The position numbers and the translations under genes were made by a program. Below the pieces are notes generated by a model. The model had not been told where the DNA came from and did not search any database. It worked only from the letters and a program-made list of their open reading frames with translations. Of a stretch of DNA of 64,000 bases, positions 1 through 64,000 are shown in pieces. Positions within the stretch are counted from its first letter, which is position 1. Each line of letters starts with the position of its first letter. Source of the stretch: an uncultured Planctomycetales bacterium (lineage in GTDB: Bacteria > Omnitrophota > Gorgyraeia > Zapsychrales > Fredricksoniimonadaceae); the NCBI GenBank assembly GCA_964572155.1, contig CAZNDZ010000001.1, forward strand, positions 718,290 to 782,289, in the 5' to 3' direction.

Positions 1-1
1 C

Positions 2-679
2 ATGGGCATTGATGTCTGCATCATTGTCCCGTTTAATAAGAAGTTTGCTCATGTTTTACCAGAATCATTCATTAAGAAAACATTGGTTGATCAGTTGGAT
101 GTGAAAGCTTTATTTGTCGGCGATGATTTTCGTTTCGGCCGCAATCGCAGTGGTGATGTGGCGTTATTTACTCAATTAGCCAAGAAGTATTGCTATGAAA
201 TGCACGGCGTTAAAGCATTAAAACAAGGAGCGCAACCTATTAGCAGCACTCGCATTCGCCGTTATGTTACCGAGGGTGATTTGTCAGGATGTAGAAAATT
301 ATTGGGCCGCGACTTTGATGTGTTTGGCACGGTTGTCAAAGGCAAAGGACGCGGCAAAGGCTTAGGATTTCCAACCGCCAATGTGCAATACGACAACGGC
401 GTGATGCCCCCCAATGGTGTCTATGCCGTCCGTGTTTTCTACGACAAAAAACAATACCCAGCCGTCGCCAATCTTGGCATTCGCCCTTCATTTAAAGAAA
501 AAGAAAAAAAGCCATTATTAGAAGTCCACATCTTTGATTTCAACAAGGATTTATACGGCAAGAAAATAGATGTGGTATTTATCAAAAAAATCCGTGAAGA
601 AAAATCCTTCAGTAGTCTTGATGCATTAAAGTTGCAAATCGCAGCTGATGTCCAAAAAGCCCACATCATTTTAAAATAA
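2..679 (+). CDS. ribF: Bifunctional riboflavin kinase / FMN adenylyltransferase RibF, C-terminal ~225 aa. The N-terminus (HxGH region) lies upstream of the window.
   Basis: The translation shows the C-terminal part of an FAD-synthetase domain followed by a riboflavin-kinase domain. Supporting stretches are GTVVKGKGRGKGLGFPTANV and LLEVHIFDFNKDLYG. The ORF runs from the window edge. Confidence 0.8.
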   Translation: MGIDVCIIVPFNKKFAHVLPESFIKKTLVDQLDVKALFVGDDFRFGRNRSGDVALFTQLAKKYCYEMHGVKALKQGAQPISSTRIRRYVTEGDLSGCRKLLGRDFDVFGTVVKGKGRGKGLGFPTANVQYDNGVMPPNGVYAVRVFYDKKQYPAVANLGIRPSFKEKEKKPLLEVHIFDFNKDLYGKKIDVVFIKKIREEKSFSSLDALKLQIAADVQKAHIILK

Positions 680-719
680 TCAAATATTCACTAATTTAAA
701 TAAATTGCCATTTTGGGTG

Positions 720-748
720 TTGACAACCCATGGGGGTTTCTTTATACT
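720..748 (+). promoter_or_regulatory. Sigma70-type promoter for the dcw operon (Pmra): TTGACA-N17-TATACT.
   Basis: TTGACA lies at 720-725 and TATACT at 743-748, with exactly a 17-nt spacer. This is about 60 nt upstream of the mraZ ATG. Confidence 0.6.
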
Positions 749-755
749 CGTTTGT

Positions 756-784
756 AAGTGGAGCAAAGTGGTGGATTGTGGTGG
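756..784 (+). promoter_or_regulatory. Putative MraZ operator: three direct (A/T)GTGG repeats with 10-bp periodicity immediately downstream of the -10 box.
   Basis: AAGTGG lies at 756-761, AAGTGG at 766-771 and TTGTGG at 776-781, and a further GTGG sits at 781-784. In E. coli MraZ binds GTGGG direct repeats at 10-bp spacing that overlap Pmra. Confidence 0.5.
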
Positions 785-806
785 AGTTGTTTAATCAGGA
801 GATTTC

Positions 807-1247
807 ATGTTTTACGGTGAGTACGCCCATGGGATTGATACAAAGGGTCGTTTGATTTTGCCTGCTCGTATTCGGGATGTGGCGAAGGAGAATGGCATTG
901 AGAAGTTTTATGTCACCCGCGGGCTTGATAAATGTATTTTTATGTTTGCCGAGGCTGAATGGCATTTGCAGGAAAATAAATTTAAAGGCCTGTCGTTTAC
1001 AAAACAACAAGCGCGTCACTTTAATCGATTGTTCTTCTCGGGTGCTGTTGAGGTTCTTCCAGATCGTCAAGGGCGTTTTATTATCCCGAATTATTTAAAA
1101 GATTTTGCCGGCATTAAAAAAGATGCGGTTGTGATCGGTGTATCGAATCGCATTGAAATTTGGGACACCAAGACGTGGCAAGAATTCTTTAATAAACAGA
1201 GTGCAGATTTTGAAACCACAGCAGAAGGCATGCTGGATTTAAGCTAA
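807..1247 (+). CDS. mraZ: Transcriptional regulator MraZ.
   Basis: The N-terminus MFYGEYAHGIDTKGRLILPARIRD matches the MraZ signature (MF.G....D.KGR..P). The protein is 146 aa and is the first gene of the dcw cluster. Confidence 0.9.
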   Translation: MFYGEYAHGIDTKGRLILPARIRDVAKENGIEKFYVTRGLDKCIFMFAEAEWHLQENKFKGLSFTKQQARHFNRLFFSGAVEVLPDRQGRFIIPNYLKDFAGIKKDAVVIGVSNRIEIWDTKTWQEFFNKQSADFETTAEGMLDLS

Positions 1248-1252
1248 AGCCC

Positions 1253-2134
1253 ATGCATATTTCTGTCATGCCAGAAGAGGTCTTGGAATTACTTAAGGCC
1301 AAAGCCGGTGGCACTGTGGTGGATGGGACGTTGGGGTTGGCGGGTCATTCTTATTTGATTGCGCAGCAATTAGGTCCCAAGGGACATTTGATTGGCATTG
1401 ATCGCGATAGTTTCGCGATTGAATTGGCTAAGAAAAAACTTGAAGACTTACGGTTGCAAAAAGATTTCTGTCAAGGAAATTTTGCTGATTTAAATGTTCA
1501 TTTACAACAACTTAATGTAACGCATGTCGATGGTGTCTTACTTGATTTAGGAATATCAAGCTTTCAGTTAGACAATGCCGCACGCGGGTTTGCCTTTAGT
1601 AGTGACGGTCCACTAGATATGCGTATGGATCAAAGCCAGGGCGCCAGTGCAGCAGATCTAGTCAATACACTTTCAGAAGACAAGTTAGCGAAGATCATTG
1701 AGGAATTTGGTGAAGATCGTTTTGCTGGGCGCATTGCGAAAGCAATTTTATACAATCGCGCGAAGTTAAAGATTACGACCACTAAGCAGTTGGCGGATAT
1801 TGTGCTGCGTGCATTGCCTCACGGGTATACACGCGGTCGTATTCATCCAGCAACACGCACATTTCAAGCATTGCGCATTGAAGTTAATGATGAATTAGGT
1901 AGTTTGCAAAAAGCTTTGTCGACGTGTTTTGAAGCATTAAAACCGGGTGGGCGATTGGTTATCATCGCGTTTCATTCGCTAGAAGACAGATTAGTAAAGC
2001 AAACGTTTAAGCGGTTTGCGCAAGAAGGTTTAGGTACAATTTTAACGAAAAGGCCATTGGTGCCCACAGACGCTGAATGTGCGGTTAATCCGCGTAGCCG
2101 TTCAGCTAAATTACGAGGGATTGAAAAAATTTAA
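1253..2134 (+). CDS. rsmH: 16S rRNA m4C1402 methyltransferase RsmH (MraW).
   Basis: Conserved motifs GGTVVDGTLGLAGHS and LLDLGISSFQLD are present. It occupies the position after mraZ. Confidence 0.9.
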   Translation: MHISVMPEEVLELLKAKAGGTVVDGTLGLAGHSYLIAQQLGPKGHLIGIDRDSFAIELAKKKLEDLRLQKDFCQGNFADLNVHLQQLNVTHVDGVLLDLGISSFQLDNAARGFAFSSDGPLDMRMDQSQGASAADLVNTLSEDKLAKIIEEFGEDRFAGRIAKAILYNRAKLKITTTKQLADIVLRALPHGYTRGRIHPATRTFQALRIEVNDELGSLQKALSTCFEALKPGGRLVIIAFHSLEDRLVKQTFKRFAQEGLGTILTKRPLVPTDAECAVNPRSRSAKLRGIEKI

Positions 2135-2514
2135 TGAATTTAGCAAATGCATTTAAAATCATGGTTTTTACCACCATCACGGCGCTTATTTATACGCATA
2201 TGCAAATGCAAATTGTTGAGTATGCCTATAAATCTAAGGCAAAACAACGCCGTATCCATGAACTTCAAGATAGCAATGGCATTTTGACACATCAGATTCT
2301 AGTGTTAAAATCAGCGAAACATTTAGGCGAGCGCATGTTAAATAAGAATGATGCTTTGCAGTTTATAGGGCGCGATAAGGTGATGACGATCAACACACCT
2401 GCGCTTAGAATGCCAGCTCGTCCAACACCAAAGATTAAAGATACAACACAAAGCCCTTTGTGGAATTGGTTGTCATTTCTGTCAATACCAGAAGCTCGCG
2501 CTTTTGATAATTAA
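2134..2514 (+). CDS. ftsL: Cell division protein FtsL-like: a small bitopic membrane protein with a coiled coil.
   Basis: It is 126 aa with one N-terminal TM helix (VFTTITALIYTHM) followed by a heptad-like region. It sits between rsmH and ftsI, and its start overlaps the rsmH stop (TAATG). Confidence 0.55.
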   Translation: MNLANAFKIMVFTTITALIYTHMQMQIVEYAYKSKAKQRRIHELQDSNGILTHQILVLKSAKHLGERMLNKNDALQFIGRDKVMTINTPALRMPARPTPKIKDTTQSPLWNWLSFLSIPEARAFDN

Positions 2515-2535
2515 TTAAAGGAAATTGAGGCACCT

Positions 2536-4272
2536 TTGTACCTTCGCAAATATCCCTTTCGCTTTGCTGCAGTCTTTATATTTATACTCGCGGGTTTTTG
2601 TTATTCTATTTTTTTCCTTTTTTATATTCAGATCTTTCGCTCGTCGTACCTTTCTCATTTAGCCCAACGCCAGCATGAACATTTAAAGTCGATCGATCCA
2701 AAGCGGGGAACCATTTATGACCGTAATTTAAGGCCGTTGGCGATTAATTTACCTGTTTATTCCGTGTACGCAAATCCACGCATGTTGCGTAAATCACACA
2801 GCATGGATGAAATCATTACAGAGCTCGCCGCCATCTTAAAGATGGATCGTAGGGTTTTGGCTCAAAAAGTCAGCAAGGATAAATACTTTGTTTGGGTAAC
2901 GCGCATGTTGCCCCAGTCAACCTATGAAGCCATTAAGGCCAAACATTTTCCAGGCATTGGTTTTATTAAAGAGAGTAAACGTTTTTATCCTAATAAATAC
3001 TTAGCGTCGCATTTGGTTGGATTTGCAGGGATTGATAATACAGGTTTGGATGGTTTGGAACGTGATTATGATAAATATTTAAAGGGAACGGCCGGTAGCT
3101 CGATCACCTTGCGTGATGCCCGTCAGCGGGAATTAACCGAGCGGGATATTCGACCACCCGTCGATGGTTTTGATTTGGTGTTAACGATTGATGAGACCAT
3201 CCAGTATTTGGCAGAGCAAGCGTTGGATAAAATGTATCGTAAATACAATGCCAAGGGTGGCAGCATCATTGTTATGGACACAAAGACAGGTGAGATTTTA
3301 GCATTTGCAAATCGTCCGACGTATGATTTGGAGAAACCTGGCGCAAGTTCACCAGAAGCAAGGACCAATCGGGCGATTGTTTTTACCTATGAGCCTGGGT
3401 CTGTTTTTAAGATTGTGACGGCAGCAGGTGGTTTGCAGGAAAAGGTTGTTAAAGAAAATGATATTATTAATTGTGAGCATGGTGCATATAGGGTGGGGAA
3501 TCACATCTTACATGATCATGAACCTGCAGGGAACTTAACATTTAGACAAGTCATGGAGCAGTCGAGTAATATTGGGACGGTTAAAGTTGCGCAGCGCTTA
3601 GGACCACAACGTCTATATAATTATGCCCATCGTTTTCGATTTGGCATGAAGACAGGCATTGATTTACCAGGAGAAGCCCGTGGTTATTTAAAGTCCGTTA
3701 AGAATTGGTCTAAGACATCTATAGGTGCTATACCCATTGGCCAGGAAGTGACAGTTACTCCACTACAGATGGTCTCTGTCATGGCCGCCATCGCAAATAA
3801 TGGGGTGTATATGAGGCCTTTTGTGGTTAAGTACATTAAAGACAGCCAAGGACAAATTATTCAAGAACATAAGCCGCTGATTTTGGATAAAATCATGACA
3901 GACGACATTGCTAAACGATTACATTCTATTTTGCGAGGTGTAGTTGATAATGGGACGGCTAAGAAAGCGCAGATTGAAGGTGTTTCCGTTGCTGGTAAGA
4001 CAGGTACGGCTCAGAAAGTTGTTGGTGGGGCATACTCGCATTCGAATTTTTATGCAACCTTTGTTGGCTTTGCTCCTGTCGAAAATCCAAGGCTTGCCTG
4101 CGTGGTTGTTTTTGATGAGCCACATCCTGTTTATTATGGGGGTTTAGTTTCTGCACCTGTATTCAAAGAAGTTATAGAAAATAGTTTGCGGTATTTAAAT
4201 GCGCAAGAGACCAAAGAAATTTCCGACATGGATGATAATGCACCTGAAAATGAGCCGAGGTATAAGGATTAA
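2536..4272 (+). CDS. ftsI: Peptidoglycan D,D-transpeptidase FtsI (PBP3-type class B penicillin-binding protein). A TTG start is likely.
   Basis: It has an N-terminal TM helix and a PBP dimerisation region. The transpeptidase motifs are SVFK (SxxK), SSN (SxN) and KTGT. Confidence 0.9.
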   Translation: MYLRKYPFRFAAVFIFILAGFCYSIFFLFYIQIFRSSYLSHLAQRQHEHLKSIDPKRGTIYDRNLRPLAINLPVYSVYANPRMLRKSHSMDEIITELAAILKMDRRVLAQKVSKDKYFVWVTRMLPQSTYEAIKAKHFPGIGFIKESKRFYPNKYLASHLVGFAGIDNTGLDGLERDYDKYLKGTAGSSITLRDARQRELTERDIRPPVDGFDLVLTIDETIQYLAEQALDKMYRKYNAKGGSIIVMDTKTGEILAFANRPTYDLEKPGASSPEARTNRAIVFTYEPGSVFKIVTAAGGLQEKVVKENDIINCEHGAYRVGNHILHDHEPAGNLTFRQVMEQSSNIGTVKVAQRLGPQRLYNYAHRFRFGMKTGIDLPGEARGYLKSVKNWSKTSIGAIPIGQEVTVTPLQMVSVMAAIANNGVYMRPFVVKYIKDSQGQIIQEHKPLILDKIMTDDIAKRLHSILRGVVDNGTAKKAQIEGVSVAGKTGTAQKVVGGAYSHSNFYATFVGFAPVENPRLACVVVFDEPHPVYYGGLVSAPVFKEVIENSLRYLNAQETKEISDMDDNAPENEPRYKD

Positions 4273-4273
4273 C

Positions 4274-5713
4274 ATGACGCTAACCGCGCTGCTAGAAAAA
4301 TTATCAGGCATTCAGTGCGATGGAAAGATCGATGCTGTTGATGTTAAATCTATTAGCTGTGACTCACGCGAAGATCAGCGTGGCGCATTATTTGTTGCTT
4401 TAGGTGGTTTTAAATTTAAGGGCGCAAATTTTGTGTCAGATGTTATTGCCAAGGGCGCTGTGGCCATTGTTATTGCACACAACGAGATGTTAAGTCAAGT
4501 GCCAGCACACGTTGTGATCATACGCACACAAGATCCTAAAGCCATGCTGCGCACATTGGCACTACGATTTTATGGTAATCCCTCGCAATATGTTAAGACC
4601 GTTGGCATAACTGGTACCAATGGTAAAACAACATTTACGTATTTGTTAGAATCGATCATTCATGCCGCCAATCAAACCTGTGGGGTCATCGGCACCGTCA
4701 ATTATCGCATCGGCCAAGAAATTGTTCCGGCGAAGAATACAACCCCTGGCTTTATCGATATGCAGCGTTTCTTGGGTTTACTTAAAACGCGTCATGCTCA
4801 ATATTGTGTGATGGAGGTTTCATCACATGCGCTACATCAGGGTCGGGTGGATGGCATTGATTTCTCCGCCGCTGTTTTTTCGAACTTAACCCAAGATCAT
4901 CTAGATTACCATCAAACCATGGAAGCATATTTTCAGGCCAAGGCTTTATTATTTAAGCGACAAGTGCCTGCCGTTATCAATGTGGATGACCGATATGGCA
5001 AACGTTTGTGTCAGATGGCACAAGGTAAAGTTATCACGTATGGGATTGATAGTGACGCAGATATTAAAGCAGTTAACATTAAATATGATTTAAGCGGAAC
5101 CACCTTTGACATCAAAGATAAAGTGTCAATAAAGACGGCACTTATTGGTAAACATAATGTTTACAATATTTTGTCTGCGATCACCTGTGCGCATGTACTG
5201 GGGTTTGGTTTCGATGTGATAAAAAAAGGTGTCGAAGCGTTAACCAATGTCCCAGGCCGACTAGAAGCGGTGAGAACAGGGAAAGATTTTTATGTGTTTA
5301 TTGATTATGCACATACCGAAGATGGGTTGGTCAATGTGCTTAAGTCCTTGCGTACTGTAAGTCAAAATAAAATCATCACCGTCTTTGGTTGTGGTGGCGA
5401 TCGTGATAACACCAAGCGACCCAAGATGGGTGCAGCTGTTTGTGTACTATCAGATCATGCCATCATCACCTCAGATAATCCACGTAGTGAAGATCCCAGC
5501 GTTATCATTGATCAGATCGTCAAAGGTTTTACGAAAAAGAATTATGAAGTGTGCGTCGATCGCAAAGAAGCCATTGGTCGGGCGCTTAAACAAGCCAAGG
5601 CTGGAGCAATTGTTTTATTGGCAGGTAAAGGTCATGAAGATTATCAGATCTTAAAAGACCGCACCATTAAGTTTAATGAACACGCAATCGTCAAGGAGTT
5701 GATCGGTGTTTAG
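4274..5713 (+). CDS. murE: UDP-MurNAc-L-Ala-D-Glu:meso-diaminopimelate ligase MurE.
   Basis: It carries the Mur-ligase P-loop GITGTNGKTT and the DNPR motif typical of DAP-adding MurE. I chose the ATG at 4274, directly after the ftsI stop. The upstream in-frame extension to 4199 overlaps ftsI. Confidence 0.88.
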   Translation: MTLTALLEKLSGIQCDGKIDAVDVKSISCDSREDQRGALFVALGGFKFKGANFVSDVIAKGAVAIVIAHNEMLSQVPAHVVIIRTQDPKAMLRTLALRFYGNPSQYVKTVGITGTNGKTTFTYLLESIIHAANQTCGVIGTVNYRIGQEIVPAKNTTPGFIDMQRFLGLLKTRHAQYCVMEVSSHALHQGRVDGIDFSAAVFSNLTQDHLDYHQTMEAYFQAKALLFKRQVPAVINVDDRYGKRLCQMAQGKVITYGIDSDADIKAVNIKYDLSGTTFDIKDKVSIKTALIGKHNVYNILSAITCAHVLGFGFDVIKKGVEALTNVPGRLEAVRTGKDFYVFIDYAHTEDGLVNVLKSLRTVSQNKIITVFGCGGDRDNTKRPKMGAAVCVLSDHAIITSDNPRSEDPSVIIDQIVKGFTKKNYEVCVDRKEAIGRALKQAKAGAIVLLAGKGHEDYQILKDRTIKFNEHAIVKELIGV

Positions 5714-7088
5714 TATAAAAGAAATCATCGCCGCGACAAATGGGAAATTGCTCTCAGGAAAAGCTGAGGGTAAGGTCATGGGCGTTAGCATTGATTCACG
5801 CCAGGTTAAGGCCAATCAATTGTTTATTGCCGTTAAAGGTGAAATCTTTGACGGGCATGATTTTATTAAGGATGTTGTGTTGCGTGGCATCAAGGTGATT
5901 GTGGTGCATAAAGACGTTGCTGTTCCACAAGGCAATGTGAGTGTTATTCTAGTCAAAGATACAACCAAAGCTTTGGGAGATTTAGCTAGATTTTATCGCC
6001 TGCGTTTTAAAATCCCTGTCATTGCCATCACAGGTAGTGCAGGTAAAACAACCACTAAGGAAATGATCGCCGCTGTTCTTTCCCGCAAACACAAGGTATT
6101 AAAGAATGAAGGTACCCAGAATAATCATATCGGCGTGCCATTAACACTTTTTAAGTTAAAACCCTCGCATTCTATTGTGGTTATGGAATGCGGCACCAAT
6201 CAACCTGGTGATATCCCATGGTTATCGGATGTATTGCGTCCAACAGCGGCTGTGTTTACCAATATCGGGGAATCACATTTAGAAAAATTAGGCAGTCCGT
6301 CAGGTGTTCTAAAAGAAAAGTGGACTTTGACCCAATTTTTACCCAAGGGCTCACCGGTCATTATTAATGCCGATGATGTACTATTATCAAAGAAAGCAGC
6401 ACCATCTAAAAGAAAATACAAAGTTATCACGTATGGGATTTATAAGTCAGCCACACTACAAGCCAATACCATCATTGTGCATGGTGCGACGTCCATGACC
6501 TTTGCAGTTTCAGGAAAAAGCATTGAACTTCATTCTTGCGGGATTAATAATGTTTATAATAGTTTAGCAGCTTATGCCTGTGGCATCACCTTCGGTGTAA
6601 AGCCTGTGGATATTGTTGCGGCATTAGGCGCGTTTGAGTTTCCTCAAGGCCGTGGGCAAATATTAAAACTTGGTCGTGGTTGGTTACTGAATGATGCCTA
6701 TAATGCGAATCCTGTCTCGATGCGCAGCGCCTTACAAACATTAGAAGCCATGTCCGTTTCGGGTAAGAAAATTGTGGTTGCGGCAGATATGTTGGAATTA
6801 GGCAAGCAGTCCGCAACATTACATGCGTCGATTGGGGCTTTGATGGCGCGCTTGCACGTGGATGTGTTGATTACGGTGGGTGCGTTGGCGCGGCACATAG
6901 GTGTTGAAGCCCGTCGGAAGAATAAGCGCATGACGGTTGTGGCGTGCAAGGATGTGGAAGGCGCTAAAATGCATTTGGCTAAACTTTTTGAAAATGGGGA
7001 TGCGCTCTTGGTTAAAGGGTCGCGTCGGATGAAAATGGAAAACGTGGTGGAGTTTTTGTTAGAATCACCACAAGCTGTTTTACATTAA
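5706..7088 (+). CDS. murF: UDP-MurNAc-tripeptide:D-Ala-D-Ala ligase MurF.
   Basis: It carries the motif AITGSAGKTTTKEM and a Mur-ligase C-terminal domain. It has a GTG start and is in canonical dcw order. Confidence 0.88.
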   Translation: MFSIKEIIAATNGKLLSGKAEGKVMGVSIDSRQVKANQLFIAVKGEIFDGHDFIKDVVLRGIKVIVVHKDVAVPQGNVSVILVKDTTKALGDLARFYRLRFKIPVIAITGSAGKTTTKEMIAAVLSRKHKVLKNEGTQNNHIGVPLTLFKLKPSHSIVVMECGTNQPGDIPWLSDVLRPTAAVFTNIGESHLEKLGSPSGVLKEKWTLTQFLPKGSPVIINADDVLLSKKAAPSKRKYKVITYGIYKSATLQANTIIVHGATSMTFAVSGKSIELHSCGINNVYNSLAAYACGITFGVKPVDIVAALGAFEFPQGRGQILKLGRGWLLNDAYNANPVSMRSALQTLEAMSVSGKKIVVAADMLELGKQSATLHASIGALMARLHVDVLITVGALARHIGVEARRKNKRMTVVACKDVEGAKMHLAKLFENGDALLVKGSRRMKMENVVEFLLESPQAVLH

Positions 7089-7101
7089 TTAAGGGTTACG
7101 C

Positions 7102-8190
7102 ATGTTTTATTTCTTATCAAATTTCGCCGCAGATTTTTCGTTCTTAAATATTTTTCGCTACATCACGTTTCGCGCCGGCATGGCGGCGTTTACATCATTT
7201 GTCTTGTGTTTGATCTTTGGGCCCATTTTTATTCGTTTATTTAAAGAACACAAAATCAAAGAGATTAACAAACGCAAAGATGCTCCGTCGCTCGATAAGT
7301 TTCAGGAGAAAAAAGAAGGCACGCCAACCATGGGCGGGATTTTTATTATCGGCAGCATTGTCACCTCAGTATTGTTGTGGGCAAACTTATCCAATCATTT
7401 TATTTTAGTAACATTGTTTGTTTGCGTGTCGCTGAGTTTAGTTGGCGGGGCGGATGACTATATAAAGCTTAAAGGCATTGGTAAACATCGTGGCATTAAG
7501 TCGCGCACAAAGCTTGTGTGGCAGTTGCTCATTGCGTCGGTGGCAGCATTGTATGCGTATTTAAATCCTAGTGTCACCAGTGATTTAGATATCCCGTTCT
7601 TAAAATATTTGGTCATTGATCTTGGGGCTTTCTTTGTGTTTTGGGTCGTTGTGGTTGTGGTTGGTTCATCGAATGCTGTTAATCTAACCGATGGGCTTGA
7701 TGGTCTAGCCATTGGCACAACCTTGATGGTGGCTTTTACCTTGGGCATCTTAAGTTATGTGTCGGGTAACTTTGCCATGAGCGATTATTTGTGGGTGCCG
7801 TATGTTCCAGGAACAGGTGAACTGACGGTTTTTTGTGCTGCGATTGTCGGAGCTAGTTTAGGTTTCTTGTGGTTTAATTGTCATCCAGCAACGGTTTTTA
7901 TGGGCGATGTTGGTTCGCTTGCCTTAGGTGGTTGTATTGGGATCATTGCGGTCTTTATTAAGAAGGAAATTTGGTTAATCGTTTTAGGCGGCGTGTTTGT
8001 CATTGAAGCAGGGTCAGTGATTTTACAAGTTTTATCGTTTAAGTTAACAGGAAAACGGATTTTTAAGATGTCGCCTTTTCACCATCATTTGCAATTATCT
8101 GGATGGAATGAAAATAAAATCATCGTACGTTTTTGGATCATCGCTATTATCTTAGCGATGTTGACACTGACCATATTGAAGATTAGATAA
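7102..8190 (+). CDS. mraY: Phospho-MurNAc-pentapeptide translocase MraY.
   Basis: It is a polytopic membrane protein of 362 aa with the conserved MraY C-terminal HHH region (SPFHHHLQLSGW). Confidence 0.9.
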   Translation: MFYFLSNFAADFSFLNIFRYITFRAGMAAFTSFVLCLIFGPIFIRLFKEHKIKEINKRKDAPSLDKFQEKKEGTPTMGGIFIIGSIVTSVLLWANLSNHFILVTLFVCVSLSLVGGADDYIKLKGIGKHRGIKSRTKLVWQLLIASVAALYAYLNPSVTSDLDIPFLKYLVIDLGAFFVFWVVVVVVGSSNAVNLTDGLDGLAIGTTLMVAFTLGILSYVSGNFAMSDYLWVPYVPGTGELTVFCAAIVGASLGFLWFNCHPATVFMGDVGSLALGGCIGIIAVFIKKEIWLIVLGGVFVIEAGSVILQVLSFKLTGKRIFKMSPFHHHLQLSGWNENKIIVRFWIIAIILAMLTLTILKIR

Positions 8191-8192
8191 TC

Positions 8193-9452
8193 ATGTCATT
8201 TGAACTTAAAGGAAAGTTTGGAACAGTCATTGGTGCAGCACGCAGCGGCATTGCTGTTGCCAACACCATTGCTGCCAAGGGGGGTAAGGCGCAGGTTTCT
8301 GAATTTAAACAACGTGATGTTGTTGAAAAAGAATTGCAGGGGCTGTCTAAGGATGTAGCCATAGAATGTGGCGGACACACCAAAGATTTTATTTTAAGAA
8401 GTGATTTTGTGGTTTTGTCCCCAGGCGTGCGCATGGATATCCCGCCGGTCATTTGGGCTAAGGCTGCCGGCATCGAGGTGATGGGTGAGATTGAGTTTGC
8501 CTATCGTTTATGCCCGTGTCCAATTATCGCAGTGACGGGTAGCAATGGTAAGACAACCACGGTCACTTTGATAACGGAGGTCTTAAAGAAAACAGGACAT
8601 AATGCTATATTATGCGGCAATATTGGAAGTCCTTTCTCAAAGCATGTATTAACATTAACAGCGTCGGATATTGTTGTTCTAGAAATCAGCTCTTTTCAGT
8701 TAGAATCAACTCTAACCTTTAAACCTAAGGTTGCGCTCTGGCTTAATTTTTCTCAAAATCATTTAGATCGGCATAAGGATTTGCAGGAATATTTCGATGC
8801 GAAGAAGAAAATCTTAGCAAATCAAGATGGCAGTGACACCGCTGTCTTAAATGCAGCTCAGCCTGAGTTTTTGGAGTTGGCAAAATCACTGAAGTCGAAG
8901 GTGGTTTATTTTAATACAGCAGAACAGCAAAGCCTTCAACTTAACCCAAATCAATTGGCAGTCATGACCGTCGCTAAAGTCATGGGTGTTGCGTCCCAAG
9001 TATGCCAGAAAGTTTTTGCAGAATTTAAAGGAGTTGAGCATCGTCAAGAGTTTGTCAGGACCATCGACGGGGTTGACTATATTAATGATTCAAAATCAAC
9101 AACACCAGAAGCAGGTACATGGGCACTCAATCATTTGACCAAGCCGCTCATTATGATTTGCGGCGGGAGTGATAAGCATTTGGATTTTTCACCGCTCAAG
9201 GGTTTGGTTAAGTCTAAGGTTAAGAGAATGATTGTCATTGGGCAAACCAAGGAACAACTACGACAAACGTTTGCGGATGTTGTTCCTGTCAGTGTTAGCG
9301 ATACTTTGGAAAATGCTGTCTTGTTGGCGCGTAGGGAAGCATCGTCTGGGCAAATGGTTGTATTGTCGCCGATGTGTGCGAGTTTTGATATGTTTAACGA
9401 CTATGAACACCGTGGCCGCGTGTTCAAAGATATTGTGAGTAAAATAAAATGA
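8193..9452 (+). CDS. murD: UDP-MurNAc-L-Ala:D-Glu ligase MurD.
   Basis: It carries the motif AVTGSNGKTTTVTL and has the MurD architecture in the canonical position. Confidence 0.88.
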   Translation: MSFELKGKFGTVIGAARSGIAVANTIAAKGGKAQVSEFKQRDVVEKELQGLSKDVAIECGGHTKDFILRSDFVVLSPGVRMDIPPVIWAKAAGIEVMGEIEFAYRLCPCPIIAVTGSNGKTTTVTLITEVLKKTGHNAILCGNIGSPFSKHVLTLTASDIVVLEISSFQLESTLTFKPKVALWLNFSQNHLDRHKDLQEYFDAKKKILANQDGSDTAVLNAAQPEFLELAKSLKSKVVYFNTAEQQSLQLNPNQLAVMTVAKVMGVASQVCQKVFAEFKGVEHRQEFVRTIDGVDYINDSKSTTPEAGTWALNHLTKPLIMICGGSDKHLDFSPLKGLVKSKVKRMIVIGQTKEQLRQTFADVVPVSVSDTLENAVLLARREASSGQMVVLSPMCASFDMFNDYEHRGRVFKDIVSKIK

Positions 9453-10543
9453 GAGACTCCCGCGTTGCTTTAACGATTGTGACTATGATGCTCATTTGTG
9501 TTGGTATCGTGATGATATATTCCGCTAGCTGTGTCAATGCGATGGAAATATACAAAGACAGCATGTATTACCTTAAACGTCATTTGATATTCTTAGTCAT
9601 GGGATTGATAACAGCGTACGTTGTCATGTCCGTTGATTATCACCGCATCAAACCACATGCACGTACGATTTTGATGGTCAGCATTGTTTTATTAGCGTTG
9701 GTATTGATCCCACATATTGGTAAAGAAAGCTATGGTGCGAGACGCTGGTTTAAATTGGGGGCATTCCATTTTCAACCTTCAGAGTTAGCAAAACTTGCCA
9801 TGATTGTTTTTACGGCAGATTTTCTTGCACGTAAGCAAGAAATGATAAAAAATTTTTGGCGGGGGTTTATGCCAGTCCTTATTGTGATGGGCATTGTTTG
9901 TGCATTGACCGTTAAGCAGCCAGATCTTGGTACAACTGTTGAAACAGCATTTGTCGTTCTAGTAATGTTGTTCATCGCTGGTGCACGCAAACGTCATATG
10001 GCCATCATTGGTTTAGGGGGCATAGTTTTAGTGACATATTTAATCATCAAAGAACCGTATCGCATGGCGCGTATCATTGCGTTTTTAGACCCTTGGCAAG
10101 ATAGTCGAGGCATTGGTTTTCAATTAACCCAATCTCAGATTGCCTTGGGTTCCGGCGGTGTTTTTGGTGTAGGACTTGGACATAGCCAACAGAAGTTGTT
10201 TTATTTGCCCGCAGCGCATACGGATTTTATTTTATCGATCATTGGTGAAGAAATGGGGATGATTGGGGCATTTGCGGTGATTGGATTATTTGTAATGTTC
10301 ATCTGGTACGGCACACGCATTATCCGCCAGACGCATGATGCCTTTGGGTATTTCTTAGCAATTGGTATTGTCACCATGTTGGGGTTACAAGCCATGGTTA
10401 ATATTGGTGTTTCTATAGGCGCATTTCCAACCAAAGGTTTGCCGTTGCCTTTTATTAGCTATGGTGGTTCTGCGTTAATCTTCCATCTCATGGCTATTGG
10501 CATCTTGCTCAATGTTTCTAAGTCCGGAGACTATAAGATATGA
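9449..10543 (+). CDS. ftsW: SEDS-family peptidoglycan glycosyltransferase FtsW.
   Basis: It is a 10-TM SEDS protein (FtsW/RodA family) between murD and murG. Confidence 0.85.
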   Translation: MRDSRVALTIVTMMLICVGIVMIYSASCVNAMEIYKDSMYYLKRHLIFLVMGLITAYVVMSVDYHRIKPHARTILMVSIVLLALVLIPHIGKESYGARRWFKLGAFHFQPSELAKLAMIVFTADFLARKQEMIKNFWRGFMPVLIVMGIVCALTVKQPDLGTTVETAFVVLVMLFIAGARKRHMAIIGLGGIVLVTYLIIKEPYRMARIIAFLDPWQDSRGIGFQLTQSQIALGSGGVFGVGLGHSQQKLFYLPAAHTDFILSIIGEEMGMIGAFAVIGLFVMFIWYGTRIIRQTHDAFGYFLAIGIVTMLGLQAMVNIGVSIGAFPTKGLPLPFISYGGSALIFHLMAIGILLNVSKSGDYKI

Positions 10544-11607
10544 AGGTGTTAATTTCAACTGGGGGCAGCGGAGGGCATATCTTTCCCGCGTTGCAAACAG
10601 GGCTGGAATTAAAACGCCGTGGGCATGATGTTGTTTTTGCGGGTGCATTGGCCATGAGTTTAGATAAGATCCGTTCTCTTGGTTTTGAAGCCAATGTTAT
10701 TGATACACAAGGTTTAACCGATAAATCCCCCATGGGCCTCATGCGTTTTACATCAAAGACATTGTCTGCTTTAGTTCAAGCATCTAAAGGCATTGATCAA
10801 ATTAAACCCGATAAAGTCATTGGCTTTGGTGGTTATGGGTCATTTCCCATCATCATGGCTGCGTGCCTTAAGCGGTATCCGACGATGATACACGAACAAA
10901 ATGTTATCCCTGGAAAAGCCAATAAGATTTTAGCTAAATGCGTGAAGCGTGTTGCTGTTGCGTTTAAACAATCCATGCCTGTGTTTGGAGCGAAGTCCAT
11001 TTGGACAGGTTGTCCTTGCAATAACCAAGCGTTGACGACGTCGACGAAAGATATCAGATCGCGCTTAGGACTAAAGCCAGATTCAAAAGTTGTGGTGCTT
11101 TTAGGTGGGAGTCAGGGCAGTAAGTTTTTAAATGAGGCATTCTTTGAGGCTATGAAGACCTTGCTCAAAGAAGGAAATATAGAAGCTGTCCATGTGACGG
11201 GTAAAAATGAATGCGCTGTGTATCAAGAAAAATACAAGGCAGAACATTTGCCCGCGGTAGTATCAAGTTTTATTAGCCCCATCGAAGACATTTATGCAAT
11301 AGCCGATGTGATTGTCAGTCGATCTGGCGCCGCAACCGTGAGTGAATTGGGTTTCTATGGCGCGCCAAGTATTTTGGTGCCGTATCCTTTTGCACATGGT
11401 CATCAAGAACACAATGCACATGTTTTAGTGCAGGCGGGTAGCGCTGTTTTAATTAAACAAAAAGATTTAACCCATGAAGCTTTGCTTGATGCTATGCGTG
11501 CATATCTCAATGTCCCTGTATCCAAAGAAAACTTTCGTCGACAAAATGCGCCATTTTTTGTGAGTGATTCTGTTGTAAAGCTTGCAGATGCATTGGAGGC
11601 ATTATGA
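10540..11607 (+). CDS. murG: UDP-GlcNAc:lipid I GlcNAc transferase MurG.
   Basis: The N-terminal motif GGSGGHIFPAL and the C-terminal GT28 domain are present. Confidence 0.88.
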   Translation: MKVLISTGGSGGHIFPALQTGLELKRRGHDVVFAGALAMSLDKIRSLGFEANVIDTQGLTDKSPMGLMRFTSKTLSALVQASKGIDQIKPDKVIGFGGYGSFPIIMAACLKRYPTMIHEQNVIPGKANKILAKCVKRVAVAFKQSMPVFGAKSIWTGCPCNNQALTTSTKDIRSRLGLKPDSKVVVLLGGSQGSKFLNEAFFEAMKTLLKEGNIEAVHVTGKNECAVYQEKYKAEHLPAVVSSFISPIEDIYAIADVIVSRSGAATVSELGFYGAPSILVPYPFAHGHQEHNAHVLVQAGSAVLIKQKDLTHEALLDAMRAYLNVPVSKENFRRQNAPFFVSDSVVKLADALEAL

Positions 11608-12383
11608 AATATTTAATCTGTATTCTCTTTTTTTTGATGCTGTGGGTCAGTCCATGTTTTGCTGATAAAGAATGGAAGGAATACAAGACAGATAATTTTA
11701 AGATTTATGCGCGTCATGTGAACGAAGATTTTACAAATACTGTCATGATGGAGGCGCAAGAGACTCTAGAAACTGTTTTAGAGAATTTTGGTATTCGAAA
11801 GTCCCAAGTCTGGTCAAAAAAGAATCCAGTGTCGATTTATATTTATGAAAATGAGGAAGATTATGTGAAGAATGGTCAGCAGGCAGGCTGGTCACATGGC
11901 GCCGCGTTAATACAGTCTCGTTCTATTCGTACTTATCCTTCTGCTAGTGGTTTTTTTGACAGCATTTTGCCTCATGAATTGGGACATATTGTTTTACATG
12001 AGTATCTTGGGATACATGTCCCAGTGCCTTTGTGGTTTGATGAAGGGGTAGCCATGTATCAAGAAAAAGCCCGTCAATTAGGTGGGCATAAGGCGGCCGC
12101 CGAGGCTATTAAAAATGGCAAATTTATTCCTTTAACTGAATTGACGAATATGAGATTATATTCCGACACAGATCAGGAGACAGTTCGTTTGTTTTATGTC
12201 GAGTCTGCCAGTGTTGTAAATTTCATGATCACACAGTTGGGTGATTTTCACTTTCGAAAATTATGCCGTTTATTAAAAGAACATCGTAGTTTTCATAATG
12301 CCTTAACAGAGGCATATCCACGTATAAAGAATTTAGAAGACCTAAACAAACAATGGGTAAGGTATTTAACGGAAAATGACTAA
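11604..12383 (+). CDS. Secreted putative zinc metallopeptidase (HExxH, MA-clan-like) inserted between murG and murC.
   Basis: It has a signal peptide, MKYLICILFFLMLWVSPCFA. The motif HELGHIVLHE is an HExxH, and a candidate third ligand sits in FDEGVAMYQE. No match to any core dcw protein. Confidence 0.5.
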   Translation: MKYLICILFFLMLWVSPCFADKEWKEYKTDNFKIYARHVNEDFTNTVMMEAQETLETVLENFGIRKSQVWSKKNPVSIYIYENEEDYVKNGQQAGWSHGAALIQSRSIRTYPSASGFFDSILPHELGHIVLHEYLGIHVPVPLWFDEGVAMYQEKARQLGGHKAAAEAIKNGKFIPLTELTNMRLYSDTDQETVRLFYVESASVVNFMITQLGDFHFRKLCRLLKEHRSFHNALTEAYPRIKNLEDLNKQWVRYLTEND

Positions 12384-13740
12384 ACATTATCATTTGATTG
12401 GTATCGGCGGGATCGGCATGGGCACCATCGCATCCCTTTTATTATCTCAAGGTCAAAAGGTTAGCGGTTCAGATCTTAAAGATAATGATTTGATTGCACG
12501 TTTGCGTAAAGAAGGCGCTGTGATTTCGATTGGTCATGATGCCAGCAACGTTAAGAAGCCGGACGTGGTTGTCTATTCTTCCGCGGTGCGCATGAATAAT
12601 CCTGAGATGATTGAAGCAGAGAGTAAAAATATTCCTGTATTGCGTCGTGCAAAAGTTTTAGCAGAATTGGTTAATGAGAAAAAAGGCATCACCGTTGCAG
12701 GTGCGCATGGTAAGACCACCACAACATCCATGATTAGCTCCATCCTAATTGCTGCCAATTTAAATCCCACGACGGCTGTCGGGGGTATCTGTGCGCATCA
12801 TGCGAACTTAGGTGGCGGGGAACACTTTGTTGCTGAAGCAGATGAGAGTGATGGCACATTCTTATTTTTTAAACCACATATTTCTGTCATTACCAACATT
12901 GATTTTGAACATGTTGACCACTATAAGAATTGGGAAGGTATTTTAGCAGCCTATACACAATTTATTGGATGCACTGTTAAAGGTGGCGTTGTGATCGCCT
13001 GCGGGGAAGATGGCAGGTTGTCTTCCATCTTAGATAAAGCTGCTGTGCGCAATATACGTTATGGATTAAATCCCAATCTAGATGTGTATGCTACCAATGT
13101 AACCACCCAAGGTTTTCAGACGTCGTTTGATGTTTATTTTAATAGAAAAGCACTTGGTACGTTTAAATTAGGTGTTCCAGGGGCACATAATGTGTTAAAT
13201 GCCTTGGCTGCGATTGCTGTTGGTTTGGAATTAAATATCCCAGTTGACACCATGCAACGTGCACTATTAGCGTTTCATGGTGTGAAGCGTCGTTTTCAAC
13301 TTAAAGGGGAAGTCGACGGGATCATGGTTGTCGATGATTATGGGCATCATCCCGCGGAGATGGTGGCGACGATCAAAGCAGCCAGAAGTTTTGAACCAAA
13401 ACGCTTGGTCGTGGCTTTTCAACCACATCGCTATTCTCGTACAAAATTTCTTTTGAATGAATTTGTCGACGCCCTAAAGTTGGCGGATGAAGTTGTCATA
13501 ACCGATATTTATGCCGCCAGTGAGAAAGTCACAGAGGGTGTATCGACAGAAGTATTGTTTAAGAAAGTTCAAGAGCAATTAGGGCAACGCGTGATTTACT
13601 TAAAAAAAGATCATATCGTCGAGTTTTTGGCACAAAATACAAAGTCTGGTGACTTGGCATTATTTTTAGGTGCAGGCGATATTTATCAATTATCAGATAT
13701 GTTGGTTGCAAGATTACAGACAAAGAAAGTGGGCGTATGA
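12376..13740 (+). CDS. murC: UDP-MurNAc:L-alanine ligase MurC.
   Basis: It carries the motif VAGAHGKTTTTSM and has the MurC domain order. Confidence 0.88.
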   Translation: MTKHYHLIGIGGIGMGTIASLLLSQGQKVSGSDLKDNDLIARLRKEGAVISIGHDASNVKKPDVVVYSSAVRMNNPEMIEAESKNIPVLRRAKVLAELVNEKKGITVAGAHGKTTTTSMISSILIAANLNPTTAVGGICAHHANLGGGEHFVAEADESDGTFLFFKPHISVITNIDFEHVDHYKNWEGILAAYTQFIGCTVKGGVVIACGEDGRLSSILDKAAVRNIRYGLNPNLDVYATNVTTQGFQTSFDVYFNRKALGTFKLGVPGAHNVLNALAAIAVGLELNIPVDTMQRALLAFHGVKRRFQLKGEVDGIMVVDDYGHHPAEMVATIKAARSFEPKRLVVAFQPHRYSRTKFLLNEFVDALKLADEVVITDIYAASEKVTEGVSTEVLFKKVQEQLGQRVIYLKKDHIVEFLAQNTKSGDLALFLGAGDIYQLSDMLVARLQTKKVGV

Positions 13741-14690
13741 GCAGCGTTTCCGATTTTGGTAATATAGGTGTGCTGATGGGTGGATATTCTTCGGAACGCC
13801 AGATTTCATTAAAGTCAGGTCAAGGGGTTATTGATGCCTTAACACAAGCAGGTTACCCTGTAACACCCATTGACATCGTTGTTTCAGATAAGCATAAGAT
13901 CAAAGAACAGATTGCCGCTGCTCAAATTGACATTGCCTTTATTGCGTTGCATGGGCGTCTAGGGGAAGATGGCGAGATTCAAACCATTTTAGAAGAAATG
14001 GATATTCCCTATACAGGTTCTGGTGTTGATGCCAGTCAAAAAGCGTTTAATAAAACAGTTGCCCAGAAAATTTTTAAATCACATAATTTGCCAGTTCCAG
14101 AACATTTTTGTATCACCGACGGTCAACGTAAAGATTTTAAAGAAGCTTTTGCTGTCTTAAAAAAGTTACCCTTCGTGGTTAAAGCAGCATGTGAGGGATC
14201 AAGCATCGGTATTTTTATGGTGCGTCATCCATCACAATGGGACAGCACCATCAAAGATGCCTTAAATTTCGGACCATACTTGATCATTGAAAAATATATC
14301 AAGGGTCGTGAAATCACGGCGGGTATTTTCGAAAACGAAGCTTTGCCTTTGGTTGAAATACGCACCAAAACAGGCATGTTTGATTTTAATTCGAAATATC
14401 AAAAAGGATTAACGCAATACGATGTGCCAGCTGTTTTAAGTGAGACAGTCGCAACGCGCATTAAGAAGATTGCATTAGCAGCGCATGAAGCCATTGGCTG
14501 TGAAGGTTTTTCACGCGTGGATGTCCGTTTAGATGAAAAAGATAATCCATATATTCTAGAAATCAATACGATCCCAGGGTTTACACCAACGAGCTTGTTT
14601 CCAAAAGCTGCGGCGGTGGCGGGGTATAGTTTCCTTGATGTATGTACAAAATTGCTGACAATAGCCCATGGTAAAAAAGCCAAACATTAA
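13737..14690 (+). CDS. ddl: D-alanine--D-alanine ligase.
   Basis: It shows an ATP-grasp architecture. Supporting stretches are FIALHGRLGEDGEIQ and PYILEINTIPGFT. Confidence 0.88.
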   Translation: MSSVSDFGNIGVLMGGYSSERQISLKSGQGVIDALTQAGYPVTPIDIVVSDKHKIKEQIAAAQIDIAFIALHGRLGEDGEIQTILEEMDIPYTGSGVDASQKAFNKTVAQKIFKSHNLPVPEHFCITDGQRKDFKEAFAVLKKLPFVVKAACEGSSIGIFMVRHPSQWDSTIKDALNFGPYLIIEKYIKGREITAGIFENEALPLVEIRTKTGMFDFNSKYQKGLTQYDVPAVLSETVATRIKKIALAAHEAIGCEGFSRVDVRLDEKDNPYILEINTIPGFTPTSLFPKAAAVAGYSFLDVCTKLLTIAHGKKAKH

Positions 14691-15426
14691 TATCCCTGCC
14701 ATTGCAATCATTCGCGTGATTGTATTCTTATTCATCGGTTTAGTTGCTTTTGTCGGCTATACAAAAGCCCAAGACTTAGTGCTACGCAATGATTTATTTG
14801 CCGTACATGATGTCTATGTCGAGCGTTCGATTGAGTTTATCGATAAGAAGCAGTTGATCGATTTAAAGGGTAGAAATATTTTTACCGTTGATCTAGTTAA
14901 GATGCACCGACGTATTAAGAGTCAATACCCTCAGATTTCACAGTTACACATCGTTAAAGAATTACCCGACCACATCAAAATACTTGCCAAGAAACGCGAT
15001 CCCGCTTTTGCCTATGTTTTAAAGGGAAAATATCTCTTGGTTGATCGTGAAGGTGTGGCGATGTATTATGTAGATAAACAAGGTGATTTGCCAAGCGTCT
15101 TTGGTCCAGTAGGATCAAGTATGAAAGTTGTGTTGGGTACAACGATTGCCAATGATGCCATCAACGATGCCTTAAAAATCATCAATGCGTTTAAGGCTCG
15201 TCAGCAAATTTCTCGTTTGAAGATCGTTAGCCTTGATTTAAGCAATGTGTCACGCTATACAATTGTCTGTGTGGGTGGTTTTAAGGTGCTCTTAGATAAA
15301 GAAAAGTATTCTGAAAAATTAAACATGTTAGAAATGATGTTGGCACAACGCAAAATTGATTTTAATACCGCGAAGTATGTTGATTTAAGATTTAATGAAC
15401 CTGTTTTAGGGGAGAATGCTCCATGA
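14668..15426 (+). CDS. ftsQ: Cell division protein FtsQ/DivIB-like (POTRA plus beta domain).
   Basis: It is a bitopic protein with one TM helix (IIRVIVFLFIGLVAFVGY). Its size and its position before ftsA fit FtsQ. Confidence 0.65.
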   Translation: MVKKPNINIPAIAIIRVIVFLFIGLVAFVGYTKAQDLVLRNDLFAVHDVYVERSIEFIDKKQLIDLKGRNIFTVDLVKMHRRIKSQYPQISQLHIVKELPDHIKILAKKRDPAFAYVLKGKYLLVDREGVAMYYVDKQGDLPSVFGPVGSSMKVVLGTTIANDAINDALKIINAFKARQQISRLKIVSLDLSNVSRYTIVCVGGFKVLLDKEKYSEKLNMLEMMLAQRKIDFNTAKYVDLRFNEPVLGENAP

Positions 15427-16652
15427 TGTTTAAGAAAGTAACTAAACTCAAATATTTTTGCGGTGTGGATATTGGTGTCTCGTGCGTCAAGGCGGCCTTG
15501 GTTAAGGTGCAAGATGAGAAAAATTTAGATCTATTGGGTGTGGCTGAGATACCATCGTCGGGTTTCAAGGATGCGTCGGTGAGCGACTTAACTGAATTAG
15601 CCGAATGCATCACCCGTGCCGTTAAAACGGTAGCGTCGAAGAATAATGTTAATATTTCAACCATACATTTAGGGATGAGTGCAGAATATTTAACCGTGCG
15701 CCATTCATCCGCAGTTGTGCCCTTGATCGATACAGGCAGTAAGGTCATCAGCCGTGCTGATATTAAGAAAGTGGATAATCAAGCCCGATTACTTGGCACT
15801 GCCTTAGAAGAAGAAATTGTTCACGATTTCCCTCAAAGTTATAAGGTTGATGATGTCAATGTGGCAACCAATCCTTTAGGTCTATATGGCCGCAAGATTG
15901 AATCAAATTTATTATTGCTCCTGGTTAATGCCAATCGTATGCGCAATTTGATCAAAGCCGTGCATCAGGCAGGGTTCGAAGTCAGTGATGTGTCATTAAG
16001 TTCATACGCTGCATCCTTGGTTTCCGTCGAGGAAACATTGCGTAATCAAGGTTGTGTTTTAGTCGACATTGGATCAAATACCACGACGGCCTTATTCTTT
16101 AAAAATGGCATTCTAGGAGATATTCAATCCATCCCTTGGGGCGGGAATTATTTAACCCAAAGCTTAGCGGAACGTTTAGGGTTGGCTGCTGATTTAGCGG
16201 AAGATATCAAAAAGGTTCATGCTGTTGCCTCTGCCAATGCGGCCAAAGAAGAGGGTGAGATTTTGATCAAACGCGAACGTGGCTTCTTACCCATTCGCAA
16301 AGAAAAAGTTTGTGAAGCAGTTAATTGGGAAGTTGAAAATTTGCTAACACATTTGGAAGCCGTGATCAAAGGTTCGCCGCTATTTTATGAAATTAACAGC
16401 GGGGTGGTGATGATCGGTGGCGGTGCTTTAATGCCAGGCTTAATGGAACGTGTTGAAAATAGATTAAAGATGCCTGTGAGTTTGGGGAATACCAAGGGCT
16501 TAAATCATGCCGCACTTTTTGCTGGCGCCATTGGTCTAGCTCAAATGAGTTATTATAAGAATAAGAAGGAAGCGTTGGATTTGCGCATGCCTGTTGATAT
16601 GAAGAATAAAGTCTTCGAGCGTGTTAAAGAATTGTGTCAGGAATATTTTTAA
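15423..16652 (+). CDS. ftsA: Cell division protein FtsA (actin-like ATPase).
   Basis: The N-terminal actin-fold motif CGVDIGVSCVKAALV and a later GGGA motif, MIGGGALMPGL, are present. It is 409 aa. Confidence 0.85.
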   Translation: MMFKKVTKLKYFCGVDIGVSCVKAALVKVQDEKNLDLLGVAEIPSSGFKDASVSDLTELAECITRAVKTVASKNNVNISTIHLGMSAEYLTVRHSSAVVPLIDTGSKVISRADIKKVDNQARLLGTALEEEIVHDFPQSYKVDDVNVATNPLGLYGRKIESNLLLLLVNANRMRNLIKAVHQAGFEVSDVSLSSYAASLVSVEETLRNQGCVLVDIGSNTTTALFFKNGILGDIQSIPWGGNYLTQSLAERLGLAADLAEDIKKVHAVASANAAKEEGEILIKRERGFLPIRKEKVCEAVNWEVENLLTHLEAVIKGSPLFYEINSGVVMIGGGALMPGLMERVENRLKMPVSLGNTKGLNHAALFAGAIGLAQMSYYKNKKEALDLRMPVDMKNKVFERVKELCQEYF

Positions 16653-17020
16653 GAATCGTTGTTCTTGCGGTCGTTGCGTCGTTTGCCTAAATTAAAGTCG
16701 ATGTTTTTAAGCAAAGAACGTAAACGCAGTAAGCTGCTAAAGATATAGAGCATCCAGAAAGAATTAAATAATAGCAGGATAACGATGAGCAGGGTGTTGA
16801 TTGTTTGGGTGAACATGAGGCGTTCGATGATGGTGCCTTCACCACTCATGTGATGCATGTCCGCATTGACGTCAATAATTTTCAAGGTGTTGACGAAAAC
16901 AGCGACGAAGATGCCGACTAAGATGATCTCAAAGAAGAGCATATAGAAATGACGTATGAACCATTGGGAACTGCGATTGTCCCATTGACGTAAGGTATTG
17001 GTAAAGTCATTTAATCCCAT
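16649..17020 (-). CDS. Small integral membrane protein of unknown function, convergent with ftsA.
   Basis: It has three hydrophobic helices. I chose the start at minus-strand ATG 17018-17020, which is preceded by AGGAGA. The longer form to 17176 would overlap the neighbouring lipoprotein gene. Confidence 0.45.
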   Translation of the reverse strand: MGLNDFTNTLRQWDNRSSQWFIRHFYMLFFEIILVGIFVAVFVNTLKIIDVNADMHHMSGEGTIIERLMFTQTINTLLIVILLLFNSFWMLYIFSSLLRLRSLLKNIDFNLGKRRNDRKNNDS

Positions 17021-17072
17021 AGCATCTCCTAATCGTTGATTGTATATTAGCTTAAGAATGGAGATAAGCGAA

Positions 17073-17573
17073 ATGAATATCAAATTTTTTGTTTGTGCAT
17101 GCATGCTAACTGCCTTGACCGCGTGTGCAACACCCATTGCCCAAAAAGGTTCCTTAGGATATTCTGATAAACGCAATATTGTGGTGGTTGGGGAAAATGT
17201 TGAAGAATCAATCGCGGAATATTATCAAAAAAAATATGATGCGCTGGTCTGGTTTACCCCATATCAGGGCAGCGTAGCAAATTTCACAAATAATATCGTA
17301 GAATCAGGCATTGGTCCAAGCAAACCCATGCGATCATTGATTGTTCAGCTAAAGAGCATGAATCAAACCATGGGCCGTTGGCAAGTTTATATCCCAAAGA
17401 TCGCGGAATCATATTTTATCCGCACATTAAAGCATATGGAAAATGGGTCCTTGTCTAAAGCACGCGGATCGGTGATCCTCATTGATTCGAATCATGCCCC
17501 AGAAGTAGAAAAGGAAGTTAATCGTGTCAGCGACGGAAGTTTCTTCGTTGAGTTTGAATCAGGCAAGGAGTAG
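17073..17573 (+). CDS. Lipoprotein of unknown function.
   Basis: The signal MNIKFFVCACMLTALTAC contains a lipobox, L-T-A-C. GGAGA lies 7 nt upstream of the ATG at 17073. Confidence 0.55.
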   Translation: MNIKFFVCACMLTALTACATPIAQKGSLGYSDKRNIVVVGENVEESIAEYYQKKYDALVWFTPYQGSVANFTNNIVESGIGPSKPMRSLIVQLKSMNQTMGRWQVYIPKIAESYFIRTLKHMENGSLSKARGSVILIDSNHAPEVEKEVNRVSDGSFFVEFESGKE

Positions 17574-17577
17574 AAAA

Positions 17578-17651
17578 CGCGCCTCGAGGGACTCGAACCC
17601 CCAACCCTTTGTTCCGAAGACAAATGCTCTATCCAGTTGAGCTAGAGGCGC
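17578..17651 (-). tRNA. tRNA-Arg, anticodon TCG.
   Basis: The reverse complement folds as a cloverleaf. The acceptor stem is GCGCCTC/GAGGCGC. The D-arm is GCTC-AACTGGATA-GAGC. The anticodon stem TTTGT/ACAAA carries the loop CTTCGGA, with anticodon TCG. The T-arm is GGGGG-TTCGAGT-CCCTC. No CCA is encoded. Confidence 0.75.
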
Positions 17652-17667
17652 AATTCAAGGCTATAAT
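17637..17667 (+). promoter_or_regulatory. Possible promoter giving a leaderless transcript for the 17673 gene: TTGAGC-N19-TATAAT.
   Basis: A perfect TATAAT lies at 17662-17667, only 5 nt before the ATG at 17673. There is no room for a Shine-Dalgarno. The -35-like TTGAGC at 17637-17642 overlaps the tRNA on the other strand. Confidence 0.3.
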
Positions 17668-17672
17668 CTATC

Positions 17673-19676
17673 ATGCTTCTTACTTTCCTTAAAGAAAAAA
17701 CCTTTCTAGTCATATTTATAATATCATTGGCGATCGCAGCAGCGCTCACCGCAGCATGTTGGCACATGAATTTCTGGCCGTCGGATGCGGAAGTATATTA
17801 CATGCCTGCGGCCAAAGATTTATTCCATCATCCTTATCTGTCGTCCATGCATCAAGCCTTGGATGAAGAGCGCATCAAATGGCTGCATGGCAAAGAAATG
17901 CATGTGTTGGCGATCGCTGTCTTGCAACGCCTCATGCAGGATACCGAAACACTTCGTCCTTTACTTTTGCTTGGCGTTTTATCCATTTTCTTTTCCACCA
18001 TTTTTATTTTCTTAATAGCACGAAAACTTTGGGGCAAAACATCTGCGGTTGTGGTGTGGTTTTTATTTGCCTCATCTTTTTGGCCATACCTTTACGTATT
18101 ATTTACCAAGCATCAAACTCAAGGGTTAATGTTTTTCTTACTTAGTGCCTTGATCCTTGTTTTTGCTAACCGTGCGTGGGTTTATCTGATCGCAGGCATG
18201 GCCATGGCCACATCGATTTTCTCGTCGACGGTATCCATGCTGTATGTGCCGCTCGTTATCGCCATCTTTTGTTTGTATCAAAAGCAGGCTTTGCGTAACG
18301 TCATTATATTCGGCGTTGGTTTTATTGGCATAGTGGTCTTTGTTAATTGGCCGGATGTGATGGGGAATCTGAAAAGTTATGCGGCCTATGTGAAGATCAG
18401 CGGGGCCATGAATCATTTCTTCTATAATCAACGTGTTCTGGTGCAATGGCTGCCTACCTATGATTTAAAAGACACGCGCGCAGGATTTCAATGGGTGATC
18501 AAATATTTAATTCTAGTCATTCCCTTTATCCTCGCCATTTTTGCCTGGTGTTTAAATCAAAGTTTTAAACGTTATAAGCAAACGACGTTTTTGATGCTCG
18601 TCTTAAGCGTTTCTGGCATTGTCATGGCAGAGCTCAAAGGCGTTGCGCAATACGGGGCTAATTATTTTCCAGTCTTAATCGGCATGCTCATGTTCATTGG
18701 CTGGTCGCTAAAGCGCGTTACGATGAAGCGCTGGTGGGTTTATATCGCCGCTGTTATCTTTGTATGGAATGCGTATATCTTTGCCAATGAAATCTACCCA
18801 AGCCGCATGGTCACCACACAAATTTCTGATTATTTAAGTAAAAATAGTATCAAAACGATTTATACCTTCCGCCAACATGTCTTGAGGCCAAACATCTTAG
18901 ATCATTTAAATCCATCGACATTAAGTCAATTGAGCATTGTACCCATCGAAAGTGTTGTGCAAGTCAGCGATGGTTACATTTTATTGCCACCCATTAGTTC
19001 AGATTCCATTTATCGGGCATCGAATGGCGACTACAATGATTTTGATAGTGATTTAATGCTTAACAACATCGTGCGTCAAGGCAAGCTCAAAGATTATGCC
19101 GTCAAAGGGTTTAAAACGTTAGGTTCCAGTTTGATTTGGAGTCAAGAGGAAGAGATTTTTGCGTATCGCAACTTGGTGCGTCAGCAATTCAAAGACAGTG
19201 ATTTAAATAAAGCATGGATTTTGGATGCTGCGAAGATTGCAAAAGATAAAATGAAATTTATTCCATCTCAAGACGATTTGATGATGCAGCAACATAATAT
19301 CCGTAATATTGGATCGCTTACACGGCAAAATATGTTTACTAGCTACCAAGGGGGAGTGGCCAAAGATACTGCTCTTAAAGGACTAGCCGCCCGTATATAT
19401 AAGGTAGGCAACCCTACAGATAATTTAAGGGCCTTTGTCTTTAAGGTGGATGACAAGCAGCCCATGTGGATACCCTATGCACCAGCATTTATCTCTAAAC
19501 CATTACCAGCTAATAGGATAGGTTCTGATCTTCAAAGCGAACCTGCTGTTTTTACGTTTGACCCGCCCTTAAACCTTCAAGCAGGCGCATTTTCTGTGGT
19601 TATTTACCGCGATGGCAAGCCCTCTGACCAAGACTTTTACCGCATTTACGCCGATGTTTTAGGCCGCATCGAATAG
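17673..19676 (+). CDS. Polytopic membrane protein, probably a GT-C fold glycosyltransferase (ArnT/PMT-like).
   Basis: The N-terminal ~430 aa contain about 11 TM helices. An acidic motif, SDAE, sits in the first extracytoplasmic loop after TM1. A C-terminal ~230-aa soluble domain follows. This architecture is typical of GT-C (GT39/GT83) enzymes. Confidence 0.4.
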   Translation: MLLTFLKEKTFLVIFIISLAIAAALTAACWHMNFWPSDAEVYYMPAAKDLFHHPYLSSMHQALDEERIKWLHGKEMHVLAIAVLQRLMQDTETLRPLLLLGVLSIFFSTIFIFLIARKLWGKTSAVVVWFLFASSFWPYLYVLFTKHQTQGLMFFLLSALILVFANRAWVYLIAGMAMATSIFSSTVSMLYVPLVIAIFCLYQKQALRNVIIFGVGFIGIVVFVNWPDVMGNLKSYAAYVKISGAMNHFFYNQRVLVQWLPTYDLKDTRAGFQWVIKYLILVIPFILAIFAWCLNQSFKRYKQTTFLMLVLSVSGIVMAELKGVAQYGANYFPVLIGMLMFIGWSLKRVTMKRWWVYIAAVIFVWNAYIFANEIYPSRMVTTQISDYLSKNSIKTIYTFRQHVLRPNILDHLNPSTLSQLSIVPIESVVQVSDGYILLPPISSDSIYRASNGDYNDFDSDLMLNNIVRQGKLKDYAVKGFKTLGSSLIWSQEEEIFAYRNLVRQQFKDSDLNKAWILDAAKIAKDKMKFIPSQDDLMMQQHNIRNIGSLTRQNMFTSYQGGVAKDTALKGLAARIYKVGNPTDNLRAFVFKVDDKQPMWIPYAPAFISKPLPANRIGSDLQSEPAVFTFDPPLNLQAGAFSVVIYRDGKPSDQDFYRIYADVLGRIE

Positions 19677-19683
19677 CATAAAT

Positions 19684-19712
19684 TTGCATAAAGCGTTTCC
19701 CCATGCTACACT
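19684..19712 (+). promoter_or_regulatory. Candidate sigma70 promoter: TTGCAT-N17-TACACT.
   Basis: It lies about 50 nt upstream of the 1,513-aa secreted protein gene. A further CATAAT sits at 19716-19721. Confidence 0.3.
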
Positions 19713-19763
19713 TTCCATAATTTCGTTAGCGCCAAAATACCCTAAATATAAAGAGGTTACGTG

Positions 19764-22700
19764 ATGTTCAAGAAATCCCTTTGTTCTATCATTTCGATTA
19801 TATTTCTCTTCACAACCCTAACCCCAGTCCATAAAGCTCAAGCACAATCCTTACTTGGTCTTCCAGAACCAGGGACAATGGTCAGTTTAAGTGCCGCATA
19901 TCAGCCTGCCATCCTTAAAGGTATAACCGTTCATAAAGACAATCCGTTCATGTTTGATTTCTTAGTTGATGTTGGCCAAGACAATCTCACAGGCGATTCT
20001 TTAAAAAATGAAGGTGACAAGCTTATCAAGTATTTCATGGCAACCTTAGCTGTTCCTGAGAAAGATTTATGGGTTAACTTAAGTCCTTATGAAAAAGATC
20101 GCACCGTCCCTGAAGCCTTAGGTCAGACGGACATGGGCCGTGATCTTTTAGCTCAAGACTATATCTTAAAGCAATTAACCGCGAGTTTGATCTATCCTGA
20201 GAAAGAATTAGGCAAAAAGTTTTGGGACAATGTCTATCAAAAGACACAAGCCAAATACGGCAACGTCAATATTCCTGTAAATACATTCAATAAAGTCTGG
20301 ATCATGGCCGACCGAGCCGAAGTGTTCGAACGCAATCAAACCGCGTTTGTAACAGCGAGCCATTTGAAAGTGCTTTTAGAAACCGATTATTTGGCTTTAC
20401 AAAAGTCTGAGGATTCTAAAAGCATCCTGCGAAGCCCAACGCAAAAGCAATTGGGCGAAGCAGGATCATCACAAAATGAAATAGCAAAAAAAGTCATTCG
20501 TGAAATCATCCTTCCTGAACTTGAGCATGAAATCAACACCGGCAAAAACTTTGCAAATCTCCGTCAGATATTTAACTCCATCATCCTAGCCTCATGGTAC
20601 AAGAATAATTTAAAGCAATCCCTGCTTAACGAAACCTACTCAAATAAGAGCACTGTCAAAGGCATCGACATTGACGATAAAACGATTAAACAGCAAATTT
20701 ACGAACGTTACTTGCAAGCCTATAAGAAGGGCGTCTTTAACTATATTAAAGAAACCCCAGAAGGTGCGCCTAAGAAATATTTTTCGGGTGGGGTGTTGGG
20801 AAGTTTGAAAATTACTAAAGCAAATGAAGCCATGGCGGCGGCTGCATTTAATGAAAATAACAAGCTAGCAAATTTTCATGTAAAATTCGATGCTGCCATG
20901 TTGAATGTAGCAGAAATTAAAGCATTAACAAATGAGCTCCTCAGAGTAACAGTAAACAATAAGAATATAACTCTGTTAAATGGATTCAATTCTTTGGGTG
21001 GGAATGTGATGGTTTCTCCCGACAATGAAGGCGGTTTTTATATCATTTTAAGTGTTGATTGGGAGAAGAATGTTGTCAATCATGACGGCGCTGCAGCAAC
21101 AACGCCAAATCCTGCGTTTCATCCAGTCAACAGAGAAAAAATCGAGGCTGCAATTAATGTGTTCATAAAAAATTTTCTCAAGGATCATCGTGATACATAC
21201 TCTATTGAATCATTACGATTCATAAGTCCAGAGGTAAAACCAGGTCAACTAAGAATGGATATTCATCGCATCCACATCACATCACCTTTTGTGGAACCAT
21301 CGGATGCAGCCATGCAAGCAGATCACATAAAGAATGTTGTTGAGAAGCTTGGGGATCTTGTAGCAGAGCCTGGTGTTAATATTTTTGTGCGTCAAACATC
21401 AGAGGGTATAGAAGTGCATTTTCCAGCAGGTTCATTCGACGCCGCTCAAGTTTCCGAATTACAAGATTTAATAGCTAAAATGCAATCTATAAAGTTTAAG
21501 GTTAGCGAAGAAGGATATCATTTTATCGCGCCCGCCGCAAAATCGTTAGCGTTTATTGCTGTGATTACCGTATTAGTTTATAACATGTATCAGCAAACTA
21601 AAGCAGAAAATAAACGTGCACGTGAAGCATATGCTGCCAAATTAGCGGATCAAAAAAGAATTGCCGCAGAGCGAGAGGCGACTTTAAGAAAATCTGCTCA
21701 TGAGGCATTGATGATGTTAGCTTTGATCATCGAGGGTGCAGATTTTGATCAAGTAATGTTGCATGTTAAAGCGATCGCTAATTCATTTAAATCTAATCCC
21801 TATATTATTGAAGAGTTAGAGCGTCTCGATAAGGAAGTATTCTTAAATGATGGTGCGCATAGAGAGAAATGGAATCTGTTATATCATGCAATGATGGAGA
21901 TAATTTCACCATTGAGTGTAGGCGAAGTGCCATCTGAAGATTTTGTTGGGCTTAGAAATGAAATTGCTGCTTTCTTAAGAACTAGTGGGCACTCCAGTGA
22001 TGTGACAGTACAAAGAGTTCAAAGGCAATATAAGGCGCTCACTTCTTTGATGAAATTTGATGTAGGACCTTTCTGGAATCCTGGAGCGCCGGTGTTTTAT
22101 CGTTATGCTATTTCAATGAGTGAGATGGAGAATAATGGATTGTCTGACAAGAATAAGCCATACTTTTTAGAACTATTCAAAAAATTTGATCTAAAGGTGG
22201 TGACTTTGGGCGGGAAGGAATATTTAGTGCCACAACAATGGTATCGTTCCTTTGGATCTGAAACGCAAAGAATGATTTATTTGGACAAAAAGTTATTATT
22301 AGTTAGATTGTATCTTCGGAAGGTATTTAATAAGTTAAATGATTCTATTGAGAGTGGATCTAACAAAAGAATAAATTTAAAGAATATAGAACTCGACGCA
22401 GCCATGCAAGCATTGGATACCAATGTTTTATCAGGATCATCGGTGTTTAAGCGTTTTGATATCCTTGTTCAAATAAAGACTGCGGTAAACGCGGTGTTAA
22501 AAGGACAAAGGTATTTTTTAGATACGCAATATTCGAAAGATGATGTTGAGCAATTAATCAATGCATATAACGGACAAGCTTTAGATGTGAATAAGGTTGC
22601 GTTGTTATCGGAAGCAAGTGATTCACATAAGACAAATGTGTTGTATTTATCGTCCAGTAATGACGCATTAAGAAAATGGGTTGATCAAGAACTTAAAGAA

Positions 22701-24302
22701 ATCAGGATCAAATACATCGCCAACCGATTGAAGTCAAGAGATTTGCAGAATGTTGAAGATGCGCTGTTTGGTGTTGATGGGGTTGAGCAAGTTACAGAAC
22801 AAGCGGGATCGATTGTCGAAGATGCTAAGGAAAGATTCCTAAATATTGAAACTGGTGAGTTTCTAACAGCAGATCAAGTCTTAACACAATTGAAGAATTA
22901 TCGTTGGTTTGTTGTAGGTCTAGAAGGTGGTGAGATCTTAAATATTGTTGAGCCAAGGTTAGCGGCAATGAAGCCAGGCATTCAATCAATTCAAGATGCG
23001 TTGGGTGTTCAATTAAAAGTGCGCATGGGTGAAGGTTTTGTAAAGCTTACGGATGGATTGAAATCATTGGGAAAGGTTGATGTTATAAGTAAGCCAGAAG
23101 GGGGATTTTTAGTGACAATTGTTATGGATCATCGACCGTATGAAGATCCTTTGAAGTTCTATGCGGAAGCTGTTGCAGCTTTTATTGCACAATTTACATA
23201 TAATTTCAGGCAATATTACACGGCGGAAGTTAAATCATATGAAAGACGGGTATTGGCAAGAGATGGTTCGAAAAGAATGTATCAAATCGTTATCGATCCT
23301 GTAACAAGTAACGCTGATGCGGCGATGAAGAGTGTGATGGTTTCCAAAAGAGATTTTCAATCATTTCATGAATATTTGGACAAACTATTAAAGAAGGAAT
23401 TACAAGTTGAGAGTTATAAAATCGCTGGAGAAACCGTGGTAGTTATTCCTGTTAGTTTTATGCCTGATAATGTTCTTGAATATATGGAAGCTATTGCAGA
23501 TAAATTTAATGTTAGATTGCAGCGGCTTAATAATGCTTCCTATTATTTTGTTCCTAATAGATTGCGATATTTTCTTGGGACAACCAATGGCAATGCAGAA
23601 TACATGGGAAGAAAAATAGCTCCCCTGACAAAATATTTAAACGCATTAAACGCAGAGTTAACTGCAAATATCAACCATAAATTTAACCCTCCAATTGATT
23701 TAAACGGTATACACATTGATGCCGCGATGTCTCATTATGTTGATAGTCGTCAAGAATTATTGTTAAGAGGCGGGATTGCGAAAATTAGTAAAGCAGTTGG
23801 TTATGAAGTGCAGAGTACAACGCTCTCAGATGTAAAAAATGGCTATGTTTTATCAATAGCAACGCCGACCAGAGAAGAAAGCAAGGCGGTGTTAGATAAA
23901 CTTTTGGCTTACGCAACAAATGAAGATGTGAAGAATAATTATGTCATAGAACTTTTAAGAGTGCCTCAAGAGGTGGAGTTCATGGGTTCTAAATATTTTA
24001 ACGTGATGTTTAAGTTAACGTTAAAAACATCAGGCCCTGAGGCTGATAAAGATGACTCCAACGTCATAAGTTTTAATGCTAATAAGACGAAGGCTGACGC
24101 TGCCATGAACGGTGGTATTGATCTTAAGGATGCTGCGGCTAATACGAATGTTCGCAAAGAGGGGCAAGGGGTTGAGTTTGTTGTGGATCAGGCCTTGATT
24201 GAGCGGGTGCGTCGGGAGGGGATTAATAGTTTGACGCCGGTGATCTTGCGCATTGATTCATCCGTCAATATCTGGCCTTTGTTGGGATTGAAAAATCCTT
24301 GA
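19764..24302 (+). CDS. Large secreted protein of unknown family (~1,512 aa) with a recurrent (I/V/F)xDAAM motif.
   Basis: The signal peptide is MFKKSLCSIISIIFLFTTLTPVHKAQA. AAGAGG lies 8 nt upstream. DAAM occurs six times, at about aa 377, 513, 873, 1107, 1235 and 1440. One DAAQ variant occurs at about aa 563. A hydrophobic segment, SLAFIAVITVLVYNMY, sits near aa 595 and is followed by a charged coiled coil. Confidence 0.6.
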   Translation: MFKKSLCSIISIIFLFTTLTPVHKAQAQSLLGLPEPGTMVSLSAAYQPAILKGITVHKDNPFMFDFLVDVGQDNLTGDSLKNEGDKLIKYFMATLAVPEKDLWVNLSPYEKDRTVPEALGQTDMGRDLLAQDYILKQLTASLIYPEKELGKKFWDNVYQKTQAKYGNVNIPVNTFNKVWIMADRAEVFERNQTAFVTASHLKVLLETDYLALQKSEDSKSILRSPTQKQLGEAGSSQNEIAKKVIREIILPELEHEINTGKNFANLRQIFNSIILASWYKNNLKQSLLNETYSNKSTVKGIDIDDKTIKQQIYERYLQAYKKGVFNYIKETPEGAPKKYFSGGVLGSLKITKANEAMAAAAFNENNKLANFHVKFDAAMLNVAEIKALTNELLRVTVNNKNITLLNGFNSLGGNVMVSPDNEGGFYIILSVDWEKNVVNHDGAAATTPNPAFHPVNREKIEAAINVFIKNFLKDHRDTYSIESLRFISPEVKPGQLRMDIHRIHITSPFVEPSDAAMQADHIKNVVEKLGDLVAEPGVNIFVRQTSEGIEVHFPAGSFDAAQVSELQDLIAKMQSIKFKVSEEGYHFIAPAAKSLAFIAVITVLVYNMYQQTKAENKRAREAYAAKLADQKRIAAEREATLRKSAHEALMMLALIIEGADFDQVMLHVKAIANSFKSNPYIIEELERLDKEVFLNDGAHREKWNLLYHAMMEIISPLSVGEVPSEDFVGLRNEIAAFLRTSGHSSDVTVQRVQRQYKALTSLMKFDVGPFWNPGAPVFYRYAISMSEMENNGLSDKNKPYFLELFKKFDLKVVTLGGKEYLVPQQWYRSFGSETQRMIYLDKKLLLVRLYLRKVFNKLNDSIESGSNKRINLKNIELDAAMQALDTNVLSGSSVFKRFDILVQIKTAVNAVLKGQRYFLDTQYSKDDVEQLINAYNGQALDVNKVALLSEASDSHKTNVLYLSSSNDALRKWVDQELKEIRIKYIANRLKSRDLQNVEDALFGVDGVEQVTEQAGSIVEDAKERFLNIETGEFLTADQVLTQLKNYRWFVVGLEGGEILNIVEPRLAAMKPGIQSIQDALGVQLKVRMGEGFVKLTDGLKSLGKVDVISKPEGGFLVTIVMDHRPYEDPLKFYAEAVAAFIAQFTYNFRQYYTAEVKSYERRVLARDGSKRMYQIVIDPVTSNADAAMKSVMVSKRDFQSFHEYLDKLLKKELQVESYKIAGETVVVIPVSFMPDNVLEYMEAIADKFNVRLQRLNNASYYFVPNRLRYFLGTTNGNAEYMGRKIAPLTKYLNALNAELTANINHKFNPPIDLNGIHIDAAMSHYVDSRQELLLRGGIAKISKAVGYEVQSTTLSDVKNGYVLSIATPTREESKAVLDKLLAYATNEDVKNNYVIELLRVPQEVEFMGSKYFNVMFKLTLKTSGPEADKDDSNVISFNANKTKADAAMNGGIDLKDAAANTNVRKEGQGVEFVVDQALIERVRREGINSLTPVILRIDSSVNIWPLLGLKNP

Positions 24303-24335
24303 CTGTAGTCGAACATGTGAATATATTGAAGGTGT

Positions 24336-24551
24336 ATGAAATCCAATCTTAAACAACTTCGAATAAAGTCTGTTAATCAGTTGATTAAGCCGTTTCCAGG
24401 TCGTTGGGTTGCCTTATCATTTGACGATACCCATATTGTCAGTGTGCGTAAAAGTTTTGAGGCTGCATTAAATGAAGCGCACCGAAAAGGTGAATCATGC
24501 CCACATATAGTTAAAGTTCCCGATGGCTCATGGTCGGGGATTGTCTTTTGA
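24336..24551 (+). CDS. Small hypothetical protein (71 aa) immediately upstream of, and overlapping, the aspartic protease gene.
   Basis: The ORF has GAAGGTG upstream. No recognisable motif. Confidence 0.4.
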   Translation: MKSNLKQLRIKSVNQLIKPFPGRWVALSFDDTHIVSVRKSFEAALNEAHRKGESCPHIVKVPDGSWSGIVF

Positions 24552-24994
24552 GTAATATTACCATTTCATACCAGAAGATTCAAATTCCTGCCCAAGGCGA
24601 TGTTCCAGCCAAAACGATTTACGCCCCAGTTTTAAAAACTACTTTGTTTTACAAAAATGTTGAGCGATTGTTTTTAATTGATTGTATTGTTGATTCAGGT
24701 GCTGATTTTTGTGTGTTTCCTGCCAAAATGGGAAAAGCAATTGGGTTGGATATTTATGAAGGTGAGAATGTTATTACCAATGGGATTGGTGGTAAAGAAA
24801 TTTTATATTTTCATAAGTTAAAGGTAGAAGTTCTACTCAATGATGAACCTTGGGCTTTTGAGTGCAGAGCAGGGTTTTCTAGTAAATTGAACACTAAAGG
24901 CATTGGCTTCTTAGGTCGAGACGGATTTTTTGATCTTTTTCAAGAGGTTTCATTTAATCAAAAAGCTAAAATGTTCCGTCTTAAAGAATTTTGA
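24530..24994 (+). CDS. Retropepsin-like (clan AA) aspartic peptidase domain protein.
   Basis: The motif IDCIVDSGADFCVFP is the D-S-G-A active-site signature of retroviral-type aspartyl proteases. The protein is 154 aa. Confidence 0.6.
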   Translation: MVGDCLLSNITISYQKIQIPAQGDVPAKTIYAPVLKTTLFYKNVERLFLIDCIVDSGADFCVFPAKMGKAIGLDIYEGENVITNGIGGKEILYFHKLKVEVLLNDEPWAFECRAGFSSKLNTKGIGFLGRDGFFDLFQEVSFNQKAKMFRLKEF

Positions 24995-25053
24995 CAAACA
25001 GAGTAGAAAAATTCGCTTGATTTAAGTTTCTGATTTGATTAACATCATTTCTT

Positions 25054-26154
25054 ATGTCCACAGAAATATTGCTGCATAATACACCACTTTTAAATGAACA
25101 TGTTGCTCTTGGGGCCAAGATGGTTGGCTTTGGGGGATGGAATATGCCGCTGCAATATGCGGGGATTATCGCCGAGTGGGATGATAATCGTAAGACCTGT
25201 TCCATCTTTGATTGCTCACACATGGGCGAGTTCTTGATCAAGGGTGATGCGGTCAAATCTGGGCTTAATCGCATTGTCACGCAAGCAATTACGGATATGG
25301 CGATCGGTACGTGCCGTTATGGCACGATGCTAAATAACAATGGCGGCGTCATCGATGATTTGATTGTTTATCGCAAAGCCCCGGAAGAGTGGATGATTGT
25401 TGTTAACGCATCGAACATTGAAAAAGATGCGCGTCATTTCAAAGCTAATCTTACATCTGCGGCACAGTTTACCGACATTTCTTTTCAAACAGCAAAATTA
25501 GATCTACAGGGCCCTCTGTCCCGCGATGTCTTATCTGATTTATTAGGCCAAAAAATTTCTTTAGAATATTATACGTTTGCTGAGTTTAATTTGTTGGGCG
25601 AAAAATGCGTGATTAGCCGCACGGGTTATACCGGCGAGTTGGGGTATGAGATTTATTATCCATGGGGGCAAGCTGTTAAATTGTGGCAAGCTATCCTTAA
25701 AGATAAACGTGTTAAGCCAACGGGCCTCGGCGTACGTGATGTGCTGCGCATCGAAATGTGTTATAGCTTATACGGCCATGAATTGTCGGAAGATATTTCT
25801 GTCCTAGAATGCGGTGTTGAGAAATTTTTAGATTTTAATAAAGATTTTATTGGTAAAGACGCATGTGTGGCATATCAAACGCAAGGCGTCAAACGCACCA
25901 TCGCCTACATTCAAAGTGATTCACGTAAATCTCCTCGGGCTGATCATAAAGTTTATAACAGCAACGGCAAAGCAATTGGCACAGTTGTCAGTGGCACTTA
26001 TTCTGTTGGCGTCGGGGTTGGTATTGGGATTGCATTTATAGAAAAAGATGAAAAAAAAGTTGAAAACAAAATTATTTTTGGCGATGATAGGTCTAGGTCA
26101 GATGGTTTGATCGTCAAACGGCCTTTCTACAAAAAGGGATCTCTCAAAAATTAA
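25054..26154 (+). CDS. gcvT: Glycine cleavage system T protein (aminomethyltransferase).
   Basis: It has GcvT family architecture. A supporting stretch is FDCSHMGEF. It is the first gene of a gcv operon. Confidence 0.88.
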   Translation: MSTEILLHNTPLLNEHVALGAKMVGFGGWNMPLQYAGIIAEWDDNRKTCSIFDCSHMGEFLIKGDAVKSGLNRIVTQAITDMAIGTCRYGTMLNNNGGVIDDLIVYRKAPEEWMIVVNASNIEKDARHFKANLTSAAQFTDISFQTAKLDLQGPLSRDVLSDLLGQKISLEYYTFAEFNLLGEKCVISRTGYTGELGYEIYYPWGQAVKLWQAILKDKRVKPTGLGVRDVLRIEMCYSLYGHELSEDISVLECGVEKFLDFNKDFIGKDACVAYQTQGVKRTIAYIQSDSRKSPRADHKVYNSNGKAIGTVVSGTYSVGVGVGIGIAFIEKDEKKVENKIIFGDDRSRSDGLIVKRPFYKKGSLKN

Positions 26155-26182
26155 CGCATCACTGCAGTGTAAGGAAATCATT

Positions 26183-26581
26183 ATGAGTAGCAATTCTGAG
26201 ATCATCGAACATTTTTGGTACACCAAAGAACATGAATGGATTAATGTCGAGGACAATGTTGGCACCATGGGCATCACCGACCATGCGCAACATGCCTTAG
26301 GCGATGTCACCTACGTCGAGCTTCCTGATGAAGAATCAGAAGTCGATCAATTCGAACAGTTCGTTTCCGTCGAGTCTGTGAAAGCAGCGAGCGATATCTA
26401 CGCGCCGTTAGGTGGCCGTGTGATTGAAATCAACCGTGATTTAGAAGATAACCCAGCATTGATTAATAAAGATTGTTACGGCAAAGGATGGATTGCCAAG
26501 ATAGATATTCGTGATGTGGATGAGACCTCCAATTTGATGTCTGCCGACGAATACCGCAGTTATTTAGAATCTTTAGAGTAA
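26183..26581 (+). CDS. gcvH: Glycine cleavage system H protein (lipoyl carrier).
   Basis: It is 132 aa and has a lipoyl-lysine context, ESVKAASD. Confidence 0.88.
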   Translation: MSSNSEIIEHFWYTKEHEWINVEDNVGTMGITDHAQHALGDVTYVELPDEESEVDQFEQFVSVESVKAASDIYAPLGGRVIEINRDLEDNPALINKDCYGKGWIAKIDIRDVDETSNLMSADEYRSYLESLE

Positions 26582-26584
26582 TAG

Positions 26585-27922
26585 ATGAACCCATATATTA
26601 TCAATACAAAAGACGATGTGGCAGCTATGCTGTCGACGATCGGTGTTAAAAACATCGATGGTTTATTCTTGGACATTAAACCAGAACATCGCCCGAAGTC
26701 ATTTAATCTGCCCGCAGGTTTAAGCGAGTACGAGGTCATGCGTAAAGTCACGGCCATGTCGCTTAAGAACAATGTGGCGTTAGTGCCATTTATCGGCGGT
26801 GGATACTACGATCATTACATCCCAACGGCGGTGTCGTCGATCACGTCTCGAGGAGAATTCTACACCGCCTATACGCCCTATCAGCCCGAATGTGCCCAAG
26901 GAACCTTGCAGGCTTTGTTTGAATATCAAAGTTCCATGTGCGCGTTGACGGGTATGGAAGTATCAAATGCGTCGTTGTACGACGGTGGGACCGCGTTATA
27001 CGAAGCCATGATGATGGCCATTCGCATCACCGGCCGTGAGAAAATTGTCATGGATGGCGGGGTAAGCCCCATTTATCGCAAGATTTTAAAGACCTATACG
27101 CATCATTTGCATTATCAATTCTTGGAAACACCCGTCGTGCATGGCCAAAGTAGCCGTGAAGAAATTTTTAAGCTCTTAGACGATGGTGTTGCTGCGGTGA
27201 TTTTACAAACGCCAAATTTCTTTGGTGCCATTGACGATTTTACCGACATCATTAACAAAGCCCATGAAAAAGGTGCGCTTGCGATCGTGAGTGTTTATCC
27301 CATTTCTTTAGGTTTAGTTAAAACCCCAGGCAGCATGGGTGCGGATATTGTCGTCGGTGAAGGTCAATCCTTAGGGTTGCCACTCAATTTCGGCGGGCCT
27401 TATTTAGGGTTCATGACCGCACGTAAGAAATATGTGCGCAAGATGCCTGGGCGTTTGGTGGGTGAGACGGTTGATAAGCAAGGCCGACGCTGTTTTGTAA
27501 ATACCTTACAAGCCCGCGAACAGCATATCCGTCGAGAAAAAGCCACATCAAATATTTGTACCAATGTTTCCTTATGCGCCCTTCAAGCCGCTGTGTTTAT
27601 GTCCATGATCGGCAAGGGTGGCTTTAAAGAACTTGCGCAATTGAATTTAGATAAGGCTGAATATGCGAAAAGTGTTTTAAGTAAGATCAAAGGGGTTGAA
27701 GTCAAACGCAGCGCCCCAACATTTAATGAATTTACCGTGCTGTTGCCTAAGGATGCGTCGGTGGTTGCCGGTGATATGATTAAAAAAGGTTTTGCCGCAG
27801 GATTTCCATTGGGCCGATATTACCCAGGCATGGAGAAATATTTATTAGTCGCTGTCACCGAGAAACGCACCAAGACTGAGATTGATCAATTTGCCAATGC
27901 ATTAGCTGAGGTATTGAAATAA
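26585..27922 (+). CDS. gcvPA: Glycine dehydrogenase (decarboxylating) subunit 1.
   Basis: It is the N-terminal half of a split P protein, 445 aa. Confidence 0.85.
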   Translation: MNPYIINTKDDVAAMLSTIGVKNIDGLFLDIKPEHRPKSFNLPAGLSEYEVMRKVTAMSLKNNVALVPFIGGGYYDHYIPTAVSSITSRGEFYTAYTPYQPECAQGTLQALFEYQSSMCALTGMEVSNASLYDGGTALYEAMMMAIRITGREKIVMDGGVSPIYRKILKTYTHHLHYQFLETPVVHGQSSREEIFKLLDDGVAAVILQTPNFFGAIDDFTDIINKAHEKGALAIVSVYPISLGLVKTPGSMGADIVVGEGQSLGLPLNFGGPYLGFMTARKKYVRKMPGRLVGETVDKQGRRCFVNTLQAREQHIRREKATSNICTNVSLCALQAAVFMSMIGKGGFKELAQLNLDKAEYAKSVLSKIKGVEVKRSAPTFNEFTVLLPKDASVVAGDMIKKGFAAGFPLGRYYPGMEKYLLVAVTEKRTKTEIDQFANALAEVLK

Positions 27923-29388
27923 TGGAACTTATTTTTGAAAAAAGCATAAAAAATCGCCGGGGTTTTCGTTATCCTGACTCTGACGTTGGGGTCAAGGCAA
28001 GCATTCCTGCCAAATATGCCCGCAGCGAAGATGCGCCCTTAGCTGAAGTTTCTGAACTCGATGCTGTGCGTCACTATACCCATTTGTCACAAAAGAATTT
28101 TTCAATCGATACCCATTTTTATCCCTTGGGTTCTTGCACCATGAAATATAACCCTAAGTTCACCGAGGCTCTGGCGCGGTTGGCTGGGTTTAGTGATTTG
28201 CATCCATTATTACCGCAACTCGCCGGTGGTGAAACGTTAACACAAGGCGCATTAGAAGTTTTATATGAAATTGAACAATGGATGTGTGAGATGACAGGGT
28301 TTTCTAATTTCACATTGCAACCATTGGCTGGCGCGCATGGAGAATTAACCGGTATCATGCTCATGGCCGCATATCATAAAGCCAAAGGTAACACGAACAA
28401 GAAATATGTGATCATCCCTGATTCCGCGCATGGCACCAATCCCGCAAGTGCTGCGATTGCAGGTTATGAAACCATTGCTATCCCGTCGAATAAAGACGGT
28501 GGCATGGACATTGAAGCATTAAAGAAAGCCATCACACCTGATGTTGCGGGTTTGATGATGACGGTGCCTAGCACCTATGGTTTATTTGAATCAAATATCA
28601 CGGAAATTTCTAAGCTCATTCATTCCGTTGATGGCATCATGTATTATGACGGTGCCAATTTAAATGCCGTCTTAGGCAAATGTCGCCCAGGCGACGTAGG
28701 CTTTGATGTCATGCACATCAATACCCATAAAACATTCACAACCCCGCACGGCGGTGGCGGCCCAGGTTCTGGTCCAGTAGGTGTGAATGAAAAATTAGCC
28801 AAATTTTTACCTATCTCACGCGTCATTAAAAGAGCGGATGGAACATTTGCACTAAATTATGATTACCCAGATTCTATCGGCTACATTGCGAGCTTTTATG
28901 GCAACTTTGCCATTTTATTGCGTGCTTATGCCTATATGTTGATGTTGGGCCGTCAAGGTTTGATCGATACAACCGAACATGCAGTTTTAAATGCCAACTA
29001 TATTGCTGCCCGATTAAAGAATACCTACAAATTATGCTTTGATAGCGTGTGCATGCATGAAAGTGTGTTTTCCGCAGCCAATCAAGCCGCACGTGGCGTG
29101 CATGCCATTGATATTGCCAAATTCTTAATTGATCAGCAAATTCATCCACCAACGGTATATTTCCCGATTAGCGTGCCAGAAGCCATCATGATTGAGCCAA
29201 CAGAAACAGAATCCAAGCAAGTCATGGATGATTTCATTGATAAAATGCTCAAAGCCGATGAATTATCCAAAACAAACCCCGAAATCTTCAAAGATTTTCC
29301 AAAAACCATGCCGATCAGCCGTCCTGATGAAACCAAGGCTGCGCGGGATGTTAAAACCAGCTACTTTTTATCCACGGATGCAGCTTAA
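27922..29388 (+). CDS. gcvPB: Glycine dehydrogenase (decarboxylating) subunit 2.
   Basis: It is the PLP-binding half of the P protein. The motif HINTHKTFTTPHGGGGPG is present. Confidence 0.85.
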   Translation: MELIFEKSIKNRRGFRYPDSDVGVKASIPAKYARSEDAPLAEVSELDAVRHYTHLSQKNFSIDTHFYPLGSCTMKYNPKFTEALARLAGFSDLHPLLPQLAGGETLTQGALEVLYEIEQWMCEMTGFSNFTLQPLAGAHGELTGIMLMAAYHKAKGNTNKKYVIIPDSAHGTNPASAAIAGYETIAIPSNKDGGMDIEALKKAITPDVAGLMMTVPSTYGLFESNITEISKLIHSVDGIMYYDGANLNAVLGKCRPGDVGFDVMHINTHKTFTTPHGGGGPGSGPVGVNEKLAKFLPISRVIKRADGTFALNYDYPDSIGYIASFYGNFAILLRAYAYMLMLGRQGLIDTTEHAVLNANYIAARLKNTYKLCFDSVCMHESVFSAANQAARGVHAIDIAKFLIDQQIHPPTVYFPISVPEAIMIEPTETESKQVMDDFIDKMLKADELSKTNPEIFKDFPKTMPISRPDETKAARDVKTSYFLSTDAA

Positions 29389-30073
29389 AATCCATTCGTT
29401 CTCGACTTTAGCGCAAAATGTGCATTTTGATGATGTTTTGTTCCAGTTAGCTGTTAAACATGGTGCTGGAGAATATTTGCGCTTTTGGGAATCGCCAACC
29501 TATGGCGTTGTGCTTGGCCGCATTGGTAAAGTTGAAGATGATGTTGATTTAAGCGCAACCACTAAAGATAGCATTCCTGTTATACACCGCGCCTCAGGCG
29601 GCGGCACCGTCGTGCAAGGCCCAGGGTGTTTGAATTATTGCCTTATCCTTTCTAAACAAAAATACCCTGTTTTAAACGACTTACGTCAATCTTACCAGTG
29701 GATTAGTGAAAAAGTTTTGGGTGCGCTTAAACAACAAGGCATAGAAGCCGTGTTTTGCCCAATTTCTGATCTAGCGCTAGTATCCAATCAAAAGAAGTTT
29801 TCTGGCAATGCCCAACGCCGCACCAAAGATTATGTCTTACACCACGGCACAATTCTGTATCAATTTGATCTTAATATGATTTTTAAATACCTAAAAATGC
29901 CCAAAGATATGCCAGAATATCGTAACGCACGTGATCATAAGGACTTTGTCACCAATATATATATAATTGTACCCGCCTTCCAACAAGCATTAGCTGAAGC
30001 TTTTGGTGCCCCCCAAGTTGCGCAACCACTTACATCGCAAGAGATTTCATCTTTAGAAAAATATAATATTTGA
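29378..30073 (+). CDS. Lipoate-protein ligase / octanoyltransferase-like (BPL/LPL catalytic domain).
   Basis: LplA/LipM-like motifs are present: RASGGGTVVQGPG and KFSGNAQRR. I chose the ATG at 29378, which overlaps the gcvPB stop by 11 nt. The longer in-frame ORF from 29192 lies inside gcvPB. Confidence 0.65.
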   Translation: MQLKIHSFSTLAQNVHFDDVLFQLAVKHGAGEYLRFWESPTYGVVLGRIGKVEDDVDLSATTKDSIPVIHRASGGGTVVQGPGCLNYCLILSKQKYPVLNDLRQSYQWISEKVLGALKQQGIEAVFCPISDLALVSNQKKFSGNAQRRTKDYVLHHGTILYQFDLNMIFKYLKMPKDMPEYRNARDHKDFVTNIYIIVPAFQQALAEAFGAPQVAQPLTSQEISSLEKYNI

Positions 30074-30083
30074 TTTTATTATT

Positions 30084-31328
30084 TTGATTTTTTCTGGTAA
30101 CATGATTTTTATGTTGGTCAGATTAATCTTACTTTTATTGTTTTTTTCTATGACGCCCCAAGTATTTGCAAAAAATACCCCCAAAGATTATCAAGAATAC
30201 GTTAAATATTTCGAAAAAGTCTATCAAATCTTTGAAGATAATTATTATCAGGAACCAAACCCTAAGGCGTATAACGATTTTTTAGAAAAGTTCCGCACCA
30301 AGATATATGCGCAGCTCAAAGGGGAAGGTAAGAGCAATGATTATGTCAAATGGCGTTCTGCGTGGTTCTTAGTTGAAGATTTAAAAACCAATGAAGATCG
30401 TTTTTCCCAATTTTATCCTCCAAAGCCCGCAGAAAAGTTTCAGAAAGAGGCCTTGGGCCAGCGTGTGGACTTAGGGATTGAAGGTAAGAAGGTGGATGCA
30501 GGTTTCTTGGTGACCCAAATAGAACCACGGTCTGATGCATATGAAAAGGGTATGCGTGAAGATGATATTTTAGTTCAATTAGACCAAAAGAATTTAAAAG
30601 ATTTGCCTCAAGAAGAAATAGAAAAAGAATTATCTCCTTTGATCAATTCCAAAGTTAAGATTACGTATTTAACTGCAGCAGATAAACAAGCCAAGGACAT
30701 AGAGGTTGTTAGCAAAGAATATTTTAAACAAACTATTTTTCTAAGACCCGTTGAAGTACCAGGTGTTTTTTGTTTAGAAATTCCTAAATTCAATCGTACG
30801 TCTGGTGAAGATTTATATCGCTTCTTAAAACTCATTTCACAATATCAACCACGGGGTTTAGTGATAGATCTACGAGGTAATCCTGGAGGGCCACCATTAG
30901 CTGCGCGTGAAATGGCAGGGTTCTTCTTAAAAGGTGGCGAAGAATTTACACATTTTCAAAAACGTGGCATTCCGCCGGATGCGTTAGATGTTCCCGTTTA
31001 TGATGATGCGGTTAAATTTAATGCACCCATTGCTATTTTAGTCAATAAGGATAGTGGCAGTGCATCAGAATTATTTTCAGGTGTGATGCAATTTCGCAAA
31101 CGTGCGATTGTGATCGGAGAAAATACTGCCGGTCAAATGTTATTAAAGAGCATGTTCCCTATGGATGATGGTTCGATGATTGGTCTTGTCACGGCACCAG
31201 GGTATTTACCCGACGGAACACGCTTTAGTTTTAACGGTGTCACCCCAGATCAAGTGATCACAGATGCACCCAAAGAAGGTTTGATCAATTTAGCGGCAAC
31301 CATTTTAGTATTAAAAGGGAATAAGTAA
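30084..31328 (+). CDS. S41-family C-terminal processing peptidase (Ctp-like) with a signal peptide.
   Basis: The S41 motif VIDLRGNPGGP is present, with a PDZ-like region upstream. It has an N-terminal hydrophobic signal. Confidence 0.7.
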   Translation: MIFSGNMIFMLVRLILLLLFFSMTPQVFAKNTPKDYQEYVKYFEKVYQIFEDNYYQEPNPKAYNDFLEKFRTKIYAQLKGEGKSNDYVKWRSAWFLVEDLKTNEDRFSQFYPPKPAEKFQKEALGQRVDLGIEGKKVDAGFLVTQIEPRSDAYEKGMREDDILVQLDQKNLKDLPQEEIEKELSPLINSKVKITYLTAADKQAKDIEVVSKEYFKQTIFLRPVEVPGVFCLEIPKFNRTSGEDLYRFLKLISQYQPRGLVIDLRGNPGGPPLAAREMAGFFLKGGEEFTHFQKRGIPPDALDVPVYDDAVKFNAPIAILVNKDSGSASELFSGVMQFRKRAIVIGENTAGQMLLKSMFPMDDGSMIGLVTAPGYLPDGTRFSFNGVTPDQVITDAPKEGLINLAATILVLKGNK

Positions 31329-31331
31329 TCT

Positions 31332-31673
31332 ATGGGATTTGTCATCATCTTCATTGTGGTGCAGGTCATTGTTGCGGGCATCGTTGTTGTAGTTTTAAAC
31401 AATAAGCTTAAGAAAGAATTAATCGAAGCTGCATTAGAAAATCTGCATAGCAATATCACGTCGCAAACACAGGGAGAAATTCGGATCATCAGCGCGCATG
31501 AACTTGATCCACAATTGCAAGCACGCATTATTGGTATTGTAAAACGCAAAACATCTGCAGCGACGGTTGTTTTTTCTTTAGATCAGGGTATCAAAAGTGG
31601 CTTGATCATTCATGCAGATACGTTGGTGTTAGATTTTAGTTTGGCAAATCGTTTGAAAGCGTTAACGACATGA
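31332..31673 (+). CDS. Small membrane-anchored protein of unknown function.
   Basis: It has one N-terminal TM helix (VIIFIVVQVIVAGIVVVVL). It is 113 aa and is translationally coupled to the downstream GT2 gene. Confidence 0.4.
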   Translation: MGFVIIFIVVQVIVAGIVVVVLNNKLKKELIEAALENLHSNITSQTQGEIRIISAHELDPQLQARIIGIVKRKTSAATVVFSLDQGIKSGLIIHADTLVLDFSLANRLKALTT

Positions 31674-32386
31674 CAAAAATTTTGATCATTGTGCCTGCAT
31701 ATAATGAAGCAGGCAATGTGGGCAATGCGATTGACCAGATCCGCAAATCTTCTATTGCATGTGATGTTTTAGTCGTCGATGATGGCTCGATAGATACAAC
31801 AGCGCAAGAAGCTAAAGATCATGGGGCGATTGTATTAAGCCTTCCATTTAACTTAGGTATCGGTGGTGCGGTTCAAACTGGTTTTAAATATGCCCGCGCC
31901 CATGGCTATGATATTGCTGTTCAGATCGACGGAGATGGTCAACATGACCCTGCATATTTAGCAGCTTTGATCTTACCGATTGAAGAACATAAGGCAGACC
32001 TAGTCATAGGTAGTCGATTTTTAGTGCCTTCAGATGGATTTAAATCGACTTTTACGCGCCGCGTCGGGATTTCATTCTTTGTGTATTTGATCAATGTATT
32101 AACGGGTACGCGCATCACTGATCCCACGTCGGGATTCAGAGCACAAAACAAGAAAATGATCGATGCCTTCGCAACATATTATCCACATGATTTTCCAGAA
32201 CCTGAAGCAGTGGTCGTTGCACAACGTGCGCATGCGGTGATTCAAGAGATCCCAGTTGTGATGCGTGCGCGCCAAGGAGGCAGTAGTTCCATTGGAAGTT
32301 TGAAAAGTGTTTACTATATGTTAAAAGTCACGGTGGCAATTTTATTACACATGATTCGTCGACGTGATAATGCGGGGCAAATATGA
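31670..32386 (+). CDS. GT2 glycosyltransferase, polyprenyl-phosphate sugar synthase-like (Dpm1/GtrB/ArnC-like).
   Basis: The N-terminal GT-A motifs are ILIIVPAYNEAGNV and VLVVDDGSIDTT. It is 238 aa and soluble. Confidence 0.7.
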   Translation: MTKILIIVPAYNEAGNVGNAIDQIRKSSIACDVLVVDDGSIDTTAQEAKDHGAIVLSLPFNLGIGGAVQTGFKYARAHGYDIAVQIDGDGQHDPAYLAALILPIEEHKADLVIGSRFLVPSDGFKSTFTRRVGISFFVYLINVLTGTRITDPTSGFRAQNKKMIDAFATYYPHDFPEPEAVVVAQRAHAVIQEIPVVMRARQGGSSSIGSLKSVYYMLKVTVAILLHMIRRRDNAGQI

Positions 32387-32736
32387 GCATAAAACTCTTA
32401 GCGATTGCTATCTCATCTATTTTATTTTTATATGTATTGGATCTAGTCCGTCGACATAAGTTAACTTTTAAATATGCATTAGCATGGTTATTTGTTTCTG
32501 CAGCAGCAGTGGTGTTGGCCATCTTTCATAAATTTCTTTTTGCCGTCGCAGCATATTTAGGTTTTGAATTGCCCAGTAATTTTATTTTCTTCACGCTGAT
32601 GTGTGTGTTTGTTATTTTAAGTTTATTGCTGACTGTTTTTTTGTGTCAGCAGAATGAACGTAATAATTGCATGGCCCAAAAGATCGCCATCTTAGAATCT
32701 GAAATAGCGGATATTAAAAAGAAAAAATCACCGTGA
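32383..32736 (+). CDS. Small four-helix membrane protein, a partner commonly found next to Dpm1-like GT2s (DUF2304/GtrA-like).
   Basis: It is 117 aa with three or four TM helices. It sits between two GT2 genes with overlapping stop and start codons. Confidence 0.4.
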   Translation: MSIKLLAIAISSILFLYVLDLVRRHKLTFKYALAWLFVSAAAVVLAIFHKFLFAVAAYLGFELPSNFIFFTLMCVFVILSLLLTVFLCQQNERNNCMAQKIAILESEIADIKKKKSP

Positions 32737-33719
32737 TCGCAAGTGTTATCATCCCTGCATACAATGCCTCAGCCACCATTGATCAAACTTTACGTGCGCT
32801 AGGTGCCCAAGATTTTAAACAGCCTTTTGAAGTTATTGTTGTCAATGATGGTTCAACAGATCAAACAGCCCGCATTATCGCAAAACATCCTCACGTTACA
32901 TTGATCAACCAGAAAAACGCCGGGCCCGCATGTGCGCGTAATACAGGGGCAAGTCACGCTAAAGGCGAGTTTCTATGCTTTACGGACTCAGATTGTATCC
33001 CACATCCGGATTGGATATCGTTGCTCATCAATGGTTTTCGTGATGAATCTGTTGCTGCTGTCTGTGGCAGCTATGGTATTGCCAATAACAATAGCCTTTT
33101 AGCCCGTGGTATTCACGCAGAAATCATCTACCGACATAGCCATTTAGTGCCAGATTTTCCTAAAGTCTTTGGCAGTTATAACTTTTGTATCAGAAAGTCG
33201 GTTTTCGATCATTTGGGTGGTTTTGATACAAAGTACCGGAATGCCAGTGGGGAAGATAACGATTTAAGCTATCGCGTGAACCGCTTGGATAAGAAAATCT
33301 ACTTTGAACGCAAAGCCTTGGTAGATCACTATCATACAACGCAGGTTGTTAAATACCTTAAAGAGCAGTTTCGTCATGGCTTTTGGCGCACCGCCATGTA
33401 TGCCGATCATCCGCAAATGGTTAAGGGAGATAGTTATACGTTTTGGAAAGACATGGTGGAGGTGCCCATTAGCGCATTAGTTGTGTTGTGTTTAATGTTA
33501 GTCATTGTTGGCTTCATGACAATAAATTCTTTTATATATTTTTTAATCTTTCCGTTTTTGATTTTCGAAATAATATTTTCATTGATCATGATGAAAAATA
33601 AATTCGAAAGTTTTTATTACGGTTTTATTATTTTTTTTCGCGCCTTCGCGCGCACTTTTGGTTTGTCGACGGGGATTTTATATTTTTTCTGTACAAAAAT
33701 AAAAAAAAATTTTAAATAA
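32733..33719 (+). CDS. GT2 glycosyltransferase with a C-terminal membrane anchor.
   Basis: The motifs VIIPAYNASATIDQTL and VIVVNDGSTDQT are present. Two or three C-terminal TM helices follow. Confidence 0.7.
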   Translation: MIASVIIPAYNASATIDQTLRALGAQDFKQPFEVIVVNDGSTDQTARIIAKHPHVTLINQKNAGPACARNTGASHAKGEFLCFTDSDCIPHPDWISLLINGFRDESVAAVCGSYGIANNNSLLARGIHAEIIYRHSHLVPDFPKVFGSYNFCIRKSVFDHLGGFDTKYRNASGEDNDLSYRVNRLDKKIYFERKALVDHYHTTQVVKYLKEQFRHGFWRTAMYADHPQMVKGDSYTFWKDMVEVPISALVVLCLMLVIVGFMTINSFIYFLIFPFLIFEIIFSLIMMKNKFESFYYGFIIFFRAFARTFGLSTGILYFFCTKIKKNFK

Positions 33720-33722
33720 AGG

Positions 33723-33750
33723 TTGAAACACCTTTCATAAATGATATTAT
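33723..33750 (+). promoter_or_regulatory. Candidate promoter of the secretin operon: TTGAAA-N16-TATTAT.
   Basis: It lies in the 83-nt intergenic region before the 33803 gene. Confidence 0.3.
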
Positions 33751-33802
33751 GAGAATGTTATTTTAATTAAATTGTAACGAATTGTGTTTAATGAGGTTAA
33801 CT

Positions 33803-34399
33803 ATGGCCAAAGAATCCGCAGAAGAAAAGTTGCTAAAGATGATGCAGAAGTCAGGTGCTCCTGTTGCCGCTTCAACTGCGTCACCTGTTGCGGCAGCAAA
33901 AAAATCTGGGCCAAAGTTTGATTTCAATTTTACAATCGGACACTTAAATCAAATTTTATTTATTGGTATTGTTGCATGCATCATTGGTTTAGTTTATGAA
34001 ATGCGTAGTGGCATGCAATTGATTGGTACCAATGTTGATTTAGAGGGTGATGTTAAATTGTCTCGTTCTGTTATGGATATCGCAATGCCCACCAATAACG
34101 ATGTTAAGTTTTATACCGATAAAATTAATACCAGAAATATCTTTCGTCCTTACGAAGCGCCGACGGCTAAAGCGGCGGTTAAGTATAACTTAGCCAAGCG
34201 TTTGTCAAAATTCAAATTGGTTGGTGTAGCATGGCTTGATCTTCCAGAAACAGCGTCGATCATGATCGAAGATACAGCAAATAAAACAACGTTTTTCTTG
34301 AAACAAGGTGAACAATTAGAAGGCGTGACCGTCAAGACCATCTATACGGATAGAGTGGTTTTCGGTGACGAAAATGAGGAGACGACAATTAAGCTATGA
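33803..34399 (+). CDS. Bitopic inner-membrane protein upstream of the secretin, a candidate secretin-interacting component (GspC/PilP-like).
   Basis: The ATG at 33803 has GAGG 6 nt upstream. It has a cytoplasmic N-terminus, one TM helix (ILFIGIVACIIGLVY) and a ~130-aa periplasmic beta-rich domain. The functional call is positional only. Confidence 0.35.
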   Translation: MAKESAEEKLLKMMQKSGAPVAASTASPVAAAKKSGPKFDFNFTIGHLNQILFIGIVACIIGLVYEMRSGMQLIGTNVDLEGDVKLSRSVMDIAMPTNNDVKFYTDKINTRNIFRPYEAPTAKAAVKYNLAKRLSKFKLVGVAWLDLPETASIMIEDTANKTTFFLKQGEQLEGVTVKTIYTDRVVFGDENEETTIKL

Positions 34400-36036
34400 T
34401 TACCCACATCCTAAAACCCAAAGTCTTCTTTTTCATTCTGGCAGGGATGGTTTTGTCCGCGGTTGCCTTGGGCACCGTACGCGCTCAGAATGAACAAGAA
34501 TCAGTCGCCATCGCTGCCGATGATAATGCCGGCGCCGAGCTTCCAAAGCCAATCATTTTAACGGAACCCAAAGAACCGTTAGCCGAGCGTTTATTGCGCA
34601 AAATCACGCTTGATGTGCGCGACATGAATGTCGTCGATGTTATCAAGTTCTTGGCGCAAAAAGGGGAATTCAATGTGATTGTTTCCCCAACCGTTGATGG
34701 CCGCACCACGGTTTTATTACATGGCGTAGGCATCAAAGATGCGCTTGATATCGTTGTTATTTCCAATCGTTTGGCATATCACATTGAAAATGACATCATC
34801 CAAATTATGTCTGGTGCAGAATATGAAGCGATGTATGGTAAAGGGTTTGGCGATAAAACCGAAGTTGCGATCATTCACTTACAATATTCCAAACCAAGCT
34901 ATGTTTTAGCTGCGTTAGATAACATGAAAAGTAATATCGGTAAAATCATCATTGATGAAGATACCGGTTCTGTTGTTTTAGTAGATACGCCTTCTTCTAT
35001 AGCATTAATGAAGAAAGCTATTAGCCAAATCGAACAACCACTTGATACATTAGTTTACGATTTAAAATATGCTAAGGCAGATGTTGTTGCTGAAAAATTA
35101 CGTTCCCGTATTGATGCTAAAGCAGTTGGTTCAGTTACATCCGACGAGAGAACCAATCAAGTCTTAGTGCGCGTTTTTCCTGGACGTACAGATGAAGTTA
35201 AAAAATTAATCGATCAGCTAGATGAGCCTACCAAGGAAGTCTTGATTGAAGCGCGTGTTTTGCAAGTCATCTTGAAACCAAATTTTGATACTGGGATTGA
35301 TTGGACTGCGATCTTTAGCAAGAATGGAAAAGAAAAATTCAACATCAAGAGTATTTTAGAAAATTCAAATACTGATTCATCATTTGGTCAAATTGGTGTT
35401 GGCACAATTAATGCTGGAGATTTTGCAACTCAAATTAAGGCGTTGCAACAAGTCAGTGATACAAAAATCTTATCAACGCCTCAAATTTTAGTTACTAATA
35501 ATGATGAAGCCAATATCCATATTGGTGATACTGTTCCCTATATAGTATCAACAACCAATGGTACAGGTGACAATGCTATTAAAAGTGAAGACGTTCGTTT
35601 CATTGATGTAGGTTTGAAATTAAAAGTTATTCCTACCATCAATGACGATGGCATGGTGACCATGCGTCTAAAACCAGAAATCTCGTCGGTAGTTGCACGT
35701 GTTAGTTCGCAATCTGGCGGTATCCCACAAGTAAATAAAACAGAAGTTGAAACATCCGTTATGGTGCAAGATGGCATGACCATTGTCATGGCTGGTTTAC
35801 GCAAAGAAGATAAAACCCATACCAAAAAAGGTGTACCAGGCCTCATGAATGTTCCTTATTTAGGGAATTTATTTGGCAGCACGTCAGATTCAATCACCTC
35901 AACTGAAATTGTTATCTTAATTACGCCTCATATTGTCAAGGGAACGGATGATTTCAATAAGGTTAATGGCACTATTAAACCATCAAAGAAATACGATCCA
36001 AGTGTTCAAATGAAAGAACCGGCCGCGAAAAAATAA
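34396..36036 (+). CDS. Secretin (GspD/PilQ/RcpA superfamily outer-membrane channel).
   Basis: It has a signal peptide. An N0-like domain is present (ITLDVRDMNVVDVIKFLAQKGEFNVIV). The C-terminal secretin domain ends with the canonical VPGLMNVPYLGNLFGS...IVILITPHIV. Confidence 0.85.
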   Translation: MITHILKPKVFFFILAGMVLSAVALGTVRAQNEQESVAIAADDNAGAELPKPIILTEPKEPLAERLLRKITLDVRDMNVVDVIKFLAQKGEFNVIVSPTVDGRTTVLLHGVGIKDALDIVVISNRLAYHIENDIIQIMSGAEYEAMYGKGFGDKTEVAIIHLQYSKPSYVLAALDNMKSNIGKIIIDEDTGSVVLVDTPSSIALMKKAISQIEQPLDTLVYDLKYAKADVVAEKLRSRIDAKAVGSVTSDERTNQVLVRVFPGRTDEVKKLIDQLDEPTKEVLIEARVLQVILKPNFDTGIDWTAIFSKNGKEKFNIKSILENSNTDSSFGQIGVGTINAGDFATQIKALQQVSDTKILSTPQILVTNNDEANIHIGDTVPYIVSTTNGTGDNAIKSEDVRFIDVGLKLKVIPTINDDGMVTMRLKPEISSVVARVSSQSGGIPQVNKTEVETSVMVQDGMTIVMAGLRKEDKTHTKKGVPGLMNVPYLGNLFGSTSDSITSTEIVILITPHIVKGTDDFNKVNGTIKPSKKYDPSVQMKEPAAKK

Positions 36037-36048
36037 CGGCCTCAACGT

Positions 36049-36837
36049 ATGGAGAAAAGTATGGGCAAAAAAATAATGATTAATTTAACAAGTATGCTTC
36101 GCATGACCGTGCTCATGTTTGCGGTTTTTGCCTTATCGGCAAACGCTTCCGTGAATGCGGAAGACTTGCCAGATACCATGCCTCCATCGGAAGCGGAAGC
36201 GGCTGATCCTGCGGTTCAAGCAGCTCAAGAACGTGAACAATTTATTAAAGAAATCCGTCGTGTTGAGAATTTAAATCGTAAGTACACCGATCAAATCGAT
36301 GAGATCAAGGGCTTGCTCGCAGAAAAAGATGCAGATTTTCAAAAGCGCATGAAAGAATTGGAAGACAAAATGGCTTCCCAACAAAATGATGAAGGTAAAA
36401 AGAGTGTTGCTAAAGAACAAGAAACACAAATGTCTAAAGAATTAGAAAACAAAACTAATGAAATGTTGTCTAAGGGTGGTGATTTAGATCCAGAAGATCA
36501 ACAATTCAAAGAAGAATTAGCCAAAGCACATTACAACATGGGTAATATTTACTTTGAACGCGGTGAATATCAACGTGCTGTCGTCGAATATTACCAAGCA
36601 GTTGATTTAGTTCCTAATGATGCAGATACACATTACAATTTAGCTTTTATCAGTGGTGAATATTTAGGAGATCAAGAAACAGCGTTGAAGCATTATCAAT
36701 GGTACTTATATCTCAAACCAAACGCTGATGATAAAGATGCTATCAACGAAAAAGTTTTACAAGCAAAGATTCACTTAAGAGCAAAGATTGATTCACCGTT
36801 AGATAAAGATAATGGCAATTATAATTTGACCCGTTAA
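36049..36837 (+). CDS. Secreted TPR / coiled-coil protein, a possible secretin-associated (pilotin/PilF-like) factor.
   Basis: It has a signal peptide and a long charged coiled coil. TPR repeats are present (AHYNMGNIYFERGEYQRAVVEYYQAVDLVPNDADTHYNLAF). Its stop overlaps the next start. Confidence 0.5.
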   Translation: MEKSMGKKIMINLTSMLRMTVLMFAVFALSANASVNAEDLPDTMPPSEAEAADPAVQAAQEREQFIKEIRRVENLNRKYTDQIDEIKGLLAEKDADFQKRMKELEDKMASQQNDEGKKSVAKEQETQMSKELENKTNEMLSKGGDLDPEDQQFKEELAKAHYNMGNIYFERGEYQRAVVEYYQAVDLVPNDADTHYNLAFISGEYLGDQETALKHYQWYLYLKPNADDKDAINEKVLQAKIHLRAKIDSPLDKDNGNYNLTR

Positions 36838-38429
36838 TGAGAATTTTGATGCAAAAAATGTCTTATTCTATGCAAAAATTAATATTAACTGGTTTGTTGG
36901 TTTGCGGATTTATTCCGACGGCAATGGCCAATAATTTGACTGTCTCCAATGTGGCCTTAGGTTCACGTGACCCAGGCACCAAAACATTGGTGATTAATTT
37001 CAATGTGGCATGGGAAAATTCATGGCGCAATAAAATTAACCACGATGCTATTTGGTTGACTCTGCGCCTCAACAGCTCGACAACTTCTCCAGTATATAAG
37101 AAGCTTTGCCAAGTTTCAGCTAGTGGCATCAATCCAGAAGGTTCTTCTATTAGCAATAACAACAGCCTGGAATTATACGTCCCCGAAGATAGAAAAGGTT
37201 TATTCTTACGTCGAAATGCCTATAGCAACATTGGCAATATTGCTACCACCAATGTTTCTGTCACGGTTAAATATGATTCTTGCGGTTTTACTGATAGCGA
37301 TAAAGTTAACGCAAGTGTTTTAGGTTTAGAAATGGTCTTAGTTCCACAAGGATCATTCTTTGCAGGTGATAATGATACAAGCACTGCTTCATTAGATCGT
37401 GGAACTGGTGATGCGCGTCCTTGGTCTATTAATAGTGAAAATCAAATTAGCGTTAGCAATGCAGGTGCCAATGGATACCGTTATGTTTCAAATAATAATG
37501 CTGGTGAATATGCAACGGGAACAACATTCAATGTTCCTGCCACATATCCAAAAGGTTACAAAGCGTTTTACGCGATGAAATATGAAATCACCGAAGGTCA
37601 ATGGGTTGAATTTGTTAATTCGTTAGCGACAGATGCAATGCGCATTAATCATGATATCACTGACAATAATCATAAAAATACAGACAGTGTTGTCAATCGT
37701 AATACGATCGCATGTTCTGGTTCACCGTTAACATGTTCAACAACACGTGCAGAACGTGCTGTAACATTTTTATCTTGGTCAGATGTAGCGGCCTTCTTGG
37801 ATTGGGCTGCGTTGCGTCCAATAACAGAATTAGAATTTGAAAAAGTCGCACGTGGTCCAGTGCTTCCATTAAATGGTGAATATGCATGGGGTTCAGCCAA
37901 TATTAGTGCAGCAACAACAATCAGCGGCAATGAAGATGGTACAGAGACCATCACCAATGGTGGTAATGCCAATGTTGGATTATCAACATTATCAGGCGGC
38001 GATGCCAATGATGGCGTAGATTATCAAACAGGCGCGTTACGCACTGGTATATTTGCGACGGAGAATTCAACACGTGAAAGCTCAGGTGCAAGCTACTACG
38101 GTGCGATGGAAATTTCAGGTAACGTAAAAGAATATGTTGTCACCGTCGGAAATGCTGCGGGTTTAAGTTTCACTGGCGTACATGGCGATGGGTATTTAAC
38201 ATCAACATCAGGTTATGAAGGCAATGCCGATGTAAATGCTTGGCCAGGGTTAGATGCTGTTGCAGCGCGAGGTGTCACAGGTGCAAATGGTTCTGGTTTA
38301 CGTGGTGGATCATGGGCAGATAATGTACAAGCATTGCGTGTTTCAGATCGTTCTCAAGCAGCGTTAACGGTTCATACAGCAAGTAATGATGCCGGTGGCC
38401 GCGGGGCAAGGACATATGATGGTAACTAA
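36837..38429 (+). CDS. Secreted protein with a C-terminal FGE-sulfatase (SUMF1/GldJ/GldK-like) domain, paralog A.
   Basis: It has a signal peptide. The SUMF1-family motifs are WAALRPITELEFEKVARGP and LRGGSWADN. The N-terminal ~250 aa are an unknown beta-rich domain. Confidence 0.6.
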   Translation: MRILMQKMSYSMQKLILTGLLVCGFIPTAMANNLTVSNVALGSRDPGTKTLVINFNVAWENSWRNKINHDAIWLTLRLNSSTTSPVYKKLCQVSASGINPEGSSISNNNSLELYVPEDRKGLFLRRNAYSNIGNIATTNVSVTVKYDSCGFTDSDKVNASVLGLEMVLVPQGSFFAGDNDTSTASLDRGTGDARPWSINSENQISVSNAGANGYRYVSNNNAGEYATGTTFNVPATYPKGYKAFYAMKYEITEGQWVEFVNSLATDAMRINHDITDNNHKNTDSVVNRNTIACSGSPLTCSTTRAERAVTFLSWSDVAAFLDWAALRPITELEFEKVARGPVLPLNGEYAWGSANISAATTISGNEDGTETITNGGNANVGLSTLSGGDANDGVDYQTGALRTGIFATENSTRESSGASYYGAMEISGNVKEYVVTVGNAAGLSFTGVHGDGYLTSTSGYEGNADVNAWPGLDAVAARGVTGANGSGLRGGSWADNVQALRVSDRSQAALTVHTASNDAGGRGARTYDGN

Positions 38430-38430
38430 T

Positions 38431-40050
38431 ATGTTAAAGAAAATTATGATTTTTAGCATCCTCTTATGCGCTGCACCTTTGGTGTATGCAAATAACTTAA
38501 ATATTTCTAATTTAAACGTCTCAACTGTAGATACAGCGTCGGGAACAATTAGCTTTACGTGTGATGTTACCCAAGATAATAGCTGGCGCAATAATAATAA
38601 TTTTGATGCCGTTTGGATGTTTATGAAATATTCAACCGATGCTGGACAAACATGGAGCCATGCCAGTATGTTTGGTTATGGTACGAATCCTGCAGGTTTT
38701 TCTGCCGGCAACAATTTTGCATTAGTTGTACCTAATGATGGCAAAGGATTCTTTTTACAACGTACAGATTTTGGAGCAGGTTCTATTACAGTAAAAAATG
38801 TAAAGTTTGTTTGGAATTATGCTCAAGATGGCGTGCCTGCCAATATCGCAACCGCTGCAAACACCATTCACAAAGCATTTGGTATTGAAATGGTTTATGT
38901 TCCACAAGGTGCATTTTATGCTGGTGATGGCAACAGCTCGTCAGATTTTCGTTTCAAGTCAGGAAGCAGTGACAATAATCCTTGGTACATTCAAGGAGAA
39001 AATGCGATTAGCACAACAAATAGTGCATCTAATGGATATTTCTATCAAAGCACGGGAGCAACAGGTGAAAATAATAGTGGCGATGCATTTTTGGTACCAG
39101 CTTCATATCCAAAAGGCTATGCACCATTTTATTTAATGAAATATGAATTAACTGAAGGACAATGGGTGAGCTTCTTTAATACATTATCAACAGCAGCAAA
39201 ATTAAATCGTGATATTACGTCTGCTAATTTAGGTGGAAAAAATTCTGATGGCGTTGTAAAACGTAATACCATTGCATGGGATTCAACTAATCCAACATTA
39301 CCAGCGACAACATTGCGTCCATCACGTCCAGTAAGTTTTGTATCATGGCCAGATGTTGCAGCCTATGCTGCATGGGCAGGTCTTCGTCCTATCACAGAAT
39401 TAGAATTTGAAAAAGCAGCGCGTGGCAAAGACATTGGTGCTAACGCTGATGAATTTGCTTGGGGTTCATCAAGTTATACAGCGATAGGCACAACAGATAT
39501 CACACCAAATCAAGATGAAGTAGGAACGGAAACATTAAATAGTGCTGCAAATTTAAATCGCAATTCATTGGGATTTAGTACGGGTGATGGGCGTAGTGGT
39601 GGGATTGCATCTACACAAGCAGGTCCAGTGCGTGTCGGCATCTTCGCCGCTGGCGCATCTAATCGTATTAGTTCTGGTGCAGGATTTTATGGCAACATGG
39701 AATTATCGGGCAATTTGGCAGAACCAGTTGTAACCATTGGTCGTACTCAAGGTCGTCAGTTCTTAGCATCACATGGTACGGGTGCATTAACGAGCTTATC
39801 AGGCTATGAAGGAAATGCTGCTAACACGGATTGGCCAGGCTTGGATAATGTGAATGCAAGCCGTGGTATTACAGGTACCGTTGGCATTGGTTACCGTGGG
39901 GGAGATTTTAATTCATCAAATATTCGCACCTATCAATTGTCGTCAAGAACATATGCAGCGAAAGATCCTGATTCTTTAGGATTTTATCAACGTTCCGATG
40001 CAGGGTTTGGTGTTAATCAGGGCGGCCGTTTAGGTCGCAGTGCGCCGTAA
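38431..40050 (+). CDS. Secreted protein with a C-terminal FGE-sulfatase (SUMF1/GldJ/GldK-like) domain, paralog B.
   Basis: It is collinear with paralog A; compare ANNLNISNLNVS with ANNLTVSNVALGS, and ITELEFEKAARGK and YRGGDFN. The ATG at 38431 starts the signal peptide MLKKIMIFSILLCAAPLVYA. The 38386 extension overlaps gene A. Confidence 0.6.
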   Translation: MLKKIMIFSILLCAAPLVYANNLNISNLNVSTVDTASGTISFTCDVTQDNSWRNNNNFDAVWMFMKYSTDAGQTWSHASMFGYGTNPAGFSAGNNFALVVPNDGKGFFLQRTDFGAGSITVKNVKFVWNYAQDGVPANIATAANTIHKAFGIEMVYVPQGAFYAGDGNSSSDFRFKSGSSDNNPWYIQGENAISTTNSASNGYFYQSTGATGENNSGDAFLVPASYPKGYAPFYLMKYELTEGQWVSFFNTLSTAAKLNRDITSANLGGKNSDGVVKRNTIAWDSTNPTLPATTLRPSRPVSFVSWPDVAAYAAWAGLRPITELEFEKAARGKDIGANADEFAWGSSSYTAIGTTDITPNQDEVGTETLNSAANLNRNSLGFSTGDGRSGGIASTQAGPVRVGIFAAGASNRISSGAGFYGNMELSGNLAEPVVTIGRTQGRQFLASHGTGALTSLSGYEGNAANTDWPGLDNVNASRGITGTVGIGYRGGDFNSSNIRTYQLSSRTYAAKDPDSLGFYQRSDAGFGVNQGGRLGRSAP

Positions 40051-40104
40051 TTTTATAAAAATTGAGATTTTGATTTCGTGATCGAACAGAATAAAAAAGG
40101 GTTA

Positions 40105-43100
40105 ATGTTAAAAATTAAATTACAGTTAAAGAAACTGTGCGTCACAACGGTCATATTGATCGTCATGTCGATGGTTTCTTCCTCTGCATTTGCCCAATAC
40201 TCTGGCGGTTCACAAACTGGCAGCGGCGAAGCCACGATCGGTCAAGACATCTTCAAGGGTGGTCGCCAAGGTTCTTCCACCGTCGGAACTTCTAATGGTG
40301 GTTCTGCTTTATCTCATGGCGTAGCAACAAAGCTATATTTCGCTGTACAACCATCAGCGTCAAAACACAGTCACACCTTTGATCGTCAACCTGTAGTTGT
40401 TGTTCAAGATGCGAACGGAAATACAGTAACTGACGATAATACCACCCAAATCAAACTTGAAATCGGCAACAATCCAGGCAATGGGTATATCGAAGGTGTA
40501 ACCACGATTACAGTTGTTAATGGTGTTGCAACATTTTCAAATTTAAACATCAGCAAAGCTGGCCCACTATACACGTTAAAAGCTTCAGCAACAGGTCTTA
40601 CAACAGCATATTCAGAATCATTCGAGATTTATGCAGGTACTGGTCCAAAGGTTGCCGCAGTTTGGGATAATGCTGCAGGAAAATATCGCATTTATACTTG
40701 GGTTGAACAAGATAATCAAAGGCAAGATGTTGATAATACAGGTGATGATACCTGTGATACCCATACTATTTATGCATACGATGGTTCAACAGAAGCAACA
40801 TTAACAATGACAAAAGATGATGCAAATGATTATTGTTACACCGCTTCAGGAGATGCATGGACACCATCTAGTACAGCCAATTCCTATTTTCTTGATTTTC
40901 AGATTACGCTCGATGCTTCTTCTTATAGAACCTATGCTCCATTAGATTTAATTAAACCTGCTTTACAAGGCATTAGAGCGAAGACTGATTTAATTAATTG
41001 GACAAACGTTACAGATATTAAATCTAAAACAGACACGATTAACTGGACAGATGTCACGACCATTAATGCTCATACCAATAGCATCAATTGGCAAGATATT
41101 GGGGTCTTAAAATCAAACGTCAGCAGCATCAAATCAATAACAGACACCATTGATACATCAGTTAATTGGCAAGACATTGTTGTTCAAACGAAATCAGGTG
41201 TAAATTGGAAAGACATAGCTAGCACAACATTAAAGGGTATCAACTGGGATGATTTAAGCGTCTTAACAAATGTTGCGGTGAACTGGCGCGAACTTAATGT
41301 ATTAGGTAGAGCCGGTGTCAACTGGAACGACTTAAATACATTAACGCGCATTGGCGTCAATTGGCGTGATTTTGAAGTATTAGGTCGTGCACGTGTTAAT
41401 TGGTCTTCGATGGCTGAAATGGGTAAGGTTGGTATCAACTGGTATGACATGGCAGTCATGTCTGGTGCCCGTGTTACTTGGTCACAACAAATCAATTGGT
41501 ATAGCTTAGCTGATTTAACCACCGCTGGTGTTAATTGGTCGGATTTAAACGTTATGTCTGCAAAAAATATCAATTGGACCGACATCAATTCATTGAGTCG
41601 TGCAGGCGTTAATTGGAATAATTTCGGTTTATTAACCACAGTAGGTGTTAATTGGAATGATTTAACAGTCTTCTCAAGAACAATTATCAACTGGGATGAT
41701 TACGCCGTTCTTAGTCGTTCTGGAATCAATTGGGCGAACTTTGGTAATTTAACAACATCCAGCATTAACTGGAATGACATCAATGTTTTGTCGAGAAATG
41801 GCGTCAATTGGAACGACTTTGGTGTTCTCTCAAAAGCTGGCGTTAATTGGAACGATCTGCGTATCTTCACCAGAGCTGGTGTTAACTGGCAAGGCTTAAA
41901 TGTTTTTAGCAACACTTACGTTAATTGGGATGGGTTAAACCTTATGTCCACCAACGGCGTCAATTGGACAAATATTGGTTTACTCTCAACTGTAGGAGTT
42001 AATTGGGCAGATCTTAACGTAATGAGCCGCACTGGTGTAAACTGGGGCGATTTAAACCGCATGAGTGGTTTGGGTGTTAATTGGGCGGACTTAAATCGCT
42101 TAAGTGCCGTCGGTGTTAATTGGGCAGATTTAAATGTCTTAACAAAGTCTGGTATTAATTGGTATGACATGAACAGTTTCACAAAGGCGGGAATCAATTG
42201 GACAGACTTTGGTGTATTTAGTAAGACTGGCATCAATTGGAACAATATTAATATTTATGCAAGTGCCAATGTTAACTGGCAAGGGTTATATGTCTTAACA
42301 ACCAGTGGCATCAATTGGTCAAACATTGGAACCATGACAAGTACAGGTATTAATTGGAATGATTTTGCTGTCATGACTGTTAAGAGTTTGAATTGGGAAG
42401 ATTTTGGTATCCTGTCAAAGGTTGGCGTGAATTGGACAGATCTTGGAACATTTAGTAAAGCAGGTGTCAATTGGTATGATATTCAATCCATGGGTACTAA
42501 AGGAATTAACTGGAATGATTTTAATATATTAAGCAAAGCTTCAATTAATTGGACAGATTTTGGTTCTCTTGGCAAAGCAGGTATCAATTGGAACGATATT
42601 GGTGTTCTTTCTAAAAATGGCGTCAATTGGCAAGATTTAAATGTCATGTCTAAAGTAGGTATAAATTGGACTGATTTTAATCGTTTATCTGGTGTAGCGG
42701 TCAATTGGTCTGACATTGGTGTTTTATCAAAGATTGGAGTTAATTGGCAAGATTTCAACGTCATCAGCAAAGTTGGCGTTAATTGGAATGATTTTGGAGT
42801 TTTATCCAAAGCTGGTGTGAATTGGAGAGATTTAAATATCTTAAGCAGCACAGGTGTCAATTGGTATGACATGAATATTTTAAGCAATACTGGAACCAAT
42901 TGGTCTAATTTTGCTGTATTAAGTAAAGTTGGCGTTAATTGGAATGATTTTGGAGTTCTCTCAAAGGCAGGGATCAACTGGAATGATTTGACAGTGATGA
43001 GCCGCACCAATGTCAACTGGGGTGATTTAAATCGCATGAGCAGCCTCGGTGTAAATTGGGCAGATTTAAATCGCATGAGTGGACTTGGTGTCAATTGGCA

Positions 43101-46100
43101 AGATTTCACGGTTTTAACCAAGGCAGGCATCAACTGGACAGATTTTGGTGTGATTGGTAGAACGGGTATTAATTGGTATGACTTAAATGTATTTACAAAG
43201 TCAGGTATTAACTGGACAGATTTTGGGGTTTATACAAAGGTTAGTATCAATTGGGTTTCTTTAGCTTTGCAATCTACTAATGCTGTTAATTGGAACGACG
43301 TTGCCAAACTTTCTGCATCAAATGTTAACTGGAATTTCTTTTCTGCATTGTCTACGACCAATGTTAACTGGAATGACATTACCGTCTTAAGTAAGGCAGG
43401 CATCAATTGGAATGATATCGGTGTCTTAGCTGCCAATGGCGTCAATTGGAATGATCTTAATGTCTTAACTAAGGTTGGTGTTAACTGGAATGATTTTGCG
43501 GTCCTTGGCAAATCCGGTATCAATTGGAGAGATTTAGGCATATTAAGCACCGTTGCGATTAACTGGCAAGATTTTAATGTCATGTCAAAGACAGGTGTGA
43601 ATTGGGGCGATTTAAATCGCATGAGCAGCCTCGGCGTTAATTGGGCAGATTTAAATCGCATGAGTGCGTTAGGCGTTAATTGGGCAGATTTTAACGTATT
43701 AACGCGTTCTGGAATTAACTGGAATGATTTTGGTGTATTAAGCAAAACTGGTGTTAACTGGAATGACTTAGGCGTGTTAGCCAAGGCAGGCGTTAATTGG
43801 AATGATTTTGGAGTCTTAAGCAAGATAGGCATCAATTGGAACGATTTGAATGTTTTAAGTAAAGTTGGCACAAACTGGAGAGATTTTGCAGTATTAAGCA
43901 CTGTCGCTGTTAACTGGCAAGATATGAATGTGATTTCAAAGTCAGGAGTTAATTGGAATGACTTTGGTGTGTTATCAAAATCTGGTGTTAATTGGCAAGA
44001 TCTCAATGTCTTATCTAAAAATGGTATTAATTGGAATGAATTTGTCGTCTTAGGGCGCGCAGGTATTAATTGGCAAGATATCAATGTAATCAGCAAAGTA
44101 GGCGTTAACTGGTCAGATTTTAATGTATTATCCAGAAACGGTGTTAACTGGCAAGATTTGAATGTTTTATCAAAAGCAGGATTAAATTGGCAAGATTTCA
44201 ATGTTTTATCAAAATCAAGAGTCAACTGGCAAGACTTTACAGTTTTAAGTTCTGCAGCTATTAACTGGCAAGATATTAATGTTTTATCTAAGGCTGGTGC
44301 TAATTGGCAAGATCTAAATGTTTTAACTAAAGGTGGTGTCAATTGGCAAGATATTAATACCTTAACTAAAGCGGGTATCAACTGGCAAGATATGAACCAA
44401 TTGACCAGAACAGGTATTAATTGGCAAGATGTGAATGTATTAACAAAGACCGGCGTTAACTGGCAAAACTTTAATGTCTTAACTAGCTCAGGTATTAATT
44501 GGCAAGATTTAAATGTATTAAGCAAGACAGCAATTAATTGGAACGATTTTGGAGTTCTTGCGAAAGCTGGCGTTAATTGGAACGACTTAAATGTTCTTTC
44601 AAAATCTGGTGTTAATTGGAATGATTTTGGTGTCTTAAGTAAAAATGGTGTGAATTGGAACGACTTAAATGTTCTTACCCGCAGCGGCATTAACTGGAAT
44701 GATATGAATGCTCTTTCTAGAGCTGCAGTGAATTGGAATGATTTTAATGTTTTAACCCGCACATCTATCAACTGGCAAGATTTCACATCTTTGAGCAAAG
44801 CTGGCGTTAACTGGAATGATCTTAATGTTTTAAGTAAGACAGGTATTAATTGGCAAGATTTCAACGTGATAACAAGAACCAATGTTAACTGGCAAGATTT
44901 AAATGTTCTCTCAAAAGCTGGTGTTAATTGGAATGATTTCGGTGTATTAACAAACTCTAGCGTTAATTGGACAGGTCTCAATCTTTTAACAACAGCTGGA
45001 GTAAATTGGGCAAATCTAAACGTATTAAGTACAACAGGTGTTAATTGGGCTGATTTTGGTGTCTTAACAAAAATTGGTGTCAACTGGAGTGATTTGAATG
45101 TATTAACAAAATCTGGTGTGAACTGGCAAGATTTTGGCGTATTAAGTAAAGTGGGTGTTAATTGGCAAAATTTCAATGTATTAAGTAATGCAGGTATTAA
45201 TTGGAACGATATTGGTGTCTTAGCCAAAACAGGTATCAACTGGAATGACTTAAATGTCATGTCACGTACCGGCGTAAACTGGGGTGATTTAAATCGCATG
45301 AGCTCATTGGGTGTTAACTGGGCAGATTTAAATCGCATGAGCGGCTTAGGTGTGAATTGGGCAGATTTCACTGTCTTAACCAAGGCTGGCGTTAACTGGA
45401 ATGATTTTGGTGTCATGAGCCGCGTTGCAGCAAACTGGTATGATTTGAATGTCTTTACACGTGCAAGCATCAATTGGAATGATTTTGGTGTATTAGCGAA
45501 GGCAGGTATTAATTGGAATGACTTAAATGTTGTTACCAAAGCCAATGTTAATTGGAATGACTTTGCTGTCTTATCTAAGATTGGTGTTAACTGGCAAGAT
45601 ATGAATGTCTTGACCCGTAATGCTGTTAATTGGTCAGATTTTAGTGTCATGAGCCGTTCAAGTATTAATTGGCAAGGCTTAAATACATTAACAACCGCAG
45701 GCGTTAACTGGACAAACTTAAATGTTTTAAGTTCAACGGGTGTTAATTGGACAGATTTAGGCATTTTGACGACGACAGGTATTAATTGGCAAGATTTTAA
45801 TACTCTGAGTAAAGCTGGCGTCAATTGGAATGATTTAGGTGTTCTTTCTAAAACAAGCATAAATTGGCAAGATTTTACTGTACTTGGAAAAGCAGGAATT
45901 AATTGGAATAGCTTAGGCGTAATGTCTAAGGTTGGTGTCAATTGGAATGATTTCACTGTCATGAGCAGATCCAATGTCAATTGGGCCGATTTAAACAGCA
46001 TGAGCTCATTGGGTGTTAATTGGGCTGACTTAAATCGCATGAGCGGCCTAGGTGTGAACTGGCAAGATTTTACTGTATTAACTAAGGCTGGCGTTAACTG

Positions 46101-49100
46101 GAATGATTTTGGAGTAATGAGCCGTGTTGCAGTTAACTGGTCTGATTTTAACGTCTTAAGCAAGTCTGGTATCAACTGGTCAGACTTAGGTGTTTTAGGA
46201 AAAACAGGCATTAACTGGAATGACTTTAATGTATTGAGCAAGTCTTCTATTAATTGGAATGACTTAGGTGTTTTAGCAAAAGCCGGTGTCAATTGGAATG
46301 ACTTTAATGTATTAAGCAAGTCGGGTGTTAATTGGAACGACCTAAATGTTTTGAGCAAAGCAGGGGTAAATTGGAATGATATTAATGTCATCACAAGAGT
46401 TGGCGTAAATTGGAACGATTTTGTTGTCTTAGGTCGTGCTGGTGTTAACTGGAATGATTTTGGTGTGGTCAGTAAGACAGGTATCAATTGGAACGACTTT
46501 GGTGTTTTAGCCAAGGCTGGCATCAATTGGAACGACTTAAATGTCTTATCTAAAGTTGGCGTCAACTGGAATGATTTTGGAGTTCTTGGTAAAGCAGGGA
46601 TCAACTGGAATGATTTAAATGTCCTTTCACGTGCTGCAGTGAATTGGAGTGATATTAATGTCCTTTCCAAAATAGGTGTTAACTGGCAAGATTTGAATGT
46701 CTTAACTAAGACTGGTGTTAATTGGAGTGACATGGGCGCCTTAAGCAAGGCTGGCGTTAATTGGCAAAACATCGGCATCCTAAGCACTGTCGGTGTAAAT
46801 TGGCAAGATTTTAATACCTTAAGTAAGGCTGGTGTTAACTGGAATGACTTTGGCGTCTTATCAAAGGTTGGCGTCAATTGGAGTGATTTAAATGTCTTAA
46901 GTAAAACTGGTATCAATTGGAATGATTTTGGTGCTTTGTCAAAGATTGGTGTTAACTGGCAAGATTTAAATGTTTTAAGCAAGGCAGGTTTAAATTGGAA
47001 TGACATCGGTGTCTTAAGTAAAACTGGCATCAACTGGAATGACTTTGCTGTCTATTCTAAAGTTGGCATCAATTGGCAAGATTTTGGTGTGTTGTCAAAA
47101 GCTGGCCTAAACTGGACTGACTTTGGTGTCTTAAGTAAGACCGGTGTTAATTGGCAAGATTTAAATGTTCTTACCCGCAACGGCGTAAATTGGAACGATT
47201 TTGGTGTCTTAAGCAAAGCAGGAGTAAATTGGAATGATTTAAATGTATTATCAAAAATTGGTATTAATTGGTCAGATTTCAATGTCTTAACAAAATCCAG
47301 CATAAATTGGAATGACTTGAATGTCCTTTCAAAATCTGGCGTTAATTGGAATGATTTTGGAGTGCTTGCAAAAACAGGTGTTAATTGGCAAGATTTCAAT
47401 GTCTTAACAAGAACCGGAGTTAATTGGAACGATTTCGGAGTTATTTCTAAGGTAGGTGTTAATTGGCAAGACTTAAACACGTTAAGTAAGGTAGGCATTA
47501 ACTGGCAAGATTTTGCAGTCCTCGCAAAAACATCTATCAACTGGCAAGACTTTGCAGTCTTAGGCAAAGCCGGTGTTAACTGGAATGATTTTGGTGTCTT
47601 AAGTAAATCAGGTGTCAACTGGCAAGATTTGAATGTGATGAGCCGCAGCGCTGTAAATTGGGGCGACTTAAATCACATGAGCTCCGTTGGTGTTAATTGG
47701 GCAGATTTAAATCGCATGAGTGGTTTGGGTGTTAACTGGCAAGATTTCACCATCTTGACTAAGGCGGGCGTTAATTGGAATGACTTTGGTGTCATGAGCA
47801 AGGTTGGCGTCAACTGGAGCGATCTTAATGTGGTCAGCAAGATCGGTGTCAATTGGAGTGACTTTACTGTTCTTTCAAAGATTGGCGTGAATTGGCAAGA
47901 TTTGAACGTAATGTCTAAGGTTGCCGTTAACTGGGGTGACTTTGCCGTCTTAAGTAAGACCAGCATTAATTGGAACGACATGAATGTTCTTTCCCGTAAT
48001 AATATCAACTGGAATGATTTTGGTGTGATGAGCAAAGTTGGTGTTAATTGGAATGACATGAATGTTTTAAGCAAAGCCAACATCAATTGGTATGACATGA
48101 ATGTCTTAAGTAAAATTGGTGTTAATTGGCAAGATTTGAATGTTGTTAGCAAGACAGGTGTTAACTGGAATGATTTTGGTGTCATGTCTAAGGTTGGGGT
48201 TAATTGGAATGACTTAAATGTCTTAAGCAAGTCTGGTATCAATTGGCATGATTTCGGTGTGTTAACAAAGTCTGCTGTTAACTGGTCAGGGCTTAATTCC
48301 TTATCAACAGCAGGTGTCAACTGGTCTAACTTGAATTTATTAAGTTCTGCTAATGTCAACTGGACCGACTTAGGTATTTTAAGTAGCGCAGGTGTTAACT
48401 GGAATGACATGGCTCGTTTAACCACAACTGCGATCAATTGGAATGATATTAATGTCTTAACCCGCACTGGTATTAATTGGAATGATTTGAATGTCCTCTC
48501 TAGAATTGGCATGAACTGGGCAGATTATTCTGTTCAAACCCGCGCTGGTATCAATTGGTATGACTTAAATGTGATGAGCCGCACCGGTGTAAACTGGGGT
48601 GATTTAAATCTTATGAGCTCATTGGGTGTTAACTGGGCAGATTTAAATCGCATGAGTGGATTGGGTGTCAATTGGCAAGATTTCAATGTATTGACCAAGG
48701 CAGGCATTAATTGGAATGACTTTGGTGTGATGAGTAAAGTTGGCGCTAATTGGAACGACTTAAATGTTCTAACAAAAGTCGGCATCAACTGGATGGATGT
48801 AAGCGTTCTTGGAAAAACAGGTATTAACTGGCAAGATTTAAATACTTTAAGTAAGTCTGGAATTAATTGGAATGACTTTGGTGTGTTAAGCAAGATTGGT
48901 GTTAACTGGAACGACTTGAATGTCTTAAGCCGTACTGGTGTAAACTGGAATGATGTTGGCGTTCTGTCTAAGACCGGTGTCAATTGGCAAAACATGAATG
49001 TCTTAAGTAATGTAGGTATCAATTGGAACGATATCGGAGTGCTTTCCAAAAATGGTGTTAATTGGAACGACTTAAATGTGCTTACAAAATCTGGCATCAA

Positions 49101-52100
49101 TTGGAACGACATCGGCGTATTCTCTCGCGTAAATATTAACTGGCAAGATTTGAATGTCTTTAGCCGCACCGGCATTAATTGGAACGACTTTGGGGTTTTG
49201 TCAAAGATTGGTGTTAATTGGAGCGATTTGGGCGTCATGTCTAAGGTTGCTGTTAATTGGAGCGATTTTAGCGTGTTAAGCAAGACAGGTTTGAATTGGA
49301 ACGATTTGAATGTCTTGTCTCGCAATAATATCAATTGGAATGATTTTGGTGTGATTAGCAAAGTCGGAATCAATTGGAACGACATGAATGTCTTAAGCAA
49401 AGCAAATGTTAACTGGATTGATGTCGGTGTATTAAGCAAGACAGGTGTTAATTGGCAAGATTTGAATGTCTTAAGTAAGACAGCCATCAACTGGAATGAT
49501 TTCGGTGTGTTATCAAAGGTTGGGGTAAATTGGAATGATTTCAATGTGATTTCCAAGGTTGGTGTTAACTGGAATGACTTTGGTGTATTGAGTAAGATTG
49601 GCGTTAATTGGACAGATTTTGGCTCTTTAACCAAAGCTAATATTAATTGGAATGATCTTAATGTCATCGGACGCACCGGCATCAACTGGAATGATTTCGG
49701 AGTTCTATCTAAGGTTGGGGTGAACTGGAATGACATGAATGTTTTAACAAAGTCCGGGATCAATTGGTATGACTTCAACGTTTTAAGTAAAGCAGGTGTC
49801 AACTGGTATGACATGACGGTCATGACGAGAAACAGCGTCAACTGGGCTGGATTAAGTTCATTAAGTAACGCCGGTGTCAACTGGACAAACTTAGGTATCT
49901 TAACCAGCGCTAATGTTAACTGGTCTGATCTTGGAACCTTGAGTAAAGCGAGCATCAATTGGGTTGACATTGGTTTATTAGGTACCTCTGGTATTAATTG
50001 GTCTGATGTAAGTGTCTTAAGCCGTACAAGTGTTAATTGGAATGACTTAAATGTCTTAACTAAGTCAGGTGTCAATTGGAACGACTTTGGTGTGATGAGC
50101 AAGATCGGTGTTAACTGGTCTGATCTTAATGTCATCAGCCGCACCGGCGTTAACTGGAATGATTTTGGTGTATTAACAAAGACCGCTGTTAACTGGCAAG
50201 ATTTATCCGTCGCCAGCAGAATTGGCGTTAACTGGAATGACTTTGGTGTCTTAAGCAAGATTGGTGTTAATTGGCAAGACATGAATGTCTTAAGCAAGAA
50301 TGGCATCAACTGGTTAGACATGAATGTCTTAACCAAGGCTGGTGTCAACTGGTCTGATGCAGCTACCTTAAGTAAAGCCAGCATCAACTGGAATGATTTT
50401 GCCGTCCTCGGTAAAACAGGTATTAATTGGTACAACTTCAATGTATTAAGTCGCGTTGGTGTTAACTGGAATGATTTGGCTGTCATGAGCCGTAGCAGTG
50501 TGAATTGGTCTGACTTAAATAGCATGAGCTCCTTAGGTGTTAATTGGGCAGATCTAAACCGCATGAGCGGCCTTGGCGTTAACTGGTCAGATATTACCGT
50601 CCTTTCTAAATCAGGCATTAATTGGAACAATTTCGGGGTCCTAAGCACGGTTGGTATTAATTGGAACAGTTTAAGCGTGATGGGCAACGTTGGTGTTAAC
50701 TGGAATGATATTCAAGTCATCAGCAAGACAGGCATTAATTGGAACGACTTAAATGTATTAACCAAGACCGGCGTTAACTGGAATGATTTTGGTGTCATGA
50801 GCAAGGTTGGTGTTAACTGGAGTGATCTTAATGTCTTAAGCCGCACCAGCATCAACTGGAATGACATGAATGTCTTAACCAGAATTGGTGTCAACTGGCA
50901 AGATTTGAATGTGTTAAGCAAGACTGGCGTTAATTGGAATGATTTTGGTGTCATGAGCAAGATCGGTGTCAATTGGCAAGATTTCAATGTGTTAAGCAAG
51001 ACTGGCGTTAACTGGAATGATTTTGGCGTGATCAGTAAAACAGGCATTAATTGGTATGACTTAAATGTCTTAACAAAATCAGGTGTTAACTGGAATGATT
51101 TTGGTGTCTTAAGTAAGGTTGGCGTTAACTGGTATGACATGAATGTCATCACCCGCAATGGCATCAACTGGAATGATTTTGGAGTTCTATCGAAGGCGGG
51201 CGTTAATTGGAGCGACATGAATGTTATCACTCGCATTGGCATGAACTGGAGTGACATGAGTGTCTTGAGCAAGACAGGTTTAAATTGGAGCGATATTGGC
51301 GTCTTAAGCAAGACAGGTGTTAACTGGAATGACTTAAATGTCGTTAGCCGCACGGGCATTAACTGGAATGACTTTGGTGTCTTGTCAAAGATTGGCGTTA
51401 ATTGGAGCGACATGAACGTTTTATCTAAGACAGGTATCAATTGGTATGATTTTAATGTCTTAAGCCGTGCGGGCATCAATTGGCGCGATTTAAATATTTT
51501 GACGAAAACCAGCGTCAATTGGGTTGGTTTGAGTTCATTGAGTAATGCTGGTGTTAACTGGACAAACTTAGGCACATTAACCAGTTCAAGCGTGAATTGG
51601 TCAGATCTTGGTGCGCTAAGTAATGCGGGTGTTAATTGGAATGACTTTGGTGTCTTAAGCAAGACAGGAATTAACTGGCAAGATTTGAATGTCTTTACCC
51701 GTGCCAGCATTAATTGGAGCGATTTCGGTGTCCTATCTAAAACAGGCATTAATTGGTATGACTTAAATGTTGTAACAAAAGCTGGATTAAATTGGAATGA
51801 CATCGGTGTGCTTTCTAAGAATGGTATCAATTGGAATGATATCGGCGTCTTATCTAAGGTTGGTATTAATTGGAATGATATCAGCGTTGTTAGCAAAACA
51901 TCTGTCAACTGGTCTGACTTAAATGTGTTGACCAAGGCTGGTATTAATTGGAATGACTTCGGGGTTTATAGCAAGGCTGGTATCAACTGGTATGACATGA
52001 GCGTCTATAGCAAGGTTGGTATCAATTGGTATGACATGAATATTTTGACAAAGTCTGGTGTTAACTGGAATGACTTAAGCATCTTGAGTAAGACGGCTAT

Positions 52101-55100
52101 CAACTGGAGTGATTTCGGGGTCATGTCAAAGACAGGCGTTAACTGGTATGACTTAAATGTCTTATCAAGGGTTGGCGTTAATTGGTATGACATGAATGTA
52201 CTGACTCGTAATAGCATCAACTGGAACAGCATTGCATCCTTAAGCTTAAATGGCATCAATTGGTCTAACTTCACAGTGATGTCACGCGCAGGTGTTAACT
52301 GGGTAGATTTAGGTGTCTTGTCTACATCATCTGTCAATTGGACAGGGATGAATGTCCTGTCTAATGCCAGCGTCAACTGGATCGGTATCGCTGATTTATC
52401 TCATACCAATGTTAACTGGGCTGCGTTACAAGATATTTCTTCCGCAAATGTTAACTGGGAAGGTATCGGTGTCTTAAGTAATTCTGGCGTTAATTGGAGC
52501 GACATCACGGTCTTAAGTAAGAACGGCATTAACTGGAGCGACCTATCTGTATTAGGTAGAACGGGCATCAATTGGAATGATATTGGTGTTGTTTCTAAGA
52601 CAGGCATCAATTGGAACGATTTGAATATCTTAAGCAAGACAGGCATCAATTGGTATGACATGAATCGTCTTTCTAACACAGGCATTAACTGGAATGATAT
52701 CGGCGTGTTAAGTAAGAACGGCGTTAACTGGAATGATTTCAATGTCATTAGTAAAGTTGGTATCAATTGGAGCGATTTAGGTGTGTTAGGCAAGACAGGC
52801 ATCAATTGGTATGACATGAATGTCTTGTCTAAGACAAATATCAATTGGAGCGATTTAAATGTCTTAACCAAGACAGGTATCAATTGGTATGACATGAACA
52901 TCTTGAGCAAGACCGGCATCAATTGGTATGACATGAATGTCTTAAGCAAGACAGGCATCAATTGGAATGACTTTGGTGTGTTATCGAAGAATGGCATTAA
53001 TTGGAATGACATGGGCGTCTTAACTAAAGTTGGCATCAATTGGAGCGACTTCAATGTTCTCTCTAATTCAGGGGTCAATTGGTATGACATGAATGTCTTA
53101 ACCAAGTCAGGTGTTAATTGGTATGACTTAAATGTCTTATCTAAGAATGGCATTAACTGGAATGATTTTGGTGTCTTGTCAAAGGTTGGCATCAACTGGA
53201 ATGACTTTAACGTCTTAAGCAAGAGCAATATCAATTGGTATGATTTCAACGTCTTAAGCAAGGTCGGCGTTAATTGGAGAGACTTAGGGATCTTAACCAA
53301 GTCCTCAATCAATTGGCAAGGATTGAACGACTTATCAAATTCAGGTGTCAACTGGACAAACTTAAGCATCTTAAGTGCTGCGTCCGTTAACTGGAGCGAT
53401 TTTGGAACATTAAGTAAAGCTGGCGTTAACTGGAATGATTTAGGTGTCTTAAGTAGAACAGGTGTTAATTGGAGCGATTGGGGCGTTTTAACTAAGACTG
53501 GTATAAATTGGAGTGACTTAAATGTCTTAAGCCGTACAGGATTAAATTGGAATGACATCGGTGTCTTAAGTAAAGTTGGCGTGAATTGGAGTGATTTGAA
53601 TGTTGTCAGCCGCACAGGTGTCAACTGGAATGATTTTGGTGTGCTCTCAAAGACAGGCATTAACTGGGGCGATTTAGGTGTGTTATCTAAGACAGGTGTT
53701 AACTGGTATGACATTAATGTCTTAAGCAAAAATAATATCAACTGGAATGACATTGGCGTATTAGCCAAGGCTGGCATTAACTGGTATGACTTCAACATTT
53801 TAAGCAAAGCTGGCGTCAACTGGTATGACTTAAATGTCTTAGGCAAATCTGGCATCAATTGGTATGACATGAATGTTTTAACCAAGACAGGTATCAATTG
53901 GAACGATTTAGGTGTATTGGCAAAAGCTGGCATCAATTGGAGCGACATGAATGTCATGAGCCGCACCGGCGTAAACTGGGGCGATTTAAACCGCATGAGC
54001 AGCTTGGGCGTTAATTGGGCAGACTTAAATCGCATGAGCGGCATTGGTGTCAACTGGCAAGATATCTCGGTATTAAGTAAGAATGGCATCAACTGGAATG
54101 ACTTCGGTGTCTTAAGCAAGACAGGTATTAATTGGAATGACATTGGCGTGTTATCGAACACAAGCATCAATTGGTATGACTTTAACGTCTTAAGCAAGAC
54201 CGGCATCAACTGGAATGATTTAGGTGTGATTTCCAAGACCGGCATCAACTGGAGTGATATCGGTGTCTTAGCAAAGACGGGCATCAACTGGAATGATATT
54301 AATGTGGTCAGCCGCACCAATATCAACTGGAGTGATTTTACAGTCTTAAGCAAAACAGGTATTAATTGGAATGATATCAGCCGCTTATCTACCGTCGGTG
54401 TAAATTGGAACGATATTGGTGTGTTATCAAAGAATGGTATCAACTGGAACGACTTAAATGTCTTAAGTAAAACAGGCATCAACTGGAATGACTTTGGTGT
54501 GATGTCAAAGGTTGGCGTCAACTGGTACGACATGAATGTCTTAAGTCGCACCGGCATTAACTGGAATGACGTAAATACATTAACCCGCAACGGCATCAAC
54601 TGGAAAGATTTGAGTGTCTTTAGCAATGCCGCGATCAACTGGCAAGGTTTGAATGACTTGTCGAACTCTGGTGTTAACTGGACCAACTTAAGTATCTTGA
54701 GCTCAGCGTCGGTTAACTGGAGTGATTTAGGCGCATTAAGTAAAGCCGGCGTTAACTGGAATGACTTTGGTGTCTTAAGCAAAACAGGCGTCAACTGGAG
54801 CGATTTAGGTATCTTAAGCAAGACAGGCATCAATTGGTATGACATGAATGTCTTATCAAAGACTGGTATCAACTGGTATGACTTCAACGTCTTAAGCCGT
54901 GCCGGCGTCAATTGGGGTGACTTGAATGTTGTTAGCCGCACTGGCGTTAACTGGAATGACTTCGGAGTTCTCTCTAAGACGGGTATTAACTGGAATGATT
55001 TAGGTGTCTTGTCAAAGACAGGTGTCAATTGGTATGACTTCAATGTCTTAAGCCGTGCTGGTGTTAATTGGGGCGATATGAATGTGATCAGTCGCACCGG

Positions 55101-58100
55101 CATCAACTGGAATGACTTTGGCGTCTTATCAAAGGCTGGCGTTAACTGGCAAGATTTCAATGTGGTCAGCCGCGCAAACATTAATTGGTATGATTACAAT
55201 GTCTTAAGCAAAGCTGGTATCAACTGGAATGATTTCAATGTCCTTTCTAAGGCTGGCGTCAACTGGTATGACTTAAATGTGTTGGGCAAGTCTGGCATCA
55301 ATTGGTATGACATGAATGTTTTAACCAAGACAGGTATCAATTGGAACGATTTAGGTGTATTGGCAAAAGCTGGCATCAATTGGAGCGACATGAATGTCAT
55401 GAGCCGCACCGGCGTAAACTGGGGCGATTTAAACCGCATGAGCAGCTTGGGCGTTAATTGGGCAGACTTAAATCGCATGAGCGGCATTGGTGTCAACTGG
55501 CAAGATATCTCGGTATTAAGTAAGAATGGCATCAACTGGAATGACTTCGGTGTCTTAAGCAAGACCGGTATTAACTGGAATGACATTGGTGTCTTAGCCA
55601 AGACAGGTATTAATTGGTATGACTTCAACGTCTTAAGCAAGACCGGCATCAACTGGAATGATTTAGGTGTGGTCTCCAAGACGGGCATCAATTGGAGCGA
55701 TATCGGTGTCTTAGCAAAGACAGGCATCAACTGGAATGACATTAATGTGGTAAGCCGTGCAAATATCAACTGGTATGACTTTAACGTCTTAAGCAAGACA
55801 GGCATCAATTGGAATGACATGAGCCGCTTGTCAACAGTTGGTATCAACTGGAATGACATTGGTGTGTTGTCGAAGAATGGCATCAACTGGAACGACTTAA
55901 ATGTCTTAAGCAAAACAGGCATCAACTGGTATGACTTCAATCGTCTCTCTAATACAGGCATCAATTGGAGCGACATGAATGTCTTGAGCCGCACAGGTAT
56001 CAATTGGAATGATTTCAATGTCTTAAGCAAGACAGGTGTTAACTGGAGAGATTTGAGCGTCTTTAGTAATGCCGCGATCAACTGGCAAGGTTTGAATGAC
56101 TTATCAAATTCTGGTGTTAACTGGACTAATTTAAGTATCTTGAGTGCAGCGTCTGTCAACTGGAGTGACTTAGGTGCATTAAGTAAAGCAGGCGTTAACT
56201 GGAATGACTTTGGTGTCTTAAGCAAAACAGGCATCAACTGGAGCGATTTAGGTATCTTAAGCAAGACAGGCATCAATTGGTATGACATGAATGTCTTATC
56301 AAAGACTGGTATCAACTGGTATGACTTCAACGTCTTAAGCCGTGCCGGCGTCAATTGGGGTGACTTGAATGTTGTTAGCCGCACTGGCGTTAACTGGAAT
56401 GACTTCGGAGTTCTCTCTAAGACGGGTATTAACTGGAATGATTTAGGTGTCTTGTCAAAGACAGGTGTCAATTGGTATGACTTCAATGTCTTAAGCCGTG
56501 CTGGTGTTAATTGGGGCGATATGAATGTGATCAGTCGCACCGGCATCAACTGGAATGACTTTGGCGTCTTATCAAAGGCTGGCGTTAACTGGCAAGATTT
56601 CAATGTGGTCAGCCGCGCAAACATTAATTGGTATGATTACAATGTCTTAAGCAAAGCTGGTATCAACTGGAATGATTTCAATGTCCTTTCTAAGGCTGGC
56701 GTCAACTGGTATGACTTAAATGTGTTGGGCAAGTCTGGCATCAATTGGTATGACATGAATGTTTTAACCAAGACAGGTATCAATTGGAACGATTTAGGTG
56801 TATTGGCAAAAGCTGGCATCAATTGGAGCGACATGAATGTCATGAGCCGCACCGGCGTAAACTGGGGCGATTTAAACCGCATGAGCAGCTTGGGCGTTAA
56901 TTGGGCAGACTTAAATCGCATGAGCGGCATTGGTGTCAACTGGCAAGATATCTCGGTATTAAGTAAGAATGGCATCAACTGGAATGACTTCGGTGTCTTA
57001 AGCAAGACCGGTATTAACTGGAATGACATTGGTGTCTTAGCCAAGACAGGTATTAATTGGTATGACTTCAACGTCTTAAGCAAGACCGGCATCAACTGGA
57101 ATGATTTAGGTGTGGTCTCCAAGACGGGCATCAATTGGAGCGATATCGGTGTCTTAGCAAAGACAGGCATCAACTGGAATGACATTAATGTGGTAAGCCG
57201 TGCAAATATCAACTGGTATGACTTTAACGTCTTAAGCAAGACAGGCATCAACTGGAATGACATGAGCCGCTTGTCAACGGTTGGCATCAACTGGAATGAT
57301 ATCGGTGTCTTAGCCAAGACTGGTATTAATTGGAACGACTTAAATGTCTTAACCAAGACAGGCATCAATTGGAATGACTTTGGTGTGTTGTCAAAGGTTG
57401 GCGTTAATTGGAATGACTTAAATGTCTTAAGCCGCACTGGCATCAATTGGAATGACGTTAATACGTTAACACGCAATGGTATTAACTGGAGAGATTTGAG
57501 CGTCTTTAGTAATGCCGCGATCAACTGGCAAGGTTTGAATGACTTATCAAATTCTGGTGTTAACTGGACTAATTTAAGTATCTTGAGTGCAGCGTCTGTC
57601 AACTGGAGTGACTTAGGTGCATTAAGTAAAGCAGGCGTTAACTGGAATGACTTTGGTGTCTTAAGCAAAACAGGCATCAACTGGAGCGATTTAGGTATCT
57701 TAAGCAAGACAGGCATCAATTGGTATGACATGAATGTCTTATCAAAGACTGGTATCAACTGGTATGACTTCAACGTCTTAAGCCGTGCCGGCGTCAATTG
57801 GGGTGACTTGAATGTTGTTAGCCGCACTGGCGTTAACTGGAATGACTTCGGAGTTCTCTCTAAGACGGGCATTAACTGGAATGACTTAGGTGTGTTAAGT
57901 AAGAATGGTGTCAATTGGTATGATTTCAATGTCTTAAGCAAGTCTGGCATCAATTGGAACGATATGAATGTCTTAACCAAGACTGGTATCAACTGGTATG
58001 ACATGAATGTCTTGAGCAAATCTGGCGTTAACTGGTCTGACCTAAATGTATTAACCAAGACAGGCATCAATTGGTATGATTTCAATGTCCTAAGCAAGGC

Positions 58101-61100
58101 TGGCATCAATTGGAATGATTTTGGTACATTGACCAAGACGGGTATCAATTGGTATGACTTTAACATCTTAAGTAAGACAGGCATTAACTGGAATAACTTT
58201 GGTGTCTTAAGTAAGGTTGGTATTAATTGGAATGACATGTCGGTGATGAGCCGTGCTAGCGTCAACTGGGCTGATTTAAATAGCATGAGCAGCTTGGGCG
58301 TCAATTGGGCTGATCTTAATCGCATGAGCTCAATCGGTGTTAATTGGAATGACATCGGTGTCTTAAGCAAGACAGGTATCAACTGGAATGATTTTGGAGT
58401 CATCTCTAAGACAGGTATTAACTGGAATGACTTTGGTGTGTTGACCAAGGTTGGTGTTAACTGGAACGATTTAGGCGTGCTTGCCAAGACAGGTATCAAT
58501 TGGAGCGATTTCAATGTCTTAACCAAGACAGGTATTAATTGGAGTGATTTAGGTGTCTTAGCCAAAACAGGTGTCAATTGGAACGATATTGGCGTCTTAG
58601 CCAAGACAGGTATTAATTGGAATGACTTAAATGTCTTAAGCCGTACTAATATTAACTGGAGTGATTTCGGGGTCTTAAGCAAGAATGGCATTAACTGGTA
58701 TGACATGAATGTCTTATCTCGTGCAGGTATCAACTGGAATGACATTGGTGTGTTGGCCAAGACAGGTGTCAATTGGAATGACTTTGGTGTCTTAAGCAAG
58801 ACAGGCATCAACTGGAATGATTTAGGTGTCTTAGCTAAGGCAAGCATTAATTGGAGCGACATCGGCGTCTTAAGTAAGACAGGTGTTAACTGGAATGACT
58901 TAAATGTCATTAGCCGCACAGGTGTCAATTGGAATGACTTTGGTGTCTTGTCAAAGGTCGGCGTCAATTGGAATGACTTAAATGTCTTAAGCCAATCCAG
59001 TATTAACTGGCAAGATTTCAATGTCTTAAGCAAGACAGGCGTTAATTGGAGAGATTTAGGCGTACTAACCAAGTCTTCTATTAACTGGCAAGGTTTAAAT
59101 GACTTAACCAACTCTGGTGTAAACTGGACTAACTTAAGTATCTTAAGTGCAGCGTCGGTAAACTGGAGCGACCTAGGTGCATTAAGTAAGGCTGGCGTAA
59201 ACTGGAATGACTTTGGTGTTCTTTCAAAGAATGGCATCAATTGGAACGACATGAATGTCATGAGCCGCACCGGTGTAAACTGGTCAGATTTAAATCGCAT
59301 GAGCAGCTTGGGTGTCAATTGGGCAGATTTGAACAAGATGAGTTCCATCGGTGTCAATTGGCAAGACATTGGCGTCTTGAGCACAACGGGCATTAATTGG
59401 CATGACTTTGGTGTCTTAAGTAAGACTGGTATTAATTGGAATGATTTTGGAGTCATCGGTAAGATGGGTATCAATTGGTCAGATTTTACGGTGCTCTCCA
59501 AGGTTGGTATTAATTGGAACGACATGAGCGTATTAAGCAAGAACGGCATTAACTGGAATGATATTGGTGTCTTAGCAAAAACAGGCATCAACTGGAATGA
59601 CCTCAATGTGATTAGCCGCACCAATGTTAATTGGAGCGATATCGGCGTCTTAAGTAAGACTGGTTTAAATTGGAATGACTTAAATGTCTTAACCCGTACA
59701 GGTATCAATTGGAGTGACTTTGGGGTGTTAGCTAAGACAGGCGTCAACTGGAATGACTTAGGTGTCTTGAGCAAAACGGGTGTTAATTGGAACGACATCG
59801 GTGTCTTAGCAAAGACAGGCATCAACTGGAATGACTTTGGTGTCTTAAGCAAGACAGGTATTAATTGGAATGATTTCGGTGTGTTGGCCAAGTCAGGCAT
59901 CAACTGGAATGATTTTGGTGTGATGACAAAAACAGGTTTAAATTGGAATGACTTAAATGTCCTAACTAGAACTGGCATTAATTGGTATGACATGAATCGT
60001 CTCTCTAATACAGGCATCAACTGGAATGATATGGCACGCTTGTCAACGGTTGGCATCAACTGGAATGATATCGGTGTCTTGGCAAAGACAGGTATCAACT
60101 GGAATGACTTAAATGTCTTAAGCAAGACAGCGATCAACTGGAATGATATCGGTGTCTTAAGCAAGAATGGTATCAATTGGAGCGACATGAATGTCTTAAG
60201 TCGCACAGGTATTAATTGGAATGATTTCAATGTCTTAAGTCGCGTTGCTGTCAACTGGAGAGATATGAGTGTATTAAGCAATGCATCCATTAACTGGAGA
60301 GGCTTAAATGACTTATCAAATTCAGGTGTTAATTGGACTAACTTAAGCATCTTAAGTGCTGCCGCTGTTAACTGGAGTGATTTTGGTGCCTTAAGTAAAG
60401 CTGGTGTCAACTGGAATAACTTAGGTGTAATGAGCACCGTTGGTATTAATTGGAATGATTTTAGCAAGTTGTCTCAGACGGGTATTAATTGGAATGACTT
60501 AAATGTTTTGTCTAAGTCTGGTATCAACTGGTCTGGTATTGATGTGTTATCTAGTGCTGGTGTTAACTGGCAAAACTTTGGGGTATTAACCAATGCTGGC
60601 GTCAATTGGACCAATATGAGTTTATTGTCAGCCTCGGCGATCAATTGGACGGATTTAGGTGTCATGACCACCATTGGCGTCAATTGGAATGATATTCAAG
60701 CGTTGACGACAAAGGGCGTGAATTGGAATGATTTCGGTGTCTTAAGTAAGGTTGGTATTAATTGGAACGACATGAGCGTCTTGGCTCGCACAGGTATCAA
60801 CTGGAACGATTTCAATGTCTTAAGCCGTAACGGCATCAATTGGTACGACATGAATCGTCTTTCTAATACAGGTATCAACTGGAATGATATTAGCGTGTTG
60901 GCTCGCACGGGCATCAACTGGAATGACCTAGGTGTGGTTTCCAAGACGGGCATTAATTGGAATGACTTTGGTGTCTTAAGCAAGAACGGCATCAACTGGA
61001 ATGATTTAGGGGTCTTGTCAAAGACAGGTCTTAACTGGAGTGATTTCGCGGTGATGGGTAAGACAGGTATTAATTGGAATGATTTGGGCGTATTATCTAA

Positions 61101-64000
61101 AACGGGTGTTAATTGGAACGACATCAATTTGATCACCAGACTTGGCATCAACTGGAATGACTTAAATGCACTTAGCCGCACAGGTATTAATTGGAGTGAT
61201 TTTGCAGTATTGGCTAAGACGGGCATTAATTGGAATGATCTTGGTCGCTTGAGCACTGTTGGCATCAATTGGAATGATTTCAATGTCTTAAGCAAGACAG
61301 GTATCAACTGGAATGATTTAGGTGTCTTAAGCAAGACGGGTATCAATTGGAATGATATGAACCAAATGACACGCATCGGAGTCAATTGGAACGATATTGG
61401 CGTATTAAGCAAGACAGGTATTAATTGGAATGACTTTGGTGTATTAGCTAAGACGGGTATTAATTGGAATGATCTTGGTGTATTATCAAAGGCTTCAATT
61501 AATTGGGCTGGTATGAATACATTGAGTAATGCTGGTGTAAACTGGGCAAATTTAGGCATCTTAAGTAACGCGCAAGTTAATTGGTCTGATTTTGGAACTT
61601 TATCTAAGGCTGGCATTAACTGGAATGATTTAGGCATTATGAGCGAAATTGGCATCAACTGGCAAGACTTCAATCGTTTAAGCAGCACGGGCATTAATTG
61701 GAATAACATGAGCGTTATGAGCCGTGTCGCAATCAATTGGAATGACTTTGCAACGTTAAGTAATACAGGTATCAATTGGAACGATTTAGGTGTGGTCAGT
61801 AAGACGGGTGTCAATTGGAATGACTTTGGTGTCTTAAGCAAGACAGGTATCAATTGGTCAGACATTGGAGTTTTAGCGCGTACAGGTATTAATTGGAGTG
61901 ATTTCAATGTCTTAAGCAAGACAGGTATCAACTGGAATGACTTTGGTGTGTTGTCTAAAGTTGGGGTAAATTGGAATGACTTTGGTGTCTTAAGTAAGAC
62001 AGGTATTAACTGGAATGATTTAGGTGTATTAGGCAAGGTTGGCATTAACTGGAATGACTTTGGTGTATTAACTAAAACAGGCATCAATTGGAGCACCTTT
62101 GATGTGATTAGCAAAACAAATATTAATTGGAACGACTTTGGAGTTATGAGTAAGACTGGCATCAATTGGGGTGATTTAGGCGTCTTATCACGATCATCGA
62201 TTAATTGGGCTGGCATTACGTCACTCGCAAGTTCAGGCGTTAATTGGGAAAACTTCGGGGTCTTAACGAGCGCCGGTGTTAACTGGACCAACTTAAGTCA
62301 ATTAGCTGGCTCATCAATCAACTGGTCAGATTTAGGTGTGATGAGTACCACGGGTGTGAATTGGAGCGATCTTAATACCTTAAGCCGTACGGGTGTCAAT
62401 TGGAATGACTTTGGCGTCTTAGCTAAGGCTGGTATTAACTGGAATGACATGGGCGTATTAAGCCGCACCAGCATTAACTGGAGTGATTTCAGAGCGCTTA
62501 GCACCACAGGTATTAATTGGAATGATTTCAATATTCTGTCTAAGACGGGCATCAATTGGAGTAGCTTAGGTGTATTAAGCTCCTCTGGTATCAATTGGAC
62601 TGACTTCCAACGCTTAAGTACGACAGCAATCAATTGGGAAGATTTTGGAAGATTATCCACAGTCGGTATTAATTGGAATAACTTTGGTGTGATGAGCACG
62701 GTTGGTGTTAATTGGAATGATATCAACACATTGTCTAAGGCTGGTATTAACTGGAATGACTTAGGTGTTTGGAGCAAGGCAGGTATCAACTGGTCCAACT
62801 TTGACCTATTGACTAGAACAGATATCAACTGGAGTGATTTCTCATCCTTAACAAGAAATGGCATCAACTGGTCCAGCTTAGGTCAAATGAGTCAAGCAGG
62901 TGTTAATTGGAATGACTTTGCTGAGCTTGGTAGAATTGGCGTCAATTGGGAAGATTTCAATATCTTAACCCGCACAGGCATCAATTGGTCCAACTTTGGT
63001 GATATGACAACCAAGGGCGTCAACTGGATGGATATGAATCGTTTAACCATGGCTGGTGTGAATTGGAATGACATGAATGTGTTGACCAAGGCGGGCGTTA
63101 ATTGGGCTGGTATGTCTAACTTAACCAACAGCGGTGTAAATTGGGAAAGCATTGGTGGTTTATCTCGTACAACAATTAACTGGTTAGCGTTGGAAACAAT
63201 TTCTAGCGCAGGCGTCAACTGGGAAGGTATTGGTGTCATGAGCGACGCTGGTGTTAACTGGGCTGATTTTGCGAACCTCAGTACCCGTGGCGTCAATTGG
63301 GATGAAATTAGAAAAGTCACTGAAACAGGTATCAATTGGCAAGACTTAAACAGCCTTACAAACTCTGGTATTAACTGGAATAGCATCGGTTCCTTAACAA
63401 CATCGAACATTAATTGGACAGGCATTGATGTGATCTCTAGAACAACAATTAACTGGAATGATATTGGCAGATTATCAACTGTCGGTATCAACTGGACTGA
63501 TGTGTCTAAACAACATTCTGTTGGCATCAACTGGTACGACTTTGCCTTACAAACTGGTGCAGGTATTAATTGGGAAAATGTTTCGAGCGGTCAGTCTGGC
63601 GTCAACTGGGCAGGTATCAACTTCTTGATCAGCGGTGCTAGCGCGTTAAATAGAATTGGTGCAGCAACCGACTCAGCTAGCGCATCATCTACCACCTTGT
63701 TTGGAAAGCTTGGCTATGTGTCAGATCAGGTTACAAATTTAGGAACTACAACCGGATCTGCTGTTGATACTGTACTAACAACCGTGAATACAATTTCAGA
63801 TACATTGGGTTCTTCAACAGACACATCAGCATCAAACACGATCTTTGGTGATATCAAGAATGTTGAAGCCTACATTGGTACCAACACAACTGGTCAAAGC
63901 ATCTTTACAAACTTAGCGAATATTTCAACAGCCGCCACCAAGGGCAAGAGCAGTGCGGATGCTGCCTTAGGTTATACTCAAGAAATCATTGCGGCTATCG
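40105..64000 (+). CDS. Giant secreted tridecapeptide-repeat protein, 3' end truncated by the window. At least 7,965 aa lie inside the window.
   Basis: The ATG is at 40105, after AAAAAGGG. The signal peptide is MLKIKLQLKKLCVTTVILIVMSMVSSSAFA|QY. Frame 1 is open wherever checked: 40105 to about 43600, then 47041, 50461, 52381, 56641, 60481 and 63541-63999. The array begins at about 40981. The ORF track has no + entry only because no stop occurs before the window end. Confidence 0.85.
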   Translation, partial: MLKIKLQLKKLCVTTVILIVMSMVSSSAFAQYSGGSQTGSGEATIGQDIFKGGRQGSSTVGTSNGGSALSHGVATKLYFAVQPSASKHSHTFDRQPVVVVQDANGNTVTDDNTTQIKLEIGNNPGNGYIEGVTTITVVNGVATFSNLNISKAGPLYTLKASATGLTTAYSESFEIYAGTGPKVAAVWDNAAGKYRIYTWVEQDNQRQDVDNTGDDTCDTHTIYAYDGSTEATLTMTKDDANDYCYTASGDAWTPSSTANSYFLDFQITLDASSYRTYAPLDLIKPALQGIRAKTDLINWTNVTDIKSKTDTINWTDVTTINAHTNSINWQDIGVLKSNVSSIKSITDTIDTSVNWQDIVVQTKSGVNWKDIASTTLKGINWDDLSVLTNVAVNWRELNVLGRAGVNWNDLNTLTRIGVNWRDFEVLGRARVNWSSMAEMGKVGINWYDMAVMSGARVTWSQQINWYSLADLTTAGVNWSDLNVMSAKNINWTDINSLSRAGVNWNNFGLLTTVGVNWNDLTVFSRTIINWDDYAVLSRSGINWANFGNLTTSSINWNDINVLSRNGVNWNDFGVLSKAGVNWNDLRIFTRAGVNWQGLNVFSNTYVNWDGLNLMSTNGVNWTNIGLLSTVGVNWADLNVMSRTGVNWGDLNRMSGLGVNWADLNRLSAVGVNWADLNVLTKSGINWYDMNSFTKAGINWTDFGVFSKTGINWNNINIYASANVNWQGLYVLTTSGINWSNIGTMTSTGINWNDFAVMTVKSLNWEDFGILSKVGVNWTDLGTFSKAGVNWYDIQSMGTKGINWNDFNILSKASINWTDFGSLGKAGINWNDIGVLSKNGVNWQDLNVMSKVGINWTDFNRLSGVAVNWSDIGVLSKIGVNWQDFNVISKVGVNWNDFGVLSKAGVNWRDLNILSSTGVNWYDMNILSNTGTNWSNFAVLSKVGVNWNDFGVLSKAGINWNDLTVMSRTNVNWGDLNRMSSLGVNWADLNRMSGLGVNWQDFTVLTKAGINWTDFGVIGRTGINWYDLNVFTKSGINWTDFGVYTKVSINWVSLALQSTNAVNWNDVAKLSASNVNWNFFSALSTTNVNWNDITVLSKAGINWNDIGVLAANGVNWNDLNVLTKVGVNWNDFAVLGKSGINWRDLGILSTVAINWQDFNVMSKTGVNWGDLNRMSSLGVNWADLNRMSALGVNWADFNVLTRSGINWNDFGVLSKTGVNWNDLGVLAKAGVNWNDFGVLSKIGINWNDLNVLSKVGTNWRDFAVLSTVAVNWQDMNVISKSGVNWNDFGVLSKSGVNWQDLNVLSKNGINWNEFVVLGRAGINWQDINVISKVGVNWSDFNVLSRNGVNWQDLNVLSKAGLNWQDFNVLSKSRVNWQDFTVLSSAAINWQDINVLSKAGANWQDLNVLTKGGVNWQDINTLTKAGINWQDMNQLTRTGINWQDVNVLTKTGVNWQNFNVLTSSGINWQDLNVLSKTAINWNDFGVLAKAGVNWNDLNVLSKSGVNWNDFGVLSKNGVNWNDLNVLTRSGINWNDMNALSRAAVNWNDFNVLTRTSINWQDFTSLSKAGVNWNDLNVLSKTGINWQDFNVITRTNVNWQDLNVLSKAGVNWNDFGVLTNSSVNWTGLNLLTTAGVNWANLNVLSTTGVNWADFGVLTKIGVNWSDLNVLTKSGVNWQDFGVLSKVGVNWQNFNVLSNAGINWNDIGVLAKTGINWNDLNVMSRTGVNWGDLNRMSSLGVNWADLNRMSGLGVNWADFTVLTKAGVNWNDFGVMSRVAANWYDLNVFTRASINWNDFGVLAKAGINWNDLNVVTKANVNWNDFAVLSKIGVNWQDMNVLTRNAVNWSDFSVMSRSSINWQGLNTLTTAGVNWTNLNVLSSTGVNWTDLGILTTTGINWQDFNTLSKAGVNWNDLGVLSKTSINWQDFTVLGKAGINWNSLGVMSKVGVNWNDFTVMSRSNVNWADLNSMSSLGVNWADLNRMSGLGVNWQDFTVLTKAGVNWNDFGVMSRVAVNWSDFNVLSKSGINWSDLGVLGKTGINWNDFNVLSKSSINWNDLGVLAKAGVNWNDFNVLSKSGVNWNDLNVLSKAGVNWNDINVITRVGVNWNDFVVLGRAGVNWNDFGVVSKTGINWNDFGVLAKAGINWNDLNVLSKVGVNWNDFGVLGKAGINWNDLNVLSRAAVNWSDINVLSKIGVNWQDLNVLTKTGVNWSDMGALSKAGVNWQNIGILSTVGVNWQDFNTLSKAGVNWNDFGVLSKVGVNWSDLNVLSKTGINWNDFGALSKIGVNWQDLNVLSKAGLNWNDIGVLSKTGINWNDFAVYSKVGINWQDFGVLSKAGLNWTDFGVLSKTGVNWQDLNVLTRNGVNWNDFGVLSKAGVNWNDLNVLSKIGINWSDFNVLTKSSINWNDLNVLSKSGVNWNDFGVLAKTGVNWQDFNVLTRTGVNWNDFGVISKVGVNWQDLNTLSKVGINWQDFAVLAKTSINWQDFAVLGKAGVNWNDFGVLSKSGVNWQDLNVMSRSAVNWGDLNHMSSVGVNWADLNRMSGLGVNWQDFTILTKAGVNWNDFGVMSKVGVNWSDLNVVSKIGVNWSDFTVLSKIGVNWQDLNVMSKVAVNWGDFAVLSKTSINWNDMNVLSRNNINWNDFGVMSKVGVNWNDMNVLSKANINWYDMNVLSKIGVNWQDLNVVSKTGVNWNDFGVMSKVGVNWNDLNVLSKSGINWHDFGVLTKSAVNWSGLNSLSTAGVNWSNLNLLSSANVNWTDLGILSSAGVNWNDMARLTTTAINWNDINVLTRTGINWNDLNVLSRIGMNWADYSVQTRAGINWYDLNVMSRTGVNWGDLNLMSSLGVNWADLNRMSGLGVNWQDFNVLTKAGINWNDFGVMSKVGANWNDLNVLTKVGINWMDVSVLGKTGINWQDLNTLSKSGINWNDFGVLSKIGVNWNDLNVLSRTGVNWNDVGVLSKTGVNWQNMNVLSNVGINWNDIGVLSKNGVNWNDLNVLTKSGINWNDIGVFSRVNINWQDLNVFSRTGINWNDFGVLSKIGVNWSDLGVMSKVAVNWSDFSVLSKTGLNWNDLNVLSRNNINWNDFGVISKVGINWNDMNVLSKANVNWIDVGVLSKTGVNWQDLNVLSKTAINWNDFGVLSKVGVNWNDFNVISKVGVNWNDFGVLSKIGVNWTDFGSLTKANINWNDLNVIGRTGINWNDFGVLSKVGVNWNDMNVLTKSGINWYDFNVLSKAGVNWYDMTVMTRNSVNWAGLSSLSNAGVNWTNLGILTSANVNWSDLGTLSKASINWVDIGLLGTSGINWSDVSVLSRTSVNWNDLNVLTKSGVNWNDFGVMSKIGVNWSDLNVISRTGVNWNDFGVLTKTAVNWQDLSVASRIGVNWNDFGVLSKIGVNWQDMNVLSKNGINWLDMNVLTKAGVNWSDAATLSKASINWNDFAVLGKTGINWYNFNVLSRVGVNWNDLAVMSRSSVNWSDLNSMSSLGVNWADLNRMSGLGVNWSDITVLSKSGINWNNFGVLSTVGINWNSLSVMGNVGVNWNDIQVISKTGINWNDLNVLTKTGVNWNDFGVMSKVGVNWSDLNVLSRTSINWNDMNVLTRIGVNWQDLNVLSKTGVNWNDFGVMSKIGVNWQDFNVLSKTGVNWNDFGVISKTGINWYDLNVLTKSGVNWNDFGVLSKVGVNWYDMNVITRNGINWNDFGVLSKAGVNWSDMNVITRIGMNWSDMSVLSKTGLNWSDIGVLSKTGVNWNDLNVVSRTGINWNDFGVLSKIGVNWSDMNVLSKTGINWYDFNVLSRAGINWRDLNILTKTSVNWVGLSSLSNAGVNWTNLGTLTSSSVNWSDLGALSNAGVNWNDFGVLSKTGINWQDLNVFTRASINWSDFGVLSKTGINWYDLNVVTKAGLNWNDIGVLSKNGINWNDIGVLSKVGINWNDISVVSKTSVNWSDLNVLTKAGINWNDFGVYSKAGINWYDMSVYSKVGINWYDMNILTKSGVNWNDLSILSKTAINWSDFGVMSKTGVNWYDLNVLSRVGVNWYDMNVLTRNSINWNSIASLSLNGINWSNFTVMSRAGVNWVDLGVLSTSSVNWTGMNVLSNASVNWIGIADLSHTNVNWAALQDISSANVNWEGIGVLSNSGVNWSDITVLSKNGINWSDLSVLGRTGINWNDIGVVSKTGINWNDLNILSKTGINWYDMNRLSNTGINWNDIGVLSKNGVNWNDFNVISKVGINWSDLGVLGKTGINWYDMNVLSKTNINWSDLNVLTKTGINWYDMNILSKTGINWYDMNVLSKTGINWNDFGVLSKNGINWNDMGVLTKVGINWSDFNVLSNSGVNWYDMNVLTKSGVNWYDLNVLSKNGINWNDFGVLSKVGINWNDFNVLSKSNINWYDFNVLSKVGVNWRDLGILTKSSINWQGLNDLSNSGVNWTNLSILSAASVNWSDFGTLSKAGVNWNDLGVLSRTGVNWSDWGVLTKTGINWSDLNVLSRTGLNWNDIGVLSKVGVNWSDLNVVSRTGVNWNDFGVLSKTGINWGDLGVLSKTGVNWYDINVLSKNNINWNDIGVLAKAGINWYDFNILSKAGVNWYDLNVLGKSGINWYDMNVLTKTGINWNDLGVLAKAGINWSDMNVMSRTGVNWGDLNRMSSLGVNWADLNRMSGIGVNWQDISVLSKNGINWNDFGVLSKTGINWNDIGVLSNTSINWYDFNVLSKTGINWNDLGVISKTGINWSDIGVLAKTGINWNDINVVSRTNINWSDFTVLSKTGINWNDISRLSTVGVNWNDIGVLSKNGINWNDLNVLSKTGINWNDFGVMSKVGVNWYDMNVLSRTGINWNDVNTLTRNGINWKDLSVFSNAAINWQGLNDLSNSGVNWTNLSILSSASVNWSDLGALSKAGVNWNDFGVLSKTGVNWSDLGILSKTGINWYDMNVLSKTGINWYDFNVLSRAGVNWGDLNVVSRTGVNWNDFGVLSKTGINWNDLGVLSKTGVNWYDFNVLSRAGVNWGDMNVISRTGINWNDFGVLSKAGVNWQDFNVVSRANINWYDYNVLSKAGINWNDFNVLSKAGVNWYDLNVLGKSGINWYDMNVLTKTGINWNDLGVLAKAGINWSDMNVMSRTGVNWGDLNRMSSLGVNWADLNRMSGIGVNWQDISVLSKNGINWNDFGVLSKTGINWNDIGVLAKTGINWYDFNVLSKTGINWNDLGVVSKTGINWSDIGVLAKTGINWNDINVVSRANINWYDFNVLSKTGINWNDMSRLSTVGINWNDIGVLSKNGINWNDLNVLSKTGINWYDFNRLSNTGINWSDMNVLSRTGINWNDFNVLSKTGVNWRDLSVFSNAAINWQGLNDLSNSGVNWTNLSILSAASVNWSDLGALSKAGVNWNDFGVLSKTGINWSDLGILSKTGINWYDMNVLSKTGINWYDFNVLSRAGVNWGDLNVVSRTGVNWNDFGVLSKTGINWNDLGVLSKTGVNWYDFNVLSRAGVNWGDMNVISRTGINWNDFGVLSKAGVNWQDFNVVSRANINWYDYNVLSKAGINWNDFNVLSKAGVNWYDLNVLGKSGINWYDMNVLTKTGINWNDLGVLAKAGINWSDMNVMSRTGVNWGDLNRMSSLGVNWADLNRMSGIGVNWQDISVLSKNGINWNDFGVLSKTGINWNDIGVLAKTGINWYDFNVLSKTGINWNDLGVVSKTGINWSDIGVLAKTGINWNDINVVSRANINWYDFNVLSKTGINWNDMSRLSTVGINWNDIGVLAKTGINWNDLNVLTKTGINWNDFGVLSKVGVNWNDLNVLSRTGINWNDVNTLTRNGINWRDLSVFSNAAINWQGLNDLSNSGVNWTNLSILSAASVNWSDLGALSKAGVNWNDFGVLSKTGINWSDLGILSKTGINWYDMNVLSKTGINWYDFNVLSRAGVNWGDLNVVSRTGVNWNDFGVLSKTGINWNDLGVLSKNGVNWYDFNVLSKSGINWNDMNVLTKTGINWYDMNVLSKSGVNWSDLNVLTKTGINWYDFNVLSKAGINWNDFGTLTKTGINWYDFNILSKTGINWNNFGVLSKVGINWNDMSVMSRASVNWADLNSMSSLGVNWADLNRMSSIGVNWNDIGVLSKTGINWNDFGVISKTGINWNDFGVLTKVGVNWNDLGVLAKTGINWSDFNVLTKTGINWSDLGVLAKTGVNWNDIGVLAKTGINWNDLNVLSRTNINWSDFGVLSKNGINWYDMNVLSRAGINWNDIGVLAKTGVNWNDFGVLSKTGINWNDLGVLAKASINWSDIGVLSKTGVNWNDLNVISRTGVNWNDFGVLSKVGVNWNDLNVLSQSSINWQDFNVLSKTGVNWRDLGVLTKSSINWQGLNDLTNSGVNWTNLSILSAASVNWSDLGALSKAGVNWNDFGVLSKNGINWNDMNVMSRTGVNWSDLNRMSSLGVNWADLNKMSSIGVNWQDIGVLSTTGINWHDFGVLSKTGINWNDFGVIGKMGINWSDFTVLSKVGINWNDMSVLSKNGINWNDIGVLAKTGINWNDLNVISRTNVNWSDIGVLSKTGLNWNDLNVLTRTGINWSDFGVLAKTGVNWNDLGVLSKTGVNWNDIGVLAKTGINWNDFGVLSKTGINWNDFGVLAKSGINWNDFGVMTKTGLNWNDLNVLTRTGINWYDMNRLSNTGINWNDMARLSTVGINWNDIGVLAKTGINWNDLNVLSKTAINWNDIGVLSKNGINWSDMNVLSRTGINWNDFNVLSRVAVNWRDMSVLSNASINWRGLNDLSNSGVNWTNLSILSAAAVNWSDFGALSKAGVNWNNLGVMSTVGINWNDFSKLSQTGINWNDLNVLSKSGINWSGIDVLSSAGVNWQNFGVLTNAGVNWTNMSLLSASAINWTDLGVMTTIGVNWNDIQALTTKGVNWNDFGVLSKVGINWNDMSVLARTGINWNDFNVLSRNGINWYDMNRLSNTGINWNDISVLARTGINWNDLGVVSKTGINWNDFGVLSKNGINWNDLGVLSKTGLNWSDFAVMGKTGINWNDLGVLSKTGVNWNDINLITRLGINWNDLNALSRTGINWSDFAVLAKTGINWNDLGRLSTVGINWNDFNVLSKTGINWNDLGVLSKTGINWNDMNQMTRIGVNWNDIGVLSKTGINWNDFGVLAKTGINWNDLGVLSKASINWAGMNTLSNAGVNWANLGILSNAQVNWSDFGTLSKAGINWNDLGIMSEIGINWQDFNRLSSTGINWNNMSVMSRVAINWNDFATLSNTGINWNDLGVVSKTGVNWNDFGVLSKTGINWSDIGVLARTGINWSDFNVLSKTGINWNDFGVLSKVGVNWNDFGVLSKTGINWNDLGVLGKVGINWNDFGVLTKTGINWSTFDVISKTNINWNDFGVMSKTGINWGDLGVLSRSSINWAGITSLASSGVNWENFGVLTSAGVNWTNLSQLAGSSINWSDLGVMSTTGVNWSDLNTLSRTGVNWNDFGVLAKAGINWNDMGVLSRTSINWSDFRALSTTGINWNDFNILSKTGINWSSLGVLSSSGINWTDFQRLSTTAINWEDFGRLSTVGINWNNFGVMSTVGVNWNDINTLSKAGINWNDLGVWSKAGINWSNFDLLTRTDINWSDFSSLTRNGINWSSLGQMSQAGVNWNDFAELGRIGVNWEDFNILTRTGINWSNFGDMTTKGVNWMDMNRLTMAGVNWNDMNVLTKAGVNWAGMSNLTNSGVNWESIGGLSRTTINWLALETISSAGVNWEGIGVMSDAGVNWADFANLSTRGVNWDEIRKVTETGINWQDLNSLTNSGINWNSIGSLTTSNINWTGIDVISRTTINWNDIGRLSTVGINWTDVSKQHSVGINWYDFALQTGAGINWENVSSGQSGVNWAGINFLISGASALNRIGAATDSASASSTTLFGKLGYVSDQVTNLGTTTGSAVDTVLTTVNTISDTLGSSTDTSASNTIFGDIKNVEAYIGTNTTGQSIFTNLANISTAATKGKSSADAALGYTQEIIAAI
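40981..63610 (+). repeat. Coding tandem array of about 580 copies of a 39-bp (13-aa) unit, consensus (V/I)LSK(T/A)G(V/I)NW(N/x)D(F/L)(G/N), inside the giant gene.
   Basis: An invariant TGG (Trp) codon recurs every 39 nt. The first few units are 15 aa (TDLINWTNVTDIKSK), and the array settles to 13 aa by about 41160. Units differ mostly at synonymous sites, such as ggt/ggc/gga and aat/aac. Confidence 0.9.
53881..57890 (+). repeat. Three near-identical tandem copies of a 1,443-bp higher-order unit (37 x 39 bp) inside the array.
   Basis: The sequence from 53881 is repeated from 55324 and again from 56767, an offset of 1,443 bp each time. Long stretches are nucleotide-identical, for example 54841.. 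with 56284.., and 56030.. with 57470... Copy 3 diverges between about 57300 and 57470. Confidence 0.85.

Follow-up and report, generated by a model that had tools for sequence, protein, structure and literature searches.

The DAAM tetrapeptide in the protein described here is a linker motif at the joints between unrelated modules and does not identify one domain that is repeated, because its sites flank the conserved N- and C-terminal domains and avoid Pfam domains. The protein is a member of an exported mosaic family (here called the bookend family) that is found in the Omnitrophota and was hitherto undescribed, and this family explains the context of the motif. Our preferred but tentative reading, to which we assign a probability of roughly 40%, is that the junction motifs are candidate recognition sites for an endoprotease in a mosaic precursor.

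A family with conserved ends and a variable middle

The gene is in the 64,000-nucleotide stretch of DNA that was analyzed (the window; Table 1). Its ORF starts with the ATG at 19764, with a GTG in frame at 19761, and the original prediction of a 1,513-aa product had counted the stop codon as a residue. The protein (P0001) is present as an identical copy on NCBI and Logan contigs.

Table 1. Features of the bookend gene and protein in the window.
Feature	Residues (aa)	Positions	Strand	Remarks
Complete CDS		19764..24302	+	1,512 aa plus stop codon; belongs to the 'bookend' mosaic family of Omnitrophota
Predicted Sec signal peptide	1-27	19764..19844	+	MFKK..., hydrophobic core, AQA|QS; read from sequence
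Conserved N-domain	28-375	19845..20888	+	55-70% identity to >4,000 proteins
NEAM	354	20823..20834	+	weak [DN]xAM-type variant within N-domain tail
Whole variable middle	376-1444 (1,069 aa)	20889..24095	+	orphan sequence
Orphan module A	376-513	20889..21302	+	weak likeness to module E, z 5.5
DAAM site 1	376	20889..20900	+	immediately past last predicted N-domain element; family-typical first junction
DAAM site 2	514	21303..21314	+	sequence motif
DAAQ variant	559	21438..21449	+	sequence motif
Internal hydrophobic helix	~587-607	21522..21584	+	candidate stop-transfer TM
K/R/E-rich segment	~608-650	21585..21713	+	directly after helix; 'coiled coil' of the original prediction
DAAM site 3	878	22395..22406	+	sequence motif
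LAAM variant	1066	22959..22970	+	marks start of module E
DAAM site 4	1185	23316..23327	+	sequence motif
DAAM site 5	1319	23718..23729	+	sequence motif
DAAM site 6	1445	24096..24107	+	one residue ahead of GGIDL; family-typical last junction
Conserved C-domain	1450-1512	24111..24299	+	GGIDLK DAAA...VDQALIERVRREGINSLTPVILRI...IWPLLGLKNP

Family members are alike only at their ends. More than 4,060 database matches shared solely residues 1 to ~345 and the last ~65 residues with the window protein. Each member consists of a Sec-type signal peptide, the N-domain, a middle that is unrelated between members, and the C-domain, with a total length of about 900-2,400 aa and, in most cases, no TM helices. 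There were at least 588 family loci in GTDB species genomes, of which 80 were kept; the titles of these 80 named Omnitrophota, Omnitrophica or Ca. Aceula in 57 cases and 'uncultured Planctomycetales' in 23. Genomes contain several copies that are often adjacent (109 family ORFs in 81 loci). The original prediction recognized no family, and curated families indeed gave no match, but a very large uncharacterized family exists.

The N-terminus of the window protein (MFKKSLCSIISIIFLFTTLTPVHKAQA followed by QS) is shaped like a Sec signal peptide. Position -1 is Ala27, whose conservation in the family is 90% or higher, and the family consensus ends in AxA. On the basis of this predicted Sec-type signal peptide the protein looks exported, as had been proposed. 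The N-domain that follows is ~345-375 aa across the family, has ~80 invariant residues, and gave no match in searches of Pfam, NCBIfam, PHROGs and PADLOC. Its AF2 model had a pLDDT of 73, and the top Foldseek matches were at E 0.12 (PDB) and E 0.037 (BFVD); the predicted fold has no recognizable solved relative. The C-domain (~65 aa, with the pattern GGIDL...IWPLxGL) occurs once per protein, at the C-terminus, in 119 of 120 members, with zero internal copies, and was never found without the N-domain in the sample.

Many family middles bear cytoplasm-type enzymes that, from their sequences, appear to be intact. Apparently intact cargo elsewhere in the family included PGK, adenylate kinase, enolase, malate synthase/isocitrate lyase, PPDK, GDH, ACP and receiver domains. 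The middle of the window protein consists of about seven orphan modules. A word-indexed search of 5.8 billion clusters and an exhaustive phmmer search of 1.84 billion representatives each returned only the window protein itself, and a segment-by-segment search gave no Pfam match at E<0.01. One of the modules bears the hydrophobic helix that had been placed near residue 595, and this helix is real (residues 587-605, Kyte-Doolittle 19-residue mean of 2.17). The net charge was +3 over the 15 residues after the helix and +1 over the 15 residues before it, and 36% of residues 611-660 are charged. The candidate TM and the charged segment after it are a peculiarity of this protein's cargo; a TM-grade segment is present in only ~10-15% of family members.

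Form and placement of the motif

The motif in the window protein is not random. The six DAAM sites and one DAAQ site of the original prediction were borne out, and there is a further variant, DAAA at residue 1456, in addition to the NEAM and LAAM sites (Table 1). Six DAAM sites compare with 0.014 expected from composition; none of 20,000 shuffles gave six, the highest count was two, and DAAM is the sole tetrapeptide that occurs more than twice in the protein, all consistent with the proposal that the motif is functional. Among window ORFs of more than 150 codons, DAAM was confined to the bookend-family ORF, and the 7,970-aa giant ORF had none.

Across the family, the motif has the form [S/P/T/A]-[D/N]-x-A-M-[T/A]-[A/S/T/V], most commonly with DAAM at its core. 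The first motif position is D, N or S, and x favors A, P, R, S, E, Q and K and avoids G, V and I. In 116 family middles, DAAM was enriched 126-fold, DAAMT 634-fold and NPAMT 603-fold, and compared to neighboring genes, DAAM was ~12-fold and NAAM 39-fold more frequent. The window protein's six DAAM motifs are encoded by differing synonymous codons, and third codon positions vary freely over 177 family sites, indicating that conservation is at the level of the peptide. The sequences flanking the motif have neither conservation nor a conserved domain signal.

The motif is found at junctions. In 81% of members a site followed the N-domain, at most 80 aa past KYFSGG, and in 55% a site was in the 30 aa ahead of GGIDL, with the other 45% having none there; ~7% of members had no motif site at all. 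The median spacing was 158 aa. In 14 homologs, none of 63 motif sites was within a Pfam envelope (P = 5.7e-7). Sites at 378 and 511 tightly bracket a receiver domain (390-508), sites at 732 and 1171 a transaldolase (758-1162), and sites at 674 and 755 an ACP (685-748), and several enzyme domains are more than 150 aa from the closest site. N-G-A-M is three residues ahead of the PGK-type start MRLNDL in P0034, and D-D-A-M is just ahead of the enolase start in P0025. In P0104, the sole homolog with a full-length model, the two DAAM sites fell in coil with pLDDT<50. In orthogroups, the motif was kept at equivalent junctions and the surrounding linkers differed in length and sequence. Because the motif persists while linkers diverge, we conclude that there is selection on the motif itself.

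Proposed cleavage and alternative functions

In our preferred reading, an endoprotease would cut the exported precursor at exposed linkers, probably at or beside the invariant Ala-Met. The cuts would release the N-domain, single cargo modules that keep near-native N-termini, and the C-domain, and the gene would be a bacterial polyprotein whose N- and C-domains would have a role in export, targeting or anchoring. Either the N-domain itself could be the protease, or a protease could act in trans. The pattern of fixed D/N, A and M around a free x, with several domain-spaced sites, resembles the cleavage sites of polyproteins, among them the viral 3C and NS3 sites and those of the MARTX CPD. Giant proteins of Omnitrophota have been proposed to be cut into several products, at cleavage points described as unknown (West-Roberts et al., bioRxiv 10.1101/2023.11.21.568195). 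Counting against cleavage, not every junction bears a site. In addition, if the helix of the window protein is a true TM, then DAAM sites would be on both sides of the membrane, which would be awkward for a protease in a single compartment.

The gene neighborhood did not point to a protease. The original prediction noted that the gene sits between a GT-C gene and a protease pair. The upstream gene is GT-C-like only by a sub-threshold match to PMT_2 (E 0.002, 18.6 bits versus a cut-off of 26.1). One downstream gene is retropepsin-like, also below threshold (E 6e-4), and the other encodes a DUF5678 protein (E 1.3e-5). This position carries no information because neighbors are not conserved across 81 family loci, where the best real neighbor family was found at 5. 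The retropepsin-like gene next to the window copy was absent from the other family loci, and no protease associated with the family was found among the neighbors at the 81 loci. Motif matches left over as background in neighboring genes were mostly in fragments of family genes.

It is possible, although somewhat unlikely, that the motif is not cut and that D-x-A-M in flexible linkers is bound by a partner as a short helical linear motif. Candidate partners are the N-domain of the family, a further conserved protein of Omnitrophota, a secretion component and a periplasmic chaperone. With about four motifs and one receptor domain per protein, docking could let the proteins self-associate or could link those that bear enzymes into a mesh or scaffold, perhaps analogous to cohesin-dockerin or multivalent SLiM networks. 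The highly conserved N-domain in every member is a possible receptor, and the failure to find a protease associated with the family also favors docking. In the low-confidence coil of the P0104 model, a three-residue helical turn is predicted on A-A-M. The residue preferences at x are helix-like; like the choice of D, N or S as first residue and the D-P-A-M that starts a helix within the C-domain, they fit a helix N-cap or a helical docking element and count against cleavage. Tandem sites 7-20 aa apart occur, and avidity or binding would explain these no less well than cleavage. The number of motifs varies, with gains and losses between orthologs as for SLiMs. However, docking does not need the strict placement at native domain N-termini or both bookend domains, and three fixed residues over four positions, including an invariant Met, offer little contact surface for a helical docking site that is to be specific.

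It is unlikely that the motif has no trans-acting reader and is only a structural cap. As a helix N-cap or 'stopper' it would keep neighboring modules insulated while they fold or are exported, and it would have spread because modules were shuffled between paralogs along with their linkers. Helix N-cap and N1 preferences include D, N and S, then Pro or Ala, matching the start of the motif, and D-P-A-M likewise opens the predicted helix of the C-domain, which P0104 models with low confidence as beta-beta-alpha. The many, often adjacent paralogs would provide opportunity for recombination. A cap leaves unexplained the near-invariant Ala and Met and the 126- to 600-fold enrichment of exact words over unrelated modules. 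Furthermore, the flanks are not conserved, indicating that linkers are not simple copies of each other, and the motif has outlasted changes in linker sequence and length.

A modification sequon is very unlikely. Under this explanation, a GT-C/PMT-like transferase, for which the upstream gene would be a candidate, would for example O-glycosylate Thr or Ser after the Met, much as general O-glycosylation in bacteria uses sequons in the linkers of proteins that are exported. Apart from the weak PMT_2 match, Thr is 4.8-fold enriched at +1, with A, S, T or V enriched at +2, and the sites are predicted to be in exposed linkers of a Sec-exported protein. However, Thr follows the Met in only 42 of 172 DAAM sites (~1/4) and in none of the six in the window (L, Q, Q, K, S and N), and the GT-C-like gene is not conserved as a neighbor.

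The reading in the original prediction, that the DAAM segments are divergent copies of one domain with the motif as a shared functional site, is highly improbable. The irregular spacing does reflect separate modules strung together, but these are not copies of one domain: 14 of 15 pairs of DAAM-started segments were at noise level, and BLAST found no internal repeats in the window protein. The exception was a marginal similarity between residues 376-513 and 1066-1184 (z 5.5); each motif in the window protein is also preceded by beta-like and followed by helix-like residues. With the motif in homologs bracketing unrelated folds (ACP, receiver, transaldolase, PGK and enolase), never inside them, and with flanks that show no domain signal, a single repeated domain is largely refuted.

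Least probable of all is an artefact of translation or fusion, with the Met as an internal start of nested, non-exported products or as the start-codon scar of once-separate genes: the invariant Met, the T, A and S after it (resembling typical protein N-termini) and the position just upstream of native enzyme starts would fit, but SD-like sequences are found ahead of 10% of motif ATGs, compared with 20% of the remaining internal ATGs and 33% of ORF starts, the PGK of P0034 has its own initiator-like Met three residues past the motif Met, the C-domain, too, has the motif ahead of it and in the sample never occurs without the N-domain, and a scar would not preserve D and A in the peptide while third positions vary.

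Comparison with known modular proteins

MARTX toxins of Vibrio and others also have conserved N- and C-terminal regions around swappable, unrelated central modules, and their precursor is cut between modules, the logic that we propose for the bookend family. There is no sequence or Pfam relation between the two, and RTX/MARTX repeats and the cysteine protease domain were not found in the family. MARTX proteins lack Sec signal peptides, leave the cell through a T1SS, and contain an inositol-phosphate-activated CPD that cleaves them after Leu, whereas the bookend proteins have a Sec signal and the D-x-A-M motif, and their cargo is not toxins but includes enzymes of the housekeeping type.

Polymorphic toxin and two-partner-secretion-type proteins share with the family a constant N-terminal domain, highly variable cargo, and a large paralogous family with several, often adjacent copies per genome. 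Domain searches and the neighborhoods of 81 loci gave no signatures of TPS, RHS, LXG, PT-TG or immunity genes. Unlike in those systems, the C-terminus is conserved, the cargo is in the middle and multi-modular, and there is no conserved immunity or transporter neighbor in the 81 loci.

The T9SS cargo proteins of Bacteroidota likewise have a Sec signal peptide, arbitrary passengers, and a small conserved domain once at the extreme C-terminus (~70-100 aa, versus ~65 aa in the bookend family). The family matched no T9SS CTD model in Pfam or NCBIfam, and its C-domain is predicted, at low confidence, to be beta-beta-alpha rather than an Ig-like sandwich. The family also differs in its additional conserved N-domain, its junction motif, and its phylum.

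Processed polyproteins, such as the Porphyromonas gingipains RgpA and Kgp and those cut by picornavirus 3C, have several short, partly degenerate sites that lie at domain boundaries and are about one domain apart, as does the family. A retropepsin-like gene adjoins the window copy, but the match is sub-threshold and the gene is not conserved with the family. Cleavage of bookend proteins is putative, and the motif is unlike the Arg/Lys sites of gingipains or the Q|G sites of picornavirus 3C.

The giant Omnitrophota proteins called Archaeovorins are from the same phylum (bioRxiv 10.1101/2023.11.21.568195; bioRxiv 10.64898/2026.06.07.730766). In the passages of these two preprints that were searched, we found no description of the bookend family or its motif. 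As described there, Archaeovorins are also exported or membrane-associated mosaics with cytoplasm-type enzymes, including PPDK_N and receiver domains. They range from 10,000 to >100,000 aa, contain C39/S8 peptidase domains and have numerous TM helices, in contrast to the far shorter (about 900-2,400 aa), mostly TM-free bookend proteins, which are defined by their own N- and C-domains.

Conserved ends and variable middles

The product of the ORF at 19764-24302 (+), the window protein, proved to be a mosaic with a predicted Sec signal that belongs to a large Omnitrophota-associated family. The ORF is real, and no other long one occurs in its region; the original prediction gave 1,513 aa by counting the stop codon, and the length is 1,512 aa. 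That prediction had recognised no family, and Pfam, NCBIfam, PHROGs and PADLOC likewise gave no usable match to the whole protein or to any of its segments. A homology search with the window protein found more than 4,060 proteins that matched its conserved ends only: aa 1 to about 345/375 (the N-domain) at 55-71% identity to the 119 listed homologs, and the last ~65 aa (the C-domain) at 35-65%. The middles were unrelated.

Alignments of the N-domain contain about 80 invariant columns and blocks that include WVNLSPYE, NTFNKVWI and KYFSGG. The leader peptide before it is conserved across the family as a sequence pattern, with an AxA end in which Ala27 is at least 90% conserved. The C-domain (aa 1450-1512 of the window protein) has the consensus GGIDLNTxxGMxWKVxKDGxGVEMxxDPAMIERIRREGIxSLSPVIxRITPVxSIWPLxGL. 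With an HMM, a single copy, always terminal, was found in 119 of 120 sampled members, and no internal copies were found in these 120. About 20% of members (23/116) carry an extension of 8-12 residues beyond the C-domain that ends in ...(E)RLAGV, LAAV or LAKV; the window protein has no such extension and ends in ...LLGLKNP. Its predicted mature form has an LLGL-x(0-2)-P element at either end, at the N-terminus as LLGLPEPG and at the C-terminus as PLLGLKNP.

In the model of the N-domain (pLDDT 73, pTM 0.66), about seven long helices accompany two beta-hairpins. Foldseek found nothing significant for this model in the PDB (best E 0.12, TM<0.2) or in BFVD (best E 0.037, TM 0.12), and a PDB sequence-profile search returned coiled-coil noise alone, from poorly aligned middle columns. 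The alpha-pore-forming toxins NheA, SmhA and colicin Ia were among the top Foldseek rows at E 0.2-1.8 and TM<0.2, which we do not take as evidence. Thus, the modelled fold of the N-domain has no recognisable solved relative; because confidence in the model is moderate, we do not claim a new fold. The C-domain was predicted, with modest confidence, to be beta-beta-alpha in the AlphaFold model of a short homolog (P0104).

Scanning a single genome for each GTDB species gave at least 588 family loci. Among the 80 of these that were kept, record titles named Omnitrophota, Omnitrophica or 'Ca. Aceula' for 57 and 'uncultured Planctomycetales' for 23, the latter a title and not a verified taxonomy. 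Several loci belong to the same MAG, and adjacent paralogs are common, since 81 loci carried 109 family ORFs; there was no second copy within the window. A viral origin of the family was rejected, with relatives in just 3 of 2.9 million viral contigs. Omnitrophota are widespread, uncultivated and mostly ultra-small, and genomes are the only basis for the host-dependent or predatory lifestyle assigned to them. A family of this kind, with members in the thousands and multiple copies per genome, is likely to be central to the envelope or host-interaction biology of the phylum.

The middles are where members differ. Those of the 120 members formed 81 clusters by similarity, of which 65 had a single member, and many middles contain domains of a cytoplasmic type: adenylate kinase, PGK, enolase, malate synthase and isocitrate lyase, PPDK/PEP synthase, GDH, hexokinase, transaldolase, aminotransferase, ACP, receiver, XRE HTH and RNAP alpha CTD. 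Signature motifs are kept in the adenylate kinase of homolog P0009 and the PGK of homolog P0034. It is unusual for cargo such as PGK, adenylate kinase, enolase, glyoxylate-shunt enzymes and PPDK, all apparently intact, to lie behind a predicted signal peptide. The middle of the window protein (aa 376-1444) found only itself when searched by word index against 5.8 billion clusters and, exhaustively with phmmer, against 1.84 billion representatives. It is, at the level of sequence, a 1,069-aa orphan flanked by well-conserved ends, and may be cargo that was gained fast or that came from an unsampled source.

We compared the family with systems that it resembles in logic, namely MARTX toxins, polymorphic toxins, T9SS cargo and processed polyproteins. 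Unlike T9SS cargo, the window protein has no Por_Secre_tail/T9SS CTD profile, and its C-terminal 68 aa had no Pfam or NCBIfam match even at E<=10. The glycine-rich repeats and internal cysteine protease domain of MARTX/RTX proteins were not found, the window protein having no match in Pfam or NCBIfam. In contrast to TpsA and polymorphic toxins, there was no TPS or other known trafficking domain (the N-domain had no Pfam match), no conserved transporter or immunity neighbour in 81 loci, and, in place of a beta-helix, the helix-rich N-domain model with two hairpins. The C-terminus of the window protein (...NIWPLLGLKNP) lacks the hydrophobic helix and basic tail of a sortase, exosortase or rhombosortase signal. 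Omnitrophota giant proteins, the 'Archaeovorins', are described as 10,000-30,000 aa or more, with many TM helices and C39/S8 peptidase domains (bioRxiv 10.1101/2023.11.21.568195), whereas the window protein has 1,512 aa, one hydrophobic helix and no peptidase domain. The searched passages of the giant-protein papers (that preprint and bioRxiv 10.64898/2026.06.07.730766) do not describe the family or its motif, and a literature search for either found nothing. The family is very large, lineage-specific and so far undescribed, and it has a junction motif of its own; its function is suggested by analogy only.

The D-x-A-M junction motif

The core of the original prediction, a recurrent DAAM motif in the window protein, was confirmed. 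There are six exact copies and one DAAQ; composition predicts 0.014 copies, and six were never reached in 20,000 shuffles. Every other tetrapeptide is present at most twice in the protein. Among window ORFs of more than 150 codons, DAAM was confined to this one, and there was none in the giant ORF of at least 7,970 aa described below. Synonymous positions vary among the codons of the six sites, and therefore the constraint is at the level of the peptide.

The protein is modular and the motif non-random, as predicted. The proposal that the DAAM segments are divergent copies of one domain was not upheld. In pairwise comparisons of the segments that start at DAAM (n=15), only 376-513 versus 1066-1184 was above noise (z 5.5), and no internal repeat was seen by BLAST. 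The mechanism in the earlier interpretation was mistaken, since what the motif marks is joints and not a site that domains share.

The motif was strongly enriched across the family. DAAM ranked third among all tetrapeptides of the homologs, though it lies outside the conserved domains, and came first when the k-mers of 116 middles were scanned without bias (126-fold enriched, in 83 middles). The longer words DAAMT and NPAMT were 634-fold and 603-fold enriched in the same middles. Compared to neighbouring genes at the same loci, DAAM was enriched 12-fold and NAAM 39-fold, and the few background matches in neighbours were mostly fragments of family genes. The general form is [S/P/T/A]-[D/N]-x-A-M-[T/A]-[A/S/T/V], with A, P, R, S, E, Q and K preferred at x and G, V and I avoided there; conservation does not extend farther out.

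The motif was found between modules. Members have four sites on average, with a median spacing of 158 aa. In 81% of members a site lies at most 80 aa past KYFSGG, the block that ends the N-domain, and in 55% a site lies at most 30 aa upstream of GGIDL. None of 63 sites in 14 homologs fell inside a Pfam domain envelope (P 5.7e-7 under uniform placement), and several domains have a site only 3-9 residues away on one side or on both (Table). In P0034, the PGK-type start 'MRLNDL' comes three residues after N-G-A-M, and in homolog P0025 enolase starts directly after D-D-A-M. Both DAAM sites of P0104 lie in coil of pLDDT<50 between folded blocks, a linker context that comes from the model of this one low-confidence homolog (mean pLDDT 59). 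Within orthogroups, the motif is retained at equivalent joints while the sequence and length of the linker change, with occasional gain or loss; this is how short linear motifs usually evolve. We conclude that D-x-A-M is the inter-module junction motif of the family.

Table. Positions of junction-motif sites, bracketed domains and genes near the mosaic ORF (aa in the protein concerned; gene coordinates in the window)
Feature	Position	Strand	Remarks
DAAM, window protein	aa 376		right after the N-domain
DAAM, window protein	aa 514, 878, 1185, 1319		within the middle
DAAM, window protein	aa 1445		1 aa ahead of GGIDL
DAAQ, window protein	aa 559		variant
LAAM, window protein	aa 1066		variant
DAAA, window protein	aa 1456		variant
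NEAM, window protein	aa 354		variant
Receiver, family member	aa 390-508		flanking sites 378, 511
ACP, family member	aa 685-748		flanking sites 674, 755
Transaldolase, family member	aa 758-1162		flanking sites 732, 1171
Upstream 'GT-C' gene	17673-19676	+	667 aa; PMT_2 E 0.002, 18.6 bits vs cut-off 26.1
DUF5678 protein	24336-24551	+	71 aa; E 1.3e-5
Retropepsin-like candidate	24530-24994	+	154 aa; Asp_protease_2 E 6e-4, sub-threshold
gcvT, gcvH, gcvP1, gcvP2, then lipoate-protein ligase	within 25054-31328	+	complete glycine-cleavage set
S41 C-terminal processing protease	30084-31328	+	with PDZ domain

Two explanations at the level of the start codon were rejected. The motif is not an internal translation start: Shine-Dalgarno-like sequences lie ahead of 10% of motif ATGs, compared with 20% of the remaining internal ATGs and 33% for ORF starts. 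Nor is it the scar of a start codon: the first Met of the P0034 PGK is distinct from the motif Met, and the motif also occurs before the C-domain.

Three I-[DN]-L tripeptides occur in the window protein (aa 870, 1311 and 1452; nt 22371, 23694 and 24117), all 1-5 residues before DAA[MA]: INLKNIELDAAM, IDLNGIHIDAAM and GGIDLKDAAA. These may be partial duplications of the C-domain junction inside the window gene. IDL(N/K) before DAAM resembled a degenerate GGIDL junction; we dropped it as a family feature because it was present at only 2 of 172 sites in the 120-protein set, both in the window protein.

Possible cleavage and other readings of the motif

We favour, with a probability of roughly 0.4 and by analogy, the reading that the junction motif is an endoprotease recognition site, in which case family members would be polyproteins. 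We favour it because the motif, in which three positions are fixed and one among them is free, lies in exposed linkers at domain-size spacing, and occurs at both bookend domains and just before native enzyme N-termini. Cleavage of Omnitrophota giant proteins has been proposed independently by West-Roberts et al., with cleavage points given as unknown (bioRxiv 10.1101/2023.11.21.568195).

Several observations weigh against cleavage: there is no associated protease, many joints have no site, and tandem sites exist. The original prediction also placed a hydrophobic helix near aa 595, and we found it at aa 587-605 (Kyte-Doolittle mean 2.17), followed by a charged segment, the putative coiled coil of that prediction; net charge is +1 in the 15 residues before it and +3 in the 15 after. 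If this helix spans a membrane, sites would lie on both sides. The residue preferences of the motif are helix-cap-like, which also counts against a protease site and would suit either a docking or a structural element. The main rival, a docking motif that stays uncleaved, is possible and has clearly less than even chances; a purely structural cap is quite unlikely, and each remaining reading is very improbable.

As for the protease that would read such a site, signal peptidase I was rejected. It would cut after the invariant Ala, leaving D/N at -3, in conflict with the -3/-1 rule. The retropepsin-like gene that adjoins the mosaic ORF is absent from the locus of homolog P0003 and from the neighbour clusters of 81 loci. 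The S41 protease of the window is one conceivable reader of an Ala-rich site, but its gene is a common housekeeping one.

In a wider scheme that includes cleavage, Omnitrophota would export mosaic precursors targeted by the constant N- and C-domains. Cutting at the D-x-A-M joints would free dozens of cargo modules outside the cytoplasm with near-native N-termini, and these might reach the surface or the interior of prey or host cells; the freed cargo would include intact glycolytic and central-metabolism enzymes together with lineage-specific orphan domains like that of the window protein. That the family is, as a whole, a bacterial polyprotein and delivery system seems to us unlikely.

Whether cut or bound, the mosaics would be acted on at places that the junction motif predicts, and the motif is thus a testable handle. 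Cut-site information of this kind is called missing for giant proteins in bioRxiv 10.1101/2023.11.21.568195. The motif also allows family proteins to be split into modules for structure prediction.

Gene neighbourhood and other features of the window

The search for homologs and their gene neighbourhoods, which found the large family, found no conserved neighbour or operon partner in 81 loci; the commonest 'neighbour' cluster was the antisense shadow of the N-domain. The original prediction placed the gene between a GT-C gene and a protease pair, and none of these genes recurs beside other family members. The GT-C assignment is tentative, with a sub-threshold PMT_2 match and no NCBIfam match. 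The 'protease pair' is two overlapping genes, whose products are a DUF5678 protein and a protein with a sub-threshold retropepsin-like match. The region 24336-24994 looks like a small independent two-gene module.

Upstream, the region 13737-17573 has ddl, ftsQ and ftsA one after another, with no ftsZ following. In the place of ftsZ are two small overlapping ORFs without Pfam matches, at 16649-17176 (-) and 17040-17573 (+), and the tubulin/FtsZ signature GGGTG[ST]G is absent from the whole window in any frame.

Downstream, a giant ORF (+) starts at a GTG at 40078 and runs on past the window end (64000). It has a signal-peptide-like start and then a ~20-kb array of 39-bp repeats that encode a 13-aa unit, G-[VI]-N-W-N-D-x-[NG]-V-L-S-K-x; NW[NQKYHT]D is matched 367 times. 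About ten minus-strand ORFs at 41184-63530, up to 1,276 aa and without Pfam matches, contain a periodic TPKSFQLTPxLLK; they seem not to be genes but the antisense shadow of the giant gene's 39-bp array.

Follow-up and report, generated by a model that had tools for sequence, protein, structure and literature searches.

The window, i.e., the whole 64,000-nucleotide stretch of DNA that was analysed, carries five co-oriented plus-strand genes which encode, in order, a bitopic partner protein, a secretin, a secreted TPR protein, and two FGE-fold proteins (FGE1 and FGE2), and these are followed by a giant gene that runs past the window's end (Table 1). The genes are tightly coupled. The partner and secretin ORFs overlap by ATGA, the TPR gene follows the secretin after 12 nt and overlaps FGE1 by TAATG, and FGE2 begins after a gap of just 1 nt. 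The ATG of the giant gene then lies 54 nt past FGE2, preceded by an AAGGG ribosome-binding site, with no terminator-like site found between the two. ORFs, Pfam matches, and junctions thus agree with the first-pass annotation as to the composition, coupling, and end of this operon, and also as to the shortness of its secretin. As read from the translations, a signal peptide or transmembrane segment is present in all five of the operon's proteins.

The operon had been taken to start at 33723, which is the position of a promoter-like site; that site is weak evidence, with the scan as a whole having found 24 such sites versus 22 expected, i.e., no enrichment over shuffles. Upstream of the operon, Pfam scans of every ORF of at least 150 aa in the window reveal no T2SS, T4P, or Tad ATPase, platform, or pilin gene, just as had been claimed. 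The ORFs found there represent a dcw cell-division cluster, glycine-cleavage genes, a lipoate ligase, an S41 peptidase, and glycosyltransferases, and an AAA_22 ATPase gene of the GspA/MshM family is absent from the window. The nearest neighbours include a 113-aa protein possessing a transmembrane segment and an OSCP/delta-like domain. This gene and the GT2, DUF2304, and GT2 genes keep their place beside the operon in relatives, which is a matter of synteny, with any functional tie being putative.

Table 1. Features of the secretin operon, its immediate surroundings, and the giant gene (positions counted from the first nucleotide of the window)
Feature	Position	Strand	Details
Upstream syntenic neighbours	31332..33719	+	113-aa protein, then GT2, DUF2304, GT2
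Promoter-like site	33723..33750	+	TTGAAA-16-TATTAT with TG; 5' of operon; weak evidence
Bitopic partner	33803..34399	+	198 aa from ATG; weak T2SSC match
Secretin	34396..36036	+	546 aa; Secretin 3.3e-49, Secretin_N x2
Secreted TPR protein	36049..36837	+	262 aa; TPR_11 1.5e-12
FGE1	36837..38429	+	530 aa; FGE-sulfatase 1.4e-12
FGE2	38431..40050	+	539 aa; FGE-sulfatase 2e-16
Giant gene	40105..64000	+	runs past window end; ORF open for at least 7,965 codons, no stop
Repeat array	40990..63630	+	579 in-phase 13-residue repeats
Higher-order block	53716..58003	+	about three tandem copies; 1,443 nt (481 aa, 37 repeats)

The mechanical ORF of the partner starts earlier than its ATG, at TTG 33782. As judged from an alignment of orthologues, the partner consists of a conserved cytoplasmic N-terminus, MAKE(S/T)AEEKLLK, followed by a single transmembrane segment and an RNIFxPY motif, with the C-terminal part being a beta domain putatively of the GspC/GspB HR type; no PDZ domain was found in it. 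GspC and GspB are themselves bitopic and bind the N0 domain of the secretin through an HR domain, to which GspC adds a PDZ or coiled-coil domain. The window's partner matches Pfam T2SSC at E 3e-4 (21 bits, versus a cutoff of 27), and its sole PDB profile match is to the GspC HR domain 7oio, at E 0.37, such that its assignment to GspC/GspB is a weak one. Among 38 partner orthologues, T2SSC is matched by 28 (best E 1e-7) and T2SSB by seven.

The secretin begins with a signal peptide, followed by an N0-like domain, two Secretin_N domains, and the C-terminal secretin domain. That it belongs to the secretin superfamily is seen from its match to PF00263 (Secretin), along with Secretin_N matches in two stretches (8.6e-22), and 26 solved secretins match it at E <1e-5. 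The closest of these is a GspD, i.e., XcpQ of Pseudomonas aeruginosa (5wln; E 4e-36), with that match covering the N0-N2 region (query residues 71-281), whereas the match to RcpA (8odn) is weaker, at E 2e-16. Every NCBIfam cutoff is missed, however. The GspD equivalog (TIGR02517) scores 237.3 bits versus a cutoff of 351.35, PilQ (TIGR02515) ties with it at 237.6 bits versus 284.35, and MshL (TIGR02519) reaches 173.1 bits versus 250.2. In the strict, equivalog sense the protein thus is not a GspD, though GspD is its best solved relative. Nor is it identifiable as PilQ, given that score, its lack of AMIN domains according to Pfam, and the presence of glycosyltransferase genes rather than pilMNOP directly upstream; as MshL, again given the score; or as RcpA/CpaC, given the closer match to GspD and an absence of Tad genes from both the window and syntenic loci. 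No lipobox was found in the secretin.

Relatives of this secretin number 678, and all of the named ones are from Omnitrophota; the window belongs to Omnitrophota. One of the genomes (L015) holds a lone paralogous secretin without partner genes, and secretins of this clade, given that paralogue, may also work outside of the cluster.

The TPR protein possesses a signal peptide, is coiled coil in one half and TPR in the other, and is without any cysteine, a lipobox cysteine included. In 70 loci its gene is kept beside that of the secretin. The protein may assist the secretin in the manner of PilW, Tgl, or MshN, with matches to PilW and Tgl that are weak, i.e., far under cutoff.

FGE1 and FGE2 are colinear paralogues that are 45% identical. 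FGE1 displays a signal peptide, an N-terminal beta-sandwich, and a divergent FGE/C-type-lectin-like domain. The N-terminal beta-sandwich of FGE2 (residues 24-157) is confidently modelled and its FGE-like part is modelled poorly, with an alignment to solved FGEs which spans only about 55 residues (E 3e-7); an alternative upstream ATG, at 38386, would lengthen this protein to 554 aa. Neither signal peptide contains a canonical lipobox, as read by eye. The catalytic cysteine pair of FGE, which we take from the human enzyme to lie near the C-terminus, is missing. That is, there is no cysteine past residue 300 in FGE1 or past residue 44 in FGE2, nor is there a conserved cysteine column in the FGE2 catalytic region across 38 orthologues. 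These proteins thus have the fold without being formylglycine-generating enzymes (FGE/SUMF1). An identity as T9SS GldK/PorK/GldJ likewise was rejected, with no GldK or GldJ NCBIfam model matching either protein at E <=0.01.

The full-length product of the giant gene is estimated at about 8,080-8,090 aa, which places its stop some 115-125 codons beyond the window's end. The protein opens with a Sec signal peptide; next come an N-terminal region, about 290 aa long, which appears Ig-like by eye and is without a family match, then the repeat array and a Ser/Thr-rich tail, with no transmembrane segment among the 7,965 aa. The repeat consensus is K-t-G-(I/V)-N-W-n-D-(L/F)-(N/G)-V-L-S, in which Asn and Trp never vary, and spacing is exactly 13 residues in 573 of 578 instances. 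In terms of DNA, the array has a period of 39 nt (64-71% nucleotide matches) and a sub-period of 78 nt. The copies of the higher-order block are 100% identical in nucleotides over at least 300 aa, and reflect either recent expansion or an assembly risk. The array is predicted to be all-beta, with two strands per repeat. An AlphaFold2 model of the repeat reached pLDDT 70.9 and pTM 0.67, good in one of five models only, and a fold search returned nothing significant, the best non-significant matches being beta-helix proteins.

Complete orthologues of the giant gene range in their products from 868 aa and 1,324 aa, the short ones, to one of 7,686 aa, found on a 95.6-kb contig. The head of the fibre varies by lineage, being without a family match in the window and Laminin_G_3 in two relatives (L056 and L060), and the tail is homologous to the NW-repeat-gene tails that precede a 434-aa membrane protein (p434) in relatives. 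A fibre-like substrate is supported by the Sec signal, the zero transmembrane segments, and the lineage-variable head.

Relatives keep the secretin beside the giant gene in dozens of species-level loci, which answers a check that the first-pass annotation had proposed; an absence of any such linkage, named there as refuting it, is the opposite of what is seen. Indeed, the full order of partner, secretin, TPR, FGE, FGE, and NW-repeat giant gene recurs in about 50 of 78 such loci, i.e., nearly wherever a contig reaches far enough, and with few variants. An AAA_22 ATPase (GspA/MshM family) flanks the secretin in about one-third of species. Downstream of the giant gene is found p434, then a seven-gene F-type ATPase cluster, and past this, in the same orientation, genes for a GspE/PilB-type ATPase, GspF, GspG, minor pseudopilins, GspK, a PilM-PilN fusion, and PilO. 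Two contigs bear both sides of the giant gene. That of L084 holds both halves, with secretin, an 868-aa fibre, p435, F-ATPase genes (alpha/epsilon/c/delta/gamma/beta), and an ATPase possessing T2SSE and MshEN domains, and that of L056 joins secretin, a 1,324-aa fibre, p455, and F-ATPase alpha. L105 along with dozens of metagenome loci extend from an NW-repeat tail through p434, F-ATPase genes, GspE, GspF, Peptidase_MA, and GspG, then onward to minor pseudopilins, GspK, PilMN, PilO, and a TPR protein. NW repeats precede p434 in 35 of the 36 loci with enough sequence to show them, and the F-type ATPase stands beside pilus-type ATPase genes in 63 of 78 loci. The downstream half contains a secretin or GspC in 0 of 78 loci.

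The two halves thus complement each other. Probably, then, the five-gene operon is the periplasmic/outer-membrane half of a split T2SS-like (type IV filament) machine that is arranged around a probable fibre cargo. The 'orphan' look of the secretin is a window-edge effect, with the remaining machine genes out of view because the window ends before the giant gene does; no same-strain contig continuing beyond that end was found, and presumably the window's own genome continues as its relatives do. As a T2SS-like half without secretin or GspC follows in those relatives, running from the GspE/PilB-type ATPase to PilO, the first-pass headline of a secretin lacking a pilus or T2SS motor is unsupported. 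That annotation had named, as what would refute it, a conventional locus elsewhere to which the secretin belongs, and the downstream half seen in relatives is largely that. Of its two suggestions, a Tad-like system with its remaining genes elsewhere was essentially right concerning the genes' whereabouts but not their type, the machine being T2SS/T4aP-like, while of a dedicated conduit or anchor for the fibre, its main idea, the adjacency is supported.

Within such a machine, the partner would act like GspC/GspB, its HR-type domain docking on the N0 domain of a GspD-class secretin and thereby tying the secretin to the inner membrane. The TPR protein would serve as a secretin accessory, and the non-catalytic FGE1 and FGE2 as periplasmic or surface accessory or binding proteins. 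The inner-membrane half would comprise the GspE/PilB-type ATPase, GspF, GspG, minor pseudopilins, GspK, PilM-PilN (GspL-like), and PilO (GspM-like). Sec would be the export route of the giant protein. A long, thin beta fibre is the shape predicted for it, with an N-terminal head that varies, and it might pass lengthwise through the secretin, with the pseudopilus as driver. Classical T2SS substrates fold in the periplasm. Because an 8,000-residue rod cannot fold there, this mode of transport is conjecture.

The same genes could instead form a true type-4a/MSHA surface pilus, with the secretin as its PilQ or MshL and the giant fibre as a co-regulated neighbour or separately exported adhesin. We view this as unlikely. 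At 145 bits versus a cutoff of 88.85, the major pilin clears the NCBIfam equivalog for GspG, and a GspK homologue is present, with GspE, GspF, GspK, and GspM being best or joint-best among alternative models, yet below their own cutoffs; the ATPase, however, scores as well against PilB (551 bits) as against GspE (552 bits), and it bears an MshEN domain. PilM, PilN, and PilO Pfam families are matched, as a pilus would have it, but PilM and PilN are fused, which is the GspL fashion. Each downstream locus has one GspE-type ATPase, and no PilT-type second ATPase is present in any locus. For the secretin, the tie of PilQ with GspD favours a pilus, as do an MshM/GspA-family AAA_22 ATPase and TPR protein flanking it as in MSHA operons, whereas its lack of AMIN domains and the lower score of the MshL model do not. 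According to Seymour et al. (2023; PMC10066038), type-4a pilus loci adjoin F-type ATPases in every Omnitrophota class, which a pilus also would fit, but it leaves unexplained why, in practically all species, the two halves have the fibre gene between them.

Quite unlikely, as well, is that the secretin module, fibre, 434-aa membrane protein, F1Fo-like ATPase, and T2SS-like platform constitute a single, undescribed surface organelle that retains its fibre. The fibre would then stay threaded in the secretin with its C-terminal coiled coil held by the membrane protein, and the ATPases would extend or move it for host-cell attachment or movement on host cells, loosely as an F1-ATPase drives the legs of Mycoplasma mobile. 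A ring or tip partner might be supplied by the FGE-fold pair, a role that a fibre-fused lectin head might take over in some lineages.

Very unlikely is a stand-alone, ATPase-free outer-membrane conduit or anchor, with extracellular folding of the beta fibre driving export. Folding of a Sec-exported, predicted all-beta repeat could in principle drive vectorial export, and both the conserved secretin-fibre adjacency and the lone L015 secretin are consistent with this, but the same cluster goes on with a T2SS-like set that is missing exactly a secretin and GspC. Further arguing against such a conduit, we are aware of no demonstration that a secretin can function in the absence of a type IV filament, T3SS, or phage motor.

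Tad loci, as described in the literature, bring their own RcpA secretin, which counts against the operon being part of a Tad-like pilus system with its other genes elsewhere in the genome. Tad systems are common in Omnitrophota genomes (PMC10066038), and West-Roberts et al. describe other giant genes that are preceded by loci with rcpC, gspD, gspE, and gspF, but with RcpA so much weaker than GspD/PilQ on the secretin, and with the syntenic downstream genes being GspE, F, G, and K plus PilMNO rather than TadA, B, C, Z, or Flp, this hardly is credible.

A split T2SS-like machine around a fibre gene may be compared with several known systems, two of them by analogy only. The gliding machinery of Mycoplasma mobile combines an F1-like ATPase with giant surface leg proteins, whereas alpha and beta of the relatives here pass ordinary atpA and atpD cutoffs and score lower against the gliding models (408 bits versus a cutoff of 600 and 423 versus 850). 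PorK/GldK rings of the T9SS place non-catalytic FGE-fold proteins within an envelope machine, whereas FGE1 and FGE2 match no GldK or GldJ model. Closer are the MSHA operon (MshL, MshM, MshN, MshE) and ExeA-ExeB (GspA/GspB), given a secretin flanked by a TPR protein and, in about a third of species, by an AAA_22 ATPase, T2SSB matches of some partner orthologues (as with ExeB), and the MshEN domain of the downstream ATPase (as with MSHA). Differing from MSHA are the below-cutoff score of the MshL model, the absence of AAA_22 from the window, the gene order, and a GspG-like major pilin.

Seymour et al. (2023; PMC10066038) describe 'symbiotic' F-type ATPase/type-4a pilus loci across the phylum Omnitrophota, with an F-type ATPase cluster adjoining pilus-type ATPase, platform, pilin, and PilMNO genes. 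Such a locus, taken as an F-type ATPase cluster no more than 10 kb from pilus-type ATPase, platform, and pilin genes, is present in relatives, with F-ATPase beta followed directly by the T2SSE ATPase in L084 and L105. Theirs and the downstream half are almost certainly the same locus. They name the system T4aP, whereas here the major pilin scores as GspG, and the portion available of their text makes no mention of the secretin operon, FGE pair, or intervening 13-residue-repeat giant gene. Omnitrophota giant genes also adjoin secretion-system loci, of the type II/type IV filament family as here, in West-Roberts et al. (2023, bioRxiv 10.1101/2023.11.21.568195; 2026 preprint 10.64898/2026.06.07.730766). 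Upstream of the giant genes in those loci stand over 10 subunits, with gspD, gspE, gspF, rcpC, and a prolyl isomerase among them, versus only a GspC-like partner and secretin here. Their giant proteins are rich in transmembrane segments and bear SecA-like or dockerin domains, versus here a signal peptide, zero transmembrane segments, and a single 13-residue repeat type, and at about 8 kaa the window's protein falls under the 10-kaa length threshold of the 2026 preprint. The pilus/F-ATPase co-location is published; of the split cluster, FGE pair, and repeat fibre we found no description.

Shared with the proteobacterial T2SS (Gsp/Xcp) are a secretin built of N0, N1-type, and C-terminal secretin domains, a partner that is bitopic with a putative GspC/GspB-type HR domain, and, in relatives, GspE, GspF, GspG, minor pseudopilins, GspK, GspL-like and GspM-like proteins, and a single ATPase. 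Unlike in a T2SS, however, the cluster is split, with gspC/D found 5' of the fibre gene and gspE to gspM found 3' of it along with a seven-gene F-type ATPase, and with that intervening gene spanning 868 to about 8,090 codons. The secretin is short and below the GspD cutoff, the partner is without a PDZ domain, there are an extra TPR protein and two FGE-fold proteins, and globular enzymes give way to a giant repeat fibre as the presumed cargo.

The genes found on either side of the giant gene, which encodes a putative fibre, are complementary. Upstream is a secretin along with a GspC/GspB-like linker, and downstream, as seen in related genomes, are all of the other core parts of a type II secretion system (T2SS), minus exactly those two. 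The simplest reading is that of one type II secretion-like machine, encoded by a cluster which is split by the fibre gene, by the gene for a membrane protein (p434), and by an F-type ATPase cluster. The first-pass annotation had interpreted the upstream genes as a secretin operon with no ATPase or pseudopilin genes nearby, serving as a conduit or anchor for a giant fibre, or instead as part of a Tad-like system. The association posited with the giant gene does hold, and is conserved across the recovered loci, but the missing ATPase is an effect of the window's edge, as the motor genes follow the giant gene in relatives. For a module that sits beside a gene running off the edge of a sequence, that is, the label 'orphan' is unwarranted.

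In terms of ORFs, junctions and Pfam matches, the five-gene operon ending just before the giant gene is present as initially described. Among its genes (see table), partner and secretin overlap by ATGA, and the TPR protein and FGE1 by TAATG, while 12 nt lie between secretin and TPR protein, 1 nt between FGE1 and FGE2, and 54 nt between FGE2 and the giant gene's ATG. This last gap contains an AAGGG ribosome-binding site, and no terminator-like site was found in it. Pfam identifies the secretin (Secretin, 3.3e-49, with two Secretin_N stretches), the TPR protein (TPR_11, 1.5e-12), and the two FGE-domain proteins (FGE-sulfatase, 1.4e-12 for FGE1 and 2e-16 for FGE2), with the partner giving solely a weak T2SSC match.

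Positions of features in the window and in related loci
Feature	Sequence	Position	Strand	Length
Partner	window	33803-34399	+	198 aa from ATG
Secretin	window	34396-36036	+	546 aa
TPR protein	window	36049-36837	+	262 aa
FGE1	window	36837-38429	+	530 aa
FGE2	window	38431-40050	+	539 aa
Giant gene, start codon	window	40105
Peptidase_MA_2, between murG and murC	window	11604-12383
Region with no ftsZ after dcw cluster	window	15423-24302
ORF after ftsA	window	17040-17573
ORF after ftsA	window	17673-19676		667 aa
ORF after ftsA	window	19761-24302		1,513 aa
OSCP-like protein	window	31332-31673		113 aa
Very high GC skew; minus-strand ORFs	window	41184-63530
Example minus-strand ORF	window	43230-47033	-
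Example minus-strand ORF	window	56637-60467	-
Tandem 1,443-nt block	window	53716-58003
p434	L105	4712-6016
F-type ATPase cluster	L105	6028-11422
Peptidase_MA_2, between gspF and gspG	L105	14405-15220
F-type ATPase cluster	L084 (GCA_016201795.1)	15577-20980
Solitary secretin	L015 (JAYTXU010000048.1)	9974-11599
Region of Laminin_G_3 fibre and of genes in place of FGE pair	L056	13046-18868
Region of Laminin_G_3 fibre and of transposase in place of FGE pair	L060	12982-18000

The 33 kb found 5' of the operon contain ribF, a dcw cluster (mraW through ftsA), a pair of unassigned ORFs, the glycine-cleavage genes gcvT/H/PA/PB, genes for a lipoate ligase, for an S41 peptidase, and for a small OSCP-like protein, and a GT2-DUF2304-GT2 set, with domain scans of those 33 kb finding no secretion ATPase, platform, or pilin genes. 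No ftsZ follows the dcw cluster, and the ORFs listed as found after ftsA lack Pfam and NCBIfam matches. Within the dcw cluster is a Peptidase_MA_2 gene, which is a paralogue (33% identical) of one found downstream in L105, a related locus. The OSCP-like protein, for which synteny is kept in most related loci, has a transmembrane segment near its N-terminus and a C-terminal domain of OSCP/ATP-synthase-delta type. Over 59 aa it bears a weak resemblance (32%) to the delta subunit encoded in the F-type ATPase cluster which, in relatives, comes after the giant gene.

Relatives of the secretin number 678 at E <1e-10, with the top 120 being 62-89% identical and those which are named all Omnitrophota. 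A species-level scan, employing one genome per GTDB species, supplied 78 loci, with gene order determined from a tblastn matrix. The order S41 peptidase, GT2, DUF2304, GT2, (AAA_22), partner, secretin, TPR, FGE1, FGE2, giant gene was seen in about 50 of these 78, i.e., in every locus with a long enough contig save for a few variants, and the locus, which adjoins housekeeping genes, is kept in all 78 of those retrieved. The ORF after FGE2 carries the same 13-residue Asn-Trp (NW) repeat each time and mostly remains open to the contig end, which explains why assemblies break there. Set against the possibility that secretin and giant gene are never linked in related genomes, the two are, among the loci recovered, found together in dozens of species. 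Three lineages (L056, L060, and L063) lack the FGE pair, with the FGE genes replaced in L056 by those for three signal-peptide proteins, which are paralogues of about 190 aa each, and an IS200-like transposase found in their place in L060. One metagenome-assembled genome with a normal locus (L008) possesses also a second, paralogous secretin (L015; 69% identical), solitary between genes for a heptosyltransferase and malic enzyme, and lacking partner, TPR, FGE, and fibre genes.

What follows the giant gene is best seen with GCA_016201795.1, where, because the fibre gene is merely 868 codons, both flanks are visible in one 21.6-kb locus of an 82.5-kb contig. The order is secretin operon, fibre gene, a 435-aa protein with signal peptide and C-terminal transmembrane segment, F-type ATPase genes (alpha, epsilon, c, a 75-aa protein, delta, gamma, beta), and then an ATPase that has both a T2SSE and an MshEN domain. 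The two sides are linked on a second contig as well, L056, with secretin, TPR, a 1,324-aa fibre, a p434 homologue, and ATPase alpha. Seventy-eight more loci came from a metagenome scan anchored on the F-type ATPase beta subunit. In L105, an NW-repeat tail is followed by p434, alpha, epsilon, c, p76, delta, gamma, beta, and the T2SSE+MshEN ATPase, and then by T2SSF, Peptidase_MA_2, a T2SSG pilin, two N-methyl minor pilins, T2SSK, a PilM-PilN fusion, PilO, and TPR, an order that is repeated across the beta-anchored loci. NW repeats are found 5' of p434 in 35 of the 36 loci with room to show them, and none of the 78 has a secretin match in its downstream half.

The best NCBIfam models for these downstream proteins are of Gsp type, with the major pilin alone passing its cutoff, as GspG (145 bits; cutoff 88.85). 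The ATPase is best matched by GspE (552 bits, versus 551 for PilB; cutoff 630.25), the platform by GspF (324 bits; cutoff 424), and the minor pseudopilin by GspK (69 bits; cutoff 130). In every locus there is just one GspE-type ATPase, with no paralogue resembling PilT. The F-type ATPase cluster, as seen in L105 and L084, is unusual in its order (alpha, epsilon, c, a 76-aa protein, delta, gamma, beta), and no a subunit is recognisable in it. Its alpha and beta subunits score above the NCBIfam cutoffs for canonical atpA and atpD, with lower scores against Mycoplasma gliding models. The p434 protein, of about 434 aa and with signal peptide and C-terminal transmembrane segment, is always encoded directly 3' of the fibre gene in L105 and its orthologous loci. 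No family match for p434 was found; hypothetically, it could be an anchor or chaperone of the fibre's coiled-coil tail.

The giant ORF extends for 7,965 codons without a stop, up to the window's end. By tblastn against the fetched loci, its tail is 35-49% identical to the fibre tails of relatives, with one of these, L097, having 116 residues beyond the aligned part. The window thus should end about 115-125 codons before the stop, for a full gene of about 8,080-8,090 codons. Orthologues span lengths of 868 to about 8,090 aa, and include a complete one of 7,686 aa on a 95.6-kb contig. No homologues of the tail were found in a large protein collection, nor among 164 fetched loci was there a near-identical contig extending the window, the sole exact protein match being to a 5-kb contig.

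The giant protein consists of a Sec signal peptide, an N-terminal region of about 290 residues, and 579 copies of a 13-residue unit, consensus K-t-G-(I/V)-N-W-n-D-(L/F)-(N/G)-V-L-S, with the Asn-Trp pair invariant, spacing of exactly 13 residues in 573 of 578 cases, and a repeat region that is cysteine-free. As the array's DNA period of 39 nt (78-nt sub-period) shows 64-71% matches, the array is an old one under constraint, and not the product of recent expansion. The exception is a 1,443-nt (37-repeat) block present in about three tandem copies, 100% identical over at least 900 nt, which was found by diagonal scan, a BLASTN self-comparison of the giant gene having returned the self-hit only. 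Either these copies arose recently, through unequal recombination, or the assembly is collapsed or duplicated here. GC skew is very high (0.25-0.30) over most of the gene, and minus-strand ORFs of up to 1,276 aa found there were rejected as genes, being shadows of the stop-free repeat.

AlphaFold2, given 26 repeats and an alignment of 44 in-register segments, supplied one good model of five, all-beta with two strands per repeat (mean pLDDT 70.9, pTM 0.67). Foldseek returned no significant match to this model, the best (E 0.1) being among beta-helix tailspikes and pectate-lyase-like proteins. As modelled, the giant protein is likely a long, thin, beta-solenoid-like fibre. Its head varies by lineage, i.e., an unassigned domain in the window and, in L056 and L060, both of which lack the FGE pair, a Laminin_G_3 lectin domain at the N-terminus. 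The tail terminates in a coiled coil that bears the conserved motif VVVK(T/A)W(Y/F)ES.

The secretin's best solved relative is XcpQ/GspD of P. aeruginosa (5wln, E 4e-36), the alignment spanning N0-N1-N2 plus the secretin domain, followed by PilQ structures (about 1e-31), RcpA (2e-16), and type III secretins (1e-10). Its NCBIfam scores for PilQ and GspD are level, at 237 bits, all secretin models being below cutoff. Neither an AMIN domain nor a cysteine was found in the window's secretin, which, without the latter, therefore is not a lipoprotein. Partner orthologues share a cytoplasmic N-terminus (MAKE(S/T)AEEKLLK), one transmembrane segment, an RNIFxPY motif, and a C-terminal beta domain, matched by Pfam T2SSC in 28 of 38 (best E 1e-7) and T2SSB in 7, and for which the sole PDB profile match is the GspC HR domain (E 0.37). 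These sequence features lend moderate support to the partner being a GspC/GspB-type linker that lacks a PDZ domain. In about one-third of related loci, though not in the window, the partner is preceded by the gene for a 300-aa AAA_22 ATPase of the GspA/ExeA/MshM family (190 bits versus TIGR03015, below cutoff).

FGE1 and FGE2 are colinear paralogues (45% identical), each with signal peptide and N-terminal beta-sandwich (pLDDT of about 90 in the FGE2 model), and with an FGE-like domain so divergent that only about 55 residues can be aligned to solved FGEs. They are not formylglycine-generating enzymes, as neither has a cysteine at the expected catalytic-pair position, none is conserved there in 38 orthologues, and the fibre's repeat region likewise offers no cysteine. 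Nor are they GldK/PorK relatives, with no GldK or GldJ model matched. A fold search with the FGE2 model, more than half of which is of low confidence, returned nothing significant. Hypothetically, the pair, with a C-type-lectin-like fold, may have an accessory or binding function, and the TPR protein may be a secretin accessory.

The fibre is the obvious candidate for the cargo or appendage of this machine, since it is predicted to have a Sec signal, is devoid of membrane segments, and is encoded inside the cluster in nearly every species. Classical T2SS substrates fold in the periplasm, and pili and filamentous phages traverse secretins lengthwise. A rod of 8,000 residues would be unable to fold in the periplasm, and so might be expected to pass through the secretin lengthwise, as those filaments do. 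If the fibre is cargo, then a T2SS-type machine would be handling a filament of thousands of residues, stretching current views of secretin passage, and the short natural fibres (868 and 1,324 aa) make for a tractable test. Omnitrophota are tiny, uncultured, and probably host-dependent bacteria, and the locus may bear on how they attach to partner cells.

The locus joins three features which have been treated separately in the literature: giant genes, pilus/T2SS-like genes, and an unusual F-type ATPase cluster. Within an incomplete coverage of that literature, no earlier account was found of a cluster with gspC/D split off in this way, of the FGE pair, or of a fibre built from the 13-residue repeat, nor any paper combining Velamenicoccus with secretin or, relevantly, secretin with FGE/GldK. 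Seymour et al. 2023 (PMC10066038) reported that, in every Omnitrophota class, the genes of a type-4a pilus are co-located with those of a non-respiratory F-type ATPase, which very probably is the downstream half seen here, though the alpha and beta subunits here pass ordinary atpA and atpD cutoffs. Type II/type IV-like loci also adjoin other, much larger giant genes (West-Roberts et al. 2023, bioRxiv 10.1101/2023.11.21.568195; 2026 preprint, 10.64898/2026.06.07.730766). Those loci, however, differ in make-up, with more than 10 subunits found upstream, including gspE, gspF, and rcpC.

Follow-up and report, generated by a model that had tools for sequence, protein, structure and literature searches.

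The window, i.e. the whole stretch of 64,000 nucleotides analysed here, encodes two adjoining paralogues of the FGE/SUMF1 fold, FGE1 and FGE2, which lack the catalytic cysteines of formylglycine-generating enzymes. The constant partner of this FGE-fold family is the protein encoded directly downstream, which carries an N-terminal tag; in the window, this is a giant repeat protein. Tentatively, and on the basis of sequence patterns, we favour the view that FGE1 and FGE2 are non-catalytic Ig plus FGE-fold heads or adaptors that dock on the tag. Neither the family nor the tag motif was found described in Pfam, NCBIfam or the literature searched, and the tag is covered by no Pfam or NCBIfam model.

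Layout of the locus and its conservation

The genes for a GspC/B-like protein, a secretin, a TPR protein, FGE1, FGE2 and the giant ORF follow each other in this order:

33782..34399, plus strand: GspC/GspB-like bitopic inner-membrane protein (the public gene call starts at 33803, 198 aa)
34396..36036, plus strand: outer-membrane secretin of the GspD/PilQ class, 546 aa (PF00263, Secretin_N)
36049..36837, plus strand: secreted TPR protein, N-terminal half coiled-coil (TPR_11, TPR_1)
36837..38429, plus strand: FGE1 (PF03781), with signal peptide, Ig/FN3-like sandwich and FGE/C-type-lectin-like fold
38386..40050, plus strand: FGE2, paralogue of FGE1 with the same architecture (likely true start 38431, MLKKIM...)
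40105..64000, plus strand: giant secreted repeat protein, at least 7,965 aa, running past the window end (open frame 40066 to 63999)
40198..40275, plus strand: N-terminal tag of the giant protein in two copies, YSGGSQTG (40198-40221) and FKGGRQGS (40252-40275)
41488..63600, plus strand: 13-residue repeat array of the giant protein, 567 uninterrupted repeats

The GspC/B-like protein has one transmembrane helix (ILFIGIVACIIGLVY) and a putative HR-type domain at its C-terminus. Its match to PF11356 (T2SSC; E=3.3e-4, 21 bits) lies below the gathering score of 27, which the orthologue in locus L063 exceeds with 29.5 bits, and the NCBIfam model GspC_delta is matched at 8.4e-5. The secretin comprises both a C-domain (PF00263, 3.3e-49) and N-domains (PF03958, 8.6e-22), and it scores about 237 bits against each of the NCBIfam models PilQ and GspD, in both cases under the model's own cut-off. 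The TPR protein, which is not a lipoprotein, is matched by TPR_11 (1.5e-12) and TPR_1 (1.3e-10); weak NCBIfam matches to PilW, Tgl and GltE were also obtained, and the weak similarity to PilW and Tgl suggests that it may be a secretin-associated factor. Since no genes for a T2SS ATPase, a platform protein or (pseudo)pilins were detected among the window ORFs scanned, the giant protein can only be assumed to use the secretin. At L063, the cassette directly adjoins genes for a pseudopilin, GspK, PilM/N, PilO/GspM and an ExeA-like protein.

In the giant protein, which we could read up to the window end, with its C-terminus lying outside, a signal peptide is followed by the tag region, an Ig-like domain and an array of 13-residue repeats with the consensus G-[IV]-N-W-x-D-[LF]-[NG]-V-L-S-K-x. 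Of the 578 intervals between NW pairs, 573 measure exactly 13 residues, and a single unbroken run accounts for 567. AlphaFold2 modelling of 260 residues of repeats gave an all-beta structure, yet only one of five models reached a pLDDT of 75.7, which is too weak to assign a specific solenoid.

Giant proteins are a hallmark of the Omnitrophota, and a secretin gene and other T2SS-like genes have been noted ahead of the giant gene (West-Roberts et al. 2023, bioRxiv 10.1101/2023.11.21.568195). The secretin gene has the same 5' position here. The published list comprises gspD/E/F, rcpC and a rotamase, but no FGE-fold proteins (10.1101/2023.11.21.568195); the words 'sulfatase', 'formylglycine' and 'SUMF1' are absent from that text. 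Furthermore, the giant protein of the window, a pure 13-residue-repeat protein with a Sec signal, is of neither the Archaeovorin nor the Dockerin type.

The cassette of GspC/B-like, secretin and TPR genes, one or two FGE-fold genes and a giant ORF recurs in Omnitrophota-type loci of different species and is kept across Omnitrophota and related MAGs. The GspC/B-like gene remains 5' of the secretin gene in these loci, and the FGE-fold genes invariably lie between the secretin/TPR genes and the cargo gene. Most Omnitrophota loci have FGE1 and FGE2 in tandem; the more distant secretin-type loci (L025, L027-L029) have a single copy. As every Omnitrophota-type locus that extends far enough includes the secretin, TPR and giant protein genes, a dedicated envelope or surface assembly is plausible; an envelope-spanning one had been suggested as a possibility in a preliminary description of this DNA. 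The tie to the secretin proposed there applies to Omnitrophota-type loci. It is not universal, since family members of Bacteroidota lack a secretin and adjoin genes for T9SS cargo. These full-length relatives (29-35% identity over residues ~1-526) are encoded directly 5' of genes for proteins ending in Por_Secre_tail and apart from gldK-N; cultured carriers are Flavobacterium noncentrifugens, Kaistella palustris and Nafulsella turpanensis.

Architecture and fold of FGE1 and FGE2

As the preliminary description had proposed, FGE1 and FGE2 are secreted paralogues with a SUMF1-family domain: they are 45% identical, both match PF03781, and in each of them a signal peptide precedes an N-terminal Ig/FN3-like sandwich. 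In FGE1, the predicted cleavage site is AMA|NN (residues 29-33), the Ig/FN3-like beta-sandwich spans residues ~34-170, and the FGE/C-type-lectin-like fold covers residues ~230-526. The family alignment places the mature N-terminus at an invariant A31-N32-N33. The signal is of the signal-peptidase-I type, and neither protein has a canonical lipobox.

The family-wide loss of the catalytic cysteines at positions 494-502 (absent from 58 of 58 aligned members) is in line with the earlier suspicion that the pair may not be enzymes. The Cu-binding catalytic cysteines of FGE follow the RGGS motif, and we take them to be C336 and C341 of the human protein; the corresponding region reads RGGSWADNVQALRVSDRS in FGE1 and RGGDFNSSNIRTYQLSSRT in FGE2. 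No conserved His or Cys cluster is common to both paralogues. Position 293 is a near-invariant cysteine in the orthologues of FGE1 and in the aligned Bacteroidota relatives, but a serine in FGE2. The best NCBIfam matches, SenA and EgtB, are partial (26-30 bits against cut-offs of 360-420), and Pfam and NCBIfam revealed no DinB or other cofactor domain. Sulfoxide synthases of the EgtB/OvoA/SenA kind have a DinB-type iron-binding domain fused to the FGE fold; in FGE1 and FGE2 no such domain was found, and the matches are short. The data support the assignment of FGE1 and FGE2 as non-enzymatic-looking members of the FGE/SUMF1 fold.

Longer family members carry additional modules of the Laminin_G_3, CBM9-like and beta-propeller kinds, as they typically occur in extracellular binding proteins. 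All these longer members lack a T9SS C-terminal domain (CTD) of their own.

The N-terminal tag of the downstream protein

The gene directly 3' of the FGE-fold gene or genes encodes one to six copies of the motif [YF]-x-G-G-x-x-D/S-G right behind the signal peptide; in the giant protein, the tag begins directly after the predicted cleavage site AFA|Q. When the motif is taken in a strict form, Y.GG..[DSNTG]G in the first 120 aa, 32 of the 65 ORFs that directly follow the FGE-fold genes have it, as against none of the 699 remaining ORFs at these loci (p=1e-38, Fisher), although such p-values overstate independence, as the loci are of common ancestry. With a relaxed motif the numbers are 41 of 65 and one of 699, respectively, and inspection added further tags in L005, L007, L011, L013-15, L020, L022, L028, L035, L052 and L063. 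In a six-frame translation of the window, the strict motif matches only once, at the N-terminus of the giant ORF. About one fifth to one third of the Bacteroidota loci lack a clear downstream tag (e.g. L040, L043/L051, L055, L064, L066 and L073).

The smallest Bacteroidota partners (122-147 aa) consist only of a signal peptide, the tag, a linker and a T9SS CTD. A reverse search with the tag repeats of a Flavobacterium partner returned six matches, too few to count; the one informative contig again has a PF03781 gene just 5', which is consistent with the pairing. The giant protein has two tag copies, and there are two FGE-fold paralogues. Gene and tag numbers agree in most Omnitrophota loci (two and two) as well as in L025 and L029 (one and one), but L038 combines one gene with five tags and L027 one gene with two, and others deviate too. 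We have therefore rejected a correspondence between paralogue and tag-copy numbers as evidence.

Proposed docking on the tag and competing explanations

According to the favoured docking model, FGE1 and FGE2 would work as a pair with the product of the next gene downstream, recognising the [YF]-x-G-G-x-x-[DS]-G tag behind the signal peptide of the partner and docking there. In the window, the tagged partner would be the giant 13-residue-repeat fibre, and its route across the outer membrane may be provided by the products of the GspC/B-like, secretin and TPR genes of the same cassette. In Bacteroidota, the family would pair with tagged proteins that bear the T9SS C-terminal sorting domain and are exported via the T9SS. 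The tag-bearing protein may then act as stalk, anchor or carrier, with the FGE-fold protein, which has no sorting signal of its own, as a head or adaptor on the N-terminal tip of its partner. The minimal partners composed of signal peptide, tag, linker and sorting domain fit these roles. In a less likely variant, the FGE-fold protein would be a stopper that keeps the N-terminus of the partner in the periplasm. What the data show is the fold, the missing catalytic cysteines, the conserved synteny and the joint occurrence with the motif; physical docking, the place of the complex in the cell and export through this secretin are inferred.

Binding of this kind has parallels. Secretory proteins are bound at a short linear motif by FGE (SUMF1) and also by pFGE (SUMF2), its inactive paralogue. 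The putative target here is [YF]xGGxxDG instead of CxPxR, and the partner is not a sulfatase, but a surface fibre encoded next door; moreover, FGE1 and FGE2 differ from FGE and pFGE by the additional Ig-like domain and an insertion of ~60 residues. In PorK, the FGE fold serves as a docking hub rather than as an enzyme (PMC12421860).

Gene adjacency and a common motif fit an enzyme-substrate relation equally well. FGE1 and FGE2 could be enzymes that act post-translationally on the partner's tag in the periplasm, with its conserved Tyr, Gly-Gly or Asp among the conceivable sites, much as FGE acts on CxPxR of freshly translocated sulfatases or as PvdO functions in the periplasmic maturation of the Tyr-derived pyoverdine chromophore. 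We regard this main rival of the docking model as unlikely, given that the Cu-binding cysteines are missing, that the paralogues share no His/Cys cluster (Ser293 in FGE2), and that there is no DinB or other cofactor domain. Most of the invariant residues belong to the fold-defining FGE motifs, and the lectin-like modules fused to longer members favour binding over catalysis. Unlike the loci of PvdO (a periplasmic pyoverdine maturation factor) and of CalU17 and ToxD, which are likewise FGE-fold proteins of biosynthesis, the one studied here has no siderophore or natural-product genes, and the putative substrate or ligand is the N-terminus of a ribosomally made protein.

A further alternative, in the vein of the preliminary description, that the pair forms a periplasmic ring or track as a structural part of the secretin machine, with the tag being incidental, appears rather improbable. 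Like FGE1 and FGE2, the T9SS ring and gliding-track proteins PorK, GldK and GldJ have an FGE-like fold without catalytic cysteines, the paralogue pair resembles GldJ/GldK, and the position between secretin/TPR and cargo genes is invariable in Omnitrophota. The likeness to GldJ/GldK asserted in the preliminary description does not, however, extend beyond the fold. PorK, GldK and GldJ are outer-membrane lipoproteins of Bacteroidota, whereas FGE1 and FGE2 have signal-peptidase-I signals with the A-N-N motif and a different domain order, their Ig-like domain being placed ahead of the FGE fold. Orthology with GldJ or GldK was rejected because neither the window proteins nor seven relatives gave a usable match to the NCBIfam models (GldK, TIGR03525; GldJ, presumably TIGR03524): at E<=0.01 the window proteins had no match, and the only match among the relatives was to GldK, with 15 bits against a cut-off of 350. 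Nor is PorK structurally closer than unrelated FGE-fold proteins. PorK, GldK and GldJ polymerise into a ring or track, and a conserved cysteine (GldK C343) forms disulfides with outer-membrane partners; GldK is linked in this way to SprF/PorG (PMC12635249), while FGE1 and FGE2 appear coupled to the N-terminal tag of a neighbour. This neighbourhood differs as well, comprising a secretin in PVC lineages or a single T9SS cargo gene in Bacteroidota, and no PorN/GldN, PorL or PorM family was found among the window ORFs scanned. The Bacteroidota members without a secretin, beside single cargo genes and away from gldK-N, and the single-copy loci L025 and L027-L029 likewise speak against a ring or track. 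In sum, the preliminary description is supported in part, with regard to the apparently non-enzymatic FGE fold and the conserved gene set, but not with regard to the GldJ/GldK likeness and a universal secretin link.

We assign a low probability to the notion that FGE1 and FGE2 are free-standing secreted lectins or adhesins for glycans of prey or host, co-expressed with the giant protein but not in contact with it. It would accord with the C-type-lectin-like fold, known from the receptor-binding proteins TvpA and Mtd, with the lectin-type add-on domains of longer members and with the proposal that Omnitrophota live as predators or epibionts (PMC10066038). It leaves unexplained, however, that members of the family from different phyla go together with one specific N-terminal motif and that there are minimal partners of tag plus CTD, and the Bacteroidota members have no T9SS signal to reach the surface alone. 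Furthermore, TvpA and Mtd are associated with diversity-generating retroelements, whereas here neither a reverse transcriptase nor a template repeat or variable region is present, and the family sequence is highly conserved instead of hypervariable. Finally, that the pair are ordinary formylglycine-generating enzymes activating sulfatases, as the PF03781 match and database names of relatives such as 'formylglycine-generating enzyme required for sulfatase activity' might imply, is effectively refuted by the family-wide lack of both catalytic cysteines, the weak and partial best NCBIfam matches (SenA, EgtB) and the absence of a sulfatase among the window ORFs scanned.

On a broader scale, the docking model could describe a new two-part surface-display system of several phyla, a doubtful but conceivable extension, in which a tagged stalk, anchor or giant fibre recruits an Ig plus FGE/C-type-lectin head that itself lacks any signal for export or anchoring, and the complex is exported by the machine of the respective lineage (the secretin in Omnitrophota and other PVC bacteria, the T9SS in Bacteroidota). 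If so, FGE1 and FGE2 would in Omnitrophota serve as the binding tip through which a fibre, thousands of residues in length, contacts host or prey cells.

Published accounts of omnitrophotal giant proteins note T2SS-like genes nearby, but not FGE-fold proteins. Docking of the pair on the tag of the giant protein would mark either the functional tip of the fibre or a device for its retention, and a peptide together with its ~55-kDa binder would provide an experimental handle. As the module is present in cultured Bacteroidota, the idea is genetically testable despite the lack of cultured Omnitrophota. If true, it would also correct thousands of annotations as 'formylglycine-generating enzyme' or 'nonheme iron enzyme' and would extend the theme, known from PorK, GldK and GldJ, of an FGE fold repeatedly recruited as a non-catalytic docking module of the envelope. 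The results suggest that the FGE-fold pair and the tag constitute a new docking pair for the building of cell-surface fibres in at least two bacterial phyla.

Gene content of the cassette and its giant product

The region from 33.8 to 64 kb forms a single co-directional gene run on the plus strand.

Genes of the run (coordinates, strand, product)
33782/33803-34399, +, GspC/GspB-like bitopic membrane protein; single TM helix, putative HR-type domain at the C-terminus (T2SSC, E = 3.3e-4)
34396-36036, +, secretin (PF00263, 3.3e-49)
36049-36837, +, secreted coiled-coil and TPR protein
36837-38429, +, FGE1, first of two secreted paralogues with an FGE/SUMF1-type fold
38386/38431-40050, +, FGE2, the second paralogue (two alternative starts)
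from 40105, +, giant ORF of 7,965 codons without a stop up to the window end

The genes 5' of this cassette are housekeeping genes (dcw cluster, glycine cleavage, lipoate ligase, S41 peptidase, two GT2 glycosyltransferases). A Peptidase_MA_2 gene (11604-12383, +) sits between murG and murC, which is unusual in the otherwise canonical dcw cluster. Farther downstream, a 667-aa membrane protein weakly similar to PMT_2 glycosyltransferases (17673-19676, +) precedes a 1,513-aa ORF without any Pfam match (19761-24302, +). Between the S41 peptidase gene and one of the GT2 genes lies an isolated ORF of 113 aa (31332-31673, +), remote from any ATP synthase operon in the window. Its sole match is to ATP synthase delta/OSCP and is limited to the C-terminal half of that family (1.1e-8); the ORF recurs in related loci.

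The giant protein (at least 7,965 aa) has a Sec signal peptide and consists nearly entirely of 13-residue repeats, of which 567 follow each other without interruption at 41488-63600 (+). Their consensus is G-[IV]-N-W-x-D-[LF]-[NG]-V-L-S-K-x; the protein is rich in Asn (15.7%) and Trp (7.3%), and the repeats are free of Cys. An AF2 prediction on 260 aa of repeats suggests an all-beta structure, with only one of five models moderately confident. The protein is unlike both types of Omnitrophota giant protein in the literature so far, the Archaeovorins and the Dockerin type. Long minus-strand ORFs opposite the giant gene, between 41 and 63.5 kb (41184-63530), reach 1,276 aa with repetitive 'KSFQLTP' content and gave no matches in a Pfam search. 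They are antisense shadows of the repeat gene and do not merit gene annotation.

FGE1 and FGE2 have the FGE fold without its catalytic cysteines

FGE1 and FGE2 each score above the PF03781 gathering score and share 45% identity over their full length (E = 2e-127), which confirms the tandem SUMF1-family pair of the preliminary description; the sequence motifs quoted there are present in both proteins. In a confident AF2 model of FGE1 (pLDDT 90.3, pTM 0.90; input alignment of 58 sequences), the signal peptide is followed by a beta-sandwich (about residues 34-170), which a linker connects to an FGE fold that starts near residue 230 and runs to the C-terminus. The beta-rich N-terminal domain noticed earlier corresponds to an Ig/FN3-like sandwich.

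The Cu-binding cysteine pair of FGE (human C336 and C341) comes after the RGGS motif. The corresponding site reads RGGSWADNVQALRVSDRS in FGE1 and RGGDFNSSNIRTYQLSSRT in FGE2, and none of the 58 aligned family members from Omnitrophota and Bacteroidota has Cys at the catalytic positions. Neither DinB nor another cofactor domain was found in FGE1 or FGE2 with Pfam and NCBIfam. With the catalytic cysteines absent throughout the alignment and no cofactor domain, an ordinary FGE enzyme is rejected, in agreement with the non-enzymatic role proposed at the outset.

The specific alignment with GldJ/GldK did not hold. The NCBIfam scan of the window proteins gave no GldJ/GldK match, and among seven relatives the sole match was GldK at 15 bits against a cut-off of 350. 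The mature N-terminus of the FGE-fold proteins is an invariant Ala-Asn-Asn, fitting signal peptidase I, and FGE1 and FGE2 have no lipobox. Since PorN, PorL and PorM were not found near FGE1/FGE2 either, membership in GldJ/GldK/PorK is rejected, and the pair lies outside both this group and FGE proper. FGE1/FGE2 resemble PorK, GldK and GldJ in using an FGE fold without its chemistry; in PorK, the fold has been shown structurally to act as a docking hub (PMC12421860).

Public databases give family members generic names ('SUMF1/EgtB/PvdO family nonheme iron enzyme', 'formylglycine-generating enzyme', 'hypothetical protein'), and a literature search combining FGE-sulfatase/PF03781 with secretin or T9SS returned nothing on this family. 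Work on Omnitrophota giant genes reports T2SS-like genes nearby, with 'sulfatase', 'formylglycine' and 'SUMF1' unmentioned; another account of Omnitrophota giant ORFs does not contain 'type II secretion', 'secretin', 'sulfatase' or 'formylglycine'.

Family distribution and the tagged downstream partner

More than 1,100 relatives of FGE1 were retrieved at E<=1e-3. Among the 120 matches listed, all are full-length and, apart from the exact copy P0001, 54-73% identical; where an organism is named, it is Omnitrophica or Omnitrophota. The N-terminal domain alone retrieved 1,278 cluster representatives (50% clustering), nearly always directly after the signal peptide of proteins of about 490-600 aa. 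A surprise was that Bacteroidota also commonly carry full-length relatives, at 29-35% identity over residues about 1-526; cultured carriers include Flavobacterium noncentrifugens, Kaistella palustris and Nafulsella turpanensis.

The 77 loci compared (L0xx) come from scanning a single genome for each GTDB species. All Omnitrophota-type loci that extend far enough keep the same order, i.e. GspC/B-like gene, secretin, TPR gene, one or two FGE-fold genes and a very large ORF, within which the contig usually ends. The conserved envelope gene set anticipated in the preliminary description therefore exists, and the secretin cassette belongs to it in Omnitrophota-type loci, but no secretin was found near the Bacteroidota members. 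More distant secretin-type loci additionally carry an ExeA-like AAA ATPase. In L022, L025, L027, L029 and L063 (about 4-6 kb), an ORF of ~290-311 aa with a conserved MSYY-type N-terminus directly precedes the GspC/B-like gene; the two examples scanned (L025, L063) encode an ExeA/GspA-like AAA_22 ATPase. In the window, two GT2 glycosyltransferases and a DUF2304 protein take this position. Because the cassette in L063, labelled Verrucomicrobiota, directly follows pseudopilin, GspK, PilM/N and PilO/GspM genes, the secretin module can be read as the distal part of a T2SS/T4P-like system.

The travelling companion of the FGE-fold family is not the secretin; it is a neighbour bearing a tag that the preliminary description had missed. 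Every Bacteroidota partner tested, encoded by the next gene downstream, ends in a T9SS C-terminal sorting domain. A comparison of downstream-protein N-termini across all loci revealed a short tag, [YF]-x-G-G-x-x-[DS]-G, directly after the signal peptide. In the giant protein the region reads AFA/QYSGGSQTGSG...IFKGGRQGSS, Flavobacterium partners have FAQYNGGNSSG and similar sequences in up to six copies with a period of about 24-26 residues, and a small partner has QSAYHGGKGDGYA. Counted within the first 120 residues, the strict pattern occurs in 32 of 65 immediately downstream ORFs versus 0 of 699 other ORFs of the same loci (Fisher p=1e-38, a value inflated by the common ancestry of the loci). 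With a relaxed pattern the counts are 41/65 versus 1/699, and on inspection the tag was recognized in more loci, including L035, L052 and L063. Translated in all six frames, the window yields one match to the strict pattern, located where the giant protein begins; the tag is not covered by any Pfam or NCBIfam model. Tagged partners range in length from 122 aa to more than 7,965 aa and come from at least two phyla, with two export routes.

The minimal Bacteroidota partners consist of signal peptide, tag, linker and sorting domain, and nothing else. In Cytophagia/Sphingobacteriia-type loci (L035, L036, L046, L047, L048, L056, L060, L072; about 11.4-15.8 kb), the FGE-fold gene is followed by a partner of 122-147 aa, made up of signal peptide, tag and T9SS CTD, and a 620-658 aa ORF, a BtuB-sized TonB-dependent receptor in those scanned (L035, L046). 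Lipoproteins with DUF5074 (L035, L060, L072) or DUF4465 (L035, L048), the latter a vitamin B12-binding domain (PMC13398666), come next. This neighbourhood hints at a role of the module in nutrient capture. Odoribacter MAGs (L070, L071, L074, L077) carry tandem arrays of 4-6 enlarged members (800-1,280 aa each), which all share the N-terminal domain at their start. Downstream of the L071 array lies an ORF of 2,920 aa that bears a relaxed tag (FIKGGGADGY).

Possible docking on the tag, or its modification

Direct recognition of the tag by the FGE-fold protein is the most economical explanation. Its main rival is an enzyme-substrate relation in which the FGE-fold protein modifies the tag, and synteny is equally compatible with both. 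Non-catalytic docking is favoured because the catalytic cysteines are lost with no replacement cluster common to both paralogues, because PorK and pFGE provide precedents, and because longer members carry lectin-type modules (fusions to Laminin_G_3, CBM9-like and beta-propeller modules, none with its own T9SS signal). Above all, the minimal Bacteroidota partners resemble carriers or anchors for a tag binder.

Because T9SS cargo is anchored to the cell through its C-terminus, a tag at the N-terminus would lie at the distal end and make the docked FGE-fold protein a head on a stalk, an idea that echoes Mtd, a protein of the same fold class at phage fibre tips. Applied to the window, with its two paralogues and two tag copies, this model would put FGE1 and FGE2 at the N-terminal end of a 567-repeat fibre, for which the secretin module would provide the outer-membrane passage. 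Alternatively, FGE1/FGE2 might stay periplasmic as a stopper that retains the fibre in the secretin, modelled on LapA, whose N-terminal plug holds the protein in a TolC-like pore. Such a stopper would suit Omnitrophota but is a poor match to the T9SS partners.

In some lineages, a disulfide is conceivable by analogy with that of GldK C343 to SprF/PorG. Cys293 of FGE1 (window about 37713-37715) is kept in 57 of 58 aligned members, comprising Omnitrophota FGE1 orthologues and Bacteroidota relatives; FGE2 carries Ser at this position. Many Flavobacteriia tag repeats contain one conserved Cys; Omnitrophota tags are without Cys.

The finding holds up and is out of the ordinary. FGE1 and FGE2 are best placed as a variation on a known theme, the reuse of the FGE fold as an envelope docking module; that they represent a distinct tag-and-head surface-display system is possible but less likely than not.
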